A stretch of 64,000 bases of DNA from a phage. Location: NCBI GenBank assembly GCA_012690745.1, contig GCA_012690745.1_4086.1; one strand, 5' to 3'. The position numbers were made by a program, and so were the translations under genes. The notes under the pieces are model-generated. The model saw only the letters and a list, made by a program, of their open reading frames with translations. It was not told the origin of the DNA and made no database searches. Shown one piece after another: positions 1 through 64,000 of the stretch (positions within the stretch are counted from its first letter, which is position 1; each line of letters starts with the position of its first letter).

Positions 1-213
1 TAGAAGATTGTCGGTATAATTGAAAAATACGAAGTATACACAAATGGAAAATGGTCTATATCAGTAAACTATATTGACCACACTAAACGAAAAAGATACT
101 TATATTGTGTTAATATTAATTGGTTCCCTGTTGATGACACTTTAGTTAATTAAAAATATACTTCCAGATAGATAAATAATATAAAGATGTCATTCCATAA
201 TAGGAGAATATAA

Positions 214-900
214 ATGGCTACAATGCTTGATCGATATGGCGTACCGCTCGCTGGCGGTGGTCGTATCTCTATGAAACAACCAAAAGCAAAATACAAATTT
301 CGTGTTATTTTCTTTGGTTTTGGTACTAATGATGATGGTAATATGATTACACTAGACACCAATACAGTTGGGGCAGTATCTGTATCACATGAAAACGTCA
401 CTGTTCATAGTTACAACAGTTCTGCACACTACAAAGGGAAATACACTTGGGATACAATTGATGTTGCTTTCCGTGACTCTGTAGGTAATGCTTCTGCTAA
501 AGCACTATACAACCAAATGCGTAAAGAATTTAACTACTACAGTCAAGAATCTCGCATGACAGATTCACAATTTAAATTTGAAATGTGGATTCAAGAGCTT
601 GATGGTTCTAATAGTGAAAATACAACAAACTTGTTTGAAGGAACATTGAGTACTTGGGTATGTCAAGGTTGCTTTATTGAATCCAGCAACTTTGGTGATT
701 GGGATTATTCCTCAAGTGAAGCACAAGTTATTTCAATGACTGTTCAACCAGATGGTTGTGCTAAATTGGGTCCAAACGGCGAAGCGTTCGGTGATGAAGT
801 TAGTGGCTTCGGTAATCCATCAACTGCTACCTCTATTTCTGGTGCACAAACTAATATTAGTAGTACTACTCTACCAGACAGTAACTTCTACGAAAATTAA
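214..900 (+). CDS. hypothetical protein, paralog 1 of a duplicated pair (possibly virion/tail-tube-family; unverified)
   Basis: 228-aa ORF; ATG at 214 preceded by AGGAGA (203-208). Shares the N-terminal motif KYGVPL..G...SM.QPKAKYKFRVI and the internal RDSVGNASAKAL with the next ORF. Structural assignment is a guess from motif pattern only. Confidence 0.55.
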   Translation: MATMLDRYGVPLAGGGRISMKQPKAKYKFRVIFFGFGTNDDGNMITLDTNTVGAVSVSHENVTVHSYNSSAHYKGKYTWDTIDVAFRDSVGNASAKALYNQMRKEFNYYSQESRMTDSQFKFEMWIQELDGSNSENTTNLFEGTLSTWVCQGCFIESSNFGDWDYSSSEAQVISMTVQPDGCAKLGPNGEAFGDEVSGFGNPSTATSISGAQTNISSTTLPDSNFYEN

Positions 901-994
901 TTTTATTTAAACTTAATATATAGCCTCGAATCTATTCGGGGCTTTTTTTATGCTAAATAAAGTATAATGCCTTATAAAATAAAAAGAGGTTGCT

Positions 995-1771
995 ATGGCA
1001 AATAACATGATTAATAAATATGGCGTTCCTTTACCATCGGGGCGTAATCGTTCAATGCTACAACCGAAAGCAAAATACAAGTTTCGTGTTATTGTGTATA
1101 ATTTCGGTACTGATATAGATGAACGTGATCACATCGCATTAGATGTTGATAAAATTGATAGACCTACTGTAACATTTAGTACTCATAAACTATATCAATT
1201 TACTACTAATACTTCCTATATAGGTAGTCATGATTGGGAACCAATTACTATATCTATACGTGATTCAGTTGGAAATGCATCAGCAAAAGCATTATCACGC
1301 CAACTACAAAAACAACTTGACTTTCAACGCAGAATAACTTCAAGAAATGACCAAGATTATGGTTCTTATAAATTTGGTTTAGTTATACAGATGTTGAGTG
1401 GTCGTAACTCAGATGATACACTAGAAAATCTAGGAAGAGATACACTAGTAGATGCTGCAACTGCTGCAACAAATAATGCTGGCTTAGTAAATGCAGTAGA
1501 TCAATTTATTGGTGGTTCTTCTTATAACAGTGCTGGTGTTATGGAATACTTTGTTTTAACCGGATGTGTTATTCAAAACATATCATACGATTCATTAGAC
1601 TATAGTTCAAGTTCTCCAGTTGAAATGGTAGTGACTATCAAACCAGATAATTGTATACAATTTGATAACATTGAAGAAATGTATAGTACCAGAATTAATT
1701 CACTTTTACCTGAAAATGTCAATCAAGGTTTAGATATCATTGATCGTGTTTTTGGTAGTGTAGGATTTTAA
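995..1771 (+). CDS. hypothetical protein, paralog 2 of the duplicated pair
   Basis: 258-aa ORF; RBS AAGAGG upstream of ATG 995. Clear paralogy with 214-900 (same N-terminal and RDSVGNASAKAL motifs). Confidence 0.55.
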   Translation: MANNMINKYGVPLPSGRNRSMLQPKAKYKFRVIVYNFGTDIDERDHIALDVDKIDRPTVTFSTHKLYQFTTNTSYIGSHDWEPITISIRDSVGNASAKALSRQLQKQLDFQRRITSRNDQDYGSYKFGLVIQMLSGRNSDDTLENLGRDTLVDAATAATNNAGLVNAVDQFIGGSSYNSAGVMEYFVLTGCVIQNISYDSLDYSSSSPVEMVVTIKPDNCIQFDNIEEMYSTRINSLLPENVNQGLDIIDRVFGSVGF

Positions 1772-1782
1772 GGAGATAATGA

Positions 1783-3890
<2,108 letters not shown>

Positions 3891-3917
3891 CTTAAACGAC
3901 CTTATGGAGTTATTAAA

Positions 3918-4454
3918 ATGAATAGATTACAACAAATCCTAACTGAAAAGAAACCAGTTTATGAATACCGAGTTAAGTTTGCAGTTGAACCAACACCTGA
4001 GCAACTTAGTAAAGTAACACAGCGACTAATGGATCGCTATGATGCGTTTGAAATTGGAGCACTAAAGAAAACAATTTTTATGGAAAAACCATTAGATTTC
4101 TATGAATTAGATTGTGGTGAAATTTGGATGTTTGACTTTAAATGTCATCGTGGCGTTCAATCAAATGTACTAATGTATGAAATTGGCAATTTACTAAGCA
4201 TGACAGAAGCATTGATTCGTGTTCGTAGTAAAGATGAACCTCGTCAAATTGAAATGACTGATTTGGAAGATGATATCGATTTTGATGATGTTGATGAACC
4301 AGTTATTGGAGTGGATTTTGGTAAACCAGAAGACAGTTATGACTTAGCTGGACAACAACGTGCAAACACTGCCGTTGATGATGCAATTGAAGCATCGAAA
4401 AAAGACAATAAATACTCTCAATATATGAGTGCTGGTTTTGGTAAAAAGGATTAA
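3918..4454 (+). CDS. hypothetical protein
   Basis: 178-aa ORF, ATG at 3918, tightly packed with neighbours; acidic C-terminal half. Confidence 0.5.
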   Translation: MNRLQQILTEKKPVYEYRVKFAVEPTPEQLSKVTQRLMDRYDAFEIGALKKTIFMEKPLDFYELDCGEIWMFDFKCHRGVQSNVLMYEIGNLLSMTEALIRVRSKDEPRQIEMTDLEDDIDFDDVDEPVIGVDFGKPEDSYDLAGQQRANTAVDDAIEASKKDNKYSQYMSAGFGKKD

Positions 4455-4457
4455 CAC

Positions 4458-5000
4458 ATGAGTATACTTAATGAAATGTTAGATTATGAAGACAATGAGT
4501 TAAATGAAGCTCGTCCTTATAGTCGTTCACAAAGTGCAGTTGATAGTGCAAAAGGAAAAGTAAAAGGCTTTTTTGGTAGTGGACAGATTGAACAAGGTGC
4601 ACAAGAAGTTGGTGCTGAAGCCAACCGCTTATGGGCAGAGTTTAAACGTTATGTTGGACGTAAATATGGTAAAGCTCAACCATCAGTACCTTACGCTGAT
4701 GTGGCACAGTTTTTTAAAGGTAACAATCTTGATATTAAACATTTAGGGAACAATCCTCGTCGTTCTTTTACACCAAAAGATGTAGGTACTGCTCTATTAA
4801 ATGCTGCTCGTGATATAATGAATGACTACCGTGACCAACAAGGTGGCGAAGAAAGTTCAGAATCACAACCATCACAATCGACCTCAACTGAGCAACCAGC
4901 ACAACAAGAACAACCAAAAGCACAAGGTTCCAGTATCCCTGATGCTCTACAAAAATTAAGTCCAGAGCAACGCGACCAACTGTTACGTATGCTTTCTTAA
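4458..5000 (+). CDS. hypothetical protein with low-complexity Q/E/S-rich C-terminus
   Basis: 180-aa ORF starting 4 nt after the previous stop. Confidence 0.5.
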   Translation: MSILNEMLDYEDNELNEARPYSRSQSAVDSAKGKVKGFFGSGQIEQGAQEVGAEANRLWAEFKRYVGRKYGKAQPSVPYADVAQFFKGNNLDIKHLGNNPRRSFTPKDVGTALLNAARDIMNDYRDQQGGEESSESQPSQSTSTEQPAQQEQPKAQGSSIPDALQKLSPEQRDQLLRMLS

Positions 5001-5013
5001 GGAGAATCAACAC

Positions 5014-6531
5014 ATGGATAATTTTTTCAGTACTGAAACTACCACAGTTCCTAATGGATATGTATATACGTCACATACTGGTGCAAAATATGTATTTCTT
5101 GAAGGATTCTGGTTCAATGACAATAATATGTTAATGGTAGACCCTAGAAAATACCCATCCATGTACGCAAGTGCTCGACAACAGATTGTCGAGCACAATC
5201 TAGCTTCAAATGAATATAAGATTGGTAACAAATATATTGTTGAAGGTAAAGAGTGTACATTTATTGGTGAAAACCGTTTCAATTCAAAAGATGGAATTCT
5301 ATTAACTGAAAGTGAATTCATCACTGAATTAATGGCAGATGATCATCGAGTATATAATGTTTCTAAAGAAACACTACAAAAAGAATGGAATGCATTAAAA
5401 TTTTACATTCTTCCACCATATGCTGATGATATATCAATTCCAGCAGGTATGGAAGTAAGTGGTTTTAAATTTGTGCCAAAGAATCACCGTTTTGTTGATA
5501 TGAAATCAGGACGAGCAGTTGATCCAGCAATGACCCGTAAACTATCAGATGAAGGTATGCGTATTGCTCGTCAGTTAGCTTCTAAAAATAAACTAATTCC
5601 AATCAAATCAACCTTAGTTCAAGGCAATACACGTTGTGAGTGGAATGGTAAAGAATTTTGTGATAATGATGGTAATGTAGTAATTCCAGAACAAAATGCA
5701 CATGCAATTATTAATGCATATCAGCAATTTGTTAAGAATAACCCAAGTGATTTTCCTACATTAACGGGTGAACAAGAACATAGTGAGCAACGTTTTGGTT
5801 CAGGTGAAAAGCCACATAAAGCTTCACACCCTGCTAAACAGCCAGTATTTGCAACTAAAGAATCAATTAATGAAGCAGATGAAGAAATTGAAGAATTTGA
5901 AAGCATTACTGTTCCTGACGGTTATAGAATGACTTCTTCTAAAGGAAAAACATACGCTAAGAAAAATAACTTGTGGTATGATATCGAAAGTAAAAAGCAA
6001 CTTAACACAAGTGCTTCTAAAAGTGTTGAACGAGCAGCACAGCGTGATATTTTCCGTCATAACAATTCCGGTGCTATGAAAATCGGTACAAAAGTTAAAT
6101 CCAAACAAGGCAAAGAATATTCGTATGTTGGTGGTGACAGATTCATTAGTGCTGATGGTAAGTTTATACCAAAAGCAACTGCTGCTAAATTACTTGCCAA
6201 ATATGAACAAGATAAAGAAGTTAAAAGTGATGAAACACCTGAAGTAGACTCTGGTACTGAGCAAATTCAATCAAAAGAAGAACCTAAGAAAGAACCAGAA
6301 TCTGAACAAAAACCAGACGAAGTTTCTGAACCAGAAACTAAATCTGAAACAATTGCTGGTGATGATGTACAATCATTAGCTTCTAAAATTAAAGAGTCAC
6401 CTTATGCTAAAAAAATCACAGTACTACTAACTCGTGGTGATGAGGTTTCTCTACTTGCTGCTGACATTTTACTTTCAGGTAAAAAGGATGAAACAGTGCA
6501 AATTTTAAAATCATTAAATAATAATGATTGA
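5014..6531 (+). CDS. hypothetical protein with internal repeats and a lysine/glutamate-rich C-terminal region
   Basis: 505-aa ORF; RBS AAGGAGA upstream. Repeated short module VPNGYVYTSHTGAKYVF / VPDGYRMTSSKGKTYAK / KSKQGKEYSYVGGDRFISADGKF. Confidence 0.55.
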   Translation: MDNFFSTETTTVPNGYVYTSHTGAKYVFLEGFWFNDNNMLMVDPRKYPSMYASARQQIVEHNLASNEYKIGNKYIVEGKECTFIGENRFNSKDGILLTESEFITELMADDHRVYNVSKETLQKEWNALKFYILPPYADDISIPAGMEVSGFKFVPKNHRFVDMKSGRAVDPAMTRKLSDEGMRIARQLASKNKLIPIKSTLVQGNTRCEWNGKEFCDNDGNVVIPEQNAHAIINAYQQFVKNNPSDFPTLTGEQEHSEQRFGSGEKPHKASHPAKQPVFATKESINEADEEIEEFESITVPDGYRMTSSKGKTYAKKNNLWYDIESKKQLNTSASKSVERAAQRDIFRHNNSGAMKIGTKVKSKQGKEYSYVGGDRFISADGKFIPKATAAKLLAKYEQDKEVKSDETPEVDSGTEQIQSKEEPKKEPESEQKPDEVSEPETKSETIAGDDVQSLASKIKESPYAKKITVLLTRGDEVSLLAADILLSGKKDETVQILKSLNNND

Positions 6532-6553
6532 TAACTAAAAGGATTTATTTAAA

Positions 6554-7534
6554 ATGGCTAAAAAAATTAATGAAGCACAAGTTAAAATCGATATCGCAGG
6601 TTTAGAATCTGATGATTTGGAAACTCTATCACGTATGTTAGCTCTTGCTGGTCAAGCTGAACGTCAAGACCCAGTAGTTGCCGCTCCAGTACCATCTATG
6701 GGGTCTATGACTCCATCTCTTCCACCTATTGCTCCACTAGATCTCGATTCTATTGGTGCTGAAGAAGAAATTGGTGGAATTGAAACTTCAGTTGAAGACC
6801 CACTAGCAGCGGCAGTTGATGATCTTTCCGCTGATGTTGGTGATTTTGGTGCTGACACAGATGAAGTTAGTATGGATGCTGAATTTTCAGAACCAGGTGT
6901 AGAAGGTGAAGAAGATTTTTCTCTTGACCTTAGTGGTCAACCTCAACTAGAATCAGTTGAAGAAGACGATGAGGAAGAAGAAGAAATTATTGAAGAAGAA
7001 TTCGATTTTAGTCGTATGCTATCTCTTGCTGGTATTAACGAAGAAGAAGACGAAGATTTTTCAGTAGAGGGTAATCCTGCTACCGATAAAGAAATGAAAG
7101 ATACCCAATTTCTACCAGATCTAAGTATCTCTGAAGATGAAGAACCATCTAACAGTACTGATTATGGTCCATATGATACAGAAGCTGATGCCGTTCGTGA
7201 TGGTCAACTAAAGACTAATGGTGTTGAAGGTGACCATTTTGTTGTAATTGCAAAAGGCAATCAATTTTATTGGAGACGTGTTGTAGATGAAGATCTTGAC
7301 AATCGTCCAGAACCTGAGTATTATGATAATGAAGGGAACGAAAATCGTGTTCATAAATTTGAACCAAAATTCCCAGGCACTGCATTAGGAGATAACCCAC
7401 TAAATGTTAATGAAAGTGAAGAAGATGATTCACCTGAAGGTAACATTGACTTGGAAGATGATTCTGATGAAGAAGTAGAAGATATTTTTGAAAGTCTCCA
7501 AGAAAAATACAAGAAATTTTTAGGAGACAAATAA
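6554..7534 (+). CDS. highly acidic protein (Asp/Glu-rich; candidate DNA-mimic or virion internal protein)
   Basis: 326-aa ORF with long D/E runs (EEDDEEEEEIIEEEFDF) and a duplicated motif SRMLALAGQAE / SRMLSLAGINEE. Confidence 0.55.
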   Translation: MAKKINEAQVKIDIAGLESDDLETLSRMLALAGQAERQDPVVAAPVPSMGSMTPSLPPIAPLDLDSIGAEEEIGGIETSVEDPLAAAVDDLSADVGDFGADTDEVSMDAEFSEPGVEGEEDFSLDLSGQPQLESVEEDDEEEEEIIEEEFDFSRMLSLAGINEEEDEDFSVEGNPATDKEMKDTQFLPDLSISEDEEPSNSTDYGPYDTEADAVRDGQLKTNGVEGDHFVVIAKGNQFYWRRVVDEDLDNRPEPEYYDNEGNENRVHKFEPKFPGTALGDNPLNVNESEEDDSPEGNIDLEDDSDEEVEDIFESLQEKYKKFLGDK

Positions 7535-7535
7535 T

Positions 7536-7931
7536 ATGCAATATAATTATCGTGAACTAGTTGAAGCGTTAGACGAAATTACCGGAAGAGATGAAGACGA
7601 AAGTTTTTCAGTTGAAGTTGAATCCGATGTTGTAGCAGTTGATGTTCTTAAGGATATTACCAAATGTCTTATTGATATTGTTGATAAGATTAAATCTGGT
7701 GAAGACCAAAAAGAAATTGTAGATAAACTACAAAAAGCCTGTGACATTTTGTCTGACATTCGATATAATGATGAAAGTACTGAAGTTGCTGATGAAGAAG
7801 TGTTGGAAGCCATTGCAGGTTGTTTTGGAACTGAAGGTATGGGACCAACAATTGACAAAGAAGGCGTACAACACTATAATGAGCCTGGTGCACCATCATA
7901 TGCTGCACGTCAAGGTTTTGTTGGAGACTAA
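7536..7931 (+). CDS. small acidic hypothetical protein
   Basis: 131-aa ORF, ATG 2 nt after the upstream stop; net strongly acidic. Confidence 0.5.
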   Translation: MQYNYRELVEALDEITGRDEDESFSVEVESDVVAVDVLKDITKCLIDIVDKIKSGEDQKEIVDKLQKACDILSDIRYNDESTEVADEEVLEAIAGCFGTEGMGPTIDKEGVQHYNEPGAPSYAARQGFVGD

Positions 7932-7934
7932 TAT

Positions 7935-8315
7935 ATGTTTCCAGAACCATCACATAACAGTACTGAATATCAAAATAATGTACTTTCCAAAGTTAGGGAA
8001 GTACATGAATCAGATTCAGAAATAACAGACCGTATGCTTCTGATGTCAATTTTTGAAAATTTCAGAACTGGCGGTGGTTTACGTCTTAGCAAGTTTGGGT
8101 ATGGAATTTGTAAAGAAAATAATCTTTATGAATTTACAAAAATCCCCTTGCAAAGAGAATTTAAAAGTTCTATAATGTTTACATCACTTGACAGAATATG
8201 TACTTCACCTTATTATGTTGAAGGTCAGTACATATATCTGACAGATGCAATGATAATAACTGAATTAACATTGTGTTGTGACGATTTTAAACAGTTATTT
8301 TCTATTCATATGTAA
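7935..8315 (+). CDS. hypothetical protein
   Basis: 126-aa ORF, last gene before the promoter-rich intergenic region. Confidence 0.4.
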   Translation: MFPEPSHNSTEYQNNVLSKVREVHESDSEITDRMLLMSIFENFRTGGGLRLSKFGYGICKENNLYEFTKIPLQREFKSSIMFTSLDRICTSPYYVEGQYIYLTDAMIITELTLCCDDFKQLFSIHM

Positions 8316-8339
8316 GAAAAAATGAATTAAAAATAAATG

Positions 8340-8367
8340 TTGACAAGATAGAATGATGTGATACAAT
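8340..8367 (+). promoter_or_regulatory. sigma70-like early promoter P1 (TTGACA - 16 nt - TACAAT with upstream TGTGA)
   Basis: ttgacaAGATAGAATGATGTGAtacaat; the same architecture recurs at four other sites. Confidence 0.6.
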
Positions 8368-8432
8368 AAGCATCAGACATAAAGTTTTCAAGCGACACAA
8401 GATGTGAGTTTGAAAAAAAAGAAAAAAAGTGA

Positions 8433-8460
8433 TTGACAAGTTGAAACGATGTGATATAAT
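8433..8460 (+). promoter_or_regulatory. sigma70-like early promoter P2 (TTGACA - 16 nt - TATAAT)
   Basis: ttgacaAGTTGAAACGATGTGAtataat, about 170 nt upstream of the AAA+ ATPase gene. Confidence 0.7.
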
Positions 8461-8521
8461 GTTCACATCAAGACAGCAAAGAGATTTACCTTTTAAACAC
8501 ACGGATGATTCATGAAGTAAC

Positions 8522-8562
8522 AAAGGAACTGATAAGTTAAATTATTTTAACACAGTTCCTTT
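8522..8562 (+). other. 5'-UTR hairpin (10-bp stem, 21-nt loop) between promoters and the AAA+ gene
   Basis: AAAGGAACTG (8522-8531) pairs with CAGTTCCTTT (8553-8562); followed by a T-rich stretch. Possible attenuator or processing site. Confidence 0.35.
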
Positions 8563-8629
8563 ACTTTTGCCCACGGATTGGCTATAATAGAAACTTAAAC
8601 GATTTTATCCAACAAAAGGAAATATATAC

Positions 8630-9955
8630 ATGACTACTCAAAACGATATCCTGAACGTTAAACTGACTCCAAAGAAAGCTAAAGAAGCAATGGCACTAGC
8701 TGACATGATTCAAGATAGCCTGATGATTTGGGGTAGCCCAGGTATCGGTAAGTCTGCAATCGCTCGTCAATACGCTGATGAAAATTACCCACTGCGTAAA
8801 GATAACGTAGCTAAAATCGAGTTCATGAAACAACAAATCGAAGCTGACCCTGAAAATGCTGATCAGCTACGCCGTGAACTGGCTGCATTTGAAGCAAAAC
8901 TAATCGACCAAGATACTAACTTTATCGATTTCCGTTTGTCTCAAATCGAACCAAGTGACCTTCGCGGTATTCCAGTACCAGAGAAGCTTTTCCGTAAAAC
9001 TGACGGTTCTCTTCTGAAAGAATCTGAGCTTGCCGAAGCAAAAGATTATGTAGCTGAAACTGCGGTAGTATGGGCTGCACCTAAAGTTCTGAAATTGTCC
9101 GAAGATTGGAAAGGTGTTATTCTGTTTGACGAAATTAACTCTGCAATGCCTATTGTTCAGGCAGCGTCTTATCAGCTAATCCTCGACCGTTGTGTTGGTG
9201 AGATGAAGCTACCTAAGACTGCACTGATTCTTGCAGCAGGTAACCGTGAAACTGATGGCGGTGTAACTTTCTCTCTTGCTACACCACTGCGTGACCGTAT
9301 GACTCACATTGAGATGATTCCTTATCATCAAGATTGGATTAACGATTATGCGATTGCAAAACGTTTGAACCCAGCAACTGTTGCGTTCATCAACAACACT
9401 GGTTCTAAGTACTTTAACACACTTAGTCCACAAGATCCTTCTCACAGTGGTGGTACTTCTCCACGTTCATGGGAAGCAGTAGCACGCTACGAAGATCTCA
9501 AGAAAACTAAGACAATTGATAAAGAAGTGTTCCGTGCAATGATTGCTGGTCGTGTTGGTGAAGGTGTTGCAACTGAATACATTGAGTACGTTGAGAACGT
9601 TGCTAAACTACCAGATACTATGTCTATTCTGTCTGGTGAAATCAAAGAAATCGACGCAACGCTGGATATTTCTGCGAACTACTTTATCACTCTGAACTTG
9701 GTTTATAAAATTATCGACCTGTTCAATGAGAAGCAAGAACAACGTCTACCAGTGGAAGAATGGGGTAAACTGTGTAACAACTTCATCACCTTCCTAGACC
9801 ATAACTTCTCTGCAACTCAAGCAGAACTGGCAGTACTGGCAATTCGTACCATCACGCTTCATAAGGTTGCGATTTCCATTAAAGATGTACCAGCGTTTAA
9901 AGATTTCATCGCTAAGTACTCTGAACTTGTACGTAAAGCACGCTCTCTTGGCTAA
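8630..9955 (+). CDS. AAA+ ATPase, MoxR/CobS-like (AAA_5-type)
   Basis: 441 aa. Walker A GSPGIGKS, Walker B VILFDEIN, downstream LILAAGNRE sensor-like segment. Strong RBS AAAGGAAA. Codon usage is GC-richer (CTG, CGT) than the structural genes. Confidence 0.8.
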   Translation: MTTQNDILNVKLTPKKAKEAMALADMIQDSLMIWGSPGIGKSAIARQYADENYPLRKDNVAKIEFMKQQIEADPENADQLRRELAAFEAKLIDQDTNFIDFRLSQIEPSDLRGIPVPEKLFRKTDGSLLKESELAEAKDYVAETAVVWAAPKVLKLSEDWKGVILFDEINSAMPIVQAASYQLILDRCVGEMKLPKTALILAAGNRETDGGVTFSLATPLRDRMTHIEMIPYHQDWINDYAIAKRLNPATVAFINNTGSKYFNTLSPQDPSHSGGTSPRSWEAVARYEDLKKTKTIDKEVFRAMIAGRVGEGVATEYIEYVENVAKLPDTMSILSGEIKEIDATLDISANYFITLNLVYKIIDLFNEKQEQRLPVEEWGKLCNNFITFLDHNFSATQAELAVLAIRTITLHKVAISIKDVPAFKDFIAKYSELVRKARSLG

Positions 9956-9976
9956 TTAACAAAGAGTTGTTGACAA

Positions 9977-10008
9977 GAAGGATGCCTAATGGTATCCTTC
10001 TTTTATCT
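9977..10008 (+). terminator. intrinsic terminator after the AAA+ ATPase gene
   Basis: GAAGGATGCC...GGTATCCTTC stem (one G-U) followed by TTTTATCTT. Confidence 0.55.
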
Positions 10009-10029
10009 TAACTAAACGAGGAAATATAC

Positions 10030-11454
10030 ATGTCAGATAACAAATCTACTTCCAGATTCAATGAAGTATCTCCGGCACTCCAGAAAGAATGTCAAGAACG
10101 TCTGGTTCTGGCTCGTACATCTTTGATGTTAACTGCACCATTCTTTGGTGTACTCGCTTCACGTTTACGTCCAGTTCCTAATAATACATGGTGTCGTACT
10201 CTAGCAGTGGATGGTAAACATCTATTCTACAACGTAGAATTTGTAATGGGCATTCAAGACCCATCTAAAAAGAAAGAATATGAAGAAGCTATTCGTGAAA
10301 AGCACCCTGAAGTTACAGACGAACAATTAAAAGAAATGACTGAAGGTTTGACTGATGAAAACCTTGTTGCTGTAATTTGTCATGAAATTCTACACTGTGC
10401 TTACGATCACTTCCTTCGTCGTGGTATGCGTGATCCACAACGTTATAACCGTGCAGCGGATTATGCCATTAACCAAATCATCGTTCGTGAGAAAATTGGG
10501 AAAATCCAAAGTTCATGGTTGTATGATAAAAAATATGAAGGCATGACCGCAGAAGAGATTTACATTCTTCTTGAAGAAGAAGAACAAAAAGAAGATGGTG
10601 AAGGTGAAGGTCAACCACAAAGTGGTGGCGGTGAAGGTGAAGGTAAAAATCGCGGTACTTTTGGCGATATTAAAGATGGTAAGGGTAAACCAAAAGGTAC
10701 TACCATTGACCAGCATGACGTTCCACAAGAAGGTCAAGAAGGTGGTTCAAGTGAACAGCAAAAACGTGATTATATGGATGATTTCAAAACAGCAATGATG
10801 AATGCTGCACGTGCAGGTGGTACACCAGCAGAAATCGCTCGTATGATTAACAACTTTAAAGAACCAAAGATTGACTGGCGTTCAAAACTTCAACGTACAC
10901 TTCGTAGTTGGTTGAAGTCTGATGCAACATATCAAAATCCGAATCGTCGTTCTTGGGGTGCAGGTTTTGGTTCTAATGGTTCATTCTATGGTAATCCAAT
11001 TTACCCAGGGATGAAACCAGATGATGACATTGATATTGCGATTGCACTAGATGCTTCTGGATCTATTTCTGAAGATATGCTTCGTGATTTCATTAGTGAA
11101 GTTCTAGGTATCACTAAACAATTCAAACAGTTTAAGATTCGTATCATGACTTTTGATACTGAAGTTTATACTGTAAAGGATTACAAAACTGGCGAAGAAC
11201 GTAAGATTCTGGAATATCCAGTAAAAGGTGGTGGTGGTACTGACTTTGAAGCAGTATGGGTTCATATGAAGAACGACAACTACAAGCCTAAACAGCTTGT
11301 AATGTTTACAGATGGTGAACCGTGGCAGTCGTGGGGTGATCCAAACTACTGTAAAACACTGTTCGTGATTCACAGTAACCCAAATAAAGTTGCACCATTT
11401 GGTGAGACTGTACACTACGAATATGAAGCTGATAAAAAGCGTCAACGTAGTTAA
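10030..11454 (+). CDS. VWA-domain protein with N-terminal HExxH putative metallopeptidase domain (DUF2201-like, CobT/ViaA-like partner of the AAA+ ATPase)
   Basis: 474 aa. HEILH zinc-binding motif in the N-terminal domain; E/G-rich disordered linker; C-terminal MIDAS-like DASGS motif (IAIALDASGSIS) typical of von Willebrand A domains. Confidence 0.7.
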   Translation: MSDNKSTSRFNEVSPALQKECQERLVLARTSLMLTAPFFGVLASRLRPVPNNTWCRTLAVDGKHLFYNVEFVMGIQDPSKKKEYEEAIREKHPEVTDEQLKEMTEGLTDENLVAVICHEILHCAYDHFLRRGMRDPQRYNRAADYAINQIIVREKIGKIQSSWLYDKKYEGMTAEEIYILLEEEEQKEDGEGEGQPQSGGGEGEGKNRGTFGDIKDGKGKPKGTTIDQHDVPQEGQEGGSSEQQKRDYMDDFKTAMMNAARAGGTPAEIARMINNFKEPKIDWRSKLQRTLRSWLKSDATYQNPNRRSWGAGFGSNGSFYGNPIYPGMKPDDDIDIAIALDASGSISEDMLRDFISEVLGITKQFKQFKIRIMTFDTEVYTVKDYKTGEERKILEYPVKGGGGTDFEAVWVHMKNDNYKPKQLVMFTDGEPWQSWGDPNYCKTLFVIHSNPNKVAPFGETVHYEYEADKKRQRS

Positions 11455-11466
11455 GTACTAAATAAT

Positions 11467-11497
11467 GAGAACGGAATTTTCCGTTCTCTTCTTTTAT
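11467..11497 (+). terminator. intrinsic terminator
   Basis: GAGAACGG-aatttt-CCGTTCTC followed by TTCTTTTAT. Confidence 0.65.
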
Positions 11498-11501
11498 AAG
11501 T

Positions 11502-11529
11502 GGGACAACTTATAAAAATATGATATAAT
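11502..11529 (+). promoter_or_regulatory. sigma70-like early promoter (GGGACA - 16 nt - TATAAT)
   Basis: gggacaACTTATAAAAATATGAtataat; same spacing and ATGATATAAT -10 context as P2. Confidence 0.5.
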
Positions 11530-11563
11530 AGTTAATGTACCAATATACATGGAGAGTATTAAA

Positions 11564-11809
11564 ATGGAACAAGAAAATAATCAAATTCAACTAACCCTTC
11601 TAGACCTAATCAATGCTGCAAAAATTATGGAAGCTGCTGTTGCACGAAACACCTTTAAAGTTGAAGAACTTGTTGAGGTTGCTCCAGTTGTATCTAAATT
11701 TGTTTCTTTTGCAAATGTAGCTCTTGAAGATATTAAAGCACAAGAAGATGCAGCTAAAGAAGAAGCTGAATCACAAGATAGTGAAACTCAAGAAGATAAA
11801 GGAGAATAA
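11564..11809 (+). CDS. small acidic hypothetical protein
   Basis: ORF track starts at 11549, but ATG 11564 is preceded by GGAGAG. Product is E/D-rich (EDAAKEEAESQDSETQEDKGE). Confidence 0.45.
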   Translation: MEQENNQIQLTLLDLINAAKIMEAAVARNTFKVEELVEVAPVVSKFVSFANVALEDIKAQEDAAKEEAESQDSETQEDKGE

Positions 11810-11811
11810 TT

Positions 11812-12468
11812 ATGGCAGCTATTCGTCATGTTGGTGTAATGCGTAATACAGGTTCTCGTGTTTTTGTTGTTTGGCGTTCACTACCAGATGATCCTGAACA
11901 CTGCCTTATTGTTTATCGTGATTCACTACCAGAAGCATATGTTCACGCAGTAACTGATATTGTTATGGGTCATGGTCAATCTAATATTGATTTGTGGGAA
12001 GTAATGCATAAAATTGGTTATCTCGATGGACGCAAAATGCTAGATGTTCTACACAATATGCAGCATCTCCGTCGCGTTCGTACTTGTGACATTGATATGC
12101 ACACTGGTGGTAATAATAAAATTTCTCTTGATGTTCTAAACAAAGCATTAGATGAAAATCAAGCAAAAGTACAAGAAGATGGTAAAGTAAAAGACTTTAA
12201 CCCATTCAATCCACAAGAAGCGGACACTAAAGTAGAAGAAGCTACTATTGTAGAACAACTTCTCACTGATGCACAAAAATATGAAAAACTGGCTAAAGAA
12301 CATTATGAACGTGCATATAATTTAGAGCCAAGTTTGCGTCCACAAACACAAGTTGTTGAACAACCGAAAGATAGTAAAACAATTTATCTAGAAATTCCAG
12401 AAGGTATTTCACAGACTAAAGCTATTGAGAAAGTAAAACAACTATTTGCAGAACGTAAAGCAAAATAA
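11812..12468 (+). CDS. hypothetical protein
   Basis: 218-aa ORF; RBS GGAGAA; starts 3 nt after the previous stop. Confidence 0.5.
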   Translation: MAAIRHVGVMRNTGSRVFVVWRSLPDDPEHCLIVYRDSLPEAYVHAVTDIVMGHGQSNIDLWEVMHKIGYLDGRKMLDVLHNMQHLRRVRTCDIDMHTGGNNKISLDVLNKALDENQAKVQEDGKVKDFNPFNPQEADTKVEEATIVEQLLTDAQKYEKLAKEHYERAYNLEPSLRPQTQVVEQPKDSKTIYLEIPEGISQTKAIEKVKQLFAERKAK

Positions 12469-12471
12469 AAT

Positions 12472-13065
12472 ATGAAAAAGAATGAATTAGATGAAGCAAT
12501 AAAAGGTTTATCTAATGTATGTTTTAGTGGCGGGGCAGCAGGTGCTGACCGCCTTTTTTCTATCTATGCAAAAAATAATGGATTTGAAGTTATTAATTTT
12601 TCATTCAAAGGTCATGAGCATAGTGTAGATGAAAGTACTATATTAGAAATACCATCCAATATTCTATCTGATATTTCTATATTAAATCAACTAAACATTG
12701 CATGTTACTCGTTACAGCGAAAAGTACCGAAGCCTGGTTCTTATGTTTACAACTTACTTGCAAGGAATAGTTATCAGATACTTAATACAGAAAGAATATA
12801 TTGTATTGCAAATATCACATCACCAACTAAGGTAAGTGGTGGTACTGCATGGGCAGTACAGATGTATATGGATTCAGTTGAAAATCCTGAAATTTATTGT
12901 TATGATATGAATTCACGTTCAGTATTTTATTTTGATACAGTACTGAAAGAGTTCACACAAACATTCGTCGTTCCAGCACCACATGGTAACTGGACTGGTA
13001 TTGGTTCACGCAATGCCACCGAAAAACATATGGAACATTTTATTACATTTTTCAAGGAAGAATAA
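12472..13065 (+). CDS. Rossmann-like protein with glycine-rich FSGGAAGAD loop (SLOG/DprA/LOG-like; putative nucleotide-processing enzyme)
   Basis: 197-aa ORF; stop overlaps the thymidylate synthase start (ATGA at 13062-13065), implying co-expression. Fold assignment is inferred from the G-rich loop only. Confidence 0.4.
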   Translation: MKKNELDEAIKGLSNVCFSGGAAGADRLFSIYAKNNGFEVINFSFKGHEHSVDESTILEIPSNILSDISILNQLNIACYSLQRKVPKPGSYVYNLLARNSYQILNTERIYCIANITSPTKVSGGTAWAVQMYMDSVENPEIYCYDMNSRSVFYFDTVLKEFTQTFVVPAPHGNWTGIGSRNATEKHMEHFITFFKEE

Positions 13066-13994
13066 TGAAACAACTACAAGAACTATATCAAAAAATTCTA
13101 GATGAAGGCGTAGAAAGCGTTGACCGTACTGGTGTTGGGACAATCAAACTTATCGGTCAACAAATGCGTTTCGACCTTAACGATGGTTTCCCAGCAGTGA
13201 CGACAAAACGTCTAGCTTGGAAAGCAATGACTTCAGAATTACTATGGTTTATTGAAGGTTCCCATGATGAGCGTCGCCTTTGTGAAATTTTGCATGGAAC
13301 TCGTGATACCGAAAAGAAAACAATTTGGACAGATAATTACCTAAATCAAGGCGTTGCTCTTGGTTATACTGGTGGTGAATTGGGTCCAGTGTATGGTAAG
13401 CAATGGCGTGAATGGGAAGATTATAAATTTAGTTCCAGTACTGAAGAAATTCAAGAATTAAAAGATAAAGGATACAAAGTTATCGATTATACTGGTTCAC
13501 ATGGTGTTGTTATGAAACGTACAACTGACCAATTACAAGAACTAATCAAAGGTATAAAGTCCGATCCATATGGTCGTCGCCACATTCTAAGTGCATGGAA
13601 CGTTGGTGAGCTTGATGATATGACGTTGCCACCTTGTCATAGCTTTGTGCAATTTTGTGTAGTACAAGGGAAACTAAGCTGCATTCTACATCAACGCTCC
13701 GCTGATCTATTTTTAGGAGTTCCATTTAATATCAGTAGTTACTCACTACTAACTCATATGATTGCACAAATTACTGGTTTAGATGTTGGTGAATTTATTT
13801 GGAATGGTGGTGATTGTCACATTTATAAAAACCACGTTGAACAAGTAAAAGAACAACTACAGCGAAAACCTCGTGAATTACCTGAATTGTGGCTTGATCC
13901 TACAATTACTAATATTGAAGATTTCACAATGGATTCTTTCAAATTAGTGAATTACAACCCAATGCCAACAATTAAAGCACCGATGGCTGTATAA
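13065..13994 (+). CDS. thyA: thymidylate synthase (ThyA-type, T4 td-like), intronless
   Basis: 309 aa. Canonical motifs: FPAVTTKRLAWK, RRHILSAWN, active-site LPPCHSFVQF, QRSADLFLGVPFNISSYSLL, GGDCHIYKNH. Confidence 0.95.
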   Translation: MKQLQELYQKILDEGVESVDRTGVGTIKLIGQQMRFDLNDGFPAVTTKRLAWKAMTSELLWFIEGSHDERRLCEILHGTRDTEKKTIWTDNYLNQGVALGYTGGELGPVYGKQWREWEDYKFSSSTEEIQELKDKGYKVIDYTGSHGVVMKRTTDQLQELIKGIKSDPYGRRHILSAWNVGELDDMTLPPCHSFVQFCVVQGKLSCILHQRSADLFLGVPFNISSYSLLTHMIAQITGLDVGEFIWNGGDCHIYKNHVEQVKEQLQRKPRELPELWLDPTITNIEDFTMDSFKLVNYNPMPTIKAPMAV

Positions 13995-14001
13995 ACGAAA
14001 A

Positions 14002-14028
14002 GGGAGAACTAATGTTCTCCCTTTTTTT
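14002..14028. terminator. bidirectional intrinsic terminator between convergent genes
   Basis: GGGAGAAC-taat-GTTCTCCC followed by TTTTTTT on plus; A/T run on the other side as well. Confidence 0.75.
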
Positions 14029-14029
14029 A

Positions 14030-15994
14030 TTATCTAATTGTTACCAATGTTCTTCCGTCGAAACGTACATCAGGAGTTGAAGGTATACTAAACACTACGT
14101 TAGTGCCGTTAAACGTAACGCTATCGACCTCAACACGAGTATAGACACCAGGACTAACCTGTTCCTGTATCTCTGCTGTGACGATGTTTGAGGCTGTTAC
14201 AGTAAGGGTGTAGTAGTTACCACTTAATACCCAAGATGAAATGGTAAAAGCATCGGTTCTCACTGAACCTGAACCAATCGGAACCCATTGACCTTGAACT
14301 TTTTGCATTGAAGTACGCTCGGTATTTGAGTATGCAATCATACCATCAACGCCAACAGAGTTATCAATAGTTGCTAGTACTGGTAATTGGATACCATATC
14401 TATTAAAACGTGTTCTTATAGTTCCATTATCATAGATACTTACATCAGCATAATTACCCATTGATAGTTTTAAATCAGAACTAACTAATTGGATTGTACT
14501 TTGATTAGTAGTACTTTCTAATGTAATTATACCATTAGCTAATAGATTTATATTTTTAAATTTATTAGTTGTTCCATTGAAATTAGTGTTTGCTGTAAAC
14601 GTACTAACTCCATTAACTGTAATTGTATCTGATGCAGCATCGCCTAATATGGTATTACCTTGAATGTTCAAATTACCACTAGCAGTGATATTACTAGCTG
14701 ATGTATCACCAGTCAATGTGCTTGTACCATCAACCACAATATTACCATGAAACGCACTTTCACCATTTTTAAATTCAACTTGTACTTTATTCATTGAACT
14801 AAATGAAATAATATTACTACTAGCACTTAGTCCAACATTAGTATTGGTTGCATTATCAAATCTTAGTACTGGGGTTGATGCTGGGGTTGAAGTTGTTTGG
14901 TATAATGTTAATGTTGAATTATTAATTCTAATACGTTCAGTTCCCGCAGTACTGAAACCAATTGCATCATCTGCTGGATGAAACATACCAGTATTAGCGT
15001 CTGACCATTTTGCAGGATCATTACCTGGGTTATTGGTTGGATCAAATGGATTGTTATTAAATGTCAATGCTGGTGCTGCTGCACTACCATAGACCACACC
15101 AAAACGCCCTGAGCCGCTTGTTCCATCATTATACATGGAATCACCAGTTCTACGTAAACACTCAATCACAACGTTATCTATGGATGTTTGAACGGTCCCT
15201 GCGTTTGTCCTAAATTGACGATGATTTGCAATCATTACAGTATTGTCATATAATACTGAAGCAGCGGAAATGCTTGTTCTTGACTGGCGTAGACGTATGT
15301 TTTTATCTTCAGTTATAATAATCCAATCACCATCTGATAGTGCGGTTTGGTTCATTGGAACACCTGAAGCAAATGGTTTGGTTAAGTCAGCATCTGTTGC
15401 TAAATTTTTAAGACCATCATGACCAGTACTAGGAATAGATGCAGGAATAATTCTAGCGAAAGCGTATGTTACTAGTTTAGCACCAGATATATTTGGATTA
15501 GAGTCAACATAATATAAAATTTCAATCCAATTACCTTGTCCAGTTGGATTTGTAGGTGTAAATGTAACAGGACTTGTTTGTGGATTATTTGCTTCATAAT
15601 GGGCTTGTGCGGCATCCATAATACCACGAACAACATAATAATCACCATTTAGTGATGCTGCTGGTGCTGGTAGTGGTGTTTGTGCTAAAGGTGGATCAAT
15701 ATCATCTGGGATAGGATTGTATGTACCAACAAACTGTAAACCACTAGTTACTGAATCTGGTAATTGGGAAGTAAGAAGTTTACCATTTGCATCTAAGTTT
15801 GCAAAGCGGCGATATGCCATAGTACCATCTTCAAAATCCAGAACACCTTCAAATGATTTCCATTCCTTATTGTATCTAATCATCCCTGATCTTATTACAT
15901 CAGCGGTTTCTTTTGATGGTGCTTTCGGTAACTCTAAAAAAGATTTACTATCAATAATTACACCACCATCACCTCTAATTCGATTTATACTCAT
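14030..15994 (-). CDS. tail fibre / receptor-binding protein
   Basis: 654 aa, Thr/Ser/Asn/Gly-rich beta-rich composition, N-terminal GMIRYN..W..FEG-type fibre motif, C-terminal variable region. Confidence 0.6.
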   Translation of the reverse strand: MSINRIRGDGGVIIDSKSFLELPKAPSKETADVIRSGMIRYNKEWKSFEGVLDFEDGTMAYRRFANLDANGKLLTSQLPDSVTSGLQFVGTYNPIPDDIDPPLAQTPLPAPAASLNGDYYVVRGIMDAAQAHYEANNPQTSPVTFTPTNPTGQGNWIEILYYVDSNPNISGAKLVTYAFARIIPASIPSTGHDGLKNLATDADLTKPFASGVPMNQTALSDGDWIIITEDKNIRLRQSRTSISAASVLYDNTVMIANHRQFRTNAGTVQTSIDNVVIECLRRTGDSMYNDGTSGSGRFGVVYGSAAAPALTFNNNPFDPTNNPGNDPAKWSDANTGMFHPADDAIGFSTAGTERIRINNSTLTLYQTTSTPASTPVLRFDNATNTNVGLSASSNIISFSSMNKVQVEFKNGESAFHGNIVVDGTSTLTGDTSASNITASGNLNIQGNTILGDAASDTITVNGVSTFTANTNFNGTTNKFKNINLLANGIITLESTTNQSTIQLVSSDLKLSMGNYADVSIYDNGTIRTRFNRYGIQLPVLATIDNSVGVDGMIAYSNTERTSMQKVQGQWVPIGSGSVRTDAFTISSWVLSGNYYTLTVTASNIVTAEIQEQVSPGVYTRVEVDSVTFNGTNVVFSIPSTPDVRFDGRTLVTIR

Positions 15995-16044
15995 TTAAAT
16001 ATTTCCTCAGAATAGATTTATATGATGTATTTATTTTAGTTAAA

Positions 16045-16078
16045 AGAAAAGGCCAAGCATAGGCTTGACCTTAAAAAA
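16045..16078 (-). terminator. intrinsic terminator (minus strand) after ORF 16079-16858
   Basis: Minus-strand AAGGTCAAGC-ctat-GCTTGGCCTT followed by TTCTTTT. Confidence 0.55.
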
Positions 16079-16858
16079 TTAACGTATACGTTCAGGAATA
16101 TCAACACCTTCATATACCCAAGTTGCAGCTTGTTGTGCCTTATAAATTGCATCAGGATCTAAATCATCAACTGCATCAATTGCTGCACACTGATTGTCAC
16201 ATTCTGTAAACAATTGCTCAATCATAGCAAAGGCTCCAGTGTATAGTTGTGTCATTTCAGTAGCAGATAATTTTACAATTGCGTCATCAAGAAAAATAGA
16301 AACACTTTCAGAACCTGAAGTGACTTGTGTATAGTAATTAAGAAGCATTTGACGACCAGACATATCAGTACTGTAACGATGACCATTGAACATATAACCA
16401 GAATTCATACGATTTGTACGTTCTGATATAGTTCTTGCTTTTAAATCAACTTTAACATCTGCTATTGGCATATCAATATAATGATATGTTTTAAGAACAG
16501 TTAGTGCTTTATATTCTTCGGTAGCGTCTTCTAAAAATTCAACAATAGGTTGATTTTCATCTTTTAATTTAATAAACTCCAACGGTTGTTCAATAGCATT
16601 AACATTTCCAACATTTTTATACACTAACCACCAAAAACCTTCTTCTTTTCTAACAGCATCATTAGGTTCTACTGGGGAACCATCTTTACTTGAAATACCA
16701 TAAAGAGTTCTAATATCACTATAAAGATAACGATAGGTTTGTGGATCTTCTGGTGTTGCACCAGGACGTTCTTTAAGTCCTTTTACACCAATTGGATTGG
16801 AAATAATGTTTCCCAATTCATAATTTTCTTTTGAATTTCCTTTCACATATGTGAACAT
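16079..16858 (-). CDS. hypothetical protein (possible fibre assembly/accessory protein by position)
   Basis: 259-aa ORF between the giant fibre gene and the 654-aa fibre gene; ATG confirmed at 16858. Confidence 0.45.
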   Translation of the reverse strand: MFTYVKGNSKENYELGNIISNPIGVKGLKERPGATPEDPQTYRYLYSDIRTLYGISSKDGSPVEPNDAVRKEEGFWWLVYKNVGNVNAIEQPLEFIKLKDENQPIVEFLEDATEEYKALTVLKTYHYIDMPIADVKVDLKARTISERTNRMNSGYMFNGHRYSTDMSGRQMLLNYYTQVTSGSESVSIFLDDAIVKLSATEMTQLYTGAFAMIEQLFTECDNQCAAIDAVDDLDPDAIYKAQQAATWVYEGVDIPERIR

Positions 16859-16922
16859 ATAACTACCTCACTTGTTATGATGGTGTCACCCAAAATGAGT
16901 GACACCTTTATTATTATAATTA

Positions 16923-19900
16923 TTAAGCAGTACGTTGTGCAATAAACATATCTGTTACTGGACTCACACCGTCATAAATGACTTGGTAGATAGTTACAGA
17001 GTTTGCAGTTTTGTTCAGTGTGCCATCAACAACCGCATAAGTACCATCAGTAGTAAAGTTTCTATTACCTGTTGCATCTTGTTTCACATAAATGTATACT
17101 GAAGATGCTTTACCACCACCGATTAGACCAGTGATTGGTGCTAGAGTGGTATCTTGATCTAGAGTGATAAAGTATACGTTGCTAGTACCGTCTGGGGTCC
17201 AAGTACCAGTTGGTGCGATAACAGAAGAAGTTACTTGATTAGGAATAACATCATATTTTTTAGTAGTTACTGTTGTAGTAGTTAGGTCAGCATTAGTAGT
17301 TGTTAATTGACCAGTTACAGTTACATCTTTATCAAATACTGCATTTTCTTTGAAAGAAGATGTTGCATTGACAGTTAATGTATCAGCAGCAGCGTCACCT
17401 AAAACAACACTACCATTTGCAGTCATTAAACCAGTAACAGTTAAAGTACCACCGATTGTTGCTGCTCCAGTAACAGATGCACTAGCAAGTGTTGCTGCAC
17501 CAGAAGTAGTAATGGTAGTTACTGAAGTTGCTGCTAGGGTTGCAGTACCTGTTGCAGAAATATCACCACCAACAGTTAGGTTACCAGAAGTAATTCCAAC
17601 GGTTCCAGTAATGTTAGCACCACTTGACATTGTTACTGCACCACCAAATGAACCAGTAGTAGTTACTTCAAGGGTGTTCCCTTTTAGTAGACCAGTTGCA
17701 GTAATACTTGTACCTGCGGTAATACTAGTACCAGCAGCAACACTGTTGGTTGCAGTTAATGATTTAACAGCCACGTCAGAGTTTGCTTGGTTTAGTGTTG
17801 CGTTAAGTAGACCAGTTACTGTAAAGTTACCGTTGTTAACTACGTTACCATTGATTGTTAAGTTGTTGTTTTGTGAACCAACATCACCAATAGTTGCTGA
17901 TTTGGAAATCAACTCTGCACCAGAAGTAATATTACCCGCTGCACTAATAGTGTCCGCCGCAACAACTGCATAAGGTTCAATTGTTTGACCACTAACGTCA
18001 ATATCAGCGTTGATACCACCATCTACACGCAAGGAGCCAGCAATGTAAGTATTAGGGAAAATCTGAACTGTCTCTGGTTGATCGCCAATTTTAGTACCGA
18101 TAATAACATCAGCACCAGTTTTAACTGCACCAGAGGTTGTTAGAGAACCTAAAGTTGTAGCACCAGTTACACCTAATGTACCACCAATTGTTGCGTTATT
18201 AGTAACTGCTAACGCAGCACCTTCACCATTAAGAGCGATTGATGGAGCAGATACTGCACCAGTTACGCCTAATGTGCCACCAATTGTTGCGTTGCCATCT
18301 GAATGTAGAGTTGTAGCTACAGAAAGACTGTTAGCAACTACATCAGTACTAGCTAAATCCAATGCACCTGGGGTTAATGTACCAGTAATGTTAACATTAT
18401 TACCAAAGGTCGCTGCACCAGTCACATCTAGTGTAGTACTAAATGTACCAGATGTTGCAGAGATTGCACCTGAATCTAGTGATCCAACAGTTGCTTTACC
18501 AGTTACACCTAAAGTTCCACCAACAGTTCCATTTGTGGTTACATCCAATGTACCAGTACTTAGTTCTTGTGCGGTTACCTTACCGGATGCAGTAACAGTT
18601 GAAGTGGAAACACCACCAGTTAGAGTACTAGCACCAGTAACACTTAATGTGGTTGCCGCAGTTACGCTATTCACACTAAGATCAGCACCGGATAAGTCCA
18701 AACCACCTTCAGGAACAAATACACCCTTAACAGTTAGTTTTTGTACTGTACTATCACCTGTTACATCCAATGTAGAAGCAGTTAAACCACCATTCATACT
18801 TGCTGCACCAGTAACACCTAGTGTAGTGGTTACAGTAGCACTATTAAGTGTTGAGCTACCAGAAATATTAGCACTAGAAGCAGTAATAGTTCCAGAATCA
18901 ACTTGTATACCACCAGCAACAACCTGAATTCCACCAGCATTAACTGTTAGTTTACCAGCAGTATTCAATGTATTTGAAACTGTTGTTGCACCAGTTAAAG
19001 TTGTAGTGCCAGTTACACCTAAGTTACCAGAAATAGATGGACTACCTGTAATGTTACCAGTAGTTAGTATCAAATCAGTACCTACGGTAGTGGAGCCAGT
19101 ACTTTCTAGTGTTACACCGACGATGTTTGCAGAACTTAGGTTAATAGTACCATCAACAGTTAAGTTACCTTGAACGGTTGCATCACCTAGAGAAGTTAAT
19201 GTCTTCACAGACACATCAGTTGTGCTAAGATCAATAACACCCGCAGTTAGTGTTCCAGATACTGCTAAATTACCAGTAATCGCGGTATTTTTAGTAATGG
19301 ATACATTTTCTGCCGCTGAAGTAATAGAACCAACAGTAAGTACACCACCAACAGTTGCGTTATTAGTTACATTTAGAGCAGTTCCAACACCAGATAGTGT
19401 TGCTGACCCACCAGTAATTGCACCTGAGATTGAAGCTGTTGCTGCTGAAACATCACCAGAAACTACTGCATTTGTTGCATTTAGAGCAGACACTGTAACT
19501 TCAGTACTTTGAACTTTAGGTAGAACGTTGATACCTTCTGCACTACTAACTGTAATAATACCAGTACTTGTTAGAGATTTAACAGATACATCAGCACCAC
19601 TTAAATCAACTGTACCAGAAACAACAAGATCTCCACCAATATTTGCTCCAGCGGTAGTAGTAATGGATTTTGCACTTACATCAGTTGTGCTCAAATCAAT
19701 TGCACCTGGTGTTACTGTACCAGAAACTGTTAGGTCACCAGTAATAGATGTATTATTGGAAATAGATACACCATCAACGTTACTAATTGTTGGGGTTTCT
19801 ACAGAAACTGCTTTAACTTTACCTGAAGAAGTTACGTCAGCTACGGTAGATGCACCAGTAACATTCAAATTAGTAATATTTGCAGTTGTTGAACCAAGGG

Positions 19901-22448
19901 TTGCAATAGTTGCATCAGTACTTTGAAGTTTAGGTAGAACACTACTAATTGTGGATTCATTACTAACAATTGCACCAGTACTAGTTAAAGATTTGACAGT
20001 AACATCAGCCGTAGTAAGATCTACTGTACCATTAACAGTTAGGTTACCACCAATAGTTGCACCAGCAGTAGTAGTAATGGATTTAGCATTAACATCAGTT
20101 GTTGCTAGATCGATAGAGCCTGGAATAACTGCACCAGTAACAGTTAGGTCACCAGTTACATTTGTATTATTGGAAATAGTGACACCACTTGCATTTGAAA
20201 TGGTTGGGGTAACCAACGATGCAGTTGTAGTTTCACCAGTTACAGTTAAAGTTGACCCAACTAGAACAGATGAGCTTGAGTAAATTGTACCCAAATTAGC
20301 AGATCCGGTAACAGTTATATCATCAGCATTAACAGTAGTTGCCGTTATGGTAGTACTATTAAGTACTGGAAGTACGTTAGCATTAACAAGATCATTACTT
20401 TTAACAATACCAGAAGTAGTTAATGATTTAACATTAAGGTCGGCTGCTGATAAATCAAAAGAGCCTTGAACTACTAAATCACCACCAATAGTTGCACCAG
20501 CAGTAGTAGTGATTGATTTAGCATTAATATCGGTAGTGCTCAAGTCTAGAGAACCAACAGTTAAGCTACCAGTAATATCAACATTTTCTGTAAAGTTAGT
20601 ATTACCACTAATAGTTGGTGCAGTCAGAGTTGTTGCACTAATATTAGTACCGTTAATTGTTTGCCCACTTACAGTTCCACTCGCAGTGATAGTAGGGGCC
20701 GTTACTTCAGTAGATGCACTAATTGTTGGTGCAGATACAGAAGTTGTACCAGTAATAGAACCAGAACTTACTGAACCAGCGGATAATGCACCAGAAAGAG
20801 TTGCAGTTGTACCAGCAATATCACCAGTAACAGTTAGTTTAGCACCCACGGTAGTGTTACCAGTACTTTCAAGTGTTGCACCTTTAATATTTGCTGCCGC
20901 GACAACAGAATTAGGTGTTAGATCCTGCCCACTAACATCAACAGTTAGTCCAGTTACTGTTCCAGTAAATTCAACATCATTAAGAATTGCTTTACCACCA
21001 ACTTGTAGGAATGGTGTACCTGGAGCTTGTGTTTCGTTACCAGTAATAGTTAGGTAATCTAGTTTGTTTAGACCGTTACCAGTAATACCATAAGTGGAAA
21101 GAGAAGCGTTACCGAAAGTTGCTGTTTTAAGAACGTTCAATGTAGAAGGAGAAACGACTTCTGATTGAACTTCGTTAGGTAGAATAACTGTTGGGCGTTG
21201 ACCTGGTGCAGTATATCCAAAACCTAGTTTCACTGCCGCATCTTGACTATTTTGACCTAAGCTGATAGCTTTAAAGGATGCAGTACTGTTATAACCAGTA
21301 ATATTAGAACCAAGAGTAACACCACCAACTAATGAAGTTACACCAGTAACGTTCAAAGATACTGCATTAATATCGTCTAGTTGGAACGTTCCACCAAGAA
21401 GACCAGAAACATTAATGTTATTAAAATTAGCAGTACCAGTACTTTCGATATTTGGAATAGTTGCAGTTCCGGTTACTTCAAAGTCAGCAACTTTAGTTTT
21501 TCCTTTTTGAACTTCTAATAGTGGTGTGTCTGGTGATTGTGTATTGTTACCAGAAACTGTTAGATAATCTAATTTGTTTAGACCATTACCAGTAATACCA
21601 TAAGAAGATAATGACGCATTACCAAAAGAAGCAGAGGTCAATACTGTCAAGTTTGCAGGTGACATTAGCTCGGACTGAATTTCGTTTTGTAGAATAACAG
21701 TTGGGCGTTTACCAGGAGCAGTGTAAGGGAAGCTTAATCTGAAGGTTTGTGATTCAGAGTTAGAACCAATACGAATGTCTTTAAAAGTAGCAGTACTGTT
21801 AATACCAGTTACGTTAGCACCGAAAGTTACTGCACCTTGTTGGTTAGATGCACCAGTAACGTTCAATGTTACTGCATTTAAGTCAGATAGATTAAACTCA
21901 CCACCAAGTGTACCACTAATTGTCACATCGTTAAATGTAGCAGTACCAGTACTACTAATATCTGTTGTACTTACATTAGTAATTTCTGCGGTATTAGCAG
22001 TAATTTTATCAAATGCAGCAGTAGTCCCAACATCAGCAGTAATATTACCTTTAAATGCTGTTGTTTCAGCAACTTCTAAGTTTTTAACTTTAGTTGCTTG
22101 TAGAGTGGTTGTACCAGCAGTTTGTGTAAAATCAGAACCAACTGATACAGTACCGTTAAAGGTAGCGTTTGAATTAATTGTTGCTGTATCAGACCCGACA
22201 ACTGCACTACCGATTGTAGTATTACCCTCAACACCAAGACCACCAGAAAGTGTTGCTTTGCCACCTACATCTAAAGTAGATGTAATGTTGGCAGTTGATG
22301 ATTCAATGGCAGTAAAAGTTGCATTTGCAAAAGTTACAGTACCATTTACAGTTAGGTTATTGTTGAAAACAGCATTTCCTTTGACTAAAAGATCCTTACC
22401 AACCGTACCAGCACCAGTAATATCTAAGTCAGTTTTTATTGAGTACAT
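16923..22448 (-). CDS. giant repeat-containing tail fibre / adhesin-like protein (1841 aa)
   Basis: Continuous ORF, Thr/Gly/Ser/Val-rich. Two ~170-aa tandem units (aa ~152-495) and about three and a half ~140-aa tandem units (aa ~620-1110). Low stop-codon content generates spurious antisense ORFs. Confidence 0.75.
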   Translation of the reverse strand: MYSIKTDLDITGAGTVGKDLLVKGNAVFNNNLTVNGTVTFANATFTAIESSTANITSTLDVGGKATLSGGLGVEGNTTIGSAVVGSDTATINSNATFNGTVSVGSDFTQTAGTTTLQATKVKNLEVAETTAFKGNITADVGTTAAFDKITANTAEITNVSTTDISSTGTATFNDVTISGTLGGEFNLSDLNAVTLNVTGASNQQGAVTFGANVTGINSTATFKDIRIGSNSESQTFRLSFPYTAPGKRPTVILQNEIQSELMSPANLTVLTSASFGNASLSSYGITGNGLNKLDYLTVSGNNTQSPDTPLLEVQKGKTKVADFEVTGTATIPNIESTGTANFNNINVSGLLGGTFQLDDINAVSLNVTGVTSLVGGVTLGSNITGYNSTASFKAISLGQNSQDAAVKLGFGYTAPGQRPTVILPNEVQSEVVSPSTLNVLKTATFGNASLSTYGITGNGLNKLDYLTITGNETQAPGTPFLQVGGKAILNDVEFTGTVTGLTVDVSGQDLTPNSVVAAANIKGATLESTGNTTVGAKLTVTGDIAGTTATLSGALSAGSVSSGSITGTTSVSAPTISASTEVTAPTITASGTVSGQTINGTNISATTLTAPTISGNTNFTENVDITGSLTVGSLDLSTTDINAKSITTTAGATIGGDLVVQGSFDLSAADLNVKSLTTSGIVKSNDLVNANVLPVLNSTTITATTVNADDITVTGSANLGTIYSSSSVLVGSTLTVTGETTTASLVTPTISNASGVTISNNTNVTGDLTVTGAVIPGSIDLATTDVNAKSITTTAGATIGGNLTVNGTVDLTTADVTVKSLTSTGAIVSNESTISSVLPKLQSTDATIATLGSTTANITNLNVTGASTVADVTSSGKVKAVSVETPTISNVDGVSISNNTSITGDLTVSGTVTPGAIDLSTTDVSAKSITTTAGANIGGDLVVSGTVDLSGADVSVKSLTSTGIITVSSAEGINVLPKVQSTEVTVSALNATNAVVSGDVSAATASISGAITGGSATLSGVGTALNVTNNATVGGVLTVGSITSAAENVSITKNTAITGNLAVSGTLTAGVIDLSTTDVSVKTLTSLGDATVQGNLTVDGTINLSSANIVGVTLESTGSTTVGTDLILTTGNITGSPSISGNLGVTGTTTLTGATTVSNTLNTAGKLTVNAGGIQVVAGGIQVDSGTITASSANISGSSTLNSATVTTTLGVTGAASMNGGLTASTLDVTGDSTVQKLTVKGVFVPEGGLDLSGADLSVNSVTAATTLSVTGASTLTGGVSTSTVTASGKVTAQELSTGTLDVTTNGTVGGTLGVTGKATVGSLDSGAISATSGTFSTTLDVTGAATFGNNVNITGTLTPGALDLASTDVVANSLSVATTLHSDGNATIGGTLGVTGAVSAPSIALNGEGAALAVTNNATIGGTLGVTGATTLGSLTTSGAVKTGADVIIGTKIGDQPETVQIFPNTYIAGSLRVDGGINADIDVSGQTIEPYAVVAADTISAAGNITSGAELISKSATIGDVGSQNNNLTINGNVVNNGNFTVTGLLNATLNQANSDVAVKSLTATNSVAAGTSITAGTSITATGLLKGNTLEVTTTGSFGGAVTMSSGANITGTVGITSGNLTVGGDISATGTATLAATSVTTITTSGAATLASASVTGAATIGGTLTVTGLMTANGSVVLGDAAADTLTVNATSSFKENAVFDKDVTVTGQLTTTNADLTTTTVTTKKYDVIPNQVTSSVIAPTGTWTPDGTSNVYFITLDQDTTLAPITGLIGGGKASSVYIYVKQDATGNRNFTTDGTYAVVDGTLNKTANSVTIYQVIYDGVSPVTDMFIAQRTA
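19121..20591 (-). repeat. intragenic tandem repeats (about 3.5 units of ~420 bp) in the giant fibre gene
   Basis: Repeated protein module G(S/A)(L/I)DL.TTD(I/V)(N/S)AKSITTTAGA(T/N)IGG.L.V.G..DL..AD..VKSLT(T/S)(S/T)G; also visible as near-identical antisense ORFs 19528-19926 and 19951-20283. Confidence 0.8.
20966..21995 (-). repeat. intragenic tandem duplication (2 units of ~510 bp) in the giant fibre gene
   Basis: Protein units ...GGEFNLSDLNAVTLNVTGAS...FPYTAPGKRPTVILQNEIQSE...SSYGITGNGLNKLDYLTVSGN... and ...GGTFQLDDINAVSLNVTGVT...GYTAPGQRPTVILPNEVQSE...STYGITGNGLNKLDYLTITGN... Confidence 0.8.
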
Positions 22449-22544
22449 TTATACCCTCCATTATAACCTTGTTAATATGTATATATTTAGTTTTATTATG
22501 CTGTTATCCAACAATTAATATGTTATTTGACAAAAGCAAATATA

Positions 22545-22587
22545 ATAAAAACCAGACTTATTTAGAACAAGTCTGGTTAATTTTTTT
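22545..22587 (-). terminator. intrinsic terminator (minus strand) after ORF 22586-23482
   Basis: AACCAGACTT...AAGTCTGGTT stem with T-runs on both strands. Confidence 0.55.
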
Positions 22588-23482
22588 ACTTACCAGAGAT
22601 GACAATCTTACCACTGAAAGAAATATCAGAAGTGAAGATTACATCACCAGTACTACTAATTTGTGTATCAGTCACTACCAATTCAAATGGAGATGACGAA
22701 ACACTCCCAGGTGTTTTATTTGCATAAATTGAAATATACAAATTATCTGGTGTTTGATTGTGTTCAGATGCAGGAATAGTGATTGTAAAATCACCATCAC
22801 TAGAAACCCAATCTGCTTGGTTTACCAATTTACTATAAGGTACTGTCATTGTTGTTGCTCCTATAATGTTTACTTTAACACTTGCATAATCTGTGATTTG
22901 ACCAATCACATCAATTGTTATATCCCCAATACCACTAACTGTTACTGTGGTTTGGAATACTGATTCCAATGCAACATTACCTGGGTCACCTTGTAGTTGG
23001 ATCATAATATCAGAACCTCTACCATGAACTGATTCTGGTAGTGTGTAAGTATAATGATCAGTAGTATCTGGCACTAATGTAAATGCAGAAACAGGAACTA
23101 TTTCAGTAGTTACATATGAGCTATCAGTCCCAGGTGAGCTACCTTTAAATGGTTTCCAAATACCAAGATCTTTAATATAAATTTGAAGAACATTAGTACT
23201 ATCAACCAAAAAGTAAACGTCACCATCTAGACCGATCGAATCGGATGGTGCTGTTGTTCCACGTAAGATACCAGAACTACCACCACCACTGTGTGCGTTT
23301 AAATATCCCAATGTAACCAAGTGTGTGTTTGCAGTTGGTTCACCTGCTGAAATTGGAAGAAGTTGTGTTCCTGAGTAGTTTTGAATTTGCACAACACTAC
23401 CATTTGTGGTAATCTGTGCACCATTCTTCCCAAGAATGAAGGACTTCTTCATGGTTCCTTCTAAATTAGAAAAAACTGCCAT
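22586..23482 (-). CDS. tail fibre/spike protein with N-terminal anchor shared with ORF 23499-25640
   Basis: 298 aa; N-terminus MAVFSNLEGTMKKSFILGKNGAQ closely matches MAVFSNFEGTMQPKFILGKKGAS of the upstream gene. Confidence 0.55.
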   Translation of the reverse strand: MAVFSNLEGTMKKSFILGKNGAQITTNGSVVQIQNYSGTQLLPISAGEPTANTHLVTLGYLNAHSGGGSSGILRGTTAPSDSIGLDGDVYFLVDSTNVLQIYIKDLGIWKPFKGSSPGTDSSYVTTEIVPVSAFTLVPDTTDHYTYTLPESVHGRGSDIMIQLQGDPGNVALESVFQTTVTVSGIGDITIDVIGQITDYASVKVNIIGATTMTVPYSKLVNQADWVSSDGDFTITIPASEHNQTPDNLYISIYANKTPGSVSSSPFELVVTDTQISSTGDVIFTSDISFSGKIVISGK

Positions 23483-23498
23483 TTTAATATAATCTCCT

Positions 23499-25640
23499 TT
23501 ATGGTAGGGTTATGTAAGTTACGGGTTGGGCAGCTTTTAATGCTGCACCAGCGGCAGTTGCTGTTATGATAGGATCTGCAATATCAATTCTATATACGTT
23601 GTTTACAACATACACTGCACGAGTTATATACGTTCTCAAATCACCACCATTTTCACCAGCACCGGATATAATGATCTCAGTACCAGCAGCTTTTGCATAT
23701 TGGTTTTCACCCCATGACACACCCAATGCTTCTATGTATGTTTGTCCTGCTACCGTTTGTCTAATTGTGTCATATTTTCCGAAAAAAGAACCACCAACAG
23801 TTACAATATATTTTCCACCCGATTGTTTATGAATAATCGTGCCTTCAGAGAAATAGCGTCCCCCAGGAAAAGTATCGTATGGAATATAATATTGCTCAAC
23901 TACAGGTATCAGTACTGGGCCACGGTGTCCTGTACCATCGATTGCAGTTGTAACTTTAAAGTTATTAGATGATTGGTCTATTCTGTCTACATACATTTTA
24001 GAAAAACTATATTTTGAAACATTACAATCATCTTGAACAACACAGTTAGTCCAATTAGTATAAGTATATTTAGAGCGAGTATAGATACCACCACCTTCGC
24101 CTTCGGTAGAGAGGTGTTGACCAATTACATCTAATTCTTTAGTTCTAATATCACTAAATTTAGATGATGATGGCAAACCACGCCAAAGGATTTTAGAACA
24201 GGTGATATTGCTCAATTCTGTATTATTTAACCAATTATCAGAACCGGAAGTATAAACAAGTATAGAAGACTCTGGAATATAGAGATTAGAAATTTTAAAG
24301 TTTCTAGGTGGTCCAGCAAAACGACCAGAAGTTACACCCCAGTTTATTGAAACCATTCTATTTGTGATAGAAGGATCATTAAGCAAATGACCAGTCAACC
24401 CATCAATAATGAATTCTTTCGAACCATAAGTTATAACACCAGCAGTGGTTAATCCAGTACCAACAGAAACTAAAGATGATGGATAAACTTCATTATTAAG
24501 TATTTTAAAGTCCATTCCTAATTCAACGTGGATACATTGTCTAACATTATATAGTCTGTTATTTTTAATAACAAAGTTTCTGACATATTGTGTATCTGGT
24601 GCATCTAAACCATAAGGACCAGAACCAGCAACGCCAATACCAATGCCCCAGTTTGAAAGTGGGATTGGAGCGTTAGAACCATCAACGTTTTCAATTACGT
24701 TTCCTTCAATCACAAAACCATCAGGATAATGTGAGTTAATTACGTTTAGTTCAATTGCATCACCATATATATCATGTATGTGGTTATATGAATATCTACC
24801 AACCTTCATTTTCTCACCAGTACCTTGTTGAAGAACACCATACTTACATTGGGTCATTTCATTAAAGCAAAAATCTATTGTTCCTGGTTGTGTCATACCT
24901 TGCATTAAAAATGCAGCAGTACTTGTGATGTTTATAAATTTATTAAAATAAAACTTACCATCGCCACCGAAGAATTTTAAATAACATCCAGTAAGTGTTG
25001 CAAATTGTATTTGGGAATTAATAACGGATACCATAGTACCACCATTACCAGTAATAGTTCCCCCAAACCAAGTTACATCTTCCAGGTATATTGCAGTTTT
25101 GATACGGTAATTACCACCAGCCTGAATTTGGATTTTATTTTCTTTAGCATAAGCAGCACATAAATTTACAGCAGCAGTGTCATCAGTTTCGCCATCACCT
25201 TTAGCACCAAATTCTTCTGGTGTTATATAAAACTGGGCCTGTTGAACTGTACCTCCAGTAATAAGTCCGATGAAATCGCCACCATTTTTACTGGATATAA
25301 CTTTTTTATTAATGTATAATGATTTTACCCATGTACCATTACTTTTTGCAAAAATATCAACAATACCATCTTCATCAATTTGAAAATACGTATTATTGTT
25401 CTTTCCTACATCATCGGTAGGGGGTACAACACCAAATAATGCATTAGGGTTATCTTCAAGATATTTTACGTTAACTGCTGAATTAGGGTCAGATGAAGTT
25501 CCTACCTTCAGTGGTAGGAACTGTTCTCCTAGATAATCTTTTATAGAAACTGAATCATTGATAAAATTTATTGAAGCACCTTTTTTCCCCAATATGAATT
25601 TGGGCTGCATAGTTCCTTCAAAATTAGAAAATACTGCCAT
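23499..25640 (-). CDS. tail spike / receptor-binding protein (shared N-terminal anchor, large variable body)
   Basis: 713 aa; conserved N-terminal ~25 aa shared with 22586-23482; Gly/Asn/Thr-rich body. Any enzymatic (depolymerase) role is speculative. Confidence 0.55.
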   Translation of the reverse strand: MAVFSNFEGTMQPKFILGKKGASINFINDSVSIKDYLGEQFLPLKVGTSSDPNSAVNVKYLEDNPNALFGVVPPTDDVGKNNNTYFQIDEDGIVDIFAKSNGTWVKSLYINKKVISSKNGGDFIGLITGGTVQQAQFYITPEEFGAKGDGETDDTAAVNLCAAYAKENKIQIQAGGNYRIKTAIYLEDVTWFGGTITGNGGTMVSVINSQIQFATLTGCYLKFFGGDGKFYFNKFINITSTAAFLMQGMTQPGTIDFCFNEMTQCKYGVLQQGTGEKMKVGRYSYNHIHDIYGDAIELNVINSHYPDGFVIEGNVIENVDGSNAPIPLSNWGIGIGVAGSGPYGLDAPDTQYVRNFVIKNNRLYNVRQCIHVELGMDFKILNNEVYPSSLVSVGTGLTTAGVITYGSKEFIIDGLTGHLLNDPSITNRMVSINWGVTSGRFAGPPRNFKISNLYIPESSILVYTSGSDNWLNNTELSNITCSKILWRGLPSSSKFSDIRTKELDVIGQHLSTEGEGGGIYTRSKYTYTNWTNCVVQDDCNVSKYSFSKMYVDRIDQSSNNFKVTTAIDGTGHRGPVLIPVVEQYYIPYDTFPGGRYFSEGTIIHKQSGGKYIVTVGGSFFGKYDTIRQTVAGQTYIEALGVSWGENQYAKAAGTEIIISGAGENGGDLRTYITRAVYVVNNVYRIDIADPIITATAAGAALKAAQPVTYITLP

Positions 25641-25654
25641 TATGACATCCTCCC

Positions 25655-26782
25655 TTAAATATTATCTTGAATCGGTTGGATAGGAGCTTGCCATGAAAGA
25701 GTACAAATAATTTCCATTTTTCCATAAGGACTGTTGTTAACAGAATCGTTGAATACACATGAAATAATTTCATCAACATCGGATGCTGCATGATTAGTTT
25801 CATTAACAATAAAACGCATCTGACGATTGATATCAAAGTAGGAAGTTGGTGCAATTACAGTCCCACCAATATCTTCTTGTGCTTCACCACCAAAACGTAC
25901 AAACATATCAGTTACAGGAAGAGAATAAGGTTGTATAACGTTTACATCAATATTAGAAACTACATATCCAGCAGGACACGTACCAATAACTAATAGTGCG
26001 TTAGTCCATGAGCTATCTATTGTATTTCTAATAGAAATTGTATCTTTACCTGGTGCACCTGGTTCGCCTTGTATACCTTGAATACCTTGCTGACCTTCTT
26101 TACCACGGAATAGAATACCCTCACTCCACTCTTTTGCAGGAGGGGTAGTTGTAGTTACTTCATCAACATAATATAGTTTTCCATCAGTGTTGTTATAAAA
26201 ACAATAATCAACTGGAAGATTTTCAATACTTGGAAATTGATCACCACTGCTATCAATATGGAAACGACCACGCGGACCTTGTTCACCACGGAAAGGTATA
26301 CCATCACTCCAAGTAGCAGTTACACTTTGATAGAAATAAAGTTTACCATCTTGAGTATTATAAAATGTATAGTTATCAAAAAGACCAGTTGTTGGGAAAG
26401 TAGTTCCAGCACTATCAATGTGGAACGGCTTACCCGCTTCACCCGTATCACCTTTACCAAACTCAACACTAATCCATGTACTTGTCGGATCTTGTGCATC
26501 ATTTGATTTAAAGTATAGAGTACTGGTATTGTTAGCCAAGCTTAAGTAGCACCACCCAAGTGGTTCACCAACTTTAAATTGTTCGGAAGGAATTTCAAAA
26601 CCAATCTCATTAGGATAAAAGTTTTTACCATTCTCGCCATTCTGTCCTACAACAAGACCTAAATCTTGAATTGTGTTATCTGCATAGGTTACAATTAAAT
26701 GCCCAGCACCATTAATAACTAGACTTTTGATGCCGGAGTTATTACATGAACCACTGGACCCATTGTTAAATGAAATTGTCAT
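25655..26782 (-). CDS. collagen-like repeat-containing tail fibre protein
   Basis: Gly-X-Y runs (GKEGQQGIQGIQGEPGAPGKD, GEQGPRGR, GQNGENGKN) interspersed with a repeated module FHIDS.G..FP...Y.FYN.DGKLY. ORF track starts at a TTG (26818); first ATG with RBS AAGGGAAA is at 26782. Confidence 0.65.
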   Translation of the reverse strand: MTISFNNGSSGSCNNSGIKSLVINGAGHLIVTYADNTIQDLGLVVGQNGENGKNFYPNEIGFEIPSEQFKVGEPLGWCYLSLANNTSTLYFKSNDAQDPTSTWISVEFGKGDTGEAGKPFHIDSAGTTFPTTGLFDNYTFYNTQDGKLYFYQSVTATWSDGIPFRGEQGPRGRFHIDSSGDQFPSIENLPVDYCFYNNTDGKLYYVDEVTTTTPPAKEWSEGILFRGKEGQQGIQGIQGEPGAPGKDTISIRNTIDSSWTNALLVIGTCPAGYVVSNIDVNVIQPYSLPVTDMFVRFGGEAQEDIGGTVIAPTSYFDINRQMRFIVNETNHAASDVDEIISCVFNDSVNNSPYGKMEIICTLSWQAPIQPIQDNI

Positions 26783-26892
26783 AATATTTCCCTTGTATGA
26801 GTTAATGTCATATACCAATATTTATCAGTACAAAATACATTTCGTTATCATTAATAAATAAATGAAAGTTCACTACTAAAAGGGCTTAAACA

Positions 26893-27390
26893 ATGGCATT
26901 AAGATCAAAAGACTTTCTCTTCAGAAGAAAAACAAAAGATGGTTCATGGCAAGATTTTCCTGAATCTGATAGCTGGTATCCAGCTAACTTGGATTATCAC
27001 TGGAATGAACAAACGTTACCACTCGCAAGTGGTGGCTACTATGGATGTACTACAGGTTTACATACTATTTCATTTACACTACGTAATTTTATTGGTAGAA
27101 TTTATGTATTAGCTACATTAGCTAGTAATCCTACTGATGATGATTGGTTTCCAATTAAATTCACTGAAAGTTGTAATTATTATCTTGAATTTACTGATAT
27201 GGTTATTTTAAATCCAAATGGTGGGGATTTAATTAGACAACAAGGAACTACCGGAACATTTGCTGAAACAGTAACTGGTAATTTTACTTACCTTAAAGTT
27301 GGTATAGACCGTGATTATATTAGTAAGTATCCATCAGATGTCCAAAAAAGTTTAGCTGGGAAGTTAGAACAAATTTTAATTAACTACTAA
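26893..27390 (+). CDS. hypothetical protein
   Basis: 165-aa ORF diverging from the fibre cluster. Confidence 0.45.
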   Translation: MALRSKDFLFRRKTKDGSWQDFPESDSWYPANLDYHWNEQTLPLASGGYYGCTTGLHTISFTLRNFIGRIYVLATLASNPTDDDWFPIKFTESCNYYLEFTDMVILNPNGGDLIRQQGTTGTFAETVTGNFTYLKVGIDRDYISKYPSDVQKSLAGKLEQILINY

Positions 27391-27399
27391 GGATTAGAA

Positions 27400-28008
27400 A
27401 TGAAATTAGAAACAGAACAACCAAAACTATTTGTTAAAGGTCATGTCCTAATTACTGACGTTACTGATCCATCAAATCAAAAAATCGTTTTAGATAAATC
27501 TAACGCTATTCACCCTGAAAATATGAGTACTGCCATTGCTAATGCGTTAGCATATAATCAAGACAGTACTGGTATTCCTATTGGTTCTATTAGCGAGATG
27601 CGTTTTGGTAATGGTGGTACAGTAGTTTTAAGTACTGGTCGTGTTACTTATAAAAAACCACGTGTTACATCATTTGGTGGTTTGTATTCACAAACATATT
27701 TGAAAAAAATCAACCCACGAATTACGGCAGGTATTGATTCACAATACAATAATATTACAACTGTACATATACCAGGACAGTCCTATACTGATATTGTATG
27801 TATTTGTACTCTAGGGTTAGGTGAACCATCCGACCAAGGTGTAAGCTCAGGGACAAGCATGGATGGAACTTATGTGTTTGATGAATTGGGATTATACACG
27901 GATGGCGATAGTGGTATTCCTTTAACCCATATCATTTTTCACCCAGTTGAGAAAAGTGCAAACCGTGTCTTACAAATTAAATACACAGTTCGTGTACAAT
28001 TACAATAA
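27400..28008 (+). CDS. hypothetical protein (possible virion component)
   Basis: 202-aa ORF, RBS AAGGA, tightly spaced with neighbours. Confidence 0.45.
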   Translation: MKLETEQPKLFVKGHVLITDVTDPSNQKIVLDKSNAIHPENMSTAIANALAYNQDSTGIPIGSISEMRFGNGGTVVLSTGRVTYKKPRVTSFGGLYSQTYLKKINPRITAGIDSQYNNITTVHIPGQSYTDIVCICTLGLGEPSDQGVSSGTSMDGTYVFDELGLYTDGDSGIPLTHIIFHPVEKSANRVLQIKYTVRVQLQ

Positions 28009-28020
28009 TGGGGACATATA

Positions 28021-29121
28021 ATGAGTGTTAATTATACAATTTATAGAAGTAATGGTAGTGTTTATGCTACCATTCCAAATAATGTTATTTTAGGACCAAA
28101 CCAGCCCGGAAGTAACCCAGTTCCGTTAAATTTAGTTGGTAGAAATAAAGTAAGTTACGGTCAAGCATGGAATGAAAACTTTTTACATTTAGTTGAAAAT
28201 TTCAGTTCAGCATCTGCACCACGTGGCAACGTCAATGGTCAACTTTGGTATAGAAACACTGGTAGTACTGGTGAGTTATTGATATCATTAGTTGATAATG
28301 CTAGACAACCTGCTGATATGGTAAGTGAAGCTGAGTGGGCGTCTATCCCTATGATTACTGTTTTTAACACAGTGCCTGATGGTGAAAATAGTGTTATGGG
28401 TCGTATGGTATTAACTAGTAACGGTGATTCTCTTCGTGTGTTAATGAAAAACAAAGAATGGCGTGAAATTCAAACATCTAGACCAGAAAACAAAGAGTAT
28501 TCATCATTATTAGATATTAACTATGATAATGGTAAAAAATATATAGAGTTCACACAAAGTAATAGTACTAAACCAATTGCGTATTTTAACTTAGGTGGTA
28601 CTTCACAAGTAGATACAAATAACTGGACAACATTAACTAATGGTACTGGTGTCTTTGAATTTGGTAGCAACTATTTCTATGAATTAAAAATTATGATTAG
28701 AGAAGTAAATGATTCTTCTGGTGAGATAGTTTCTCTTCCATACAATTCAAAAACCTTTTTTATAAAAGGGCAATTTTATGTAGATAATCAAGGAACTTTT
28801 GTTCCTGGTTCGGTGGGGGCAAGTCAAATGCCAGACCCACGTAGGATTACACAATTAGAATCCATAAAAGATGTTATTACCAGTAGTCGCCCAAACTGGG
28901 ACGTAAATATTGTTATTAATGGTGTAGATCCATCTATCCCAAATCCTAATGGAACATCTAAAGCTGATTATGAAAATTGGGTTATCAATTCTCTAAACTC
29001 AAATAAAAATTTAGGTTTTCGAGTTGATGGTAGCATTAGTAATCTAACTGCTGGTGAATCCGTTAAACTACAAGCATCCGTGTTGTTAAATATTACAGGT
29101 ATTCCGATTATTGGAGTATAA
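28021..29121 (+). CDS. hypothetical protein (possible baseplate/fibre-associated)
   Basis: 366-aa ORF, Asn/Ser/Gly-rich, followed by a strong terminator. Confidence 0.45.
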   Translation: MSVNYTIYRSNGSVYATIPNNVILGPNQPGSNPVPLNLVGRNKVSYGQAWNENFLHLVENFSSASAPRGNVNGQLWYRNTGSTGELLISLVDNARQPADMVSEAEWASIPMITVFNTVPDGENSVMGRMVLTSNGDSLRVLMKNKEWREIQTSRPENKEYSSLLDINYDNGKKYIEFTQSNSTKPIAYFNLGGTSQVDTNNWTTLTNGTGVFEFGSNYFYELKIMIREVNDSSGEIVSLPYNSKTFFIKGQFYVDNQGTFVPGSVGASQMPDPRRITQLESIKDVITSSRPNWDVNIVINGVDPSIPNPNGTSKADYENWVINSLNSNKNLGFRVDGSISNLTAGESVKLQASVLLNITGIPIIGV

Positions 29122-29126
29122 AAAAA

Positions 29127-29152
29127 GGAGCCACACGGCTCCTTTTTGTTTT
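29127..29152. terminator. bidirectional intrinsic terminator
   Basis: GGAGCC-acac-GGCTCC followed by TTTTTGTTTT; preceded by an A-run for the opposite strand. Confidence 0.75.
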
Positions 29153-29615
29153 AATATCTATATGGTAAACTGTTGACAAACTGTGTACCTTCACGTATAC
29201 TTTCCCATAGTGAGTAAAAATCTTTCATTAAGTTTGTGTTAAGTAAAGTATTTTTAGCACCAGGGTGTAATGGTTTAGGCCAAGAACCAATTCTAACCCA
29301 AGCATAACCAGAGCTTTCATGATTTAAAGTTGGTACAAATTCATTCTCAACTACAATAACAAATGAATAATATTTAAATTTACCATTTTTTGTACAAAAT
29401 ACATCAAACGGTATAATATCAATAATGTTAGGTATTGAGTTGCCCAACTCTTCTTTAATTTCTCTCATCAGACCTTGTAGTGGTGTTTCGTTATGTTCAA
29501 GCTTTCCACCAACAAATGCCCAGTTGTTAGAATAGGTACTTCTTTCAGAACGCAAGTTTAACATCATATGTCCAGTACTTTTTGATAAAAATATAGCACC
29601 AACCGCTTCATTCAT
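29151..29615 (-). CDS. Nudix hydrolase
   Basis: 154 aa with the Nudix box GGKLEHNETPLQGLMREIKEELG (GX5EX7REUXEEXGU); RBS AAAGGAGGTG. Confidence 0.8.
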   Translation of the reverse strand: MNEAVGAIFLSKSTGHMMLNLRSERSTYSNNWAFVGGKLEHNETPLQGLMREIKEELGNSIPNIIDIIPFDVFCTKNGKFKYYSFVIVVENEFVPTLNHESSGYAWVRIGSWPKPLHPGAKNTLLNTNLMKDFYSLWESIREGTQFVNSLPYRY

Positions 29616-29628
29616 AACAACACCTCCT

Positions 29629-30972
29629 TTATTTGTCAGTGAAAGTTATTTTCCAATATCCCTGACGATACACAGGCATGATACTTTTATGCCATTTAAA
29701 TTTGTCATTATATCTATAATAACCATTGTCTTCTTTATTATAAATGTAATTTCGTACAGTAGATGGATCAATTAATTGTGCACCATCATTTGTAATTTTA
29801 AACAAATAATTTGATGGGATTTCGGTTTCTTTATAAATGATGTTATGTATACTGTTATTTACATAATATTGTTCAGGTAATGCACTTGAAAGTACTGAAT
29901 CTTTCTGCACAAACCCATGTATAGTGTAATCAACAGTATAATTGGTATTATCAAGCTGTACTATAATTTTGTTGGCATCTTCATTTTCACCATACGACGC
30001 TATATGACCTTTTAGTGGGTTGTCTTCTTCAATAGATTGTTGAAATTTAATCCCTACTTTTTTGTCATCAAAATTTGGTTCTAGATATTTAAGATATTTT
30101 TCCCATGAATATATTCCACCGTTGGGAGAAACCGCAGATAGCGATTGGCTAACCAAGGTAAGTTGGTATGTATCAGGTAAATTATACTTGGAATTAGTAA
30201 TTTCTTCAACTTTAATGCATAAATTCTTGGGTGTAAAAACATCTGTTATTATATCTGAATAATTTCCCATTTCAAAATCAAATTCGTCACGAGCACCTTT
30301 AATATTTGTAGTAATCTGTTGGATTAATTTTGGTTTTTCAACAATAGCTGGTAAAGAAAACCATATTGTCGTTTCAAATGTTAAAACCATTATATCCAAA
30401 TCTGGGTCAGTTCCTTGTGGAAAACCACGAGTAGAAAACTGACAATCTATTAGTTCAACATCACTAAGCGATGTCCAATCTAACGGGTTATCAGATAATT
30501 GAAGTTGTATACTAGGTGCAAACAAAGTTGAGATTTGTTCGAATAATTCCATTTTAGTTTGAGTTTGAGTTACCCAAATATTCAAATCAAACGTAAAAGT
30601 CCAAGGTACTGGGTTATGTCTTACAATTTTGTATTGTGTGTCAAGATCTTTTGTGTACTCATTAATAGCAGGGGACTTGTTAGACCCCATTACTATAGTT
30701 TCGTTGGCATTAGAACGAATATTTTTACGATCCAACTTTAGTTGATTAACACTTATGGTCATTATAGGTGCTGATGGGAGAACATTTTCACTATTCCCAT
30801 TTATAATTGCTGCTGCCATTCTTGAAATATCGGCATAGCGACATGGAACCTTTTTGTATTTTGGGTTTCCATTAGCATCAATACCATTTTGTACTTGAAA
30901 TTCACCAAAAACTCTGATAAGATGTTTCAGTACTCTGCGAAATTGACCGTCATAATAATAATCTATTTTCAT
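29629..30972 (-). CDS. hypothetical protein (447 aa)
   Basis: Long ORF translationally coupled to the upstream gene (ATGA overlap at 30969-30972). Confidence 0.5.
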   Translation of the reverse strand: MKIDYYYDGQFRRVLKHLIRVFGEFQVQNGIDANGNPKYKKVPCRYADISRMAAAIINGNSENVLPSAPIMTISVNQLKLDRKNIRSNANETIVMGSNKSPAINEYTKDLDTQYKIVRHNPVPWTFTFDLNIWVTQTQTKMELFEQISTLFAPSIQLQLSDNPLDWTSLSDVELIDCQFSTRGFPQGTDPDLDIMVLTFETTIWFSLPAIVEKPKLIQQITTNIKGARDEFDFEMGNYSDIITDVFTPKNLCIKVEEITNSKYNLPDTYQLTLVSQSLSAVSPNGGIYSWEKYLKYLEPNFDDKKVGIKFQQSIEEDNPLKGHIASYGENEDANKIIVQLDNTNYTVDYTIHGFVQKDSVLSSALPEQYYVNNSIHNIIYKETEIPSNYLFKITNDGAQLIDPSTVRNYIYNKEDNGYYRYNDKFKWHKSIMPVYRQGYWKITFTDK

Positions 30973-32462
30973 TCTGTGTCCTTATGTATGCGATAAACAG
31001 TATTAGGTTTAACTGCGTCATGTAATGGAACTTTGTTATCACTATTTACAAACTGTGTAAGTGCTAAGTCTGCACCTTCCCACGGTTTTCTTCCACCATA
31101 ATCAAAAATAACCCATGAATTCTTAGTTGCATTGAATTCCCATAACGTAACTGGAGTATAATCGGTGCGATAGAAATAGTCACCATCTACTGCATCAGTT
31201 GGGAACATATTTCCTTCAGGGACTGTACCTCGTGCTGGTGGAATTTTAGGACGATAATCTTGTTGCGAATCAATATTACCATATACACAATTGGACGTGA
31301 ATGGTTCATTGACATAAGTTACCTTTGGTTCCCCCCACTTGTCATCATTATACTGATAAATGTGTGGTTCTTTATAAAAAATACAAAAATCTTCCACATC
31401 TTCTGGTGGAACATCACTGGTAGTATATTCTACATCACAATTTAACCATTTTTTAGCACTTTTATCATATTGATACAACGTATAACCTGTCACATCTGCG
31501 TCATTTTCTTTAAAGAAGAAGTCACCATCCATTGGTTTTCTGGGAAAGATGGTTCCACGCTTGACTTCCACAGAAATCCATGTATCATTAACAAACTCTT
31601 TGAGTACTGGGTATGTTTTTTTCAAAAAATACATTCCATCGGCAGGTTCTTCTGGAAAATCATAACCGTTAAGCATATATTTTGATAAATCTACTGTATC
31701 AGGTCGATCATCATACAAATGTTCATTTGTATAATGAATATAGGGTACTTCATCATCAGCTTGCATGATGATACGGTTCATGATATCCATTTCATTGCCA
31801 TAGTTACTGTTTTCCGACGAACCATCATCGGTATTTCCATTACCATTATTAGGGTCATCTGGATTATCAGGATAATTATTGTTACCGAGTAAATCGGAGT
31901 ACTCAGGTGAGTCGGTTAGCGGTTTAACTCTAAGTTTATAAATGTGATGTTGCCACGTAACCGAGTATCCCTCAGATGTACGAAATGCATCTTGGACGAC
32001 ATAGAAGCGGTTTAGACCTGTATCTTTACCCAATACATCAAAATCACGTAAATTTGGTAGTTCTATCACATCCCCTGGCATGATTTTTCTACCTAAACGC
32101 TGCATCATTGTATTATAATGGATTGTGATGTCCATAGTGTTGAAATTAAAGAACAATCCTGGGATTTTCAAGTCTGGAGTTGCTTCTTGAACTTGATAGA
32201 CACAACTAAGTGTGATAGCTTCAAGGTTGTAGTTTCTGTTTGGTGTGTCACCAAAAATTAAATCGCCAATACTTGACACAACTGATCCTGAAGATGTATA
32301 ATCACCTCCATAGGATAAGTCAGTGTTGTCAGCAACTTGTTTTGGACCGACATATGCATAAAGCCACATGTCAACTCCACCAATGTTGTATTGTTCAGCA
32401 ATGGCAGAATCAATGAACTTGTAATCATTGGTTCTACCTTTTTTCCACATTCTATATGTCAT
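30969..32462 (-). CDS. hypothetical protein (~497 aa)
   Basis: ORF track starts at a TTG (32474); the first ATG (32462) is preceded by GGAGA. D/N/G-rich low-complexity middle region. Confidence 0.5.
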   Translation of the reverse strand: MTYRMWKKGRTNDYKFIDSAIAEQYNIGGVDMWLYAYVGPKQVADNTDLSYGGDYTSSGSVVSSIGDLIFGDTPNRNYNLEAITLSCVYQVQEATPDLKIPGLFFNFNTMDITIHYNTMMQRLGRKIMPGDVIELPNLRDFDVLGKDTGLNRFYVVQDAFRTSEGYSVTWQHHIYKLRVKPLTDSPEYSDLLGNNNYPDNPDDPNNGNGNTDDGSSENSNYGNEMDIMNRIIMQADDEVPYIHYTNEHLYDDRPDTVDLSKYMLNGYDFPEEPADGMYFLKKTYPVLKEFVNDTWISVEVKRGTIFPRKPMDGDFFFKENDADVTGYTLYQYDKSAKKWLNCDVEYTTSDVPPEDVEDFCIFYKEPHIYQYNDDKWGEPKVTYVNEPFTSNCVYGNIDSQQDYRPKIPPARGTVPEGNMFPTDAVDGDYFYRTDYTPVTLWEFNATKNSWVIFDYGGRKPWEGADLALTQFVNSDNKVPLHDAVKPNTVYRIHKDTE

Positions 32463-32504
32463 GATTGTCTCCAAAATAAATCGGGTATATCTTTATTTAC
32501 CTTG

Positions 32505-32532
32505 TAGACAAACCGTAAGAATGTGATATAAT
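32505..32532 (+). promoter_or_regulatory. sigma70-like early promoter upstream of the ClpA-like gene (TAGACA - 16 nt - TATAAT)
   Basis: tagacaAACCGTAAGAATGTGAtataat; same ATGTGATATAAT context as the other early promoters. Confidence 0.6.
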
Positions 32533-32572
32533 GTTTATTAATTAGAGTGACGTGAATCACATAGGAGAATAC

Positions 32573-34861
32573 ATGAATCTTACTCAATTGTTCAAAAAAA
32601 GCGACGAACTGGCAACATCTCTAGGTCATACATTCTTGACTATTGACCACGTAAGTGCCACAGTACTGACTATTGATAGCATCAAGAACGTATTTGAAGA
32701 TATGAACATTGATGCAGACAAACTGCACAACCGCCTGATGAACTATCTTAAAAATACAACAGTTCCACATGCACCAAAAAGTGTTAAAGATGAAGACGCG
32801 AATCGAACTTCACTTCTAGTGAATCGCGTTGTACATGAGCTTTCTAAAAAATCAGTTATTGAACAACTAAAAAGTGATGATTTTTCGATTGATGCATATT
32901 TTGTTCTATTCGAATGTCTGTCTTTCCCTAACACAGCACTAGAAGCTGCGTTAAAAGAAGAAGGTGTTAGCTGTACTGAAGCTGCACGTGCATTACAGAA
33001 ACACGTTGAGTCACTTGATAAGGGTATCAACTTACAAAGTATTAATGACGAACCGATTGGAGATAAAAAAGTGGCCCAACAGCAGCAATCATCTAAACAA
33101 AAAGGTTTGGAAGACTATACAACGAATCTAACTGCTCTTGCAAAAGAAGGCAAACTAGATCCTATGATTGGTCGCCAGAAAGAATTGTCTGCATTGATTG
33201 AGACTCTTGCTCGCAAAACCAAAAAGAATGCTATTCTCACTGGTGAAGCTGGTGTAGGTAAAACACAAATCATCGACGGACTTGCACAAGCTATTGCTGA
33301 TGGTAACGTACCTGAACACCTGAAAGACGTTGAAATTCTTTCACTAAATGTTGGTGCATTGACTGCTGGTACTAAGTATCGTGGTGAATTTGAAGAACGC
33401 ATCGACAATTTGCTAAAAGAACTAAAGAAACGTGAAAATACTATTGTTTTCATTGATGAAATTCATATTATGGTTGGGGCTGGTTCCGCAAGTAATGGTT
33501 CTATGGACATGAGCAATATGCTTAAGCCAGCACTTTCACGTGGTGAGATTCGTGTAATTGGTGCAACAACATATGATGAATATCGTAAAAATATCGAGAA
33601 AGATAGTGCATTAACTCGTCGTTTTATGAAAATTGACGTAGTTGAGCCGACAATTGATGAAACTCGTGCAATTGTTAATGGTTTGAAACCAACGTATGAA
33701 AAATTCCATAATGTTGAGTTCACATCTGATGCAATGGATGCTGTAATTTCTCTCAGTGATAAATTCCTGAAGAATAAGCACTTCCCAGATAAAGCAATTG
33801 ATCTAATGGATGCTGCTGCGGCTAAAGTTCGTTCACGTGACAACAATAGTAAGCTAATTACTGCCAATTTGATTCAAGAAGTTGTTGCTGGTATTGCCAA
33901 TTTGGATATCAACGTGGTTGCATGTACTGAAAGTGATCGTATGCGTAATCTACCAGATGCACTACGCTCACGTGTATACGGTCAAGAGGAAGCTATTCAA
34001 AAATTAGTTGATAACGTGATGGTAGCTCGTGCAGGACTGCGTGACAAATCTAGTGTTCAGGGTGCATTTATGTTTGTTGGACCATCTGGTACTGGTAAAA
34101 CAGAAATTACCAAAGCATTAGCAGACGCAACTGGTGCGGAACTCATTCGCTTTGATATGTCAGAATTTTCTCAAGAACATACTGTTTCTAAACTAATTGG
34201 TTCACCTCCAGGTTATGTTGGTCATGATTCTGGTAACGGTTTACTGTTGGATAAAATTGAGCAGTTCCCTAATGCAGTACTGTTACTTGATGAAATTGAA
34301 AAAGCAGATCGTAAAGTACTACTAACCTTCCTACAGGTTTTGGATGAAGGTCGTCTGACTGGTTCTCAAGGTAAAACTGTATATTTTAATAACGTAACTG
34401 TTATTATGACTACAAACCTTGGTGCGGCTGATTCAACAAAGCGTAGCATTGGTATGAGCGGTAGTGACACTGCACAGGACAAGGCAATTAAAGCATTCTT
34501 GCCACCAGAGTTTATTAACCGTATTGATAGTATCGTTACGTTTAAAGACCTAAGCAGTGAAGCTATTGACAGCATCATTGATAAGTTCATGGGTGGTTTG
34601 AATGAACAAGTCAAAGACCGTAATGTTAAAGTTACATTGACAAAAGCTGCACGTGAATGGCTTGCGAAAAATGGGGTAAAAGTTGGTATGGGTGCACGTC
34701 CAATGAAACGTACCATTGAACAAAACATTCGTGTACCACTAGCTAAAGAAATGTTGTGTGGTTCACTTGTGAATGGTGGTAACATTACATTTGATGTTAT
34801 TGATGGTAAAATCGGTATTAAGCCGAAACGTACCAAAGCTGTAGATAAAGCACTAGTATAA
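32573..34861 (+). CDS. ClpA/Hsp100-family AAA+ unfoldase (two nucleotide-binding domains, no ClpB-type middle domain)
   Basis: D1 Walker A GEAGVGKT and Walker B IVFIDEIH; D2 Walker A GPSGTGKT and Walker [10 protein letters not shown]; N-terminal Clp_N-like region. ORF track begins at a GTG (32552); ATG 32573 has RBS AGGAGA. Host-like codon usage. Confidence 0.85.
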
Positions 34862-34871
34862 AAAAAGAAAA

Positions 34872-34897
34872 GGAGAGCATTATGCTCTCCTTTTTTA
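34872..34897. terminator. bidirectional intrinsic terminator between convergent genes
   Basis: GGAGAGCA-tta-TGCTCTCC followed by TTTTTT; A-run on the 5' side. Confidence 0.75.
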
Positions 34898-37800
34898 TTA
34901 CTTAACTAATAATATATTTTTAATATCATTACCACTAACTTGTAGACTATCAGTGTATACTGAAAGATCTATAGTGTAACTATTTTGTGTGTAACGTTTT
35001 AACATATCATAATTACCTAAATTAATTCCATTGAAAGAATATGTGGTATTAAGTTTAAAATCATGTTCTGCACTATACATTACACCACGGAGTAAATTAT
35101 TTGCATTTCTAACTTCAACTTTTTCATATCCAATCGATATAATATCATTCATGTTCGCGGCTGAACCGGATAAAACATTATTTCTAATACTATAAGGACT
35201 TATTGATTTAGGTTGAGAAACATAGGTTGTATTTTCTTCACTAATGGTTGTGATGTTAGTAACAGTACCACCAACAACACCGATATACATACCGTCAACC
35301 ATTGGGAATCCATAAACCCATATCCCTTCATTATTTCTAAACGGTTGAATAACACTTGAATCATATTCGATAACGTTGATTTCTAAACTATCAGTCATTT
35401 TAGTTCTTGCCAATTCACTAAGAACTCCCGCACCCGTAATTGGTAAGTTATAACCGTTATCGATAGTAATTCCATCAACATCAAATATTTCATTGGAGAT
35501 TATCCAAACGTCAACGTCATCTGGTGTTATTCCGTCATTGTACTTACCACCATTTAAAGTAATATCGTAGAAAACATCATAATTAATTACATCAATGGTG
35601 TAATTTCTATTTTGTTCATACAATTTAATACCATTCTTGACAAATTCAGGGTCAGCAAATGTTCTAACACGAACAATGTTCAATGCTAGAGGCTGTACTG
35701 GCTCATTTTGTTGTGCAAGAGTGATGTTATCATAACGGAGAACTGCACCAGTACTCTCATCAATCAATTCAATCGTTTCCTTACCTGTATTTCTTACAGT
35801 GAATAGGATCGGAGTTGTATTGTTTTTGATGTTAGATACACGCAAGATTGTTTCCCATGTGTGATTTTGATATCTCACAAAATCTTCACCATCAGGAGTG
35901 AAAATCATCACCTTATCACCATCAGATAGGTCATTGTCAACTATTTCTGCTTCAGTTAAGCTATTAATAGATCTCACACGATAGAAATATTTTTCATCAA
36001 ACTTCGATGTTGTTTTATTAATATCATTTTCAATCTTAGCATATGAAGGAATACTTACAATTGCTTCTGTATGTTTATATGGATTGATAATTGCCATACC
36101 TTCAGTTTGATATCTGCTGTTATCACGTAATTGTACAAGAGATACATTGTCAAACCCATATCCATCAACTGTAAATCTAATTTGTCCAACATCACGCCCA
36201 GAAGGGTTTATGTCAGATATATCCACAATATAAGGATCAACTTCATCATCTTTAACTTCCCATTTTATTGAAGAAGTTTGAGATTCCAATGCTAGGTTAT
36301 CAAATGCATTCATATCATTGAAGTACTTAGCTTCAGTAATACTATCAAGTATATATTGATAATCAGAATACATTGGATTATTTTGATCTAGTGGTAAATC
36401 ATCAAGATTTATTTCAGCTAGTTCAACCATTTCACCATTTGTGATAAAATAATCTTCCATGAAATCATCAATACTTTGTTCATCAGGTATACTTTGATAT
36501 ACACCGTTAACATTTAAGTAAACATATTTTCGTGGAATCATTGTAATTGCATAGATATCAATTGGGGTCTTACTAAGAATCTCTTCAGCTTTTTCGTACT
36601 TATCAGTAGCGTCTTTGTCGAATAACCCTCTCATACCTGCTAATACGTGAATAGCATCAGTATAGAAACGGGTATCACCACCTACTTCATCATAACGATA
36701 AACATATACACCATACTCAACTTCAAGTTTAACTTTTACTTCATAGTCTGATGCGTCAGGATTTTTATCTTTAATTAATGAAATGTATTTTTGATACAAT
36801 TCACTGCTTATTTCAAAATATCCATAGTTATAATCATTACTAGAAGAAAAGCCTAATGGAAGTCTAGTACTAGGATTGTCATTATAAGTAAGTCCACTAA
36901 ATCCACATCCAACTTCATCGTGAATTTTCTCATCACTTATATCTTTATAAAGTTTCAAACGGTTTGCCAATGTGTTATACTGAACATATTGTCTAAGGTC
37001 AGTAAACATATCGTTATGCGTTGATTCTTTATAAACACGTTCCAATGTAGCAGTGAATTCATCAGTTGCTTCTAAATCTTCCGCATGGTCTTTATACCAC
37101 TGGTTAACGCCATATGCTGTTCCTAGTGTTACATCCAATTCTGGATAGTAGATTTGCATTTGATAAGCAATAAGAAGATCGAAAGTTTCTTCACTATATT
37201 CTGGGAAAGAATATATATAACGTTGTAATTCATAGTTACTAACAGCATCCTTTTCATTGGATTGATATTTGTTATTAACACTTACTAATTCATTTATGCT
37301 TGCCAAATCTTCATTTGGTTTACACTGAATATTATCATAATGCATAATAATATCAATTTCTTGGAATCTTCTATTTGGTGTAACGAAATCACTTGGTAGT
37401 GAACCTACCTGTTCCCATTTTTGGGTAATTTCATTAAATTGAGCGTACTCATAATCCCAAATATCTTTTTCAGTTTTGATCCAAGAACCGTCAACGAAAA
37501 TATATCCATTAGGATCTAAATCATTACATAGACCTTTTATTAAATCATCATCAGATGTCTTTTGCTCTATTTGTGAACGAATTTTAGTTCTATAAGGTTT
37601 AACTTCTTCAAAATATTCAACAATTTGATTAATCAAATTATCGTTTGAATAGTTTTGAACTAATGATTGTTCCAAACCAACAATATAGATATATGATGTT
37701 TTAAATACCCAATCCACAACACTTTGTTCAACATGTACATATTTGACCATATCAAAAACAATTTCGCTTTGATGTAAATCGAAAGAATTTTTGAGTAAAG

Positions 37801-40800
37801 CTAGTGCTTTACGAACGTTGATTTCACGATTGCTTAGTGAACCATTATCATTATGAACACTATAATCTGCGTAAAGCATATCATTGAGTTCAACTGTACT
37901 GTTTTCACGACCAATCGCTTTCCAATAAATTGAATCGCGTGATTGTGATTTAATATACAATGTCCAAATGTTTTCACTATCGGTAACTCTGATAATATCG
38001 CCAACTTGGTAGTTTTTAGTATTAGCATCTTCTAAGCTTGACTCTTGAGTATAAGTCGTGTTACTATCATATCCAACATCATACCAATCAGCATATGACC
38101 AGTACTGAGTCATGTCTAATGAGGTTCCTAGTGATTCAACATAATCAGATTGTTTAATCATTTTATGTTGTCCCTCACCTTTGTTTTCTAACGTTATAGT
38201 AACAACACTACCCGCGTTTGCTGGACTATTCATTAACTGAATATATCCATTTTCGTCGAAGTGAATAAAATAAACAGCACTAGAAGTTAATGGATTTGGT
38301 AGATATCCACTAGTACTTAAAATAACAGCGTCATTTTCTTTAAATTTATCACTTTCAACTGCAATAACTAATTCATTATTGTAAGACAACACACGGAAAG
38401 AAACTTCATTAGGGTTAACTTCAGTGGTTTTAACATTAAACACATCTTCCATAACAACACTATTAGTGGTTATGTTTTGTGACCTATAATAATTATTAGC
38501 ACTTTCTACAAAGTTTCTACGAGCTTCTATAACATTTTGGAACCAAGTTTTGTTTGATCCTAAACCGTTATCAACATCTGGATATAATAAATTAATCACA
38601 GAACCTGATTCAGTTGTTTCTTGACCAATTAGTGAGTTCCACATTGAATCCCAAATTAGTGGGTTAAAGTTATAGCTGTCACCTTCTTTACATAGTTGAT
38701 ACTGGTCATGTTTAACAACTTCAGTACTATCCATGTAATAAGAAACAGTTAAAATACTGGTATCATCATTCACTTTAAATTGCATATTACTAAGAATAAA
38801 CGAGTTTTCATTTATTGGAGCGAACCAAGGAATGTTTAGCTGTGTTGGATCTTTAATAATACGAGCAATGTCAGTACATGATTTCGTTCTGGTATGTAGT
38901 GGTGGTACATAAATTGTATCACGTACCCAGAAATAGTATTTTGTTACATAACTATCAGTTGAACTATCATATTCCAAAAATGTACTATAATTATCTTCAA
39001 GTGCAGTTCCACTTGGTAGATACATAGTATTATTTTTGTTTTTCTTAGCAACATCTTTACAGTATTTGTCCCAGTTATATGGCTCAACTGGTGAACAAAC
39101 CCACTCTAACACATCAATGGTACTATGTGGTAACAAACGTCCCCAGTTGTAACGTTTGTATTCATTGGTTGCATCAATATCAACATTACCGTCTGCGTCA
39201 TAAATTGCACGAGTATAATCCAAATAAAATGCAGTGCTAGTGTTCCACCATACTTGACCAACTTTATCAGCACCCCAAGCCTGGATTAACTCTCCATTAC
39301 TATTATACTGTGCAGGATCAACTGGTGAAGTATATGTTACGTTTTGCATAGCCGCACCTGGAATAACACCATTAATTGGGTCATAAACGTTTAGATATAG
39401 CTCAGTAATGTTAGTACGTTCATCATATGTCGTTGGACGATCAAATAAAGTACTTTGTGGTGCTTTAAAACTATATTTCTTGTCAATGTAAGCTTGACGA
39501 TCATCAGTACTGGCAAAACGTGATACATAACGATACAAACGTGGACGTGTATCTGGATCAGTAAATTCAATATCAATAGAAGTGTCAAATGGAACTACCA
39601 TAACTTTAGGATCAGAACCAGCAGTATAATATTGACTTTCTACTGTTAAAGTATCTGGCATAAAGTTAGTTTCATCAACAAAATAATAATAATCACCATC
39701 TTCAAGTGGTACATTATCAGTTAAAGTTACTTTACAAAATTGTTCAGCATACACATCGGTATTTTCAATAGGTGTTATAGAAACCATTTGTACATTAGTA
39801 TCAACCAATTCAAAAATGTTCCACAAACCATTACCGTCTTTAAACATCCACACAGATTCAGGATTTTCACCTTTACCATTAGTATAAGTTATGCGGTCAT
39901 TATATGCAGTACTGAAATCTTTTGTTGTGTACGATACTTCATCCAATGTTACTGGACCAATATCTGGAAGTTGGATGTTTTCACTTCTTCCACTACGCAT
40001 TGGGAATGAGAACTTACCATTTGGACGTGTAATCCAACGAGGATCTTTACCTTGCTCACCGAAGTATACAATATGATTACCATTACCATTTGAAGTTGCA
40101 TTTACATCAAAAGAAACCATTTGAGGTTGTTGTTTAAATTGGTCATTGATTAGTTTAAATTGAAGGTTTTTCTTACCATCAATATTACCATATGTACCAA
40201 TTTTAAATGCCCATTCTTGTAATGCTTTATATTCATCAGTGTCATATGATTTAGAAACACGAAGTACACGTTCTAAAACTTGGTTAGTACCTTTATCGTG
40301 AATGAATCCTTTATAGAAATCAACACGACTAACATCACTACTAATCATACGCTGTAGATAATCACGAGATTGATAACCAATCAAATGGTTTGACAACTCT
40401 TGTAATTGTACATCACTTACTGGAGTTTCACTATCATAATAATGTTGGAAATCCGACACTAATTTTTCAAATGATGGTAGTGTTCCAGCTTCCAAGATAA
40501 TAAATCCAGGAGCTTGTAGGCGACCAGTCCATGAACCAGTAATATATCCATACATTTTAATTAGTTCTTGAATAGAACCATATGTTGGCTGATAAATGTA
40601 ATCACCAAAAATAGTTTTATCATCAAAAATAACAGCATGTTCATATGAACACAAACTTAAACGAATCAATGCAATGCGTTTATTAGATTCTAAAGTTCTA
40701 ACAGTGAAGATATTTCCAATACGAGAAGTTTCAATTTCATATTGGCGAATACCTTGGTTATTATCATCAAGTAATGACCATACACCACCATTATTTTGCG

Positions 40801-43800
40801 TAATAGATTGTACTGAACCAAAGTCTGCCCCAAATTTAGCGTTTGCAGCACTTGGGGTACAAGAAATAAATTCACCAGTTACTAGAGAATTCTGACTCCA
40901 GATCACGAAATCTTTAGCAATAGTGTTCCAATCTTGTTGAGCACCACTATCATTTACATCTTCAAAAATCCAACCATGTTCTTTAAGATATTCACCATAT
41001 CCACAAATAAAAGTATAAACTTCTTGGTAACTATTGAAAACTTTACCATATTCAATTGAAGCTTCAGACTTCCATTCATTATAATGAACAACATTACGGT
41101 TTTCCAATTTAAGAGTTACTTTTCTACCATTTTTTACTGGAAGTTTATATTTAAATTTAGCACCAACTAGATCATATCCATCAATCTGATATGCACTACC
41201 ATTCCAAGTAATTTTGATCGCACTCATTTGCTCATCACGGATATTATTAGAACGAACAAGACCAATGGTTTGGTTTTCTTGTGAAATAAGACCGAAAGAT
41301 TTAGCATTGAATGTTAGCTGATCTGCTTTAGTAAATCCTCCAATTTTATGACCAACATTTATATAAGAAGAACGAACTACATCCCCATACTTGGTGGTAA
41401 TATTTTTATTTTGATACATCAAATGGTCACTTACAAACATTTGATAACCAATTGTTCTTGTGCTATTTTCACCATGAACTACTGTATTTTTATCAAAATT
41501 AATACGCTTACGTGTATCACCATAAAGGAATTGTGAACCATCAGTGAATACTTCTTTTAAGTTATCGTTGCGGGTATCCCAGAAATAGTTAGCAAATTGT
41601 GCTGGTTTAGCTTTATACAAAAGCATCATTTGGTCATATGCAAACAATGTAGTGTTCATGTATGTAAATTCCATGTCACCCATATCACCATATGTCCAAG
41701 GTTCTGCTCTATGATTTAAAGATCCAGACACTAAACCTAAAATTTCAGGTGCAATATATTCAACCACACAAATATCAATACCAGAAGATGTTTTATTTCC
41801 AGTTTTTGTAATTTTGAATGGCTGTACACCAAATCTTTTATATTTGTCATATTGACCACGACGATCACCAAATAAAATAGTTCCAGTACTGCTATCTCCA
41901 ATAGTTCCGTCAATATCCCAAAGACCACTAGGAACTAAATCACCTTGCTCATTCATAACAAGTGCTTCATATACATATACAACATCACTATCACGTTCAC
42001 CAACTTGAACAGCCGTTGGTTCGTATTCTTGGTTCCACCAAGTTGGACGTTGTGTAAAGCCAAACATTTCCCACGGATGGGTAGCTGGGCGATATGTACC
42101 ATATTGGTCAGTGTAAATGGCACGCCATGAACCACGTGCAGGAATTTCAGTACTTTGACCATTAACTACATAATAAGTGCCAGTATAGTTCCAAGTTCTC
42201 CAATTGTTAGGATCATAATCATGTGTACTATTACTGATACCATTAGTTGCGGTGAAGTTAATGTATCCACGTAGTAATAATGTTTGTTTCTCTTCAGCAC
42301 TATATTCAGTTTTAGTGAAATATGGTGTAGGGAAAAGGTCATCACTATTCAATACTGGTACGTAATCAACATCTTTGAATTTATTATCAATACTATTAAA
42401 AATTCTATTTTCTAATTCATATACAACATCATCCATTTTATCAACACCATTGATAACACGGTATGCTTTGGAAATAATACCAGTATGACTGATGTTATAA
42501 CAGCTTGGTTTACTACCAGCAGTGAGGAATGTCGCTTTTTCTGGTACATATGCTTGAAGAATACCTAAGAACTGTGGTGTTGGTGGTATAAATGCACGAA
42601 TGAATCCAGAAGTACTTCCAACATTATCATAATAGAATGGGAATGAACTATCACGTCCCATATTAATAGTAGTTAAAATTGCATCAACAATGTTTGCAGC
42701 ACTATTTTGTAAAAAGTCTGATGGATTTTCATCATACATACGAAGCATTTGTGTATTAAATTTATTAATGAATCTAAAATATTCAGATTGCATAAACATA
42801 GTTGCTTCAAACAAATCAATATCTTCATTTGCAGTATGTGCCATCAATGGAAGCATAGATGCTTCATTTTGGATAATTTTAGTACCTACGCCATTATTAA
42901 CCAATCCTTTAGCCAAACGTTCTTCATAGTCATTGAAATCATCAGAAGAACCACGTGTAATGTTCTTTTGAATAATATCCTGAAAATGTAAAGTGTAGTC
43001 ACCTTGGTTAATGTATATAATATTAGAATTATATGGGTTATTTTGTAGGTTGATTGGAACTTCATATGCACCTAATTCTTTATTAGGAGTTACAGTACTG
43101 CTATAAGTTCTAATTTGAATAACAGAATCTTCATCCAATTCTACAGTACTATCTAGAGTGATGCTTTGTACTTGACCTTTTGAAACATTTTTGGTATATT
43201 TGGACACATCAACACCATCAACCACAACTTCAATAATATCAGAATCATTATCTAAAACTTTTTGTGCCAATTCGAATGTATGGTCATATTTTACAATCTG
43301 AACACCATCACCAGTAATTGGATGCCAATCTAGATAAGTTTCACGGTCAGCTTTATAGTACTGATATGTTCTATCAACTTCAATAACATATGCATACATA
43401 CCATCAACTGGTTCTTTAAAAACTTCCATATCATAAACAGTACTGAATACACGATACATATCAGTACGTTGGACTTGTGGAGTTTGTTTTACAAATTGTT
43501 TAGAGTACTCTTCTGAACGAACCCAATCGGTTTGAAGATTCATTTCATTATTTTCATCAATAATGTTATAATAGTATAAACCATCAATTTCAACTTCTTT
43601 TCCAAGATGGTCATAGGTATAACGTTGGGATTGTAAAAAGTTTTCATAAATGTAATAATTATAATCACCAAGTTCAATGTTATATCCATATACACTATCA
43701 GTTGCATAGTTGTAATTTATTTTAAAACCAAACAACTCTGAACCTTTAAAGTTACTTGATGGATATGTAGTACTGTTGTCAAGTTTGATACCATTACGAT

Positions 43801-44899
43801 CATAAAGTTGGAATTTAGGGAATACGTTAACACTAGTTTTTGATTGTGCACGAACCCACAAAGATCCATTCCAGTACATAGAACTATTACCATACTCATT
43901 ACCTTTAGTGATTAGAACAACATCACCATCTTGAGGTTCACCACTTGGGCGTGATTCGGTTTCTTCTTCTGGATCTAGTGCTAAACCATAAACACGAGTA
44001 CCATCTTGCATTTTTTTCACATATACATTATAAATTCTATTGTTTTCACCATTGTTACCAATACTGGTGAATAGAATACGCATTCCATCTTGCGGAATAA
44101 TACCATCAATACGTATACCACTATTAATATCTTTTTGAACGATATCTTCAGGTTTAATAATATCAGAGAACAGATCAACAGTTCCACGGAATTTTGTACC
44201 GTAGTTAATTAGCTCAATATTTTTATTATATTCAATAATTGGTGCACGTGCACGAATAAAACGTGAATCTTGCATTAATTCTTCAGTTAATATTGAGCCA
44301 TCTTCTAATGTTTCACCTAAAGTATACCAAAAGTTTTGTAGTGACCATGTATTACCATTAAGTGCTCCACGTTCCATTACAATGTAATCAGGTGAAGTAA
44401 TATTATAAGAGTTTTTAGTATCCCAAAGATATGAGCTAAAATTGTTCATTTTATTTGGGTTAATAGCTGGAGTCCATGCATAAAACTTACCGTTGAACAA
44501 ACGGCTTTCATTATCGGTTAGTGCTCCATAATGATTCATGTATCCAACTAGATCATCATAAAATTGAATTGAACGAATTGTCGAATCATCATTTTTTGAG
44601 ACGTAAGCAGTGGACAACTGATAAAGTTGACGTGCTACAGTACTTTCATGTAAGAAGATATTACCAGCAGCGGCAGGAGAACCCATATCACCAATATAGC
44701 CGTCAACTAATTCGTTTTCAGCCGGATTAAACCATTGTTGAATAACATCATCACTGACTTTTTGAATATCTTCTAAGCCTTGCATCCACTCAGGCAATCT
44801 TTTAATAAAAAGCTTCTTCTGTACTGCTTCAGCCATCTGTGTAGGTTGAAACTTAAAATTATTAGTCATTTTTGGACTCCATATAATTCGTTCATTCAT
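34898..44899 (-). CDS. giant virion protein (3333 aa), probably baseplate-wedge/fibre-network component
   Basis: Uninterrupted 10-kb ORF directly downstream of the baseplate-J-like gene in the baseplate operon; Y/N/D/T-rich beta-type composition. A second in-frame ATG (44869) with a GGAG RBS may be the true start. Confidence 0.7.
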   Translation of the reverse strand: MNERIIWSPKMTNNFKFQPTQMAEAVQKKLFIKRLPEWMQGLEDIQKVSDDVIQQWFNPAENELVDGYIGDMGSPAAAGNIFLHESTVARQLYQLSTAYVSKNDDSTIRSIQFYDDLVGYMNHYGALTDNESRLFNGKFYAWTPAINPNKMNNFSSYLWDTKNSYNITSPDYIVMERGALNGNTWSLQNFWYTLGETLEDGSILTEELMQDSRFIRARAPIIEYNKNIELINYGTKFRGTVDLFSDIIKPEDIVQKDINSGIRIDGIIPQDGMRILFTSIGNNGENNRIYNVYVKKMQDGTRVYGLALDPEEETESRPSGEPQDGDVVLITKGNEYGNSSMYWNGSLWVRAQSKTSVNVFPKFQLYDRNGIKLDNSTTYPSSNFKGSELFGFKINYNYATDSVYGYNIELGDYNYYIYENFLQSQRYTYDHLGKEVEIDGLYYYNIIDENNEMNLQTDWVRSEEYSKQFVKQTPQVQRTDMYRVFSTVYDMEVFKEPVDGMYAYVIEVDRTYQYYKADRETYLDWHPITGDGVQIVKYDHTFELAQKVLDNDSDIIEVVVDGVDVSKYTKNVSKGQVQSITLDSTVELDEDSVIQIRTYSSTVTPNKELGAYEVPINLQNNPYNSNIIYINQGDYTLHFQDIIQKNITRGSSDDFNDYEERLAKGLVNNGVGTKIIQNEASMLPLMAHTANEDIDLFEATMFMQSEYFRFINKFNTQMLRMYDENPSDFLQNSAANIVDAILTTINMGRDSSFPFYYDNVGSTSGFIRAFIPPTPQFLGILQAYVPEKATFLTAGSKPSCYNISHTGIISKAYRVINGVDKMDDVVYELENRIFNSIDNKFKDVDYVPVLNSDDLFPTPYFTKTEYSAEEKQTLLLRGYINFTATNGISNSTHDYDPNNWRTWNYTGTYYVVNGQSTEIPARGSWRAIYTDQYGTYRPATHPWEMFGFTQRPTWWNQEYEPTAVQVGERDSDVVYVYEALVMNEQGDLVPSGLWDIDGTIGDSSTGTILFGDRRGQYDKYKRFGVQPFKITKTGNKTSSGIDICVVEYIAPEILGLVSGSLNHRAEPWTYGDMGDMEFTYMNTTLFAYDQMMLLYKAKPAQFANYFWDTRNDNLKEVFTDGSQFLYGDTRKRINFDKNTVVHGENSTRTIGYQMFVSDHLMYQNKNITTKYGDVVRSSYINVGHKIGGFTKADQLTFNAKSFGLISQENQTIGLVRSNNIRDEQMSAIKITWNGSAYQIDGYDLVGAKFKYKLPVKNGRKVTLKLENRNVVHYNEWKSEASIEYGKVFNSYQEVYTFICGYGEYLKEHGWIFEDVNDSGAQQDWNTIAKDFVIWSQNSLVTGEFISCTPSAANAKFGADFGSVQSITQNNGGVWSLLDDNNQGIRQYEIETSRIGNIFTVRTLESNKRIALIRLSLCSYEHAVIFDDKTIFGDYIYQPTYGSIQELIKMYGYITGSWTGRLQAPGFIILEAGTLPSFEKLVSDFQHYYDSETPVSDVQLQELSNHLIGYQSRDYLQRMISSDVSRVDFYKGFIHDKGTNQVLERVLRVSKSYDTDEYKALQEWAFKIGTYGNIDGKKNLQFKLINDQFKQQPQMVSFDVNATSNGNGNHIVYFGEQGKDPRWITRPNGKFSFPMRSGRSENIQLPDIGPVTLDEVSYTTKDFSTAYNDRITYTNGKGENPESVWMFKDGNGLWNIFELVDTNVQMVSITPIENTDVYAEQFCKVTLTDNVPLEDGDYYYFVDETNFMPDTLTVESQYYTAGSDPKVMVVPFDTSIDIEFTDPDTRPRLYRYVSRFASTDDRQAYIDKKYSFKAPQSTLFDRPTTYDERTNITELYLNVYDPINGVIPGAAMQNVTYTSPVDPAQYNSNGELIQAWGADKVGQVWWNTSTAFYLDYTRAIYDADGNVDIDATNEYKRYNWGRLLPHSTIDVLEWVCSPVEPYNWDKYCKDVAKKNKNNTMYLPSGTALEDNYSTFLEYDSSTDSYVTKYYFWVRDTIYVPPLHTRTKSCTDIARIIKDPTQLNIPWFAPINENSFILSNMQFKVNDDTSILTVSYYMDSTEVVKHDQYQLCKEGDSYNFNPLIWDSMWNSLIGQETTESGSVINLLYPDVDNGLGSNKTWFQNVIEARRNFVESANNYYRSQNITTNSVVMEDVFNVKTTEVNPNEVSFRVLSYNNELVIAVESDKFKENDAVILSTSGYLPNPLTSSAVYFIHFDENGYIQLMNSPANAGSVVTITLENKGEGQHKMIKQSDYVESLGTSLDMTQYWSYADWYDVGYDSNTTYTQESSLEDANTKNYQVGDIIRVTDSENIWTLYIKSQSRDSIYWKAIGRENSTVELNDMLYADYSVHNDNGSLSNREINVRKALALLKNSFDLHQSEIVFDMVKYVHVEQSVVDWVFKTSYIYIVGLEQSLVQNYSNDNLINQIVEYFEEVKPYRTKIRSQIEQKTSDDDLIKGLCNDLDPNGYIFVDGSWIKTEKDIWDYEYAQFNEITQKWEQVGSLPSDFVTPNRRFQEIDIIMHYDNIQCKPNEDLASINELVSVNNKYQSNEKDAVSNYELQRYIYSFPEYSEETFDLLIAYQMQIYYPELDVTLGTAYGVNQWYKDHAEDLEATDEFTATLERVYKESTHNDMFTDLRQYVQYNTLANRLKLYKDISDEKIHDEVGCGFSGLTYNDNPSTRLPLGFSSSNDYNYGYFEISSELYQKYISLIKDKNPDASDYEVKVKLEVEYGVYVYRYDEVGGDTRFYTDAIHVLAGMRGLFDKDATDKYEKAEEILSKTPIDIYAITMIPRKYVYLNVNGVYQSIPDEQSIDDFMEDYFITNGEMVELAEINLDDLPLDQNNPMYSDYQYILDSITEAKYFNDMNAFDNLALESQTSSIKWEVKDDEVDPYIVDISDINPSGRDVGQIRFTVDGYGFDNVSLVQLRDNSRYQTEGMAIINPYKHTEAIVSIPSYAKIENDINKTTSKFDEKYFYRVRSINSLTEAEIVDNDLSDGDKVMIFTPDGEDFVRYQNHTWETILRVSNIKNNTTPILFTVRNTGKETIELIDESTGAVLRYDNITLAQQNEPVQPLALNIVRVRTFADPEFVKNGIKLYEQNRNYTIDVINYDVFYDITLNGGKYNDGITPDDVDVWIISNEIFDVDGITIDNGYNLPITGAGVLSELARTKMTDSLEINVIEYDSSVIQPFRNNEGIWVYGFPMVDGMYIGVVGGTVTNITTISEENTTYVSQPKSISPYSIRNNVLSGSAANMNDIISIGYEKVEVRNANNLLRGVMYSAEHDFKLNTTYSFNGINLGNYDMLKRYTQNSYTIDLSVYTDSLQVSGNDIKNILLVK

Positions 44900-44914
44900 T
44901 TGATTTATTTATGA

Positions 44915-44942
44915 TATAAAAAAGGCGTTCCGAAGAACGCCC
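44915..44942 (-). terminator. intrinsic terminator (minus strand) between the 1153-aa and 3333-aa genes
   Basis: Minus-strand GGCGTTC-ttcg-GAACGCC followed by TTTTTTAT. Confidence 0.6.
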
Positions 44943-44948
44943 GTTATA

Positions 44949-47900
44949 TTAAGAACCGATATTAATATTACTTTTAGCTAGTGAGTTAACAATTTGAACA
45001 TTTTCAACAGATGCAGTACTCAAAAATATTTGGTCTGAACGTGAAGGGATTTCAAATAGAGAGCCAAATTTTGAATTTGGATTTTGTGCAACTATAACAA
45101 TGGTACTAATATGTCTACCTAACTGTGAGTGTATGTAAGTACACAAATCAGTATAATAGAAACTTTCACCGAAATCCCAGTTGTCAACATTGAAGTATTC
45201 ATTAGTTAATGCTATAACATTTTGACGAATTTCATCGTCACTCATTGTGCTGTTTGGTAATTTCACTACTTTAAAATCAGCTTTGTAATCTTCAGCAGCA
45301 CTGTTGCCAAATAAAGGTAAGTACTCAGCACTATGCCAAATAATACTATCACTAATGACTATTTTTTGTTCAACATCTTTGAACATATCTTTCAATTCAA
45401 CCGATGTAGGTGGTTTAGGAATACTACCAACAGCATTATTTTTCAACCAAACGTCAACTTCAGTTTTATATGAATTGGTTAATACATACATATCAATTAA
45501 GTTTGTTCTACTAGGATCAATGCGATTGTCGTCAGGTGCATAGTGTTTCCAATGGAAGTCTATACTAGTACGTGCATTAGTTTTAACAGTGTACTGTGAA
45601 GTAACATCTTTGTATCCATAATAATCTAGCTTCTGATTCTCGTCAGCATTAGTTCCCATGTTATTAATTGCACGATAAAAAGCCAATTCAGGACTAACAG
45701 TGCCAGTATCATCGGAATAAGTTAAATTACTAATTAGCTGTCCTAAACGATCATTGTTATTACCAACTGTTTGTTCAATAAAATAATATTTACCATCATA
45801 GTTAAAACCAACTAAAAATCCAGAACCTTTACTATATAATCCACTCAATGTGGTTGAACGAATTGCGTTATTTCTAACAAATTCAGTTCTTTTATATGCA
45901 TTCGGCTCTGCCAAGGCTTGTTCCATTGTATAAGACCACGATGAATCAAGAAGTGTGAAGGTATCATTTGGTAACGACAGTACTGATATAGTGAAATCAC
46001 TATTTTCCTGAAATACCAAAATACCACCATATTTTAATGCATCGGTTCCAGTCCAAGTAGGAACAATTTCTTTAAATTGGTTTGGTTCCAATGGTATACC
46101 ATTACTATCTACTTTCCTAGATGTAACAATAACACGAGAACCATCTAGATAGCCATTCTCTTGTTGAATTGTGTCATAAATTTGAAAATCTATATTACTT
46201 GTCAATCCTGAATTACTACTACTAGTAGTGTTAGATGATAAAATTTCAATCTTATCACTTTGAACTGTACCAGTACTAATATCAGTAATTTTTTTAGATG
46301 ATACAAAGTAAAATCTTACTTTTTCTCCACCCACAAAAATATATTCAATACCGTTAGCATCAAATTCCCAAGTTTCTGCTGTATATTTTACATTAATTAT
46401 AATTAAAACTTCATTGCCATTATATACAATAGTATCATCATTGGTACTTACTTCAATAGGAACCCATGATGTCGTTTCTTTGTCATGTACAATAACAAAA
46501 TCAGTTTTTTTATCTAGCATAGCAGAAATTGCTTGAACTTCAACCGAGTTAAATCTAGTTCTATATGGTAAAATGTACTCTATGGCTTGCATTCCACTTG
46601 GAACCGATGTACTCAGTACATAAAATCCATTATCCAATACACTAACTACACTAGCCCATATAGTAGTTCCAGAATTAGAAAATTTAATTAGAGTACCAAC
46701 CTGATATGAACCATAAACTGTACCAGATGAACCCAAAATTCTACCATATGTGTTAGTTGTATAATTTGAATTGTATACCGGAGTCCATGCTTGTTGTATT
46801 TCAATACCAATTGTATTTGATGGAAACGCTTGGTAACGTTGTATTACCGCATTTTCACCAATCAATGGTTGAATATTGTCAATAACAATACTAGCATTTG
46901 TTTTTGTAGTTGGTAGTAATAATGACCTATTAAATTGTGTGTTTTCTTGATATAATGCACCATCATCACTAAAAACATCGGTATTTTGATACTTACCAGT
47001 AGGATCATTAATATCAATAAATCTTGATTGTCCACTATAAATTCTATTAATAGCTTTAGATTTAAGTACAGTATTGCCTAAACTAAGTGGTGCAATATTA
47101 TAATCTTCACCATTGACAAAACGGTTTTGTGTATAGTACATTTGTGGTGCACGTGCTTTAATCTGCTCAATAGTCTCTGCACTTTGTGCACGGTCGGACT
47201 CATATTGTAATGAAAAACGTATATCCAATGTACTAGATTCATAACTTGACTGTGTTTTTGTACGATATGTATATTTTACGCTTTTGTTTTGAATTTCAGA
47301 AGTTTTAATGTTATATGTTTTACCATTACTAACACGATACCATACGCGGAACGTCCCACGGGGAACAACACCACTTCTTGAGTCTGGATACTTAATTGTT
47401 ATTTGATCTTTATCACGAGTAGTAACAGCAAAAATTGTTTTTAATTGACGATTAACAGTGTTATATGCAATACTTTCCATTGATGGAACTTTTGTCCATT
47501 TGGTACGAACAATACCATCTTCATTTATTTCTTGAACCCATACATCAGTTTCGTTGATATTATCAACGTTAATATCTTGTATACGGTTCTCTTCACGGAT
47601 AGCATATTGATAATCTTGATATGTCAATGTACCTTGTACGAAATATACAAAAAAACCAGTATTTGGTGAGCTAAATCCATTACCATCATTTTGATAAACA
47701 ATATATTTTTGCTCTTGTGGTTCTGGATGTCGTTCTTCAACACCAACAGACGTAATATCAGGATTCACTACTTCAAATGTCATAGATTCACCATTGACAG
47801 TTGCAATAAATGGAATACTGGGTGCTGTCATTGGGATGGTGTTCATTCGATATAGTTGACGGGAGACACCATTAACATCAATACGCTTGACTGGATTACC

Positions 47901-48410
47901 AAATTGGTTAGTACTGACAAATGAACTGTTCATTACTAGAATGAAGTTTTCATACCAGTTAGCATCCATCGGGTCATTCCAACGAATGATTTTATCTTTT
48001 AATGATTCATTAAAACTATTACGAACATCTTGGTTTGTTTTAATTTCGGTTAATTTAGCAACTGCACGACCTGGATATGAGCGGCGTGGTGAGTAAGAAA
48101 TCATTTTAGCTAGTTTTAGTACTGATGCACGACGAGTTGCAGTATCTAAAAAGTTTTCACGTGTGTTCAAATCCATACGAAATGCCAAGTTCTGCCCTAG
48201 CATAGAAATCGTATCTAAAATAAAAATAAACTGGTCGTTTTCGATCCAGTCGTTGAATGAGTCTGGGTAAGTTGCACGTAGATAATCAATCATACTCTGA
48301 CGGATAGTATCGAAGTCATAAGCTGTAAGATTGATTTTATAAAAACTTTCATATACTTGAGTCCAATCCTCACCAGCGTATAAATTTGATTGCCTTTTTT
48401 GTTGTGACAT
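44949..48410 (-). CDS. baseplate wedge protein, baseplate-J/gp6-like (1153 aa)
   Basis: Large ORF immediately downstream of the gp25/GPW-like gene, the conserved W-J order of myovirus baseplates. Assignment rests mainly on synteny. Confidence 0.45.
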   Translation of the reverse strand: MSQQKRQSNLYAGEDWTQVYESFYKINLTAYDFDTIRQSMIDYLRATYPDSFNDWIENDQFIFILDTISMLGQNLAFRMDLNTRENFLDTATRRASVLKLAKMISYSPRRSYPGRAVAKLTEIKTNQDVRNSFNESLKDKIIRWNDPMDANWYENFILVMNSSFVSTNQFGNPVKRIDVNGVSRQLYRMNTIPMTAPSIPFIATVNGESMTFEVVNPDITSVGVEERHPEPQEQKYIVYQNDGNGFSSPNTGFFVYFVQGTLTYQDYQYAIREENRIQDINVDNINETDVWVQEINEDGIVRTKWTKVPSMESIAYNTVNRQLKTIFAVTTRDKDQITIKYPDSRSGVVPRGTFRVWYRVSNGKTYNIKTSEIQNKSVKYTYRTKTQSSYESSTLDIRFSLQYESDRAQSAETIEQIKARAPQMYYTQNRFVNGEDYNIAPLSLGNTVLKSKAINRIYSGQSRFIDINDPTGKYQNTDVFSDDGALYQENTQFNRSLLLPTTKTNASIVIDNIQPLIGENAVIQRYQAFPSNTIGIEIQQAWTPVYNSNYTTNTYGRILGSSGTVYGSYQVGTLIKFSNSGTTIWASVVSVLDNGFYVLSTSVPSGMQAIEYILPYRTRFNSVEVQAISAMLDKKTDFVIVHDKETTSWVPIEVSTNDDTIVYNGNEVLIIINVKYTAETWEFDANGIEYIFVGGEKVRFYFVSSKKITDISTGTVQSDKIEILSSNTTSSSNSGLTSNIDFQIYDTIQQENGYLDGSRVIVTSRKVDSNGIPLEPNQFKEIVPTWTGTDALKYGGILVFQENSDFTISVLSLPNDTFTLLDSSWSYTMEQALAEPNAYKRTEFVRNNAIRSTTLSGLYSKGSGFLVGFNYDGKYYFIEQTVGNNNDRLGQLISNLTYSDDTGTVSPELAFYRAINNMGTNADENQKLDYYGYKDVTSQYTVKTNARTSIDFHWKHYAPDDNRIDPSRTNLIDMYVLTNSYKTEVDVWLKNNAVGSIPKPPTSVELKDMFKDVEQKIVISDSIIWHSAEYLPLFGNSAAEDYKADFKVVKLPNSTMSDDEIRQNVIALTNEYFNVDNWDFGESFYYTDLCTYIHSQLGRHISTIVIVAQNPNSKFGSLFEIPSRSDQIFLSTASVENVQIVNSLAKSNINIGS

Positions 48411-48475
48411 AATTTATTCCTTTAAATCAGTAAAGTACTAGTTCAGTACTGGGAATTATATATAGAAATATTTAT

Positions 48476-48507
48476 TCAAAAAGAAAAGCACTCCGAAGAG
48501 TGCTTTT
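48476..48507 (-). terminator. intrinsic terminator (minus strand) after the gp25-like gene
   Basis: AAAGCACTC-ttcg-GAGTGCTTT followed by a T-run on the minus strand. Confidence 0.55.
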
Positions 48508-48511
48508 GTAA

Positions 48512-48907
48512 TTATAAAGACGATACTGAATATGTTGCCATTCTGTTATTACTTCTTGCATCGAATACAATAGTAAGTTCTTCTAATGTATCCAATACTA
48601 CGTACTGTAATACAATATTCATTTGGTATCCATATTCTATTCTTGAAATTTGCAATTTCTTAAGATTTAAGCGTGGATCTAAGCTAATTATTCTACGGGC
48701 ATCTGCTTCCAAAAGGTTGATAGTATTATAACCTTCCAATTCAAACAGCAAATCCCATGCAATAAAACCATAGTCAGCATCAAATGCTCTTTCGCCTTTT
48801 TTTGTATTGAAATGATTCATTAAATCTTGGCGAACCAATTCACTATCATACAATGTTTCAGTTCTACCCACTACTGGGGTAGAAAAACCTTTAAAAACAA
48901 CTGCCAT
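48512..48907 (-). CDS. baseplate wedge protein, gp25/GPW-like
   Basis: 131 aa; contains the family-typical TKKGERAFDADYG (GER...FG) motif; size and position between lysozyme and the J-like gene fit. Confidence 0.65.
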   Translation of the reverse strand: MAVVFKGFSTPVVGRTETLYDSELVRQDLMNHFNTKKGERAFDADYGFIAWDLLFELEGYNTINLLEADARRIISLDPRLNLKKLQISRIEYGYQMNIVLQYVVLDTLEELTIVFDARSNNRMATYSVSSL

Positions 48908-48922
48908 TGACTATTTCCTTTA

Positions 48923-49411
48923 TTATACGGATTCAACAATACGTGCCATCTTTTCCGCTCTTGAAGTGGTTTGTTTATACCATGTACTATCACGCAATTC
49001 CTTACCAGCAGTTTTATAATCAGCCTTACCTAATGCGGTCATTGCTTTTTTAAATTTTAAAACTTTGGTTTTTCCCATCTGGAATACCATCAACCATAAT
49101 ACACGTTGAACCTGTACAGGTGCGGTCATACCAAATTGTTCATAAATTGATTTTGCATCATTGTACGCAGTTTGAGCATCTTTAAGAAGAAGTTGGTCAG
49201 CTTGTGCTTCTGTTAAACCATTCTTGAAATTTTCACCAGGTAAAACTAGGTGACCATAGCCAATAGTATCAAGACCTAAGCTGTCTTTATATACCCAAAA
49301 CTTATCATTTTTAAAATAACCAAGTTTTTTCTGATAAGCAATAGTTCCTTCAAATTCTTTAATTTCCTTAAAAAATTGCTCATCTGTATTTTTAATTTCC
49401 CATTTACTCAT
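48923..49411 (-). CDS. T4-type lysozyme (GH24 endolysin)
   Basis: 162 aa; catalytic context EFEG...KDSLGLDTIGYGH (Glu/Asp/Thr triad arrangement of T4 lysozyme) and MVFQMGKT helix motif. Confidence 0.85.
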   Translation of the reverse strand: MSKWEIKNTDEQFFKEIKEFEGTIAYQKKLGYFKNDKFWVYKDSLGLDTIGYGHLVLPGENFKNGLTEAQADQLLLKDAQTAYNDAKSIYEQFGMTAPVQVQRVLWLMVFQMGKTKVLKFKKAMTALGKADYKTAGKELRDSTWYKQTTSRAEKMARIVESV

Positions 49412-49447
49412 AAAGATATCCTCGTTTTATTTATAGTACTAAAATAT

Positions 49448-52111
49448 TTATTGACATGCCTCTAAACGACGAGCCATTAACTCAGCACGGCGAGTAGTTT
49501 GGCGATACCAAGCTGAATTACGTATTTGAGCAGCAGCTTGTTTATAATTACCTTTAGCTAATTCAGACAACATAGTTTTAAATTTAAGTACCCCACCTTT
49601 ACCCATCTGGAATACCATTTGGCATAGTACTTGTTGAGCCAAATAAGGTGTTTTCATGTTGTATGAAGCATAAATTGATTTAGCATCATATATAGCTTTA
49701 CTACTATCACGAACTAACATATCGTTGGCTTGCTGTTCAGTTATTCCATCTGAAAAGTTTTCACCACTAATAATTAAGTGACCATAACCAATAGTTGGAT
49801 ACCCACGACTATCCAAATAACGCCAGAATTTACCATTACGATAATATCCTTTTGCTTGTTGGTATTGTAATGTACCTTCATATTCTTTTAATTCAGAAAT
49901 AAATTGTGCATCACCTGGAACAACTTTCCAATCGATTGCAGTTTTATCAACATTTCCAATATTATAGGTAGGTTGCTCCACCGGAGTTGTTGAAGCTCCA
50001 CTTCTCTGTGTTCTTCTCCTACGAGGCACATGACGAGAACCACGTTGAGAATATCCAGTACCTATCGTTTTGATTTTTGTTGTAACTACCAATTCATCAC
50101 TATCAACTGAAGGTTGTACAACTGCTTTTGGAGCAGATTGATTAGTTGCTTGACCACCAATTAATGTTTTATTCGCCGCATCAGACCCTGTTCCTGTTTG
50201 TGAAGCATAAAATAATCCTGGGTCAACAGAACCACTGAATCCAAGAACATTTGCTGATGTAACACGAATTTCAAACTGTATGACACCATTTGCTTTTCCA
50301 ACAACTTGACCTTTTTGAACAACATCTTTGTTTAATAAATCAGATTGAATATTATAAAAAATAGATTTATATCCAGACTTATGTTGTATTAAAAGAGCAC
50401 CATTAGTAATTACTACCACACCACCATCTGGTGCAACTACATCACCTTTACATTGTATTTCCCAACCTGAACGGTCTGCCTTTCCTCCACTTTGTGTTGG
50501 AACACCTTTCCCCCAGTAACCATATTGTCGAATAGTACCGCTACATGGCATTAACATATGTAAACCTTCATATGTAATACTATATCCAGTCATCCCAGGA
50601 TCAGATGTCATCAAATCTTGTGATTGAACTTGTTCAGTTTCTGATGTATAGTTAACAAACTGAACAGCTTCAGTGTCTTGTGCTACGGGTAATTCTGGTG
50701 ATACATCATTTGCTGGTTGTGGTTGTACTGGTGATTCACTAGAACCACTTCCACCACCTTGTCTTGGTGGTTCAACATAACTACCATGATTTTCAGCGTT
50801 AACCCATGCAGCGATATCATGAATGTGTTCATTAAGACCAGCAGATGGTGTTCTAAAGTTTGGTGCAGTAAATTCAGCAGTACCGCTATTACCACCACTA
50901 TTAACTGTTAATGTTTGACCACCACCACTAATAATTGCTGATGATGATCCAATTAGGTTTGCAGATGTTGCGGCAGAAATAGAAGCATTTGAACCAGCCG
51001 TAATATCAGTACTGCTACCACTTTGCATACGTAATGATGCAGCCGTAACTAAACGAAGGTCTGCCCCAGAATTAACAACAACTTGTCCACCAACTTTTGC
51101 ATCAAGAGCACCAATTAGATCTAATTTAGTATTTGCACCAACTCGTGCATTGAAATCTTGTCCGGTTTCAATATTATATGAACGTCCAGCAGTAATATTA
51201 ATATCTTGACCAGCACGAATATTAATATTCTTATCACAGTGCATGTCAATATCACCTTCACCAGTGAATTTTATACGTGCAGTGCCATCACGGTTAATTA
51301 AAAGAACATCACCAGTAGCTTCTGATAAAAGAAGTTGTGCACCACTACGTGTTTTTATTACGACACCTTCATTTTTACGAGAACCAACACGTGTATCGTT
51401 TACTGGGTTATTAAATTGTGTATCTTGATATCCATCTGGGTCTTGATCCCACGTTGGTGCTGTTAATTCCTCTTCAGTATATCCATCATCAATAATAAAA
51501 CTATTACCACGTGGCGAAGACATACCATATACAGTACTGGTGGTTTGTCGAGTACTACTACGATTCGCCAACCCAGCTTCTTCGTCATATAAAAGGTTTT
51601 GCTTTTTAAGACCTGCGATGATTGGAACGTTAGCATATTTGTCTTGCATATCGGTAGTGATAGTGTTACGATCATAGTCAGTAACAGGAAGTGGCATATC
51701 AGTTCCACCATAATTACTTACTTCAGTTGCCATACCCGGAACCATAGTATTCATACGCTGGTCATATACACAACCAATCCAATATGCTTGGAATGTACGG
51801 GCTTGTGCAAAAATTACAACAACTGTACACCCTACGTCTGGTGGTACTGCCCAAAAACCGTATCCTTTTGGATATTGACCATATGCATCAGCACTTGGAA
51901 TACCTGGTGTTTTACCAGCAAAAGGAGACATGTAAGATGCTTCTATCCATGATTCTTTTGAGTTTTTATCACTTTGAGAACCTTGTATCCAAACTTTCAG
52001 TTTTCCTGATTTAGTTGGATCTCTGTTATCCATAACAGTTGCTAACTGCGGATAAGATGGGTCAAAACGACCCAACTGCTGTTGTGCATACTTTTTACTT
52101 GTATCTGCCAT
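49448..52111 (-). CDS. baseplate central spike/hub protein, gp5-like, with C-terminal GH24 lysozyme domain and a central M23-like beta-barrel segment
   Basis: 887 aa. N-terminal OB-like region; Gly/Ser/Thr/Asn-rich repetitive middle (aa ~280-410); M23/LytM-like pattern (aa ~510-620, catalytic His residues not evident); C-terminal domain (aa ~725-887) paralogous to the free lysozyme (DSRGYPTIGYGH, QMVFQMGKGG). Confidence 0.7.
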   Translation of the reverse strand: MADTSKKYAQQQLGRFDPSYPQLATVMDNRDPTKSGKLKVWIQGSQSDKNSKESWIEASYMSPFAGKTPGIPSADAYGQYPKGYGFWAVPPDVGCTVVVIFAQARTFQAYWIGCVYDQRMNTMVPGMATEVSNYGGTDMPLPVTDYDRNTITTDMQDKYANVPIIAGLKKQNLLYDEEAGLANRSSTRQTTSTVYGMSSPRGNSFIIDDGYTEEELTAPTWDQDPDGYQDTQFNNPVNDTRVGSRKNEGVVIKTRSGAQLLLSEATGDVLLINRDGTARIKFTGEGDIDMHCDKNINIRAGQDINITAGRSYNIETGQDFNARVGANTKLDLIGALDAKVGGQVVVNSGADLRLVTAASLRMQSGSSTDITAGSNASISAATSANLIGSSSAIISGGGQTLTVNSGGNSGTAEFTAPNFRTPSAGLNEHIHDIAAWVNAENHGSYVEPPRQGGGSGSSESPVQPQPANDVSPELPVAQDTEAVQFVNYTSETEQVQSQDLMTSDPGMTGYSITYEGLHMLMPCSGTIRQYGYWGKGVPTQSGGKADRSGWEIQCKGDVVAPDGGVVVITNGALLIQHKSGYKSIFYNIQSDLLNKDVVQKGQVVGKANGVIQFEIRVTSANVLGFSGSVDPGLFYASQTGTGSDAANKTLIGGQATNQSAPKAVVQPSVDSDELVVTTKIKTIGTGYSQRGSRHVPRRRRTQRSGASTTPVEQPTYNIGNVDKTAIDWKVVPGDAQFISELKEYEGTLQYQQAKGYYRNGKFWRYLDSRGYPTIGYGHLIISGENFSDGITEQQANDMLVRDSSKAIYDAKSIYASYNMKTPYLAQQVLCQMVFQMGKGGVLKFKTMLSELAKGNYKQAAAQIRNSAWYRQTTRRAELMARRLEACQ

Positions 52112-52124
52112 AATATTTTATTCC

Positions 52125-54374
52125 TTAATCAACTATACTATCGTGACGTTTGAGTGCACGAATTACAATTGCAGCTTGAATTTGTTGTGTAAAAGAACCA
52201 CCTGCACCAAAATCATGAACAATTTTATTAACACGATAAATTGTTTGGTTAAATGTGGTTGGTGTATTAATATCCAAAACACCAGTGTTATCATTTATTG
52301 ATATTACTGGTTGTAATTTTAGTAATAGATACGCTTCAGATGTTATATAATTTGCTACATGATAATCATCTGGGTTAATTTCCATATCTTCACCATTAAT
52401 TACTTGTTCTAGATATTGTAAGTAAGAGTAATCACTCCACCCTAACCAGTACGGGTCGCCTACTACACGCATATCGAGTTTACACAAAAAAGGTCTATTG
52501 TAATAGTTGTCACGTATTTTACGTCTATCCATTTCATATGTGCTGCTGTTATCGTTTAACGAAGCGGATAAAGTTGTTTCATTGTTAGTTGCTTCGGTTG
52601 GCATTGTGAACACTTCACCATAACGGTGACCAACACCATCAGTACCGCCATCGTTTTCTTCATAAGTGGTTACATAATCTTCAATATATTGAGGTAAAAC
52701 ATTGACTTGATAGTTATTATAACGGTCTTGTTCTTCTGCGTTACCAACCTGCATTTGATTTTTTGCTAAAGTTTCAACTTCAGTTAACAATTGTTGTTGG
52801 GCTTGTGTTAACATCCCTCCTAAATCACGAGTTACACGTAAATCACTTGTTTTTGCCCATGCGTCTGGTATACTATTGTATTGTACACCTTGAATATTGA
52901 GTTCTTGGGATGTATGTGTACCTGCATGGTTCGCTACATCTTGTATCGGACCAGGGTTACGTGTAGTGGCTACGAAAAATTGCTGATCAAATTTCAAATC
53001 CAAATCAAGTATCTCACTATTAAGCCCACTAAATTGATAATTATAAGTTTTCATGTTTATTTTTGGTTTTTGATCATTAGGATCTACGTATTTTTCTGCG
53101 TTCTCAAAAAAGTACTCAAATGTGAAATTTTCAGGTTGTAAATCCGATTCATGAACAATATCACCTATTTTAAATCTAACAATATAAAAAATTACTTTAT
53201 AAACAGAAGTATTACGATAATTATCAAAACCAACGTATTGTTTAACTGGTATAATGTTTACAAATTGACGCACACTAGTACTATCATCGGCTTGTACAGT
53301 ACATGTATCAATAACGTCATCAATAATTCGAGATATAGGAGTACTTGGGTTCCATGAAAAGTTTTTAGAACCTTGTGCACCACTTTTAGTTGTTCCGGCC
53401 TCTGCCATTTGTTTAGAATCATAGTTTATAAACAAATCTTGCAAATCAGGTGCTACTTTAAATTCGAAAAATTTACCTTCGGATAATTCACCAAATTTAT
53501 ATCTAAGATAACCATATTGTTGGTCAGCCATCTGATTTAATTTATCTTCTAAATCAAAGCAGAAGTCACCAAAGTTTTCAGCAGTACAATTGAATGGTTC
53601 TTTTAAGGTCCATTCAATGTTATCAACTAAAGCTGCTCTATTATGAACTAAGTTCATAGTATACATCATAGTACTACCACTTTGTGAAGCACTTGCAGTA
53701 ACACTATTAATTTTAACTGACCAGCGTCTTGTTGTTTCTGGGATAATTTCAGGTATTCCATTTTTATTAAAGCCAATAAACTTTAATTCCAAGATCAATG
53801 GCAAGTCCATAAATTTATGATATCTAAGTTTGTTACTTAACGAAATTAATTCATCATATAGACTCATACTATTATTTTCAGACATATTAAGTACTGCTGT
53901 ATTAAAACAATAGTTTGTTGTCATTCCTGGTGTTGAAGGTCCAGCTTGTGTCATTTGTACACTAGTGATATTATATTTGCCAGTAACACCACTTTCTGAT
54001 ATCACATGTCGTTGCACTTCTGCATCTGGGTAAAGCCAAAAGTTTTTAAAATCATCTTTATCTAAGGCAAATAAACAAAAGTGCCAAGTTGGGTTATCAT
54101 ATTTCAATAATTTATTGTCATACGGTATTACAAACTGACTTAAATCGAGATCTTCATAAACTTGATCAACACTAGCACTTTGTTTTGGTAATGATACTAC
54201 ATTACTTACATTTGCTTTGTAATTATTTTTTGTAATAGTTTTTACATCATTTTGTAATGTATTTGCTGTAGCTTTCAAACTATCAAGTGCATTAGATGTG
54301 GTGGTTTTAGCCTTACCAGTAATACTTGTAATATCATTTTGAAAATTATCAACTGTACTTCGTAAATCTGCCAT
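52125..54374 (-). CDS. baseplate hub-associated protein (749 aa; possibly gp27-like)
   Basis: Long ORF immediately upstream of the gp5-like spike gene in the same operon; assignment is positional. Confidence 0.45.
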   Translation of the reverse strand: MADLRSTVDNFQNDITSITGKAKTTTSNALDSLKATANTLQNDVKTITKNNYKANVSNVVSLPKQSASVDQVYEDLDLSQFVIPYDNKLLKYDNPTWHFCLFALDKDDFKNFWLYPDAEVQRHVISESGVTGKYNITSVQMTQAGPSTPGMTTNYCFNTAVLNMSENNSMSLYDELISLSNKLRYHKFMDLPLILELKFIGFNKNGIPEIIPETTRRWSVKINSVTASASQSGSTMMYTMNLVHNRAALVDNIEWTLKEPFNCTAENFGDFCFDLEDKLNQMADQQYGYLRYKFGELSEGKFFEFKVAPDLQDLFINYDSKQMAEAGTTKSGAQGSKNFSWNPSTPISRIIDDVIDTCTVQADDSTSVRQFVNIIPVKQYVGFDNYRNTSVYKVIFYIVRFKIGDIVHESDLQPENFTFEYFFENAEKYVDPNDQKPKINMKTYNYQFSGLNSEILDLDLKFDQQFFVATTRNPGPIQDVANHAGTHTSQELNIQGVQYNSIPDAWAKTSDLRVTRDLGGMLTQAQQQLLTEVETLAKNQMQVGNAEEQDRYNNYQVNVLPQYIEDYVTTYEENDGGTDGVGHRYGEVFTMPTEATNNETTLSASLNDNSSTYEMDRRKIRDNYYNRPFLCKLDMRVVGDPYWLGWSDYSYLQYLEQVINGEDMEINPDDYHVANYITSEAYLLLKLQPVISINDNTGVLDINTPTTFNQTIYRVNKIVHDFGAGGSFTQQIQAAIVIRALKRHDSIVD

Positions 54375-54385
54375 ACGTTACTCCA

Positions 54386-54700
54386 TTAGCCTATGTTTCG
54401 AGTACCATTAAGATAATTCTGTACTCTTTGATTTGCTGGTATTCTAATTGTTACTCCACTTTTAAAATTATATATAGGATCTTCTCCTAGTATGTCTGGA
54501 TTTAACAATGCGAAAATATAATATAAGCGTTCATTACCATACATTTCGTATGCTAAACGCCAAGGTTGATATTCATATTTCAATGGGATCTCATAAAAAT
54601 CATCAGTATCAGCCGGAACAATATCACGTGGTAAAGTATACCCAAGATACCATGTTTGTTTCACCTTAGCGTAAGGTGAGTATTGACTATAGTTGGACAT
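54386..54700 (-). CDS. small baseplate/tail-associated protein (104 aa)
   Basis: Short ORF whose start overlaps the stop of the upstream gene (translational coupling). Confidence 0.45.
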   Translation of the reverse strand: MSNYSQYSPYAKVKQTWYLGYTLPRDIVPADTDDFYEIPLKYEYQPWRLAYEMYGNERLYYIFALLNPDILGEDPIYNFKSGVTIRIPANQRVQNYLNGTRNIG

Positions 54701-55521
54701 TAAATGAATCCTCCTTTACGTAATAGTTCACCACGTTTGAATGCATTGAGGTTGAACGTTTTAGTCATATAATCCGATGTTGGTTGTTCTTCAAGTTGTA
54801 ACATAACTGAGATTTTTTGTGGAACCCAAACTTCATCTTGTGGGTTCATATATCCAGTACTTCTAAGTTGTTCGAAGAATTTTCTACTATCCATGTCGGA
54901 TAAATTAAAAGTACTATCGCTACTATTCAACGGAACTTGAATATAAGAAACATCATTTGGGTAAGTAAAATTATAAGATTTTAAAATAACAGGAATATCA
55001 TTATATGTATAACGACCATATCCACTTAGAAGTAAGATTGGTGGTGGTGCACCTGCAATTGCGAGTTCGGGGTTATTAGCCGAAGCAGCTTGTCTACCAA
55101 AATCCATCAACGAAACAGAACGTATAAAATGAACACATGCCAACGCATACATAGCTTCTGCTGCTGTATTCGCATAAAATTCACCCTGAATCGTGAAAAC
55201 TGTATTAGTAGTGTTCTTATAGTTGTTATAGTTACTGTTAGTATGTATAGGGGACTGTGTTTCATACTGAATTGACCTTTGTTCAGTAATTGTTGGTGTT
55301 ACAGTCCAAACCAACCCATTAGTTGGACGCAGAAACGAAAGTAGAGTTGGTTCGGAGCTATCTCCAAAATCACCATATACATAGTTAGCACCTGCGGCTT
55401 TAGGTCGTAATCGAATTCTACGATCAATCATCTTTTTGATTCTCCATAATAAGGGAACATTTGATGTATTTATACGTGGGACAAACTGCTTTTTGGTGCT
55501 ATAATAACATTGATGGTACAA
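54700..55521 (-). CDS. hypothetical baseplate/tail-associated protein (first gene of the minus-strand baseplate operon)
   Basis: ORF track begins at a TTG (55521); an in-frame ATG at 55431 is preceded by GGAGA and may be the real start (about 243 aa). Confidence 0.45.
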   Translation of the reverse strand: MYHQCYYSTKKQFVPRINTSNVPLLWRIKKMIDRRIRLRPKAAGANYVYGDFGDSSEPTLLSFLRPTNGLVWTVTPTITEQRSIQYETQSPIHTNSNYNNYKNTTNTVFTIQGEFYANTAAEAMYALACVHFIRSVSLMDFGRQAASANNPELAIAGAPPPILLLSGYGRYTYNDIPVILKSYNFTYPNDVSYIQVPLNSSDSTFNLSDMDSRKFFEQLRSTGYMNPQDEVWVPQKISVMLQLEEQPTSDYMTKTFNLNAFKRGELLRKGGFI

Positions 55522-55562
55522 GGATTGTACCTATTGGATTTAAACATGGAGAGTAAAATACA

Positions 55563-56402
55563 ATGACAAATAGACCAAAGCGTAAAAAGTATCTCAATAA
55601 TGCTGATTTACTTCGTGAAATACAAAAAAGTAAAATTTCATATTGCTGGTTATTAGACAAATCATATAGTATGTATGATTATATTGTTTTTCATGAGTCA
55701 GGAATTACTGCTGAGTTACTAGAAAAAGCTAAGGCAGCACGAATTAAACGACTGAACAATGAAATGCTTGATAGTATTCGTGAAAAGGAAAATATGAGTG
55801 CTAAAAAAGCTAAAGAATATGCAGATGAACACAATTTAGTTATCACTGACGTTCCAATTGATGAAGTTGTTATTCGTGTTATTACAGATGAACATATTCC
55901 ACCAGATACTAGAGTTAACTTTGAACCATTCAAGCATTATATTGTAGATAATGAAGGTATTCTCTATGAAGTTTGTCGTTCTCACTGGAAAGGCGACCTT
56001 GAAACTGGTGAATTCAGTACTGTTCATGGTAAAATTACAAATGAACTTGGGAAGATGTTCATTAAACTTGCAGAGGAAATCTCACACAAATCTAATTACA
56101 GAAACTATACATACTTAGATGAAATGATGGGTGATGCAAGAATACAATTAGTTAAAAACGCACTTCTCTTTAAAGAGAGCATTCTTTATAAAAAAGATAA
56201 ACCAGCAGTTCAGCTAAATCCTTTCTCTTACTATACATCATTCGTAAACAATAGTTTTCGTTCTATATTGAATAGTGAGAAAAATGTTCGAAATATACGT
56301 GATGATTTACTTGAAATGCATGGCTTTACGCCATCACATACACGTCAAATTGAAATTGAATTGAACATGATTGAAAGGAAAAATGAAGATGGCTCTGTTT
56401 GA
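55563..56402 (+). CDS. late-transcription sigma factor, T4 gp55-like (with internal insertion)
   Basis: 279 aa; N-terminal KKYLNNADLLREIQKSK and C-terminal NPFSYYTSFVNNSFRSILNSEKN resemble gp55 segments as recalled from memory; sits directly upstream of gp47/gp46 as in T4. RBS GGAGAG. Confidence 0.5.
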   Translation: MTNRPKRKKYLNNADLLREIQKSKISYCWLLDKSYSMYDYIVFHESGITAELLEKAKAARIKRLNNEMLDSIREKENMSAKKAKEYADEHNLVITDVPIDEVVIRVITDEHIPPDTRVNFEPFKHYIVDNEGILYEVCRSHWKGDLETGEFSTVHGKITNELGKMFIKLAEEISHKSNYRNYTYLDEMMGDARIQLVKNALLFKESILYKKDKPAVQLNPFSYYTSFVNNSFRSILNSEKNVRNIRDDLLEMHGFTPSHTRQIEIELNMIERKNEDGSV

Positions 56403-57420
56403 TAAAGCAATTACATTCACTGATATTCATTTAGGTTTAAAGAATAACAGCAAGCAACACAATGAAGATTGTTTAAACTTCATTAAATTCATGATTGAGG
56501 TAGCTAAAAAAAATAATATCAAAGTTTGTGTTTTTATGGGAGATTATTTTCATAATAGAAGTAATATCAATATCCAAACACTAAACTATGGTTTACAAAT
56601 TCTTCAATTATTAAATGATAATTTTGAAAAAGTATATTTTTTAGTAGGCAACCATGATATGTATCATAAAAACAAACGTGATATAACAAGTATCAATATG
56701 GCTCAAGTTTATGAAAATATAGAATTCATTAATGAAATTACAACATTTGATGATTGTACTTTCATTCCATTTATGATTGAAGATGAATATAAGTTGTTAC
56801 CTCAACTAAAAAGTAAGTATGTTTTTGGTCACTTAGAGTTACCAGGTTACTTGCTTAACAAGATGGTAGAAATGCCTGATCATGGTAAAGAAACAGAAGG
56901 TTCTTTTGGTGGTTGTGAGTATGTTTTTAGTGGACATTTTCATAAAAGGCAGTCAAAAACAACTTCAAAAGGAACTCGTGTAGTTTATACTGGTAATTGT
57001 TTTCCACATAATTTTTCCGATACATGGGATGATGCAAGAGGTGTGATGATTCTTGAACATGGAAAAGAACCTATTTTCAAGTCATGGGATAATGCACCAA
57101 AATATAGAACATTCACACTTTCTGAATTGTTGACTGATCCAAGCTATTATCTACAAGATAACACAATATCAAAAGTTCAAGTTGATATATCAATAACAAC
57201 AGATGAGATTAGTTTTATTCGTGATACATTTACTAAACTTTACAACATTAGAGAGTTTAATGTTGTAACGAGCAAGCAAAGTATCGCAGAATTAATTGAA
57301 GATGGTGTTAGTTTTGAAAGTACTGAATCAGTTGATGAGATTGTGTTGCAGCAAATTATGGAAATTGACTCACCCATGTTTGATAAAAATCTTCTAATCC
57401 AAATTTACAGATCGTTATAA
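56389..57420 (+). CDS. recombination/repair nuclease subunit, T4 gp47-like (Mre11/SbcD phosphoesterase)
   Basis: Calcineurin-like motifs TDIHLG, GDYFH, GNHDMYH, GHLELPGY, SGHFH. ORF track starts at 56371, but ATG 56389 follows AAAGGAAAAATG. Confidence 0.85.
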   Translation: MALFDKAITFTDIHLGLKNNSKQHNEDCLNFIKFMIEVAKKNNIKVCVFMGDYFHNRSNINIQTLNYGLQILQLLNDNFEKVYFLVGNHDMYHKNKRDITSINMAQVYENIEFINEITTFDDCTFIPFMIEDEYKLLPQLKSKYVFGHLELPGYLLNKMVEMPDHGKETEGSFGGCEYVFSGHFHKRQSKTTSKGTRVVYTGNCFPHNFSDTWDDARGVMILEHGKEPIFKSWDNAPKYRTFTLSELLTDPSYYLQDNTISKVQVDISITTDEISFIRDTFTKLYNIREFNVVTSKQSIAELIEDGVSFESTESVDEIVLQQIMEIDSPMFDKNLLIQIYRSL

Positions 57421-57428
57421 GGGACTAT

Positions 57429-59576
57429 ATGCTAAACATTACACGTATATCTATGAGGAACTTCTTTTCATTTGGTAATGCACCACAATCAATTGAATTG
57501 AATGGTTCTGACATTTCATTAGTACTGGGTCAAAATAATGATGCAGTTATTGAAGGTGGTGACAGCACCGGACGTCGAAATGGTGTCGGGAAAAGTGCTA
57601 TTATTCAAGGATTAGTTTTTGGATTATTTGGGAAAAGTATTGGTAATGATATTAAAATTCCTAACTTAGTCAATAAAACTAATGGTAAAAATTGTGAAGT
57701 AGTTGTAGAATTTGAAAAAGATGGTGTACAATATCTTGTTGAGCGTGGGAGAAGTCCCACGTATTTCAATTTTGTTACTTTAGGCAAAGATAATAAAATT
57801 GAAGATGAATCAAGGGGAGAAAAGAAAGACACACAAGAAGATTTGAATGAAATTCTTGGTATATCTCAATTATTATTTGAACATATTGTAGTACTGAATG
57901 CTAACGTTGAACCTTTCTTAGCTTTATCCACACAAAAACAACGTGATATGATAGAAGAACTTCTTGGAATAACACAGTTGACGGAAAAAGCTGAAATGCT
58001 AAAGGAGATGTATAAGGATACTAAACGTTTAGCCGAACAAGAAAAGTTCAAAAATGAAACTGTAGCTGCAAGTAATGAACGTATTCAAAAAAGTATTGAG
58101 ACACTACAAGAACAGGCAAACCAGTTTGAAATTGATAAAAATAATAGAGTATCTAAGTTAAATGAAGAGTTGAATATATATAAAACTTTAGACTTTAATG
58201 ACCTCTATGAAGCTGCTGATATAAAAGAGAAAGCTCTTATTCATAACGCAAAGCGTGGGGAAATCGAACGCCGTGTACAAGAGTTGGCGTTAAAATTTGA
58301 TGCATATGACCGTGAACTTGAAAGATCTAAAAGAGCATTAAATCTAAGCATTGATAAGCTAAAAACTATTGATATTAGTGCAGAATTGGAAAATCATAAT
58401 GAGTTGGAGATATGGAAACAGTTAGAGGGTATTCTAAAAGAGAATAATAACCAAAAACGTTTCAAAGAACAAAAACTAAACTCACTAAAAATAGCTTTAA
58501 AAGGATATGAATGTTCAATTAATGCTGAAATTGACAAATTATCAACAGTTGAAAACAGCAAATGTCCACTTTGTATGTCTGAATTAGAACATAACGAACA
58601 TACTTCTTCAATTAAAGACAAAATCCAAAGTACTATTAATGATCTTCAAGCTAAAATTGATAGTTCTTCTTCTGAAATTGAAACATTACTTCAAGAAATT
58701 GATAGTATTGAGATTTTTGATATGCCACCTAAGCCTGTGACATATTATAATACACTTTCAGAAGCACAAATGCATGAACATAAGCTTCAAGAATTGGTCA
58801 GAAAGAGTGAAGAAGAACAAATAAACATCTATGCAAATGAACTTATGTCATCATATGATGAACTTAACTCATATGAACTAATGGAAGTTCCAGATACATT
58901 AAACAAATATGAAGTTAAAGAGTTAGAAATGACTGTAAATTCATTATCACAGCAATTAGATCGTGAATTGAAGACTACTAACACATTTATTAGCCAAATT
59001 AATACCCTGAAGACTGATTCTTTAGTACCAATTGATTATAGCGACTATAATAATCTTGATAAAATGTCAAATCACCAAGATTTCTTGGTTAAATTACTTT
59101 TAAACAAGGATTCTTATGTCCGTAAACGTATTATTGAGCAAAATATATCATATTTGAATACACGACTTCAGTACTATATCGATATGTGCGGTTCTGAGCA
59201 TAATGTTGTGTTTTTGAATGATTTGAGTGTTGAAATTGAGAAGAGTGGACAGTACTTTGACTATAAACAGCTTAGTAGAGGTGAGCGTACAAGGGTAAAC
59301 ATCGCATTATCTTGTGCTTTCCGTGATACATATGAGTCATTATACCAAAGTATTAATATTCTTATCATTGATGAGATGATTGACCAAGGTCTTGACTCAA
59401 GTGGTGTTCTACGTGTGTGGTCTATCTTCCAAGATATGGCTGCTGTACGTGGTAAGAACGTTTATGCTATTTCCCACAGAGAAGAGTTACTATCTAAGAC
59501 TGAAAAAATCCTCAAAGTTGTTAAAGAGGACGGTTTCAGTACTGTTGAATATGCAACCCTTGATGATGTTTTCTAA
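57429..59576 (+). CDS. recombination/repair ATPase subunit, T4 gp46-like (Rad50/SbcC)
   Basis: 715 aa. Walker A RRNGVGKSA, long coiled-coil with CPLC zinc hook, signature LSRGERTRV, Walker B ILIIDE, C-terminal SH motif. Confidence 0.9.
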   Translation: MLNITRISMRNFFSFGNAPQSIELNGSDISLVLGQNNDAVIEGGDSTGRRNGVGKSAIIQGLVFGLFGKSIGNDIKIPNLVNKTNGKNCEVVVEFEKDGVQYLVERGRSPTYFNFVTLGKDNKIEDESRGEKKDTQEDLNEILGISQLLFEHIVVLNANVEPFLALSTQKQRDMIEELLGITQLTEKAEMLKEMYKDTKRLAEQEKFKNETVAASNERIQKSIETLQEQANQFEIDKNNRVSKLNEELNIYKTLDFNDLYEAADIKEKALIHNAKRGEIERRVQELALKFDAYDRELERSKRALNLSIDKLKTIDISAELENHNELEIWKQLEGILKENNNQKRFKEQKLNSLKIALKGYECSINAEIDKLSTVENSKCPLCMSELEHNEHTSSIKDKIQSTINDLQAKIDSSSSEIETLLQEIDSIEIFDMPPKPVTYYNTLSEAQMHEHKLQELVRKSEEEQINIYANELMSSYDELNSYELMEVPDTLNKYEVKELEMTVNSLSQQLDRELKTTNTFISQINTLKTDSLVPIDYSDYNNLDKMSNHQDFLVKLLLNKDSYVRKRIIEQNISYLNTRLQYYIDMCGSEHNVVFLNDLSVEIEKSGQYFDYKQLSRGERTRVNIALSCAFRDTYESLYQSINILIIDEMIDQGLDSSGVLRVWSIFQDMAAVRGKNVYAISHREELLSKTEKILKVVKEDGFSTVEYATLDDVF

Positions 59577-59584
59577 TTAAAGTT

Positions 59585-59611
59585 AAAGGGAGCCTTAGCT
59601 CCCTTTTTTTA
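59585..59611. terminator. bidirectional intrinsic terminator
   Basis: GGGAGC-ctta-GCTCCC followed by TTTTTTT. Confidence 0.75.
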
Positions 59612-60086
59612 TATCTACCATATTTAATTTACCGTCCTTAATTAGCTTTCTAGCTTGTTTAGTTCTTTCCTTGACGTTACCTCCAGGAACTACTCCTAAA
59701 TCGCTTAGAATGGCGTTCTGCTGCGTTGCTGGAAGCCTTTTAAACTTAGCTACGTCAACGGTTAATGCCGTGTGGTGAATGACCTGCTCATCTTCTGGTA
59801 TATGATTGTTCCTTTCAAGATAATCTGCCAGATTACGCAATACTTCATGTAATGGCTTATCAGTTAAATGACTTAGGCATCGTTTATATGAGTTTGCTAC
59901 TCTCCCTTCCCATCCATTCACTTCGTTTTGAAGAACCTGCCTACAATGTTGATTTCCACCATGATAATGGTCCAGTACTGGTTTTGTTATTTCTATACCA
60001 ATTATAGGGTCAATCCCATTCTGCTTCTTTAATAGTTCATTTCGATAAGATGCTGCTTCTTTAGGATTTTTTAATCTCTTTTTCAT
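59595..60086 (-). CDS. endonuclease VII-like (His-Me finger) protein; possible Holliday-junction resolvase or homing-type nuclease
   Basis: 163 aa; DHYHGGNQHC...NGWEGRV and YLERNNHIPEDEQ resemble T4 endo VII motifs as recalled; GC-richer codon usage than neighbours. Confidence 0.45.
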   Translation of the reverse strand: MKKRLKNPKEAASYRNELLKKQNGIDPIIGIEITKPVLDHYHGGNQHCRQVLQNEVNGWEGRVANSYKRCLSHLTDKPLHEVLRNLADYLERNNHIPEDEQVIHHTALTVDVAKFKRLPATQQNAILSDLGVVPGGNVKERTKQARKLIKDGKLNMVDIKKGS

Positions 60087-60146
60087 AGCTGTTTGTCCTG
60101 TTTTGTTAAATAAAGTATATTAAAAAGTTTTGTGAGGTACAATAGA

Positions 60147-61094
60147 ATGGCTAAAATGACACAACAACAATTTATAGATAAATCAATTAATCTACATGGT
60201 AGTATTTACACCTACAATAACACCGTGTATGTTAATGCACATCAACCAGTGTCTATTACATGTAAAATTCATGGTGACTTTACGGTAGTTCCTAATAAAC
60301 ATATTTCCGCAAAGCAAGGTTGTCCGGTTTGTTCTGATATTGCAAAGAAAGAACGTAAATCTAAAAAGTCACTGGAGTCATTCTTTACTGAAGCAAAAGA
60401 AGTACACGGTGATAAGTATGATTACTCTAAAGTGTTTTTCAACATTCGTTCAGAGAAAATTACTATCATATGCAAAGAAGAAGGTCATGGTGAATTTAAT
60501 CAGGTAGTTAGTAATCACCTAGCTGGACAGGGTTGCCCTGAATGCTCCAAAGCACTTATTGGTTTAAAGAAAAGAACACCAGAAGATGTATTCTTTGAAG
60601 ATTGTAAGTACATTCATATGGATGCATACGACTACTCCAATACAAAATATAATGGTATGTATGAAACAATTACACCAGTATGCAAACGTCATGGAGAATT
60701 CACAGTACTGGCAACTAAACATTATCATAGAAAGCAAGGTTGTCCGGTTTGTTCTGACATGGAACTAAAGTCAAGACCAGTTATTGAAATTCAGAATTTT
60801 TTAAAAGAGTATGATATAATATTTGAAATGGAAAAGAAGTTTGATGGTTGTAAAAATATAAACCATTTACCATTTGATTTTTATATTCCTTCACTGAATC
60901 TTCTAATAGAGTATGATGGTATTCAACACTTCAAACCAATAGAGTACTTTGGTGGTAAACAAGCTTTAGCTGAACAGCAAAGAAATGATGAAATAAAAAA
61001 TCAATTCTGTTTTAATAACAACATTACTCTTCTTAGAATAAAGTATTTCGAAGATCATATTAAAATCATCAAAGACTATATATCAAAACTTTAA
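60147..61094 (+). CDS. homing-endonuclease-like protein: three tandem zinc-ribbon modules plus C-terminal PD-(D/E)xK (DUF559/Vsr-like) nuclease domain
   Basis: Three repeats of HG(D/E)FTV....KH....KQGCP(V/E)CS; C-terminus FDFYIP...LLIEYDGIQHF. ORF track start 60132 is a GTG; ATG 60147 follows GTGAGG. Confidence 0.6.
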   Translation: MAKMTQQQFIDKSINLHGSIYTYNNTVYVNAHQPVSITCKIHGDFTVVPNKHISAKQGCPVCSDIAKKERKSKKSLESFFTEAKEVHGDKYDYSKVFFNIRSEKITIICKEEGHGEFNQVVSNHLAGQGCPECSKALIGLKKRTPEDVFFEDCKYIHMDAYDYSNTKYNGMYETITPVCKRHGEFTVLATKHYHRKQGCPVCSDMELKSRPVIEIQNFLKEYDIIFEMEKKFDGCKNINHLPFDFYIPSLNLLIEYDGIQHFKPIEYFGGKQALAEQQRNDEIKNQFCFNNNITLLRIKYFEDHIKIIKDYISKL

Positions 61095-61200
61095 AATATG
61101 ATATAGTTTTTTTAGAACCAAGTAATAAAAATGTTACTTGGGTTTTTATATGTGTAAAAGTTGGAACTAAGTACTTAATGAATATTTTTATAAAAATAGT

Positions 61201-61228
61201 GAGACAACTTTAAAGTTTGTGCTATAAT
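61201..61228 (+). promoter_or_regulatory. sigma70-like promoter (GAGACA - 16 nt - TATAAT) preceding the ORF-free region
   Basis: gagacaACTTTAAAGTTTGTGCtataat. Confidence 0.45.
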
Positions 61229-61234
61229 GTTTGT

Positions 61235-61665
61235 TGTAGTAATGACAATCCTGTTGAATGCAGAAATGCATATAAATTAGAACCTGATCCTATCGAAAAT
61301 GTAGATGGCAGATGAGCAGTTCAACAGTGCGATGAGCAAAAGAAACCCGTTAGATGTGGGCATAGTTTGAACCCCTCACGGCAATGCGGCTCAATAAAGA
61401 ACTCCGATAAGCATACAGAGAGTTCCTAGATAGACATATAAGGATCGCACCTTACCAGATTTGCTAAGGGAGTTTATTAAGTGATTTTAATAAACAGCCT
61501 GAAGTTTGATTGTATAGACTTTCAGGTGAGTGTCAGGATGATTAAGACTGACGACCGTTGCACATGACTGCGATAGAGAGAAACAGAGCAACCCGCTTTC
61601 GTTCTTAATATATTTTTAAGAAATTCGCAATACAATAAATGCTGAAACCATCAGCGTCAAGAAAT
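61235..61665 (+). ncRNA. candidate structured non-coding RNA locus (no ORF; flanked by promoter and terminator)
   Basis: About 430 nt without ORFs in a tightly packed genome; locally higher GC; internal hairpin CCTGAAGT...ACTTTCAGG (61497-61527); repeated GATGAGCA. No tRNA cloverleaf recognised by eye. Confidence 0.3.
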
Positions 61666-61690
61666 AGAGACTTCATTGTCTCTTTTTTAT
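61666..61690 (+). terminator. intrinsic terminator closing the ORF-free region
   Basis: AGAGAC-ttcatt-GTCTCT followed by TTTTTTAT. Confidence 0.7.
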
Positions 61691-61902
61691 TGTCTTCATT
61701 CCCCTGCGGGGGGATGAAAATGTCCTCAACAAATCCCGTCAAGTATTAAATCTTTTAAAGTTCTTTATAATTAATTTAATTAAATGAATATGAGTTACGT
61801 AGTAACGAATATTCTTCAGCTAACGAATGAAATGAGTTAGATGAATCCAATAATATTAAAATTAATCCTTTCATAATTCAATTCAAATAATTCTGTAGTT
61901 TA

Positions 61903-61936
61903 AAACCAAAAAAAAAACCAGCAACAATGTGCTGGC
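61903..61936 (-). terminator. intrinsic terminator (minus strand) after ORF 61947-62156
   Basis: Minus-strand CCAGCA-cattgt-TGCTGG followed by TTTTTTTTTTGG. Confidence 0.6.
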
Positions 61937-61946
61937 TATATGAAAA

Positions 61947-62156
61947 TTAGTGCTTCTCGTTTTGTTTTTTAATTTTTTTATTAAAAGACTTAACTAATAA
62001 GTCTCTATCTATTAATGGCATATTAAGGAGTGTTCCATAGTCAATGTTATCCATATATACAGAACATTCCATTAGTGCATTTTTGATTTCTGACTTATTC
62101 AGTTCTATCTCCTTCAGTACTTCTTGTATTTCTTCAGGAGATGACTGGAGAAGCAT
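61947..62156 (-). CDS. small hypothetical protein (69 aa)
   Basis: Start overlaps the stop of the upstream gene at 62156; K/E-rich. Confidence 0.4.
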   Translation of the reverse strand: MLLQSSPEEIQEVLKEIELNKSEIKNALMECSVYMDNIDYGTLLNMPLIDRDLLVKSFNKKIKKQNEKH

Positions 62157-62992
62157 TACTCGAAAAAATGACTAGGATCATATTTTAGTCCATCAATTTC
62201 CCATTGATGATTACATCCATCACATTCTACTTCCATACTATGTGATACTCCAATTTCAAGTACTTCATCCATTTTTTCACGAATTAGTTTAAGTACTCCC
62301 TTCGATTGTTGTCCAAGCCATTCATTAATAAATTCTTTTTCAACTACTTCATCACCATCTGGTGTTATAATTTTTGCAATAACTCCACCGATCATGTCGA
62401 AGTTAAGTTGAGCCATGTTTTCAAATACTTCAGAAAATATTTTTACTTTTTCATCTTTATCAATATCAGCAGTTTCAAGAAACTTAGTCTTCTGTTGCTC
62501 ACTGAACATGCGTTCAGCAAACGATGAATATTCTTTCCATGTAAGTGGTCTAAATTCTAAACGGAGTCCATTATCTAAATCAATTGATGGGATTTCTTCA
62601 AATGCTTGTGCAGTTTCAAGAAGATATGATAGATTACGCTCAAATCGACCTTCTTTTTCACATTCAGGACATACAACGTTAATATCATATGTTTCTTCTT
62701 TAGAAGCAACTTTAATAGCAATAAGAAGCATTTCAACGTCATTTACATACAACTCATCAGCGTCAATTACATTAGGAACACAGTTTTCAATAACACGGGA
62801 TACTGCATCTCCGTTTAGTAACATATCGGGGGTATTAAGTGTCATTTCATCACGTGCACTACGTGCACAAACTCCACATTTGACACCTTTTGGACCTAGG
62901 ACTCCTTCTTTATAAGGAATAACGCCGTTTGTAACTAACTTAGTACTGATCTCTTCAATTTTAGTGTACTTAGCAAGTGGATTCATAGCCAT
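62156..62992 (-). CDS. hypothetical protein with two CxxC pairs (putative zinc-binding)
   Basis: 278 aa; CGVC...CPEC...CDGC; ATG confirmed at 62992. Confidence 0.5.
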   Translation of the reverse strand: MAMNPLAKYTKIEEISTKLVTNGVIPYKEGVLGPKGVKCGVCARSARDEMTLNTPDMLLNGDAVSRVIENCVPNVIDADELYVNDVEMLLIAIKVASKEETYDINVVCPECEKEGRFERNLSYLLETAQAFEEIPSIDLDNGLRLEFRPLTWKEYSSFAERMFSEQQKTKFLETADIDKDEKVKIFSEVFENMAQLNFDMIGGVIAKIITPDGDEVVEKEFINEWLGQQSKGVLKLIREKMDEVLEIGVSHSMEVECDGCNHQWEIDGLKYDPSHFFE

Positions 62993-63122
62993 TTTATTAA
63001 ATCTCCATGTAATAAATGTGTTTTAGTATTTATAAGACCAAAAAAGATTAAATTAAACTAATTTTTATATTCTCTATAGTTTCATAAATATTTCTATAAT
63101 ACATCTATTAAAAGGGAATGTT

Positions 63123-64000
63123 ATGGCTGGAAATACAAGTGATTACCTACTCCAGCAGTTGGTTAATCAAACTAAAGATAACAACGATAGTTTGAGTGCT
63201 ATACGTGAGTTATTGGCTGAAAATATAAAAAATGATAGAAAGAAATCCGGTTCTAAAAGTGGAAAACGTAATGGAAGTAATTCATCAAGTACTGGAAACC
63301 GTGGCTCTCGAACAAATAACAAAGCTGATGATGGTAAAGAATTTGGAAAAATATTTAAATCATTATCATCTGAAGTATCGAATGTCGGCAAAACTATGAT
63401 GAGTACGTCTGCAAACGTTAGCAATGTTGTAAACTCACTAGGAATGAGTGCATCTTCATTTGCTGGTTCATTAGCAATGATCCCAGGTCCAGTTGGTGCA
63501 GCAGCATCTGCCTTCAAATTGGTTGCTGACGCTGGTTTAGCAGTTTATAATGTGTTAAATGCACAGCTTGAAGTTTATAATAGAATAAACAGTGCTGGTG
63601 TCGCTCTATCTGAAGGTTACGGCTCCATATTAAAAGGTGCTGGTGCATCAATGATGAGTATTGATGCATTTGGTGAAGCATTACAAACTCATAGTGCCGT
63701 TGTTGCACAATTAGATGGTGCATATGGTGATGGTGTTTCTACATTTGGTAAATTATTGGGTACTGTGCAACAAGCACAAAATCAATTAGGTTTATATGGT
63801 GTTTCTCAAAAAACATTAACTGATTTAACTGCACGTAATATTAAATTCCAAAAGCAATTTGGTGGAAGAGAAATGTTACGTAGTATGGATCAAGCAAAAA
63901 GTACTGAACAGTTTATCATGAGTATGACTAAGTTCAGTAAAAGTATGGGTGAGTCAGTTGATGCACTATTAAATAAAACACAAAACTTAGATAAATCATT
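63123..64000 (+). CDS. tape-measure / baseplate-hub gp29-like protein, 5' part (runs off the window)
   Basis: Open frame from ATG 63123 to the window end with RBS AAAAGGGAA; Ala/Ser/Gly/Asn-rich helical composition. Missing from the ORF track because no stop lies in the window. Confidence 0.5.
   Translation, partial: MAGNTSDYLLQQLVNQTKDNNDSLSAIRELLAENIKNDRKKSGSKSGKRNGSNSSSTGNRGSRTNNKADDGKEFGKIFKSLSSEVSNVGKTMMSTSANVSNVVNSLGMSASSFAGSLAMIPGPVGAAASAFKLVADAGLAVYNVLNAQLEVYNRINSAGVALSEGYGSILKGAGASMMSIDAFGEALQTHSAVVAQLDGAYGDGVSTFGKLLGTVQQAQNQLGLYGVSQKTLTDLTARNIKFQKQFGGREMLRSMDQAKSTEQFIMSMTKFSKSMGESVDALLNKTQNLDKS

What the first reader, a model, noticed from the sequence alone, without database searches (positions are those of the whole stretch)
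6554..7931. Adjacent extremely acidic proteins: candidate DNA mimics or anti-restriction factors
The 326-aa product carries long Asp/Glu runs and a duplicated SRML(A/S)LAG motif; the following 131-aa product is also strongly acidic, as is the small protein at 11564-11809. Highly acidic phage proteins are often DNA mimics (Ocr, ArdA-type) or nucleoid/defence inhibitors; alternatively they could be scaffold or internal virion proteins.
Basis: inference. Interest (0 to 1): 0.55.

Follow-up and report, generated by a model that had tools for sequence, protein, structure and literature searches.

The report
Acidic minor virion proteins, jumbo coliphage
The two very acidic proteins are real, but they are already-catalogued minor particle proteins of Rak2-like giant coliphages, encoded in the tail-tube/neck assembly operon and mostly disordered, and nothing ties them to Ocr/ArdA-type DNA mimics.

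Summary
The window is an Asteriusvirus (Rak2-like jumbo coliphage), 99.6% identical to G17, Sharanji and 121Q. ORF 6554-7534 (protein A = 121Q gp560) has pI 4.05 and net charge -75. ORF 7536-7931 (protein B = gp561) has pI 4.10 and net charge -21. They are the two most acidic of 52 long ORFs, and the SRML(A/S)LAG duplication is non-random.

The DNA-mimic reading is not supported. Both genes sit in a block conserved across the clade: tail tube x3, T4 gp4-like head completion, four more genes, A, B, one more gene, then a MoxR ATPase and a vWA-metallopeptidase. They have no promoter or terminator of their own. Homologues were found in purified virions by mass spectrometry (CBB_213/214, RaK2 gp051, phAPEC6 gp267c).

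AlphaFold predicts A as largely disordered, with short conserved helices and one 40-residue mini-domain. There is no Pfam, PDB or fold match to Ocr, ArdA, phiKZ internal head proteins or T4 gp2.

Best reading: low-abundance, fast-evolving, polyanionic virion or assembly proteins of the neck/tail-completion module, whose location and function are unknown. Packaged anti-defence decoys and inner-body components remain minority possibilities. The third acidic ORF (11549-11809) is a separate, non-virion gene.

The parts
6554..7534 (+). Protein A (326 aa; = 121Q gp560, phAPEC6 gp267c, RaK2 ORF050, CBB_213, GAP32_207). A polyacidic, mostly disordered minor virion protein, PHROG 15988.
   Evidence: composition; 121Q 'structural protein'; phrog_15988, E 1e-141; mass-spectrometry detection in relatives; AlphaFold.
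6554..6664 (+). Conserved N-terminal module, aa 1-37: MxKKINEAxVKIDxxGLESxDLETLSRMLALAGQAE. It includes the first LAG helix (predicted helix aa 19-36; SRMLALAG at nt 6629-6652).
   Evidence: Invariant L17, S19, L31, A32, G33, A35 across 73 sequences. Helix. Tryptic peptides from this segment were found in CBB virions. By coverage arithmetic the single phAPEC6 peptide also comes from here.
7010..7033 (+). Second LAG motif, SRMLSLAG (aa 153-160), a short predicted helix inside the acidic linker.
   Evidence: Distant relatives carry 2-4 copies of the same kind of motif, for example IAEALRIAGIQLDEV.
7109..7135 (+). Conserved linear motif (F/L)LPDLS(I/L)xE (aa 186-194).
   Evidence: D189 invariant; L187, P188, L190, S191 and E194 conserved in at least 90% of sequences.
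7163..7279 (+). Small beta-alpha-beta-beta mini-domain (aa 204-242). It is the only confidently folded part of A and is present in 1-4 copies in some relatives.
   Evidence: pLDDT of about 90-96. Tandem copies in P0016, P0026, P0052 and P0072. The domain also occurs in other virion-protein PHROGs (P0174, P0183). No PDB match by profile or by fold.
7376..7402 (+). Conserved motif GTALGDNPL (aa 275-283).
   Evidence: G279, D280 and N281 are invariant in alignment A1 (31 sequences) and conserved in at least 90% of the 73-sequence alignment A3.
7475..7522 (+). C-terminal amphipathic helix (aa 308-323), V.DIFESL...Y.KF.G.
7536..7931 (+). Protein B (131 aa; = 121Q gp561, RaK2 gp051, CBB_214, GAP32_208), PHROG 14971. 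It has an N-terminal helix (MxYNYRELVESLDAI), an acidic linker, a helical hairpin (aa 30-74), a second acidic linker and a conserved C-terminal tail ending APSYAARQGFVG.
   Evidence: RaK2 gp051 'identified by MS/MS'. CBB_214, 1 peptide.
11549..11809 (+). Protein C (86 aa, or 81 aa from 11564; = 121Q gp565). A small acidic protein in a separate transcription unit. Not part of the A/B pair.
   Evidence: phrog_13789, unknown function. Terminator at 11467-11488 and a sigma-70-like site at 11502-11529 lie upstream. Absent from the CBB and phAPEC6 virion tables. Syntenic in the clade.
214..2877 (+). Context: three tail-tube paralogues (gp552-554) that open the block.
2877..3305 (+). Context: T4 gp4-like head-completion protein (TnsA-like nuclease fold), which marks the neck / head-completion module.
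   Evidence: blastp against T4 gp4, E 2.5e-14. NCBIfam TnsA-like..
3336..6531 (+). Context: gp556, gp557, gp558 and gp559, uncharacterised genes between the gp4-like gene and A. gp557-559 are annotated as virion proteins; gp559 contains three internal repeats.
7935..8315 (+). Context: gp562 (126 aa), the last gene of the tightly packed run.
8630..11454 (+). Context: MoxR-type AAA+ ATPase (8630-9955) and DUF2201 metallopeptidase-vWA protein (10030-11454). The pair has been proposed in the literature to be a virion-assembly chaperone.
   Evidence: PF13203, PF09967. (Iyer et al. 2021). ATPase seen in phAPEC6 virions. Syntenic even in distant loci L007 and L037.
922..961 (+). Terminator (922-943) followed by a TAAATAAA element (954-961). 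This is the only such pair upstream of A and B, so it is the candidate start of the transcript that carries them.
   Evidence: The next + strand terminator is at 9975-10002.

Best explanation
A (gp560 family) and B (gp561 family) are conserved, low-abundance virion-associated proteins of Rak2-like jumbo myoviruses. They belong to the tail-tube / head-completion (neck) morphogenesis block.

Shown:
- The genes are co-oriented, one base apart, and lack a promoter-like element or terminator of their own.
- The gene order is fixed across the clade.
- Homologues are present in purified particles.
- The N-terminal module of A is retained in the particle.
- A is predicted to be an intrinsically disordered polyanion carrying six short conserved islands and one mini-domain.
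- B is predicted to be a small helical hairpin with acidic linkers and a conserved C-terminal tail.

Inferred mechanism: the short amphipathic LAG helices and the other conserved islands act as docking motifs for a structural partner in the neck, portal or tail-tube region. The variable polyacidic linkers act as an electrostatic or entropic spacer, either repelling DNA or standing in for it in a channel. This would happen during head-tail completion, perhaps with help from the adjacent MoxR / vWA-metallopeptidase pair. Part of the protein stays in the finished particle and may be cleaved in the linker.

These proteins are not Ocr/ArdA-type folded DNA mimics.
For: Identity and context:
- The window is 99.6% identical to Asteriusvirus genomes.
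- 121Q annotates gp557-561 as structural proteins, lying between tail sheath/tube/gp4-like and the MoxR ATPase.
- The same order, tube x3 - gp4 - 556 - 557 - 558 - 559 - A - B - 562 - MoxR - vWA, is found in 18 full-length related loci.
- The order survives in reduced form in more distant loci (L006, L007, L037), and in L013 as sheath, tube, gp4-like, gp556-like, gp557-like, A-like, then a short protein whose N-terminus resembles that of B. Another distant homologue sits beside a T4 gp15-like tail-sheath stabiliser.

Transcription:
- There is no terminator between 943 and 9975.
- The strong sigma-70-like sites lie in the 8316-8629 gap, after the A/B run.
- TAAATAAA elements sit just upstream of several structural genes, including at 954, but none lies before A or B on the + strand.

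Virion presence:
- CBB_213, 5 peptides; CBB_214, 1 peptide.
- Peptide-level data include IDVQGLESNDLETLSR and MLALAGQAENK from the conserved N-terminus.
- phAPEC6 gp267c: 1 peptide at 4.9% coverage. This can only be the 16-residue peptide IDIAGLESDDLETLSR.
- RaK2 gp051 was identified by MS/MS.
- Only 31% of A falls in tryptic peptides of 7-30 residues, which in part explains the low coverage.

Structure:
- A has mean pLDDT 60.7. Confidence is above 90 only in the aa 204-242 mini-domain, and helices are predicted at 19-36, 152-158 and 308-323.
- B has helices at 5-16, 30-53 and 58-74.

Other points:
- Conserved islands alternate with variable acidic linkers in alignments of 31 and 73 sequences.
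- The MoxR / vWA-peptidase pair has been proposed as a virion-assembly and processing chaperone for this phage group.
- In the CBB gel, N-terminal peptides appear alone in upper slices. In the two lowest slices (proteins of about 10-25 kDa) only mini-domain peptides appear. This is consistent with cleavage in the linker.
Against: - No experiment places A or B in the neck or tail rather than inside the head. Gene position is only circumstantial.
- Spectral counts are low (2-4 per gel slice, against 64 for the major capsid protein in slice 01). B was not detected in phAPEC6. Carry-over of an assembly factor therefore cannot be excluded.
- phAPEC6 virion preparations also contained thymidylate synthase, RecA-like and SSB proteins, so that dataset includes non-structural contaminants.
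- The docking-motif and spacer mechanism is inference from sequence architecture. No partner was identified.
- The gel-slice pattern rests on very few spectra from a homologue that is 44% identical, and acidic proteins migrate anomalously.
Confidence: 0.55

Rival explanations
1. Packaged, co-ejected anti-defence decoys. A and B are carried in the particle near the leading DNA end or in the tail channel and enter the cell with or ahead of the DNA. There the polyanionic chain competes with DNA for restriction, BREX or RecBCD-type enzymes. In delivery this resembles the packaged P1 Dar proteins, T4 IPI* or T4 gp2. In chemistry it resembles Ocr, but with a disordered chain.
For: - Extreme negative charge is conserved across the family.
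- The proteins are virion-associated.
- In T4, the gene directly after gp4 is gp2, the injected DNA-end protector. No gp2 homologue is detectable in this block, and A and B lie five and six genes after the gp4-like gene.
- A, B and gp559 are the fastest-evolving genes of the block, at 31-46% identity against 52-80% for the neighbours. An arms race could produce this pattern.
- Some distant relatives fuse the module to DUF7249, a domain of unknown function.
Against: - No similarity to Ocr, ArdA or any other family in Pfam, NCBIfam or PDB.
- No rigid DNA-like charge array is predicted.
- Fast evolution is equally expected for low-complexity disordered linkers.
- T4 gp2 is basic (pI 10.1) and unrelated.
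- A full-text search for papers linking Asteriusvirus to anti-defence or DNA-mimic terms returned none among the listed hits that mention the genus.
Confidence: 0.15
2. Internal head proteins: components or organisers of the bubblegram 'inner body' seen in 121Q and phAPEC6 capsids, or remnants of an acidic scaffolding core like the T4 gp22/gp67 internal peptides.
For: - 121Q and phAPEC6 have a 91 x 18 nm inner body whose proteins are unidentified.
- A and B are virion proteins without an assigned place.
- Acidic, partly helical and partly disordered proteins are typical of scaffolds (own knowledge: T7 gp9, T4 gp22/gp67).
- B and two relatives give sub-threshold hits to Pfam phiKZ_IP (best E 3.6e-4).
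- The CBB gel pattern hints at proteolytic processing.
Against: - Profile-profile comparison of the B family with phiKZ gp92-96 gives probability 0.3%.
- The genes lie in the tube/neck block, about 60 kb from the portal, and not beside the protease, scaffold and capsid genes, which phAPEC6 numbers as gp225-230.
- The N-terminus of A is retained, unlike T4 internal proteins, whose targeting peptide is cut off (own knowledge of T4).
- Spectral counts are far too low for a structure of roughly 15-20 MDa (volume estimate is my own).
- A polyanion embedded in packed DNA is electrostatically unfavourable.
Confidence: 0.13
3. Non-structural assembly chaperones or clients of the MoxR / vWA-metallopeptidase machine that merely co-purify with particles. 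Under this reading they are not true virion components.
For: - Low peptide counts, and B missing from phAPEC6.
- The phAPEC6 preparation contained obvious non-structural proteins, including the MoxR ATPase itself.
- Adjacency to MoxR/vWA is conserved in distant loci.
- A chaperone role has been proposed for that pair.
- vWA MIDAS sites typically bind acidic ligand residues (own knowledge).
Against: - Detected independently in three phages by different laboratories.
- The MoxR and vWA proteins were not detected in CBB, whereas CBB_213 and CBB_214 were.
- MoxR has its own sigma-70-like promoters, which suggests different timing.
Confidence: 0.12

Closest known systems
PHROG 15988 / 14971 'virion structural protein' (RaK2 ORF050/gp051, GAP32_207/208, CBB_213/214, phAPEC6 gp267c/gp266c, 121Q gp560/gp561)
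   Same: Full-length HMM matches (E 1e-141 and 3e-60). 100% identity to the 121Q proteins. Same gene order. These are the same proteins.
   Different: Nothing differs. The families have no assigned function, location or structure, and their acidity and motif architecture have not been described in the papers read here.
Ocr (T7 gp0.3) and ArdA DNA-mimic anti-restriction proteins
   Same: Very low pI and high density of Asp/Glu.
   Different: Ocr and ArdA are compact folded dimers that copy the shape and charge spacing of DNA. They are made first after DNA entry and are not particle components (own knowledge). A is predicted mostly disordered, lies in a structural operon, is found in virions, and gives no Pfam or fold match.
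T4 head-completion genes 4 and 2 (gp2 = injected DNA-end protector)
   Same: The block contains a true gp4 homologue (E 2.5e-14). In T4 the next gene, gp2, encodes a virion protein that enters with the DNA.
   Different: gp2 is basic (pI 10.1) and has no detectable similarity to any protein in the block. A and B are five and six genes downstream of the gp4-like gene, not adjacent to it.
Packaged anti-restriction proteins (P1 DarA/DarB/Hdf, T4 IPI*)
   Same: Delivered inside the particle. Minor virion proteins.
   Different: No sequence relationship. T4 internal proteins lose an N-terminal targeting peptide, whereas the N-terminus of A is retained. No defence phenotype is known for A or B.
Acidic scaffolding / prohead-core proteins (T7 gp9, T4 gp22, gp67, gp68) and phiKZ inner-body proteins (PF12699)
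   Same: Acidic, with helical segments separated by flexible regions. Possibly proteolytically processed.
   Different: Not encoded beside the capsid and protease genes. No Pfam match. hhalign against the phiKZ internal head protein paralogues gives probability 0.3%.
MoxR AAA+ / vWA chaperone pairs (the Acidianus two-tailed virus tail-development system; the jumbo-phage 'group 2.2' MoxR / vWA-metallopeptidase pair)
   Same: A and B lie just upstream of such a pair, and the adjacency is conserved in distant phages. The pair has been proposed to assist virion assembly and processing.
   Different: A and B are not themselves ATPase or vWA proteins. Any client relationship is conjecture.

Membership tests
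PHROG 15988 (A) / PHROG 14971 (B): Rak2-like virion structural proteins | Full-length profile match. | tested here: met
   E 9.8e-142 over residues 1-326 for A, and E 3e-60 over 2-131 for B.
PHROG 15988 (A) / PHROG 14971 (B): Rak2-like virion structural proteins | Conserved position between gp559 and gp562 in the tube / gp4 / MoxR block. | tested here: met
   18 full-length loci plus the reduced loci L006, L007 and L037. RaK2, CBB, XaC1, Munch, BF and GAP32 annotations.
PHROG 15988 (A) / PHROG 14971 (B): Rak2-like virion structural proteins | Physical presence in purified particles. | not testable with these tools
   Taken from published proteomes of relatives: CBB_213/214, phAPEC6 gp267c, RaK2 gp051. 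Nothing was measured for this exact phage.
Ocr (PF08684) / ArdA (PF07275) DNA mimics | Sequence-profile match to the family. | tested here: not met
   No Pfam family at E <= 0.1 for A. For B only sub-threshold, unrelated hits. No NCBIfam or PDB sequence hit.
Ocr (PF08684) / ArdA (PF07275) DNA mimics | Compact fold displaying a DNA-like array of carboxylates. | tested here: not met
   AlphaFold on A: 128 of 326 residues have pLDDT below 50, and only a 40-residue mini-domain is confident. B has mean pLDDT 62. Foldseek against PDB finds nothing at E below 1.
Ocr (PF08684) / ArdA (PF07275) DNA mimics | Early expression, or leading-region position, ahead of DNA exposure. | tested here: not met
   The genes are embedded in a run of structural genes without a promoter-like site or terminator of their own. 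Timing was not measured.
Ocr (PF08684) / ArdA (PF07275) DNA mimics | Inhibition of Type I R-M or BREX. | not testable with these tools
   Needs expression and plating assays.
phiKZ-like internal head proteins (PF12699) | Profile match above the Pfam gathering score, or profile-profile homology. | tested here: not met
   B scores 13.7 bits against a cut-off of 27. Three of 14 family members hit, with best E 3.6e-4. hhalign against phiKZ gp92-96 gives probability 0.3%.
T4-type internal proteins with a cleaved capsid-targeting sequence | N-terminal peptide removed by the prohead protease at (L/I)xE. | tested here: not met
   A has INE|A at residues 5-8. However, tryptic peptides covering residues 12-38 of the CBB homologue, and by arithmetic residues 12-27 of phAPEC6 gp267c, are present in virions. 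Cleavage after residue 7 itself cannot be excluded.
T4 gp2 DNA-end protector | Sequence similarity; basic DNA-binding protein. | tested here: not met
   blastp of T4 gp2 against every protein in the block gives no hit better than E = 3. gp2 has pI 10.1, against about 4.1 for A and B.
Capsid scaffolding proteins | Encoded next to the protease and major capsid genes, and largely absent from mature particles. | tested here: not met
   The portal lies about 60 kb away, beyond the end of the window. phAPEC6 annotates a separate scaffold, gp226c, beside its capsid gene. A and B peptides are present in mature particles.

The most novel reading that the evidence does not exclude
A and B are a disordered, polyanionic 'DNA surrogate' stored in the portal, neck or tail channel of giant myoviruses. 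They would plug or line the channel after packaging and leave first at infection. Once inside, the same polyacidic chain would soak up DNA-end or DNA-binding defence enzymes (RecBCD, Type I R-M, BREX) during the long entry of 350 kb of DNA. Functionally this would replace T4 gp2 with an unrelated, disordered mimic, possibly matured by the neighbouring MoxR / vWA-metallopeptidase.
Probability: 0.1. Interest if true: 0.7.

Novelty: already known. Interest (0 to 1): 0.3.

Why it matters
As it stands, this is a correction. The striking acidity belongs to proteins that are already listed as virion structural proteins of Rak2-like jumbo phages. It should not be read as evidence for an Ocr-like anti-restriction gene.

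The remaining interest is modest but real.
- The family has no known location or function.
- It is conserved with the tail-tube / gp4 head-completion block in distantly related large myoviruses.
- It evolves faster than its neighbours.
- It sits next to a MoxR / vWA-metallopeptidase pair that has been proposed to process virion proteins.
- Asteriusviruses have an inner body, and a mode of entry for 350 kb of DNA, whose protein components are not identified.

A simple heads-versus-tails proteomics experiment, or a knockout, would settle which of these roles the pair serves.

Tried and rejected
1. Ocr/ArdA or any other named family. Pfam, NCBIfam and PDB sequence searches gave nothing for A and only sub-threshold noise for B (SapB_1, phiKZ_IP, eIF2-alpha).
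2. Fold recognition. Foldseek against PDB with both AlphaFold models gave no hit at E below 1. The models are low-confidence overall, so this mainly shows there is no compact fold to compare.
3. The phiKZ_IP hint for B. It was followed up with a family-wide Pfam scan (3 of 14 members, all below the cut-off) and hhalign against phiKZ gp92-96 (probability 0.3%). Rejected.
4. A T4-like capsid-targeting sequence. The N-termini of A (MAKKINE|A) and B (MQYNYRELVE|A) looked, from memory, like T4 internal-protein leaders. T4 IPI read from the genome starts MKTFKEF...ITE|A, which is only a loose resemblance. Virion peptides from the N-terminus of A argue against removal of the module.
5. T4 gp2 as a positional counterpart. 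No similarity, and opposite charge.
6. The mini-domain (aa 204-242) searched as a profile against PDB. The best hit was E 0.17, to NEAT domains. Rejected as chance.
7. The T4 late promoter TATAAATA. There are only 3 in the window against 11 expected, and none near A or B. TAAATAAA looks like a better candidate, but it is a lead and not a demonstrated promoter.
8. Structural data on Asteriusvirus necks, or anti-defence screens. Literature searches found none. The supplements held for the JP4 proteome paper contain neither the peptides nor the locus tags.
9. Neighbours gp557, gp558 and gp559 against PDB. No informative hit.
10. Searching the CBB supplement for coverage-plus-peptide strings failed because tabs are not matched. 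The slice distribution was reconstructed instead from occurrence counts and row order.
Full report
**What the window is.** Megablast of 5000-12500 finds 35 phage genomes that cover at least 80% of the query. Twenty are at 99% identity or more: Escherichia phages G17, Sharanji, 121Q, PBECO4, phAPEC6, JP4 and others. These are Asteriusvirus, the Rak2-like jumbo myoviruses of about 350 kb. In 121Q the two flagged ORFs are gp560 and gp561, and the small third one is gp565.

**The observation.**
- ORF 6554-7534 encodes 326 aa with 96 Asp+Glu against 21 Lys+Arg, pI 4.05 and net charge -75.
- ORF 7536-7931 encodes 131 aa with pI 4.10 and net charge -21.
- ORF 11549/11564-11809 has pI about 4.2 and net charge -12.
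- A and B are the two most acidic of the 52 ORFs of at least 100 aa in the window.
- SRMLALAG (aa 26-33) and SRMLSLAG (aa 153-160) occur nowhere else in the six frames. A repeat of that quality never arose in 1000 shuffles.
- All 102 homologues recovered from 5.8 billion proteins are similarly acidic.

**Genomic setting.**
- The order in 121Q is: tail sheath; three tail-tube paralogues; a T4 gp4-like head-completion protein; gp556-559; A; B; gp562; a MoxR-type AAA+ ATPase; a DUF2201 metallopeptidase-vWA protein; C; gp566. A DprA-like gene and thymidylate synthase follow.
- The rest of the window holds tail-fibre and baseplate genes. The portal starts only beyond its end.
- The gp4 assignment is solid: blastp against T4 gp4 gives E 2.5e-14.
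- The whole order, all on one strand, recurs in 18 full-length related loci. These include RaK2, GAP32, CBB, fHe-Yen9-04, Serratia phage BF and uncultured viral genomes. It recurs in reduced form in Xanthomonas phage XaC1, a Vibrio jumbo phage and a metagenomic contig.
- A profile search of 1.84 billion cluster representatives found only 90 relatives, so the family is narrow.
- The most distant relatives carry the same N-terminal module internally, followed by Met/Pro/acidic linkers and 2-4 further 'LAG' helices such as IAEALRIAGIQLDEV.
- Two of the distant relatives were located on contigs. One lies in a run of sheath, tube, gp554-like, gp4-like, gp556-like, gp557-like, A-like, then a 93-aa protein whose N-terminus resembles that of B. 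The other lies next to a T4 gp15-like tail-sheath stabiliser.

The link to the tail-tube / neck-completion genes is therefore older than the Rak2-like clade.

**Transcription (inferred).**
- A and B are one base apart, and each has a Shine-Dalgarno sequence inside the preceding gene.
- The scan finds + strand terminators at 922-943 and 9975-10002 and none between them. The perfect sigma-70-like sites cluster in the 8316-8629 gap in front of the MoxR gene.
- The T4 late motif TATAAATA is not used here.
- TAAATAAA is not over-represented overall. Even so, six of its nine copies lie just upstream of structural genes in the right orientation, including 954-961 before the second tube gene. None precedes A or B on the + strand.
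- A and B therefore look like internal members of a structural transcript. C follows a terminator (11467-11488) and a sigma-70-like site (11502-11529), so it is a separate unit.

**Virion association (from the literature).**
- The CBB proteome lists CBB_213 (= A) with 5 unique peptides and 18.9% coverage, and CBB_214 (= B) with 1 peptide.
- The CBB peptide report names the five CBB_213 peptides: IDVQGLESNDLETLSR and MLALAGQAENK from the conserved N-terminus, and TEFECVQDGQK, QTNGFEGDNFIVIPK and GNAFYWK from the mini-domain.
- phAPEC6 lists gp267c (35.96 kDa, which matches A) with one peptide and 4.9% coverage. The only tryptic peptide of that size is residues 12-27.
- Low coverage is partly built in. 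Only 31% of A lies in tryptic peptides of 7-30 residues, and the acidic core is a single 117-residue peptide.
- Abundance is nevertheless low: 2-4 spectra per gel slice, against 64 for the capsid protein in slice 01.
- The N-terminal module is retained in particles, which argues against a T4-style cleaved targeting peptide.
- The two N-terminal peptides occur six times each in the report. They occur without mini-domain peptides in slices 02 and 05 and, by occurrence arithmetic, in three further slices.
- Slices 12 and 13 contain only mini-domain peptides. Slice 13 holds mostly 22-24 kDa proteins and one of 10.7 kDa.
- This pattern suggests either cleavage within the acidic linker or anomalous migration. 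It rests on very few spectra, so I treat it as a hint.

**Structure.**
- With a 73-sequence alignment, AlphaFold gives A a mean pLDDT of 60.7. 128 residues score below 50.
- Helices are predicted at 19-36 (first LAG motif), 152-158 (second LAG motif) and 308-323. One confident beta-alpha-beta-beta mini-domain lies at 204-242.
- Alignments show six conserved islands separated by variable, indel-rich acidic linkers: the N-terminal module, the second LAG helix, (F/L)LPDLSxxE, the mini-domain, GTALGDNPL and the C-terminal helix. In some relatives the mini-domain is repeated up to four times.
- B is predicted as an N-terminal helix and a helical hairpin, followed by an acidic linker and the conserved tail APSYAARQGFVG.
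- Neither model matches anything in PDB. A profile of the mini-domain finds nothing either.

This is the architecture of a flexible polyanion studded with short docking motifs. It is not the architecture of a rigid DNA mimic.

**Families tested.**
- Ocr/ArdA: no profile match, no compact fold, wrong genomic setting.
- phiKZ internal head proteins: B and two relatives give sub-threshold Pfam hits, but hhalign against phiKZ gp92-96 gives probability 0.3%. Rejected.
- T4 gp2, which follows gp4 in T4 and is injected with the DNA: basic, with no similarity.
- Scaffolding proteins: wrong location, and A and B are present in mature particles.

The only membership that holds is PHROG 15988 / 14971, 'virion structural protein'. 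That is the same set of Rak2-like proteins.

**Most likely mechanism.**
- I commit to this reading: A and B are minor virion or assembly proteins of the neck / tail-completion module.
- They dock through their conserved helices and motifs onto a structural partner. Their polyacidic linkers serve as an electrostatic or entropic spacer, or as a stand-in for DNA in a channel.
- The adjacent MoxR / vWA-metallopeptidase pair has been proposed by Iyer et al. (2021) to assist virion assembly and processing in this phage group. The adjacency is conserved in distant loci, so a client relationship is plausible but untested.
- What is shown: gene context, conservation, virion detection in relatives, N-terminal retention and predicted disorder.
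- What is inferred: location in the neck or tail, docking, the spacer role, cleavage, and any link to MoxR/vWA.

**Rivals.**
- A packaged anti-defence decoy would fit the charge, the virion delivery, the T4 gp2 positional analogy and the fast evolution of A, B and gp559 (31-46% identity against 52-80% for neighbours). It has no positive evidence, and disordered linkers evolve fast in any case.
- An inner-body role would fill a real gap, because 121Q and phAPEC6 have an unassigned inner body. It is contradicted by gene location, low abundance and the failed phiKZ comparison.
- Co-purifying chaperones remain possible, because the phAPEC6 preparation also contained clearly non-structural proteins.

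**Verdict.** The sequence feature is real. The DNA-mimic interpretation is not supported. The proteins are already catalogued as Rak2-like virion proteins of unknown function. Interest is low to moderate.

Noticed in passing
window 8630-9955 and 10030-11454: A MoxR-type AAA+ ATPase is followed by a protein with a DUF2201_N metallopeptidase domain (HEILH motif) and a vWA domain. RefSeq and PHROG call the second protein an 'HNH endonuclease', which the Pfam hits do not support. The ATPase was detected in phAPEC6 virions (6 peptides) but not in CBB. The pair is syntenic with the tube / gp4 / A / B block even in distant phages.
   Followed up: partly
window 8316-8629: This 314-nt intergenic gap before the MoxR gene holds several near-perfect sigma-70-like promoters: a 12-of-12 match with an extended TG at 8433-8460 and an 11-of-12 match at 8340-8367. 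This suggests host-polymerase (early or middle) expression of a gene embedded among structural genes. There is a 1-bp indel relative to 121Q in this gap.
   Followed up: partly
window 4458-5000: gp558 (180 aa) is named 'Hsp70 heat shock protein' in RefSeq and PHROG 16152. It has no Pfam HSP70 match and is far too short, so this looks like a propagated misannotation.
   Followed up: partly
window 5014-6531: gp559 (505 aa, a virion protein) contains three copies of an internal repeat of roughly 100 residues that starts (T)VP(N/D)GY. blastp of the N-terminal half against the C-terminal half gives E 1e-11. Its length varies widely among relatives (315-505 aa, and it is split in XaC1). Together with A and B it is the fastest-evolving gene of the block.
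   Followed up: partly
window 954-961, 26855-26862, 32492-32499 (-), 44904-44911 (-), 49426-49433 (-), 60107-60114: TAAATAAA is not enriched overall (9 copies against 13.6 expected). Six copies nevertheless lie a few to about 40 nt upstream of gene starts (five structural, one an unannotated ORF at 60132) in the correct orientation. It is a candidate late-promoter core for this phage. The T4 motif TATAAATA is rare here (3 copies against 11 expected).
   Followed up: partly
window 48411-48511, compared with L011 30101-30865: 121Q carries an HNH homing-endonuclease gene (gene 584, 'associated with group I intron') between the baseplate wedge gene and the gp25-like gene. In this window the two genes are separated by only 101 nt, so the mobile element is absent.
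   Followed up: no
window 214-2877: Three consecutive tail-tube-fold paralogues of 228, 258 and 364 aa. The third has a long Gly/Ser-rich C-terminal extension. All three were detected in phAPEC6 virions. Which one is the major tube protein, and which are terminator or initiator proteins, is not annotated.
   Followed up: no
window 34898-44899 (-): A single 3333-aa ORF (= 121Q gp582, phAPEC6 gp245, 382 kDa), a giant virion protein of unknown role next to the baseplate wedge gene.
   Followed up: no
proteins P0155 and P0168; locus L013 8833-10431: In some distant relatives the A-type LAG/acidic module is fused behind a DUF7249 domain (PHROG 871, function unknown). In others it follows an unrelated N-terminal domain of about 115 residues and ends in a conserved basic C-terminal domain (...WLxLDRRYVEKLIKEGVSYSNASKML). 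The acidic module is therefore a portable cassette.
   Followed up: partly
window 11549-11809: Protein C (gp565) is conserved in synteny downstream of the vWA gene (43-61% identity across the clade). It has its own promoter-like site and is absent from the CBB and phAPEC6 virion proteomes. Of the three acidic ORFs, it is the only one whose setting would suit a small early effector. No homology or structural evidence was obtained for it.
   Followed up: partly

Follow-up and report, generated by a model that had tools for sequence, protein, structure and literature searches.

Two promoter-like sequences stand in tandem upstream of an AAA+ gene at positions 8340–8460 of the phage DNA analyzed here, a stretch of 64,000 nucleotides referred to below as the window. 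What class of promoter do they belong to, and which protein would read it? An earlier note, made from the sequence alone, had pooled them with three further sites into one family, defined by a TTGACA-like -35 hexamer, a constant 16-nt spacer and a shared -10 element, and had taken this family for the early regulon of the phage. Window bases 7000–13000 are 99.2–99.5% identical to vB_EcoM_E9.1, G17, Sharanji, 121Q, PBECO4 and phAPEC6, which are jumbo Asteriusvirus phages of Escherichia (~350 kb), indicating an Asteriusvirus origin. As these nearest relatives infect E. coli, the suggested gammaproteobacterial sigma70-type host fits. Mapping of the 121Q RefSeq annotation onto the window showed that virion gene blocks, many of them on the - strand, alternate with + strand non-structural blocks (Table 1). 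No tRNA genes were found within the window.

Direct reading located all five sites at the positions given in the earlier note, each with a 16-nt spacer and with TG at -15/-14 followed by TATAAT or TACAAT. The stretches containing the -10 element are ATGTGATACAAT in S1, ATGTGATATAAT in both S2 and S4, ATATGATATAAT in S3 and TTGTGCTATAAT in S5. The family is real but was incomplete, because a sixth site (S6, 55478–55505) had been missed. Over all six sites, TG is present in 6/6 and the -10 hexamer is TATAAT in five and TACAAT in one. The description of the -35 hexamer as TTGACA-like held exactly for two of the five original sites, S1 and S2, whereas the other three keep only GACA; with S6 included, the four remaining hexamers are GGGACA, TAGACA, GGGACA and GAGACA, each a 4/6 match. 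Six exact + strand matches to GACA-N13-TGN-TANAAT, and no - strand ones, were counted in the window, whereas 100 dinucleotide-preserving shuffles gave an expectation of 0.13 and never as many as six; the sites are thus a non-random, strand-consistent promoter family. All six are intergenic and face + strand genes or the ORF-free locus. Their intergenic position, shared orientation with the feature behind them and conservation in orthologous slots speak against chance matches or coding-sequence artefacts, both of which were rejected. The genes behind the sites had also been called GC-richer, which is true at 8–11 kb (0.38–0.41) and 32–35 kb (0.38) but not at 55–57 kb (0.32).

Table 1. Promoter sites, neighbouring elements and target genes in the window, ordered by position.
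Feature	Position	Strand	Basis and context
S1, upstream tandem member: UP-like A-tract, TTGACA, 16 nt, TG-extended TACAAT	8340..8367	+	Direct read; 11/12 consensus plus TG
S2, downstream tandem member: A-tract, TTGACA, 16 nt, TGTGATATAAT	8433..8460	+	12/12 sigma70 consensus plus TG
Terminator-like hairpin AAAGGAACUG...CAGUUCCUUU (8522-8562) with ACUUUUG U-tract	8522..8569	+	G17 terminator annotation; between S2 and start codon 8630
Weaker promoter TTTACT-17-TATAAT, overlapping the hairpin	8560-8588	+	Consensus scan
MoxR-like AAA+ ATPase and DUF2201 metallopeptidase/VWA-like protein	8630-11454	+	121Q annotation
S3: class-typical TGGGACAA-N15-TATAAT; GGGACA-16-TATAAT at 11502-11529	11501..11529	+	24.2 bits
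Two unknown genes, DprA-like, ThyA (gp565-568 operon)	11564-13994	+	121Q annotation
S4: GTAGACAA-N15-TATAAT; TAGACA-16-TATAAT at 32505-32532	32504..32532	+	18.1 bits; before ClpA-like AAA+ gene, ATG 32573
ClpA-like ATPase	32573-34861	+	121Q annotation
Late motif TATAAATA serving divergent structural operon	55467..55474	-	Abuts -35-like element of S6
S6: TGGGACAA-N15-TATAAT; GGGACA-16-TATAAT at 55478-55505	55477..55505	+	24.6 bits; before gp55-like sigma gene (55563), then SbcCD-like genes
T4 gp55-like late sigma factor and SbcCD-like genes	55563-59576	+	121Q annotation
S5: TGAGACAA-N15-TATAAT; GAGACA-16-TATAAT at 61201-61228	61200..61228	+	34.3 bits; drives ORF-free locus
ORF-free stretch	61229-61946	+ strand block	121Q annotation
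Structured non-coding RNA candidate, ~520 nt, target of S5	61235..61750	+	ORF-free, covariation

For motif scans, the complete 121Q genome was assembled from nine annotated pieces. The strict pattern nG[GA][GA]AC-N14-TGnTA[TC]AAT matched 17 times where 0.2 matches were expected, each time on the + strand. A weight matrix derived from these 17 matches then scored 35 sites above 12 bits, every one of them on the + strand (null, 3.1 for the two strands together), and 31 sites above 16 bits (null, 0.45); the genome-wide motif search proposed in the earlier note thus recovers the family well beyond the window. The class consensus is aaaa..TGgGACAAa..(A/T-rich)..gTGaTATAAT. The -35 elements of S3–S6 match its octamer, TG(G/A)GACAA, and are better taken for class-specific elements than for drifted TTGACA boxes. 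The fixed spacer holds genome-wide, because the distance from hexamer to -10 is almost constant in 121Q (17 in 18 cases, 18 in three, 15 in one, and never 13, 14, 16, 19 or 20). The window itself was scored with a weight matrix built solely from 121Q sites outside the window region, for which a window should yield ~1 match above 12 bits. S5, S6, S3 and S4 were recovered at 18–34 bits (Table 1). S1 and S2 reached just 10.5 and 11.1 bits, respectively, which is noise level, because the -35 of the pair is TTGACA and not TGGGAC. The single pooled family therefore mixed two sub-types, a sigma70-consensus tandem pair and the class-typical sites. One further match, with its -10 at 2712 (16.9 bits, intragenic), is probably spurious. 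Maximal-order-Markov 8-mer enrichment on 121Q was uninformative for further promoter classes.

The genes behind the class promoters of 121Q form a recognizable set. Replication targets comprise SSB (a tandem pair at 5211 and 5286), primase, an exonuclease, topoisomerase II and the DNA polymerase block; a class site also lies inside the RNase H gene, ~340 nt upstream of a Dda-like helicase gene, and another at the genome end faces the RNase H-like 5'-3' exonuclease gene (gene 1). Further targets are a DNA methyltransferase, tRNA-Ser/Leu, a ClpP-like protein, a nudix protein, the ThyA operon, the ClpA-like ATPase and the late sigma gene, and four paralogous ORF-free loci sit behind class promoters. 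Several class promoters follow terminators; S3 comes immediately after one at 11467–11488. In T4, the delayed-early and middle genes make up the prereplicative set, with replication, recombination, nucleotide and late-sigma genes; by this analogy, the class gene set is a prereplicative one of the T4 delayed-early/middle kind.

A second uniform architecture emerged from a scan of 121Q for TTGAC-type promoters: an A-tract, TTGACA, N9, AGTACTG, TATAAT and ..ttACATC. It has 22 + strand matches above 14 bits, 18 of them at 135.8–154.3 kb, where almost each tiny ORF of unknown function has its own copy, and no match above 14 bits within the window. S1 and S2 have only the A-tract, TTGACA and the 16-nt spacer in common with it. 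The TG(G/A)GACAA class is thus not the immediate-early promoter class, and the reading of the family as the early regulon did not survive: a separate sigma70-consensus class lies elsewhere, and the present one precedes replication, recombination, nucleotide-metabolism, protease and late-sigma genes. It is better read as a prereplicative, middle-type regulon, although the class may still be called early in the broad, prereplicative sense. The late class is distinct as well. The exact T4-type late motif TATAAATA occurs three times in the window, always on the - strand and just upstream of structural operons, and at the late-sigma slot the order of TATTTATA followed by the class element is found in nearly all relatives. 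Upstream of the - strand RCC1-like gene array, where a fourth motif for the phage sigma was sought, only a terminator followed by TATTAAATA/TATAAT was found.

A literature search turned up neither a study of Asteriusvirus promoters nor mapped transcripts or start sites from this phage group. The papers on RaK2, phAPEC6, Sharanji, fEgEco12 and EJP2 are without promoter analysis, and in the RNA-seq study of PA5oct the motifs given are just the generic TTGAC/TATAATA, alongside four ncRNAs. For Pectobacterium phage CBB, three promoter classes were predicted by MEME (Buttimer et al. 2017, PMC5259590, Table S6). One comprises 18 RpoD-like promoters with UP-like elements in the region of short hypothetical genes and was proposed to be early; the second, 'Promoter 1', comprises 18 'divergent RpoD-like' promoters, TGAAACG/TGGAACG...(T/A)(G/A)TG(G/A/C)TATAAT, which precede DNA-synthesis genes and a gp55-like gene; and the third consists of ATAAATA late promoters (PMC5259590). 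According to the account that the CBB paper gives of Abbasifar et al. (2014), the second and third classes are also found in Cronobacter phage GAP32 (PMC5259590).

The CBB/GAP32 'Promoter 1' sites, which are MEME predictions only, share with the present class TGrrAC, 17 nt and TATAAT with a preceding TG, as well as the DNA-synthesis and gp55-like gene set; there too, the early promoters (UP plus TTGACA) and the late ones (ATAAATA) form classes of their own. The slots are orthologous: Porf_218 corresponds to S3 and Porf_244 to S6. The two differ in the upstream element, which is TG(A/G)AACG there and TG(G/A)GACAA here, where GACA is still sigma70-like. S3, S5 and S6 match the 'Promoter 1' layout exactly and S4 nearly so, while S1 and S2 fail at the upstream element. 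Judged by sequence, the class is the Asteriusvirus counterpart of the divergent RpoD-like class of CBB and GAP32 and was in that sense already predicted in sister phages.

Comparison of orthologous slots separated a constant from a variable part of the promoter. TGnTATAAT is invariant across lineages, whereas the -35-like element is lineage-specific and uniform within each genome: TGGGACAA in Asteriusvirus, TTGAAC/TAAA in RaK2-like, TGGGACAAA in Munch-like and TG(G/A)AACG in CBB/GAP32-like phages. The orthologues of S3 carry CGGGACAG in BF17, TGGGACAA in A4, TTGAACAAA in KP13-7, TTGGGACAAA in PHA46 and TGAAACG in CBB (the Porf_218 site); read at greater length, the elements before the gp565 homologue are, in series, TGGGACAAC, CGGGACAGC, TGGGACAAC, TTGAACAAA, TTGGGACAAA and TGAAACG. 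The late-sigma slot (S6) is kept in 18/19 related contigs with lineage-typical -35 elements, the promoter before the ORF-free locus (S5) is kept in 13 related contigs, and Munch has TGGGACAAA at both the late-sigma and the ORF-free slot. Such uniformity of promoters within a genome could also stem from promoter cassettes spread by recombination.

The two promoters before the AAA+ gene do stand in tandem, 93 bp apart. At this slot, the window, BF17 and A4 have two tandem copies of A-tract/TTGACA/16/TGTGATATAAT, and the RaK2-like KP13-7 has one. The Munch-like PHA46 has TTGGGACAAA-..-TGTGATATAAT, and CBB has TGAAACG-..-TGTGGTATAAT, read as TGAAACGTCTAAAAAAATTGTGGTATAAT, which overlaps the preceding stop codon. 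The TTGACA state of S1/S2 is conserved over 13–19% DNA divergence within the genus (window, BF17, A4). From this pattern, the most fitting account of S1/S2 is duplication of a class slot and a change of its -35 to consensus TTGACA, and the lineage switching at the AAA+ slot argues that TTGACA and the class octamer are functionally interchangeable.

Between this pair and the gene lies a terminator-like hairpin (Table 1). The AAA+ leader has a fold z-score of -3.1, and the hairpin stem is kept via compensatory changes in KP13-7, PHA46 and CBB; these changes were taken from the raw sequences, as MAFFT misaligned the 5' arm of the hairpin in distant lineages. Its CBB counterpart is the published terminator Torf215 (PMC5259590). 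Since a promoter lies 5' of the hairpin in every lineage, the AAA+ mRNA must read through it, or, in Asteriusvirus, would start at the weaker TTTACT-17-TATAAT promoter that overlaps it. With this hairpin in front of the gene, S1/S2 could mainly yield a short leader RNA.

S5 has no protein gene behind it. The locus holds no ORF of at least 60 aa and has conserved counterparts that occupy the corresponding slot in CBB, GAP32, a Yersinia phage and uncultivated relatives. Three paralogues in 121Q, with ~70% identity over ~500 nt, are likewise ORF-free and lie each directly behind a class promoter; up to four copies occur per jumbo-phage genome. RNAalifold analysis of a 16-sequence alignment predicted 94 pairs, 54 of them with compensatory changes; 96.2% of cells could pair, compared with 39–47% when the partners were slid, and 0/500 shuffles reached the observed scores. 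Being ORF-free and supported by covariation, the locus marks S5 as the promoter of a structured RNA gene and not of a missed protein gene. Rfam 15 holds no family for this RNA: the whole window searched at gathering thresholds and 61150–62000 searched at E <= 10 gave only chance or terminator-like hits. Copies of the RNA were confirmed 26 times in viral contigs and four times in bacterial chromosomes; bacterial genomes gave 86 matches to a 17-base RNA pattern, ~69 being expected by chance, and only these four were confirmed by nhmmer. In the two flanks examined, the chromosomal copies in Citrobacter and Serratia adjoin serine recombinase, ParB-like or CI-like genes, and TGAAAC-17-TATA(A/C)T precedes the RNA in these prophage-like chromosomal islands.

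We consider it somewhat better than an even bet that the six sites belong to one genome-wide promoter class of ~35 members per genome, with host-type recognition of the -10 and a phage-specific reader of the octamer. Promoter activity, timing and the octamer-reading protein are what we infer for this class. It would be defined by an invariant TGnTATAAT and an octamer, TG(G/A)GACAA, fixed 15 nt upstream. It would head prereplicative genes for replication, recombination, nucleotide metabolism, proteases/chaperones, tRNAs, the gp55-like sigma and structured RNAs, and would be separate from both the immediate-early promoters of the tiny ORFs and the TATAAATA late promoters. Host RNA polymerase would start 6–8 nt downstream of the -10 via sigma70-type extended -10 recognition, and the lineage-specific octamer would serve as a handle for a phage-encoded factor, much as T4 middle promoters have a MotA box in place of the -35. 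With its consensus TTGACA and UP-like A-tract, the S1/S2 pair should also fire with unmodified host sigma70 holoenzyme. As GACA (4/6 of TTGACA) is kept at a 16-nt spacer, sigma70 may also recognize the octamer weakly as a -35. Several points weigh against this reading. Host holoenzyme would be expected to use a perfect extended -10 from the first minute on, and it is architecture and gene content alone that suggest a timing different from that of the early class. The apparent interchangeability of TTGACA and octamer at the AAA+ slot, the possible spread of promoter cassettes and the hairpin behind S1/S2 count against it as well.

Known systems resemble this arrangement in part. T4 middle promoters (MotA/AsiA) likewise combine a host-type -10, often TG-extended, with a phage-specific element that replaces the -35, and they serve replication, recombination, nucleotide and late-sigma genes; T4-like core genes are present here. 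The MotA box of T4 is (a/t)(a/t)(a/t)TGCTT(t/c)A centred at -30. The upstream element found here, TG(G/A)GACAA, is not such a box; moreover, these phages, unlike T4, encode a complete sigma70-family protein. A tblastn search of 121Q with T4 AsiA yielded no convincing homologue (best E, 0.055). Extended -10 (TGn) promoters of E. coli share TG at -15/-14, TATAAT and a weak or dispensable -35 with the class, but they lack a conserved non-consensus octamer at a fixed distance.

The leading candidate for the octamer reader would be region 4 of the phage sigma70-family protein. In 121Q, this protein is gp167, which has the Pfam sigma70 regions 2, 3 and 4 and matches RpoD/SigA chains in the PDB. Its gene lies in the early region, outside the window and downstream of TTGACA-type promoters, and a class promoter follows its stop codon. 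When 14 sigmas of four clades were compared, each type of -35-like element was paired with its own putative region-4 recognition helix: GGGACA with (S/A)R(S/T)S(I/L)HR in Asteriusvirus and the Munch clade, G(G/A)AAC(G/A) with SKATLSR, and TGAA(C/T) with VRGTLHY. The two clades that share both helix and element are not sisters, the Munch sigma being closer overall to the CBB clade (44%) than to Asteriusvirus (35% identity). An insertion precedes the recognition helix in region 4 of the phage sigma. The hosts are all Enterobacterales and cannot account for lineage differences in the octamer or the helix.

These observations also bear on a stronger proposal, for which we see perhaps one chance in three or slightly less: the gp167 homologue would replace host sigma70 altogether, its region 4 reading TG(G/A)GACAA and its region 2 TATAAT, in a cascade from host sigma70 through the phage sigma to the gp55-like late sigma. 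The presence of sigma70 regions 2, 3 and 4, the position of the gene behind early TTGACA-type promoters, the co-change of helix and element, a lineage specificity that host sigma70 cannot explain and the presence of the late sigma gene in the class all accord with it. W433/W434, Q437, T440, H455 and E458 of sigma70 serve -10 and TG recognition. In the alignment to RpoD, equivalents of W433/W434, H455 and E458 are missing from the phage sigma in 4/4 clades, and those of Q437 and T440 in the 121Q-like and RaK2 clades, which argues against its reading TGnTATAAT in the manner of sigma70. The -10 is, moreover, the exact host optimum and invariant, while region 2.4/3.0 varies (IYM vs IRQ); helix and element changed together just twice independently, on long branches; in Citrobacter and Serratia the RNA has TGAAAC-17-TATA(A/C)T in front of it, and the 8 kb examined showed no such sigma; and the AAA+ slot tolerates TTGACA.

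Precedents for phage sigmas at middle genes exist. SPO1 gp28 is a phage sigma for middle genes, and in SPO1, phiEco32 (gp36) and 7-11 (gp47) a phage sigma70-family protein redirects the host core to later genes; their -10 elements are clearly unlike TATAAT, whereas the one here is the host consensus. The promoter of the Salmonella phage 7-11 gp47 sigma is bipartite with a 16-nt spacer (PMC8948821). A related and equally tentative idea is that the octamer is the cognate -35 of a phage sigma co-evolved with it in at least two lineages, forming the middle tier of a three-sigma cascade, with the promoter type also acting as a dedicated driver of the RNA.

Sigma70 extended -10 promoters need no good -35. 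Least probable, and in our judgement unlikely, is a single early regulon of ordinary host sigma70 promoters that takes in the TTGACA-type ones and has GGGACA, GAGACA and TAGACA as imperfect -35 boxes: the 11–12/12 consensus, TG and UP-like A-tracts of S1/S2, the GACA and 16-nt spacer of all sites, an extended -10 that makes -35 quality unimportant and the like promoter type in prophage-like contexts are in keeping with it, but ~30 unlinked promoters repeat T at -36, G at -35 and AA at -30/-29 where imperfect boxes should differ, CBB-type phages have TGAAACG (a 2/6 match to TTGACA) at the same slots, a distinct early architecture occupies other genome regions, and the gene content is T4-like middle/delayed-early and not that of host takeover.

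Jumbo phages of the Asteriusvirus and RaK2-like groups are phage-therapy candidates, yet we found no experimental work on their transcription programme. The map of three classes (early, TG(G/A)GACAA and late TATAAATA) yields testable predictions on timing and on the role of the RpoD-like sigma, a protein that marks this jumbo-phage group. The class promoters are compact, strong and host-compatible candidates for engineering, and S5 points to a large structured RNA family missed by annotation pipelines and Rfam. A variable -35-like element joined to an invariant -10 provides a natural experiment on how phages re-target the host polymerase.

Compensatory changes were found in 54 of the 94 pairs of the approximately 520-nt structured RNA, providing strong covariation support. 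Four copies of the RNA are present in the reference phage genome 121Q, and the RNA is kept throughout the RaK2/GAP32/121Q group; it was also detected in the chromosomes of Citrobacter and Serratia, adjoining serine-recombinase, ParB-like or CI-like genes. Comparison with Rfam 15 matched the RNA to no family. The locus borders one side of an HNH-type homing endonuclease insertion, the other side of which is occupied by the endonuclease VII gene. This endonuclease is absent from 121Q, and Salmonella phage Munch has a similar-sized ORF in the same slot. The reverse case was also observed: 121Q carries an HNH gene between its baseplate wedge and gp25-like genes, which is not present in the window near 48411-48511.

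Features located in the window and in annotated pieces of 121Q (L005-L008, coordinates local to each piece)
Feature	Location	Details
Structured RNA locus	window 61235-61750	ORF-free, covariation
RNA paralogues in 121Q	L005 40331-40727; L007 42836-43316; L008 47505-48063	
Homing endonuclease, HNH-type	window 60132-61094	free-standing; PHROG 559/9084; treble-clef zinc finger
Terminator-like hairpin	window 8522-8569	3' of tandem promoters, 5' of AAA+ start codon
Hairpin GGUACA-AGGAU-UGUACC	window 55515-55531	5' leader of gp55-like late sigma gene
T4-type late promoter motif TATAAATA, exact	window 55467-55474, 49428-49435, 63027-63034	- strand
Match to class matrix	window 2689-2717	CGAGCA-17-TATAAT with TG, 16.9 bits; within tail-tube gene
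Repeated terminator-hairpin/promoter cassettes	L006 (121Q 100001-150000), e.g. 9279-9320, 10561-10602, 12729-12770; also L005 48698-48740	
Sigma70-family factor gp167 (121Q)	L005 39267-40232	homologues L157-L168

The hairpin ahead of the AAA+ gene occupies the same position, with compensatory stem changes, in every lineage examined; its possible roles are to attenuate transcription, to mark where a leader RNA ends or to stabilise the mRNA. Further downstream, Pfam assigned the product of the 10030-11454 gene as a DUF2201_N putative metallopeptidase and VWA-like protein. This product forms a MoxR-AAA+/VWA pair with the ATPase encoded just before it. 121Q-like records label the gene 'HNH endonuclease / Zn-dependent hydrolase', and on these grounds the HNH annotation looks wrong.

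In relatives, the stem in the late sigma leader shows compensatory changes (AAAAC..GUUUU, GGGAC..GUCC) while the GGAU-containing loop is retained; regulation or processing may take place at this hairpin. Each TATAAATA motif lies immediately upstream of a - strand structural operon. The motif at 55467-55474, next to the late sigma gene, directly touches the -35-like element of S6 on the + strand, placing late and middle-type promoters back to back, and this pair is kept in relatives. The match to the weight matrix of middle-type promoters within the tail-tube gene is probably a chance hit.

In the cassettes of 121Q, the hairpin consists of GGGTTGACTTCGGTCAGCCC followed by a T-run, and the terminator also serves as a promoter, with TTGACT located within the hairpin stem and TATAAT 3' of the T-run. 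The same GGGTTGACTTCGGTCAGCCC hairpin is identical to the published terminators Torf515, Torf518 and Torf520 of Pectobacterium phage CBB. AGTACTG immediately 5' of the -10 element is a conserved feature common to the early promoters.

The phage sigma70-family factor has Ser, Thr or Ala at the positions of the near-invariant W433/W434 of sigma70, and an insertion of 9-11 residues (GF.D..GK) immediately precedes its putative region-4 recognition helix. gp167 and its homologues represent an unusual sigma.

Follow-up and report, generated by a model that had tools for sequence, protein, structure and literature searches.

A MoxR-type AAA+ ATPase and its HExxH- and VWA-domain partner in an Asteriusvirus jumbo coliphage belong to the N4 gp24/gp25 module

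We find that a two-gene cassette of an Asteriusvirus jumbo coliphage encodes a divergent AAA+ ATPase (protein A) and a partner that joins an HExxH domain to a VWA domain (protein B), and that both are homologous to proteins of phage N4, gp24 and gp25, which occur in the same order. The module is already known, and the original prediction, made from the letters alone, read the sequence correctly. The window, by which we mean the whole 64,000-nt stretch analysed, comes from a ~350-kb E. coli phage and shows 99.5% identity to 121Q/PBECO4. Both predicted genes were found on the plus strand of 8630-11454: gene A at 8630-9955 (441 aa; MoxR/AAA_5-type AAA+ ATPase, N4 gp24 family, phrog_1297) and gene B at 10030-11454 (474 aa; N4 gp25 family, phrog_1314, Pfam DUF2201_N and DUF2201). 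The client aside, the pair probably works by the generic two-component MoxR-VWA mechanism. By analogy, we tentatively favour an ATP-driven remodelling or processing machine of MoxR-VWA type that would serve the phage's own abundant proteins.

Protein A is a divergent AAA+ ATPase of the helix-2-insert (MoxR/AAA_5/dynein-midasin) clade. The motifs first taken to mark a MoxR-type ATPase, Walker A GSPGIGKS (residues 35-42; nt 8732-8755, plus strand) and Walker B ILFDEIN (residues 164-170, with D167/E168; nt 9119-9139, plus strand), are present and hold across diverged proteins: G35, G38, K41, S42 and E168 never vary among 32 homologues with identities as low as 32%, and D167 is conserved in at least 90%. 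N205, R223 and R279 (in 'SPRSW') are likewise invariant in these 32 homologues, and from their position in the fold they would be sensor-1, the arginine finger and sensor-2, respectively. Judged from its sequence, A thus has all the catalytic residues of a predicted active helix-2-insert AAA+ ATPase. Its AlphaFold model (pLDDT 86.9) contains the helix-2 beta-hairpin insert, as defined in PMC7159879, together with a pre-sensor-1 hairpin; strands 114-123 and 140-149 come after beta2 (98-102) and ahead of Walker B (163-167), and beta4 (199-204) is preceded by a short hairpin (188-193). The protein also has two lineage-specific insertions (residues ~53-94 and ~118-145) and, over residues ~250-441, a long helical domain at its C-terminus. 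By profile, A matches phrog_1297 'ATPase' (E 3e-107). In Pfam, its scores against AAA_3 (16.7; gathering score 27) and AAA_5 (15.6; gathering score 22) are below threshold, while homologues pass: a Chromatiaceae homologue reached from A scores 42.6 bits against AAA_5, above the gathering score, and several distant homologues carry PF07726, PF07728 or PF20030 (AAA_3, AAA_5 and bpMoxR domains).

The HExxH domain and the MIDAS-bearing VWA domain predicted for the partner are both present in B, which matches DUF2201_N (E 2e-35) and DUF2201, a VWA-like domain (E 7e-21), in Pfam. The N-terminal zincin-like domain (residues ~10-190) carries H118, E119 and H122 within HEILH (residues 118-122; nt 10381-10395, plus strand). 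It is followed by a disordered, acidic and Gly-rich linker (residues ~190-240) with invariant D227 and H229, a helical region, and the VWA domain (residues ~334-465), in which DASGS (residues 341-345; nt 11050-11064, plus strand) supplies MIDAS residues. Among 30 homologues, H118, E119 and H122 are invariant, as are D341, S343, S345, T404 and D428, which together make up a full DxSxS...T...D MIDAS; the VWA region fits a Rossmann-like VWA fold. Both the zincin core and the MIDAS therefore appear intact at the level of conserved residues. In the model of B, strands at 47-67 are followed by the helix that carries HExxH (109-128). A profile of this domain matches minigluzincin MJ1213 over the beta-strand and HExxH helix (E 0.001), a span of only ~50 residues, and a Brucella homologue clears the Peptidase_M48 threshold (21.9 vs 20.3 bits). 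On these profile matches, the domain is related to MJ1213 and the M48 peptidases, although selecase MJ1213 is a free-standing 110-aa enzyme and the zincin of B is one domain of a larger protein. The third zinc ligand could be D144, which is invariant, H127, which nearly is, or one of the invariant linker residues D227/H229.

Membership of the N4 family rests on several matches. A tblastn search with A finds gp24 in Jura, a phage of the N4 genus whose gp25, encoded downstream of gp24, matches DUF2201_N (E 1e-86) and DUF2201 (E 2e-46), and the top BFVD match of A is the RaK2 'Gp24-like protein'. Records of RaK2, Muenster, K64-1 and phAPEC6 already call the jumbo-phage genes gp24-like or gp25-like; the 2012 RaK2 record labels A 'gp24-like', and that of phAPEC6 uses 'MoxR ATPase / N4 gp25-like'. 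Relative to the N4 pair, the jumbo-phage proteins are ~90 aa longer, with two insertions in A and one insertion plus the long acidic linker in B. In N4-like phages, gp24 and gp25 are two of the 14 core genes, the rest being devoted to transcription, replication and structure (PMC4193335).

The architecture has also been described. Iyer, Anantharaman, Krishnan, Burroughs and Aravind reported in 2021 a MoxR/vWA-metallopeptidase pair in 'group 2.2' jumbo phages, in which a MoxR ATPase lies beside a vWA protein with an N-terminal metallopeptidase (PMC7824862). The architecture is identical to that of A and B, and it is by architecture that we match the two. In that computational study, the pair was viewed as chaperone and cochaperone, with a proposed role in virion assembly and peptidolytic processing (PMC7824862). 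NorQ/NorD and CbbQ/CbbO are likewise two-gene systems of a MoxR-type ATPase and a VWA-MIDAS adaptor, and NorQ/NorD, CbbQ and BchD are the nearest solved ATPase-VWA pairs by fold, but A and B are not members of these families at the sequence level. NorD and CbbO lack an HExxH domain, A differs in its C-terminal helical domain and extra insertions, and the clients of these systems, respiratory or carbon-fixation enzymes, are absent from the present phage. By description, the p618 (MoxR) and p892 (VWA) proteins of Acidianus two-tailed virus (ATV) resemble A and B as a virus-encoded pair tied to particle morphogenesis, although the ATV VWA protein, unlike B, has no peptidase domain; ATV tail development has been cited as a precedent by Iyer et al. 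(PMC7824862) and by Kaur et al. The general design, a MoxR/AAA_5-group AAA+ protein with a VWA partner, is also that of E. coli RavA/ViaA and of CobS/CobT, with cyanophage cobS among the latter. Pfam searches of A and B returned none of the RavA LARA, ViaA/CoxE, CobS_N or CobT domains (CobS_N and CobT/CobT_C sought at E <= 0.1), so the pair does not belong to a characterised cobalt-chelatase-like phage set. A scan of both proteins against NCBIfam returned no match, and single-sequence searches against PDB sequences gave chance-level matches only. As the original prediction held, no function has been established in a phage: we found no experimental functional or transcriptomic study in the literature on N4 gp24/gp25, rV5, Schitoviridae or Asteriusvirus.

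A and B are co-inherited, with A directly upstream of B in most lineages. Homologues of B occur in 685 phage records and those of A in 816, with nearly identical host-genus distributions, and of 34 loci from bacteria or MAGs, 28 have an A homologue upstream of B. The same arrangement is seen in metagenomic phages, the N4 genus, CBB and PA5oct, and the lineage-specific insertions of the two proteins co-occur on the same contigs. In an rV5-like phage, the 329-aa protein upstream of B was considered as a second ATPase and rejected, having neither similarity nor an AAA domain. Common in large phages, the pair is present in N4-like, rV5-like, Rak2-like and PA5oct-like phages and in bacteria, including chromosomal copies in sulfur-oxidising bacteria; its bacterial relatives number in the thousands, with 25,265 cluster representatives for B. 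The ThyA gene adjoins the pair in the present phage, CBB and EJP2. Elsewhere the neighbours are ThyX, a 5'-3' exonuclease and GTP cyclohydrolase I (uncultured marine phages), dCTP deaminase (N4 genus), RNase H and QueE (PA5oct), and ligase and beta-clamp (a Brucella prophage-like element). In Rak2-like phages, a same-strand block of ~10 neck, sheath, head-completion and other virion genes directly precedes the cassette, and in roseophages extra virion-protein genes adjoin the gp24/gp25 homologues (PMC4193335).

At least two tandem sigma70-like promoters had been claimed ahead of the cassette, and we found three on the plus strand plus a distal array. P1 (8340-8367; TTGACA-16-TACAAT) has an extended -10 (TGTG); P2 (8433-8460; TTGACA-16-TATAAT) scores 12/12, also with an extended -10; and P3 (8560-8588; TTTACT-17-TATAAT; 10/12) is the promoter nearest to A. 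Four distal sites on the same strand that score at least 11/12 (7296-7324, 7741-7769, 7852-7880 and 8188-8216) sit within three upstream genes. Six of the ten sites in the 64-kb window with scores of at least 11/12 are thus found at 7296-8460 on the plus strand, in the 1.2 kb upstream of A. The maximum was three sites in 300 Markov simulations, and two in 2,000 runs of a local-composition simulation (mean 0.06). P1 hexamers are kept, with a diverged spacer, in Turkey3 and a Klebsiella phage; P2 is kept, again with a diverged spacer, in Asteriusvirus relatives, including Turkey3 and EJP2, and is degenerate in the Klebsiella phage (TTGAAT...CATAAT); P3 is kept in eight of nine phages; and Turkey3, EJP2 and the Klebsiella phage also have sites near -860 and -418 from the start of the ATPase gene. 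No T4-type late promoter (TATAAATA) precedes the cassette on the plus strand. The N4 homologues are middle-class transcripts, made by that phage's own middle RNA polymerase (PMC4193335), whereas the upstream signals in the present phage are of host sigma70 type. From promoter consensus, early expression of the cassette may be inferred.

A terminator-like hairpin (8524-8561, plus strand), followed by TTTACTTTTG, separates P2 from the start codon of A, so P1 and P2 may not fully feed the cassette. The T-run of this leader hairpin is the -35 hexamer of P3. The 109-nt leader fold has a z of -3.05, the record of phage G17 lists the hairpin as an ARNold terminator, and eight of nine phages keep it, although its inner stem differs in Alcyoneusvirus. 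Its role could be attenuation, or it may form the 3' terminus of a short transcript started at P1/P2. Classical attenuation through a leader peptide overlapping 8524-8561 was rejected: an 11-codon ORF is present here and is not kept in Klebsiella phages. An Rfam scan of 7000-12000 assigned the leader to no credible family, its two matches being at chance level. Between A and B, a second plus-strand hairpin of 12 bp precedes a T-run (9975-10002; dG -21.8, z -5.89). It is likely a partial terminator that leaves A transcript in excess of B transcript, and five phages have a hairpin with a T-run at this position, though the sequence differs. The terminator claimed for the cassette corresponds to a hairpin after B (11467-11488; dG -14.6 kcal/mol, z -5.05) that is followed by a T-run and resembles a bidirectional intrinsic terminator; the next promoter-like site is at 11502-11529.

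The strong ribosome binding site noted earlier is AAGGA for A (8616-8620, plus strand; 9 nt ahead of ATG), and B has GAGGA (10018-10022, plus strand; 7 nt ahead of ATG) in an initiation region nearly identical to that of A. Codon usage is host-like, as had been proposed: against E. coli ribosomal-protein genes, A reaches a codon adaptation index (CAI) of 0.605 and B one of 0.551, ranks 1 and 2 among 44 window genes (median ~0.385). Horizontal transfer from the host is an unlikely source of these codons, because the close homologues are exclusively phage proteins and GC3 remains low (0.34 and 0.25). Codon usage and the promoter array together indicate that both genes are tuned for very high predicted expression.

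Virion proteomes have detected the ATPase in two of three phages. In phAPEC6, the ATPase gp265c is among the virion-associated proteins (6 peptides, 19% coverage), and in PA5oct the homologue EST35_0335 is flagged as detected in the virion by ESI-MS/MS; the main text of the PA5oct paper mentions neither the ATPase nor its partner. The CBB virion proteome contains no homologue of A or B, and B is absent from all three. Thymidylate synthase (phAPEC6) and RNase H (PA5oct) appear in the same virion lists, and the ATPase detections may reflect carry-over of a very abundant protein.

By analogy with NorQ/NorD, CbbQ/CbbO, midasin and RavA/ViaA, A would assemble into a hexameric ring onto which a single B docks. 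The MIDAS metal of B would grip an acidic residue or an extended peptide of the client, ATP hydrolysis by A would pull on it, and the tethered M48/minigluzincin-like domain of B would cut the exposed segment. Synthesis would begin early or in mid infection from the sigma70-type promoters of the cassette, ahead of the late structural burst. Among possible clients, the phage's own abundant protein or proteins seem to us the best candidates, held with some reserve, so that the pair would act as a maturation or assembly chaperone-protease, which is consistent with Iyer et al. 2021 (PMC7824862). A client linked to the particle is suggested by the ATPase in phAPEC6 and PA5oct virions, the Rak2-like block of virion genes, the virion-protein genes beside the roseophage homologues, the core status in N4-like phages and the ATV precedent. 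Against it, N4 homologues are middle-class and not late (PMC4193335); the neighbours in PA5oct, N4, uncultured marine phages and the Brucella element are replication or nucleotide-metabolism genes and not structural ones; the chromosomal copies in sulfur-oxidising bacteria indicate a module that is not virion-specific; CBB virions show neither protein; B is missing from all three proteomes; and the ATPase detections may be carry-over.

An unlikely alternative, and the strongest of those considered, is a host-directed protease for takeover or counter-defence. The cassette would then yield an early bulk product whose MIDAS seizes host proteins (defence, envelope, respiratory or regulatory) for extraction and cleavage. 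The conserved consensus sigma70 promoters with extended -10, of a class predicted to drive early genes in the related phage CBB, fit this reading, as do the highest codon adaptation in the window, expression of the N4 homologues ahead of late genes (PMC4193335), the absence of B from virions and a conservation confined to virulent large-genome phages. The E. coli relative RavA-ViaA reportedly acts on membrane respiratory complexes. However, core status and invariant catalytic residues across Roseobacter, Pseudomonas, Vibrio and E. coli hosts argue against a host-specific target, the ATPase was found in two virion preparations, and cellular homologues exist outside prophages. A PADLOC scan matched neither protein to a defence-related model, and neither belongs to a known anti-defence family. 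Membership of a PADLOC defence system, including the vWA-MoxR ternary conflict systems, was likewise rejected, as there was also no third conserved component (VMAP, FtsH or beta-propeller) in the neighbourhoods examined.

Somewhat less probable still is a chaperone that activates, or supplies a metal cofactor to, a replication or nucleotide-metabolism enzyme of the phage, with HExxH holding or handing over the metal. This idea draws on NorQ/NorD (iron insertion), CbbQ/CbbO (Rubisco reactivation) and the chelatases, among which the nearest solved pairs by fold are found; on the recurrence of pyrimidine and replication genes (ThyA, ThyX, dCTP deaminase, RNase H, ligase) beside the pair in independent lineages; and on the middle-class timing in N4 (PMC4193335). 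Yet gene adjacency in phages is weak evidence, no single candidate client enzyme is common to all lineages with the pair, very high expression would be unusual for a cofactor chaperone, and the homologues of the N-terminal domain of B include true peptidases (selecase and M48). That the database labels are right is scarcely credible: phrog_1314 and many GenBank records name B an 'HNH endonuclease' and A marginally matches the phrog_168 clamp loader (E 9e-4), but the labels for B ('DNA repair ATPase' and anti-sigma factor among them) disagree among records, B contains no HNH or nuclease domain (Pfam, E <= 0.1) and is accounted for over its full length by DUF2201_N, linker and VWA, and a clamp loader or other DNA-transaction ATPase (RFC, gamma complex or T4 gp44) is neither the best profile match nor the full-length fold match of A.

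The window adds no new kind of system; the contribution of this analysis is a list of design features open to test. Expression is tuned to an extreme, and the cassette apparently has a built-in surplus of the ATPase relative to its adaptor. Two of three virion proteomes contain the ATPase and not B, both partners gained insertions jointly, and pyrimidine and replication genes recur as neighbours. A bolder proposal, to which we give little weight, is that the pair is an uncharacterised ATP-dependent protease acting in trans, with an AAA+ ring and one adaptor that both selects (MIDAS) and cuts (minigluzincin), and that it dismantles a conserved host complex. Bulk synthesis would then start with infection, and the virion would carry some of the ATPase. 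If true, this would be a widespread and previously unrecognised host-takeover mechanism, since N4-like phages have the pair in their core gene set and rV5-, Rak2- and PA5oct-like phages share it. The pair is among the few non-structural, non-replicative gene sets common to N4-like podoviruses, rV5-like myoviruses and Rak2-/PA5oct-like jumbo phages. Knowing which protein it acts on would account for two core genes of the Schitoviridae and would provide the first mechanism for a MoxR-VWA system with its own peptidase.

Two plus-strand ORFs occupy positions 8630-11454, as the original prediction had claimed: gene A (8630-9955, 441 aa), encoding a MoxR/AAA_5-type AAA+ ATPase, and gene B (10030-11454, 474 aa), encoding a partner with HExxH and VWA domains. 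All of the motifs quoted for the pair are present, with GSPGIGKS at residues 35-42 and ILFDEIN at 164-170 of A, and HEILH at residues 118-122 and DASGS at 341-345 of B. Their functional residues are invariant in alignments of 32 homologues of A (identity down to 32%) and 30 homologues of B (identity down to 43%), as are the sensor-1 Asn N205, R223 and the sensor-2 Arg R279 of A and the other MIDAS residues of B, T404 and D428. The interpretation as a MoxR-type ATPase with an HExxH/VWA partner was also right by Pfam, phrog_1297, AlphaFold and profile matches. A matched phrog_1297 ('ATPase') with an E-value of 3e-107. Its match to the Pfam AAA models is only marginal, as the domain is broken up by two insertions (residues about 53-94 and 118-145); shorter homologues (about 360 aa) found through A do have AAA_3, AAA_5 and bpMoxR domains, and one from Chromatiaceae reaches 42.6 bits against AAA_5. 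The AlphaFold model of A (pLDDT 86.9) has a beta-hairpin inserted into helix 2 as well as a pre-sensor-1 hairpin, the two features that define the MoxR/dynein-midasin/chelatase clade (PMC7159879).

Pfam divides B into DUF2201_N (E 2e-35) and DUF2201 (E 7e-21). The profile of its N-terminal domain finds the minimal gluzincin MJ1213 (E 0.001) and gives a weak match to an M48 peptidase, and a Brucella homologue lies above the Peptidase_M48 threshold. Within the otherwise disordered acidic/Gly-rich linker of B (residues ~190-240, window positions 10597-10749), D227 and H229 form an 'xDxH' motif that is invariant in all 30 homologues. The two residues could supply a third zinc ligand, act as a latency switch that fills the active site, or mark a self-cleavage site. 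B is variously recorded as an HNH endonuclease, Zn-dependent hydrolase, DNA repair ATPase, putative membrane protein, anti-sigma factor, Sll7028 protein or gp25-like. A Pfam profile search found no HNH domain in B, and the 'HNH endonuclease' label (phrog_1314 and many records) is wrong, an unsupported name that is still spreading. 'DNA repair ATPase' and 'putative membrane protein' are likewise wrong, and 'anti-sigma factor' is probably so.

A and B correspond to gp24 and gp25 of phage N4. These N4 genes belong to the set of 14 core genes shared by N4-like phages, and N4 transcribes them in its middle class (PMC4193335). Iyer et al. described such a MoxR-vWA-metallopeptidase pair in jumbo phages and proposed a role for it in virion assembly with peptidolytic processing (PMC7824862), a proposal that rests on analogy to Acidianus two-tailed virus (PMC7824862). 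No experimental work on the phage pair was found in the literature. The records of RaK2 (2012), K64-1, Muenster and phAPEC6 carry gp24-like, gp25-like or MoxR labels. Positions 8400-11600 share 99.2-99.6% identity with Escherichia phages JP4, PBECO4, 121Q, G17, phAPEC6 and about 15 more, members of the genus Asteriusvirus with genomes of roughly 350 kb; a second group of E. coli phages is 87% identical over this region, and the Klebsiella phage RaK2 group is also related. Given this near-identity to Asteriusvirus phages, every gene discussed here is already in GenBank, under varied labels.

The cassette was predicted to have host-like codon usage, and its codon adaptation index, calculated against 24 E. 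coli K-12 ribosomal-protein and rpoA genes, ranks first (A, 0.605) and second (B, 0.551) among 44 window genes (median about 0.385). Third-position GC content is low in both (0.34 and 0.25), so the codon bias seems to reflect selection for expression, not a recent acquisition from the host. The ORF at 7935-8315 (126 aa, no Pfam hit) ranks 43rd of the 44 (0.287). It houses one promoter-like site and is unannotated in phAPEC6, but the records of Turkey3, EJP2, fHe-Yen9-04 and CBB do list an ORF of comparable length at the syntenic place. A strong ribosome binding site was also foreseen; the Shine-Dalgarno sequences are AAGGA in front of A and GAGGA in front of B. The two initiation regions are nearly identical (8616-8632, AGGAAATATATACATG; 10018-10032, AGGAAATATACATG).

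At the level of sequence, the predicted tandem sigma70-like promoters were recovered on the plus strand 5' of A. A promoter scan identified P1 (8340-8367) and P3 (8560-8588), and P2 (8433-8460) is a perfect consensus with an extended -10. Ten sites in the 64-kb window agree with the consensus at 11 or all 12 of its positions, and six of these lie at 7296-8460 on the cassette strand; the largest 1.2-kb cluster in 300 first-order Markov simulations was three, and simulation with local composition gave an expected number of 0.06 and a maximum of two (2,000 runs). Turkey3 and a Klebsiella phage keep the hexamers of both P1 and P2, and EJP2 keeps those of P2, while the spacers have diverged; promoter-like sites near -860 and -418 also recur in related phages. 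The consensus sites are absent from the more distant CBB and fHe-Yen9-04. The four near-consensus sites upstream of P1 and P2, at 7296-8216, all fall within coding sequence (the virion-protein genes 6554-7534 and 7536-7931 and ORF 7935-8315), and related phages have two of them at matching relative positions. Early expression of the cassette is what we infer.

Downstream of P1 and P2, the two strongest promoters, come a conserved leader of some 60 nt and then, still 5' of the A start, a terminator-like hairpin (8524-8561) followed by TTTACTTTTG; the T-run there also serves as the -35 of P3. This hairpin is recorded as a terminator in the G17 annotation and is kept in eight of nine Asteriusvirus and Alcyoneusvirus phages, its inner stem differing in the Klebsiella group. 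Because of it, P1 and P2 may mainly yield short RNAs or be attenuated, and P3 may be the proximal cassette promoter. Such RNAs would measure about 190 nt from P1 and about 100 nt from P2 and could be candidate sRNAs or attenuators rather than ATPase mRNA. The region at 8316-8629 matches no Rfam family and encodes no leader peptide that is conserved. A hairpin of 12 bp with a trailing T-run separates A from B (9975-10002; dG -21.8 kcal/mol, z -5.9), and in five phages a hairpin plus T-run stands at this position, with differing sequences. It would act as a partial terminator holding the ATPase transcript above that of the partner, an excess in keeping with the ratio of one adaptor to a hexamer in characterised MoxR-VWA pairs. 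The cassette also ends in its expected terminator, a hairpin with a T-run at 11467-11488 (z -5.05). Exact T4-late-type motifs (TATAAATA) occur at 49435, 55474 and 63034 on the minus strand only, the first and last directly 5' of ORF starts; none precedes the plus-strand structural genes (214-7931) or the cassette.

B-like and A-like genes were found in 685 and 816 phage records, respectively, with almost equal counts per host genus. Among the phage groups are Rak2-like jumbo phages, rV5-like myoviruses, N4-like podoviruses and PA5oct/MIJ3, to which fold matches add Bacillus phage G, PBS1 and phiRSL1. At E <= 1e-3 the B profile retrieves 25,265 cluster representatives, and at E <= 1e-30 it still retrieves 6,986. 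In one-genome-per-species data, 28 of 34 bacterial loci with B relatives have an A relative upstream; of the other six, all but L047 lie on short contigs. Sulfur oxidisers, both free-living and symbiotic, carry the pair on the chromosome, as in a Chromatiaceae locus (L028, 4932-8823) where a separate M48-TPR (BepA-like) peptidase and then cytochrome c/SoxA genes follow. This setting points to a cellular role, possibly in the envelope or respiration, for the relatives outside phages. Linkage is tight, not absolute. Three small genes and a homing endonuclease separate A from B in MIJ3 (L007, 991-6176) and PA5oct (L009, 6092-11278), which looks like insertion of a mobile element into the cassette, and in one rV5-like phage the genes are divergent and 3.7 kb apart. 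Lineage-specific insertions in A (8786-8911 and 8981-9064, a helical hairpin and an extended helix-2 beta-hairpin) and in the peptidase domain of B (10249-10347) co-occur in the same phages and on the same contigs. This suggests partner co-evolution and hints at a co-evolved interface.

As a function for the pair, we tentatively favor, at somewhat less than even probability, an assembly or maturation chaperone-protease whose client is a phage protein or is linked to the particle. The ATPase is on the phAPEC6 virion list (six peptides, 19% coverage, comparable to accepted structural proteins), but thymidylate synthase is on that list and RNase H on that of PA5oct, where the A homologue was also flagged by mass spectrometry, which makes carry-over of abundant proteins plausible. 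The presence of such soluble enzymes in virions could reflect either carry-over of non-structural proteins or enzyme packaging by jumbo phages. Neither protein was seen in CBB virions, and B was detected in no virion proteome. The Rak2-like cassette lies directly 3' of co-directional sheath, neck, head-completion and other virion genes, whereas the N4 homologues are middle-class and the neighbors elsewhere belong to nucleotide metabolism or replication: dCTP deaminase in N4, RNase H/QueE in PA5oct, ThyX with a 5'-3' exonuclease and GTP cyclohydrolase I in marine phages, and a ligase with a beta-clamp in Brucella, where the homologues sit in a prophage-like replication module. Pyrimidine-metabolism genes (ThyA, ThyX, dCTP deaminase) lie a few genes from the pair in several unrelated phage groups; at 12472-13994 in the window, a YpsA/SLOG-like protein (weak PF10686 match, 'ypsA' in Turkey3) ends at the thymidylate synthase start, 13065. 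A protease directed at the host is unlikely, a role in enzyme or cofactor activation slightly more so, and the remaining probability falls to some other role. The pair is not CobS/CobT, a clamp loader, an HNH nuclease or a catalogued defence system.

The NorQ/NorD, CbbQ/CbbO and midasin systems and the general MoxR-vWA account suggest how the pair most likely operates. A would form a ring onto which B docks, the MIDAS metal of B would bind an acidic residue or extended peptide of the client, ATP hydrolysis by A would pull on the client, and the tethered zincin of B would cut it. As read from the sequence, both active sites are intact and strongly conserved, and the genes are co-inherited and tuned for high expression, with a conserved hairpin between them. 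The cassette is an instance of a widespread, already known phage module.

Follow-up and report, generated by a model that had tools for sequence, protein, structure and literature searches.

Our analysis indicates that gp567, the product of the gene directly upstream of thyA, is a circularly permuted SLOG domain, its canonical strand 1 and helix 1 being moved to the C-terminus. It is encoded in a stretch of 64,000 nucleotides (hereafter the window) from an Asteriusvirus, an E. coli jumbo phage (121Q/PBECO4-like, ~98.7% identity). The genes and their contexts, the fold with its permutation, the conservation of motifs and the size of the family are established here. What we infer, with a probability of about 0.4, is that gp567 is a non-catalytic DprA-type binder of nucleotide in single-stranded DNA (ssDNA), with a role in phage DNA metabolism. 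The adjacency of the SLOG gene and thyA is an operon synteny of RaK2-like jumbo phages and not a dedicated two-enzyme pathway. The finding is thus genuine, although of a fairly common sort. The protein is a rearranged version of a known nucleotide/ssDNA-binding fold.

The gene unit and its thymidylate synthase

The SLOG gene and thyA are both real and adjacent (Table 1). The first-pass annotation had reported a 197-aa protein carrying FSGGAAGAD, and the ORF indeed bears this motif at residues F18 to D26. With the two genes that precede them, they would form a tight transcription unit of four genes (11549-13994), of which the last encodes an ordinary thymidylate synthase. Only 3 nt separate the stop codon of the gp566 homologue from the ATG of the SLOG gene, and all the RaK2-like loci that we examined have a gp566 homologue ahead of the SLOG gene, either directly or with one ~100-aa gene in between. 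Upstream, the hairpin closes a gp564-like gene and the four-gene unit begins after it. Promoter-like sites are not more frequent in the region than in shuffled sequence, and the sigma-70-like candidate is only a match to the consensus. Downstream, the strong terminator sits between thyA and a convergent structural gene (14030-15994).

Table 1. Features of the four-gene unit and its borders (positions in the window)
Feature	Position	Strand	Remarks
Terminator-like palindromic hairpin	11467..11488	.	9-bp stem, 5 GC pairs; both strands scored
Sigma-70-like promoter candidate	11502..11529	+	GGGACA-16-TATAAT with TG; consensus match only; precedes the four-gene unit
86-aa ORF, 121Q gp565 homologue	11549..11809	+	PHROG 13789, E=2.4e-37
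218-aa ORF, 121Q gp566 homologue	11812..12468	+	PHROG 15894, E=1.5e-124
SLOG gene (121Q gp567), 197 aa	12472..13065	+	Single domain, circularly permuted, DprA/cpYpsA-like
S19-G-G-A-A-G-A-D26	12526..12549	+	Glycine-rich strand-to-helix loop (SLOG/DprA SGxAxGxD)
L95-L-A-R98-N99-S-Y-Q102	12754..12777	+	Helix motif, DprA ssDNA-binding signature 2 (F/L/Y-x-x-R-N/D)
G123-G-T-A-W-A128	12838..12855	+	Second glycine loop, in place of LOG PGGxGTxxE; motif alignment by eye
G176-I-G-S-R180	12997..13011	+	Strand-to-loop motif, DprA signature 1 (G-S/T/A-R)
AAGGAAG, Shine-Dalgarno-like, for thyA	13054..13060	+	Within the end of the SLOG gene; read from sequence
TAATG stop/start junction	13063..13067	+	1-nt overlap
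thyA (121Q gp568)	13065..13994	+	309-aa intronless thymidylate synthase
Surface insertion of ThyA, aa 119-151	13419..13517	+	33 aa, relative to E. coli ThyA
Catalytic Cys191 codon of ThyA	13635..13637	+	PPCH motif
Strong intrinsic terminator	13997..14026	+	13-bp stem, then T run

An ATGA overlap of 4 nt had been read at the thyA start, and stoichiometric co-expression of the two proteins had been deduced from it. The actual junction is TAATG (...GAA TAA TG AAA...), in which the TAA of the SLOG gene (13063-13065) and the ATG of thyA (13065-13067) share a single nucleotide. Since thyA has its own Shine-Dalgarno-like site, located 4 nt from its ATG (6 nt for the GGA core), it can initiate independently. 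Moreover, the overlap is not kept: even in RaK2 the junction is TAA-AA-ATG, and Mimasvirus-type relatives have a ~100-aa gene in between. In view of the separate Shine-Dalgarno-like site and the non-conserved junction, we rejected the idea that translational coupling implies stoichiometry.

Judging from its sequence, ThyA looks like a plain, ordinary dTMP synthase, because it passes the cut-off of the NCBIfam equivalog NF002497 (342.7 bits for a cut-off of 327) and carries canonical catalytic motifs, namely PPCH with Cys191 and R211-S-A-D. It also scores 326.8 bits against TIGR03284 (cut-off 108), matches PF00303 over profile positions 2-266 of 266 (340 bits, E=1e-101) and matches E. coli ThyA structures with E=1.9e-80. 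With such scores, nothing points to DNA hypermodification. The ORF is full-length and uninterrupted, thyA being intronless, as the first-pass annotation had stated. Rfam gives no match anywhere in the window, and we therefore rejected a group I intron and, likewise, any RNA element in this region.

An insertion of ~25 aa had also been proposed in ThyA. It does exist, but its size is 33 residues, where E. coli ThyA has only 4. Further small insertions, similar to those of T4 td, are present at aa 67-103, the total excess over E. coli ThyA being 45 aa. Residues 82-116 of T4 td are nearly collinear with aa 83-117 of ThyA, and aa 119-151 align with, and are homologous to, the insert of 3v8h, a solved 327-aa thymidylate synthase of the long bacterial form. 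With this T4-like segment and this 3v8h-like insert, the insertion is not unusual. T4 td has a group I intron whereas thyA of the window has none. The upstream partners also differ, being the SLOG gene here and frd (DHFR) in T4.

Fold, permutation and pocket of the SLOG protein

The SLOG protein is a three-layer alpha/beta sandwich whose closest structural neighbors are SLOG members. Of the SLOG/DprA/LOG-type fold initially suggested, SLOG stands, with DprA-like motifs; the LOG hydrolase motif PGGxGTxxE is missing. The closest solved structure is 3imk, a 'putative molybdenum carrier protein' from Syntrophus aciditrophicus, which scores far above non-permuted SLOG structures. 3imk is the structural exemplar of cpYpsA (PF12694), the Pfam family of SLOG domains that are YpsA-like and circularly permuted. 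Compared with it, the phage protein is 40 residues longer and has an extra beta-meander at aa 141-164. The SGGAxGAD motif is located on the first strand and GIGSR on the last strand, which is followed by a helix; the circular permutation of strand 1 and helix 1 accounts for the C-terminal position of the G-S-R motif. When the C-terminal strand and helix were moved in silico to the N-terminus, the PF02481 alignments of 5 out of 10 members started at the GSR strand and spanned the artificial junction. The best PF02481 E-value was then 1.7e-5 (at most 24.6 bits), versus 6e-3 for native sequences. Hence, the order of the elements, the un-permutation test and the 3imk score all place the canonical first strand at the C-terminus, as in the cpYpsA permutation. 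Compared with the Rossmann domain of DprA/Smf proteins (PF02481, which includes the defence antitoxin ShosA), the phage protein therefore has strand 1 and helix 1 at the other end; it is also single-domain, without the SAM and C-terminal winged-helix domains.

Four motifs (SGGAxGAD, LxxRN..Q, GGTAWA and GIGSR) would build an intact and invariant DprA-type pocket. S19, G20, A22, G24, D26, R98 and Q102 do not vary among 54 family members. In these and in distant members, S19-G-G-A-x-G-A-D26 and G123-G-T125 show little or no variation, as expected for SLOG glycine loops. Wang et al. (2014) consider G-S/T/A-R and F/L/Y-x-x-R-N/D as ssDNA-binding marks of DprA domains and PGGxGTxxE as the LOG discriminator. 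Both DprA signatures are present in gp567, G178, R180 and R98 being invariant and the remaining positions being at least 90% conserved. By contrast with LOG/PpnN proteins (PF03641, nucleotide 5'-monophosphate phosphoribohydrolases), the second glycine loop (V-S-G-G-T-A-W-A-V-Q) has, according to a motif alignment made by eye, an invariant alanine, A128, at the position of the catalytic Glu. The strand order also differs from that of LOG/PpnN because of the circular permutation, and PF03641 gives no match.

The invariant residues of the family are Gly, Ser, Thr, Ala, Arg, Gln, one Ile and D26, which belongs to the DprA-like GxD motif; the 54-member alignment has no family-specific invariant acidic residue that could substitute for the LOG catalytic Glu. 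Since the DprA-type pocket is kept and the LOG hydrolase motif is missing, gp567 is most likely non-catalytic. In the HpDprA complex, the homologous pocket contains a single thymidine nucleotide. By clamping one nucleotide (base and phosphate), as the DprA Rossmann domain does, gp567 would most probably bind it within ssDNA. The pI is 5.7 for the window protein, with a family median of ~7 (range 5.3-9.4), and there is therefore no general basic surface.

The family is large, its profile retrieving 2,824 clusters at 50% identity, mostly phage-encoded. The window protein is 100% conserved in >14 Asteriusvirus genomes and has full-length relatives with 49-62% identity in other jumbo-phage genera (86 phage records). 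PHROG 768 ('DprA-like') is the only family model that covers it: the family passes no Pfam or NCBIfam threshold, and PADLOC has neither a match nor a model for it. The window protein has no match with PF12694 at E<=1, and the relatives P0215, P0223 and P0225 reach 17.4-19.5 bits for a gathering score of 26.2. It has no match either with PF02481 (gathering score 29.6 bits), and hhalign of the family profile with E. coli Smf gives a probability of 0.1, the RN-motif helix being the sole aligned stretch. DprA membership is thus not significant at the sequence level. As for YAcAr/DUF2493, YpsA proteins and the sensor domain of ThsA, also of SLOG type, the YAcAr match (PF10686) is sub-threshold (20.2 bits versus 28.2) and covers the glycine loop only (aa 6-44); such sub-threshold matches are found in 17 of the 54 members. 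Neither a profile match nor a close structural match was found with nucleoside 2-deoxyribosyltransferases (PF05014, DrHyd).

Sequence searches of the PDB gave nothing usable, whether started from the window protein, from the profile of its family or from a relative that leans towards cpYpsA. BFVD structural searches retrieved uncharacterised viral relatives only, and we found no experiment on family members in the literature. Concerning fusion partners, a conserved C-terminal extension of ~100 aa and most N-terminal extensions match no Pfam family or functional PHROG annotation; the model of one fusion protein (P0093, pLDDT 88) shows a small beta-barrel and a helix in this part. One informative fusion, with a histidine-phosphatase domain (His_Phos_1), was found among the members scanned.

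Genomic contexts and possible roles

The first-pass annotation linked the SLOG protein to an accessory step of pyrimidine metabolism or nucleotide modification and made this depend on linkage to thyA in relatives. This linkage is absent outside the RaK2-like clade: thyA lies within 6 kb of the SLOG gene in 17/17 RaK2-like loci but in 0/71 loci whose SLOG protein is <=40% identical. It is therefore a lineage-specific gene order of RaK2-like jumbo phages, and in most members of this clade another gene even lies between the two. It is thus very improbable that gp567 acts with ThyA to make a non-canonical pyrimidine for phage DNA: the adjacency in one clade and the general ability of SLOG/DrHyd folds to process nucleotides are all that favor it, whereas ThyA passes the equivalog cut-off with canonical catalytic motifs and the SLOG protein has no catalytic signature. 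Moreover, the genome paper of the Asteriusvirus Sharanji presents methyltransferases as genome protection and does not include base hypermodification among the features. A looser link with deoxynucleotide metabolism may nevertheless exist, because the commonest neighbor in the wider family is a T4 gp1-type dNMP kinase (DNMK, PF21448). The pocket might thus bind, channel or hydrolyse a free dNMP, most economically dTMP, gp567 being a carrier, a regulator or a sanitising N-glycosidase in dNTP supply. This role is possible, albeit doubtful. The neighboring ThyA of RaK2-like phages makes dTMP, which the neighboring kinase found elsewhere accepts as a substrate. In 18 of 45 non-redundant groups, DNMK is encoded at most two genes away from the SLOG gene, mostly directly upstream and often with start/stop overlaps (-1, -4, -10, -22 and -34 nt). 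Inversion or rearrangement of the flanking genes (tail sheath, PTH2-like, gp13-like) leaves the pair intact, and it is also kept among SLOG proteins that are only 34-65% identical to each other. In RaK2-like phages, the closest DNMK relatives are ~15-16 kb away and thyA replaces DNMK as the neighbor. The dCMP deaminase and NAD-salvage genes near the SLOG gene of L009, the His_Phos_1 fusion and the thymidine nucleotide of HpDprA are also in favor of a free-nucleotide ligand. However, the LOG catalytic Glu motif is missing without an invariant acidic replacement, and DNMK is absent at this distance from 27 of the 45 groups, many members having neither DNMK nor thyA nearby. Furthermore, DNMK-adjacent loci nearly all share one tail-sheath neighborhood; related myoviruses may thus have inherited the pairing as a single arrangement, without repeated independent association. 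Domains located in virion-injected giant proteins or beside topA are also hard to fit with this role.

The giant proteins could instead suggest counter-defence, as Iyer et al. (2022; PMC9503650) predicted for most viral SLOG domains, which are enriched in jumbo phages. Early in infection, gp567 would then detect, sequester or cleave immune signals derived from ADP-ribose, for example the cADPR isomers of Thoeris. The NAD-related genes, i.e. NAMPT and NadM-Nudix 1-3 kb from the SLOG gene in L009 and a NAD synthetase two genes upstream in Atu_ph07, are consistent with such a role, which is nevertheless unlikely. Unlike patchy anti-defence genes, the SLOG gene has a fixed position in every RaK2-like record found, in replication/nucleotide operons, and Flavobacteriaceae chromosomes carry homologues in a fixed array (SLOG, HTH-WYL-WCX regulator, topA) whose housekeeping context (miaB, topA) is conserved across genera. 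No Macro, NADAR or Nudix fusion was seen among the members examined, PADLOC gives no match, and, at the motif level, the pocket has DprA motifs rather than those of a ThsA-type cADPR pocket.

A DprA-type binder would rather act in the replication or recombination of phage DNA or in the handling of ssDNA, and DprA/Smf-type SLOG proteins of jumbo phages have already been proposed as extra ssDNA binders (PMC7824862). Several contexts support a DNA role. The domain is embedded in a protein annotated as a virion RNA polymerase in Klebsiella phage Pylas and in a crAss-like giant protein of 4,329 aa; one of the structural matches in BFVD has a DNA 3'-5' helicase as its fusion partner; the SLOG gene of Caulobacter phage Cr30 comes directly after the genes for the gp47/gp46 recombination nuclease; and topA is the neighbor in Flavobacteriaceae. 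Against this ssDNA-binding role count the sub-threshold PF02481 scores, the lack of SAM and winged-helix domains and of a general basic surface, and the His_Phos_1 fusion, which suggests small-molecule chemistry. Likewise, dTMP is handled by both the DNMK and thyA neighbors, and a free-nucleotide ligand fits at least as well. More speculatively, and rather improbably, gp567 could physically couple deoxythymidylate supply to DNA synthesis. Its DprA-type pocket would hold fork ssDNA or dTMP, while the protein would dock ThyA (in RaK2-like phages) or the dNMP kinase of gp1 type (more widely in the family) as a dedicated tether or hand-off factor of the dNTP-synthesising complex, possibly through the ThyA insert (aa 119-151). 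The same module would be reused in virion-injected giant proteins, including the virion RNA polymerase, to grip a single-stranded template.

Consequences for annotation and for the phage family

We propose to annotate gp567 as a 'circularly permuted SLOG (DprA/cpYpsA-like) domain protein' and not as a 'recombination mediator'. The question of a role in pyrimidine metabolism or DNA modification finds little support, thyA being ordinary and its linkage a local synteny. If gp567 is indeed a DprA-type ssDNA/nucleotide binder, this would give a function to a phage family of 2,824 clusters that is missed by Pfam and NCBIfam and labelled in RefSeq by analogy only. It would also explain why the domain recurs beside enzymes that handle dTMP as well as in giant virion proteins, among them a virion RNA polymerase. 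In addition, a circularly permuted branch would be added to the repertoire of DprA-like recombination mediators and ssDNA binders.

The SLOG domain and its permutation

The 197-aa protein encoded upstream of thyA carries the motif FSGGAAGAD (F18-SGGAAGAD-26) noticed in the first-pass annotation, and the SLOG fold proposed there is confirmed by structure prediction: from 54 homologues, AlphaFold2 gave a model of very high confidence (pLDDT 97.1, pTM 0.92), and Foldseek ranks 3imk first, with no second match at E<=0.01. This structure exemplifies the Pfam family cpYpsA ("circularly permutated YpsA"). The Pfam scan of the protein returned a YAcAr (SLOG) match alone, below threshold (aa 6-44). PHROGs assigns it to family 768, "DprA-like DNA recombination-mediator protein" (E=1.3e-26), a name already used in RefSeq; some records read "DUF2493 domain-containing protein".

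The "GSR/GS" strand, which in DprA, LOG and YpsA is the first strand and lies ahead of the SGxAxGxD strand, comes last among the strands in the AlphaFold2 model of the phage protein, with the final helix after it. When the C-terminal strand and helix of ten family members were moved in silico to the N-terminus and Pfam was rescanned, the DprA profile aligned in five of them from the GSR strand (profile positions 45-50) over the artificial junction into the glycine loop, with a best E-value of 1.7e-5 versus 6e-3 for the best native sequence. Together with the 3imk match and weak cpYpsA matches of three relatives, this result supports the view that the protein is a circularly permuted SLOG domain.

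According to Wang et al. (PMC3950713), DprA domains that bind ssDNA are marked by two signatures, G-S/T/A-R and F/L/Y-x-x-R-N/D, while PGGxGTxxE sets the LOG ("lysine decarboxylase") family apart. Of these, the phage family has the two DprA signatures, as G178-S-R180 and L95-x-x-R98-N99, but not the LOG motif; in our motif alignment, A128 stands at the place of the catalytic Glu of LOG. Formal assignment to DprA by sequence fails, PF02481 staying under threshold, and hhalign of the family against E. coli Smf aligned the RN helix alone (probability 0.1).

Features of the window, of the SLOG protein and of homologous loci (L handles, fetched loci with their own coordinates; P0093, a family member)
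Feature	Location	Remark
474-aa ORF (121Q gp564)	10030-11454 (+)	
Terminator-like hairpin	11467-11488	upstream of four-gene unit
Promoter-like site	11502-11529	upstream of four-gene unit; consensus match only
Four-gene unit	11549-13994	
gp565 and gp566	11549-12468 (+)	PHROG 13789, PHROG 15894
SLOG gene (gp567)	12472-13065 (+)	197 aa
Promoter-like site	12878-12906 (+)	inside SLOG gene
Shine-Dalgarno-like site	13054-13060	AAGGAAG
SLOG stop codon	13063-13065	
thyA start codon	13065-13067	
thyA (gp568)	13065-13994 (+)	309 aa
Strong terminator	13997-14026	downstream of thyA and four-gene unit
Structural gene	14030-15994 (-)	654 aa
Tail-fibre ORF	16923-22448	1,841 aa, repetitive
Motif 1	S19-G-G-A-x-G-A-D26	invariant/near-invariant in family alignment
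Motif 2	L95-L-x-R98-N99-x-x-Q102	invariant/near-invariant in family alignment
Motif 3	G123-G-T-A-W-A128	invariant/near-invariant in family alignment
Motif 4	G176-I-G-S-R180	invariant/near-invariant in family alignment
Kinase-SLOG cassettes	among L023-L083, e.g. L027, L033, L038, L043, L071; L091 3345-4897	
C-terminal extension	P0093 aa ~215-300; L091 3983-4897	equivalents in 14 other proteins (alignment A3)
SLOG domain, phage Pylas	L089 (NC_049444.1) 3001-3492	~aa 981-1144
SLOG domain, phage cr113_1	L090 (NC_055896.1) 3001-3477	
gp38 reading frame, cr113_1	L090 1-3786	
Chromosomal array	L095 5986-10129	

The thyA gene and its transcription unit

Both ORFs appear in the ORF list and in the raw sequence. 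They lie in a 2.6-kb region that is 98-99% identical to Asteriusvirus Escherichia jumbo phages (121Q, PBECO4, SP27, phAPEC6, Sharanji and others) and whose four genes are 121Q genes 565-568, tightly packed with gaps of 2, 3 and -1 nt. The functionally unannotated gp565 and gp566, set 2 and 3 nt apart in the array leading to the SLOG gene, precede it in the examined RaK2-like loci, gp565 being undetected in one of four representatives. Since no obvious Shine-Dalgarno sequence was read upstream of the SLOG ATG, translation of this gene may depend on coupling to gp566.

An ATGA overlap with thyA, implying stoichiometric co-expression, had initially been described. The actual junction is TAATG (GAA-TAA-TG-AAA), with one base in common. 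Such an overlap would permit coupling but does not imply stoichiometry, because the Shine-Dalgarno-like site lies at normal spacing from the thyA ATG; moreover, the two genes are apart in RaK2 (TAA-AA-ATG) and a gene of ~100 aa separates them in Mimasvirus-type relatives such as CBB and GAP32. The promoter-like site inside the SLOG gene (TTGAAA-17-TATGAT, extended -10 TG) is a candidate for a separate thyA transcript, such sites being no commoner here than in shuffled sequence. The hairpin downstream of thyA abuts the stop codon of the convergent structural gene, so that it may serve both transcription units; the tail-fibre ORF lies further downstream. Upstream, gp564 bears the name "HNH endonuclease" in RefSeq and in PHROG 1314, while Pfam finds in it a DUF2201_N putative metallopeptidase (E=2e-35) and a DUF2201/VWA domain (E=7e-21). 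The RaK2 record mentions an ATPase-VWA pair of the N4 gp24/gp25 type, which gp564 and the ATPase upstream of it resemble; the HNH name looks like an annotation error.

The predicted thyA product is an ordinary thymidylate synthase: it covers the entire PF00303 profile (E=1e-101), exceeds the NCBIfam equivalog cut-off (342.7 vs 327 bits), matches E. coli ThyA structures (E=1.9e-80) and keeps the catalytic motifs PPCH (Cys191) and RSAD. The gene is intronless, as first stated: no Rfam family reaches its gathering threshold in the whole 64-kb window, hence no group I intron (tRNA genes are likewise absent from the window). The enzyme is 45 residues longer than that of E. coli. Its aa 83-117 are nearly collinear with phage T4 td, owing to small insertions in aa 67-103, and the phage enzyme has 33 residues (aa 119-151) where that of E. 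coli has four. The insertion, earlier estimated at ~25 aa, is thus real and larger (net +29); it is not peculiar to this enzyme but of a known type, since 3v8h, a 327-aa thymidylate synthase of solved structure, has an insert at the equivalent place with which it aligns.

Neighbours and distribution of the family

The nucleotide-processing role first suggested was to count as refuted if the gene proved unlinked to thyA in relatives. A tblastn search with ThyA over 88 fetched loci found exactly this outside one clade: in the RaK2-like jumbo phages, the 17 loci with a SLOG protein of 49% identity or more, thyA lies just downstream without exception, whereas it is within ~6 kb in none of the 71 with at most 40% identity. 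When all nearby ORFs were clustered over 45 non-redundant groups, the commonest neighbour was a T4 gp1-type dNMP kinase (PF21448), present in 21 groups, within two genes in 18, and mostly directly upstream with overlapping stop and start codons. This pair is kept despite inverted flanks (tail-sheath, PTH2-like and gp13-like genes) and across SLOG proteins 34-65% identical to one another. Many environmental myovirus contigs have it beside the tail-sheath gene, as do Atu_ph07 and Sinorhizobium phage Phosso; in RaK2-like phages, the closest relatives of the kinase are ~15-16 kb from the SLOG gene. Other contexts include gp47/gp46 recombination nuclease genes just before the SLOG gene and peptide deformylase after it (Caulobacter phage Cr30), NAD synthetase and the dNMP kinase ahead of it (Atu_ph07), and dCMP deaminase with NAD-salvage genes nearby (one metagenomic contig).

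A word-indexed search retrieved 106 homologues, for none of which a Pfam domain had been precomputed; an exhaustive profile search gave 2,824 clusters at 50% identity, 765 of them at E<=1e-30. Neither NCBIfam nor PADLOC has a model for the family. Members are mostly stand-alone proteins of 175-210 aa. Some 10% of the best hits share a conserved C-terminal extension (~100 aa, consensus ...DIIYVP...GGWATV...KPD..ENN), modelled by AF2 as a small beta-barrel plus helix, with no Pfam family or separate PHROG match. A histidine phosphatase is the fusion partner in one member. Two giant proteins also contain the domain, all four motifs being intact in both: the virion RNA polymerase of N4-like Klebsiella phage Pylas (3,820 aa) and a protein of crAss-like cr113_1 (4,329 aa), in which it lies near the C-terminus. 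Several metagenomic proteins of 1,700-4,050 aa carry it too. The gp38 frame of cr113_1 contains 14 in-frame TAG in 1,261 codons and terminates with TAA, which indicates that this phage recodes TAG. Cellular homologues reside in Flavobacterium, Myroides and Paenimyroides chromosomes (L092-L102), in a fixed array: miaB, on the opposite strand, is followed by the SLOG gene, then after 6 nt by an HTH-WYL-WCX regulator, and finally by topA. E. coli smf (dprA) likewise adjoins the topoisomerase-like yrdD, and def.

Predicted function

Judging from sequence comparison, the invariant residues of the family are exactly those lining the DprA pocket, which in the HpDprA-dT35 complex holds one thymidine nucleotide (PMC3950713). 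None of the conserved residues is a family-specific acidic residue suggestive of catalysis. Several contexts are DNA-centred (the annotated virion RNA polymerase of Pylas, a helicase fusion, recombination nuclease genes, the WYL regulator with topA). ShosA, a DprA-like ssDNA binder paired genetically with a nucleotide-metabolism enzyme (PMC11961720), offers a precedent for such a binder with such a partner. For these reasons, the best-supported mechanism, still tentative (probability about 0.4), is that the protein would be a non-catalytic, DprA-type binder of nucleotide or ssDNA. Comparative genomics had previously suggested that DprA/Smf-type proteins of jumbo phages are extra ssDNA binders (PMC7824862).

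The main rival, which we consider rather unlikely, is that the ligand is a free dNMP, in the simplest case dTMP, since this nucleotide is handled by both enzymes that recur as neighbours (ThyA and dNMP kinase); however, this synteny is possibly one inherited arrangement in related myoviruses. Viral SLOG domains in general have been proposed to neutralise ADPR-derived immune signals (PMC9503650), but such counter-defence is improbable here and fits the family poorly, since the SLOG gene occupies the same place in all RaK2-like records found and the bacterial homologues are in housekeeping context. A role in DNA hypermodification is very improbable because ThyA looks canonical.

Databases and the literature already record the SLOG fold, the "DprA-like" label and the existence of SLOG proteins in jumbo phages, and the family, of moderate interest to specialists, is not a surprise. 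What is new is the combination of circular permutation with kept DprA signatures, the size of a family passing no Pfam or NCBIfam threshold, the restriction of thyA linkage to one clade as opposed to the widespread dNMP-kinase linkage, and the occurrence of the domain inside giant virion proteins.
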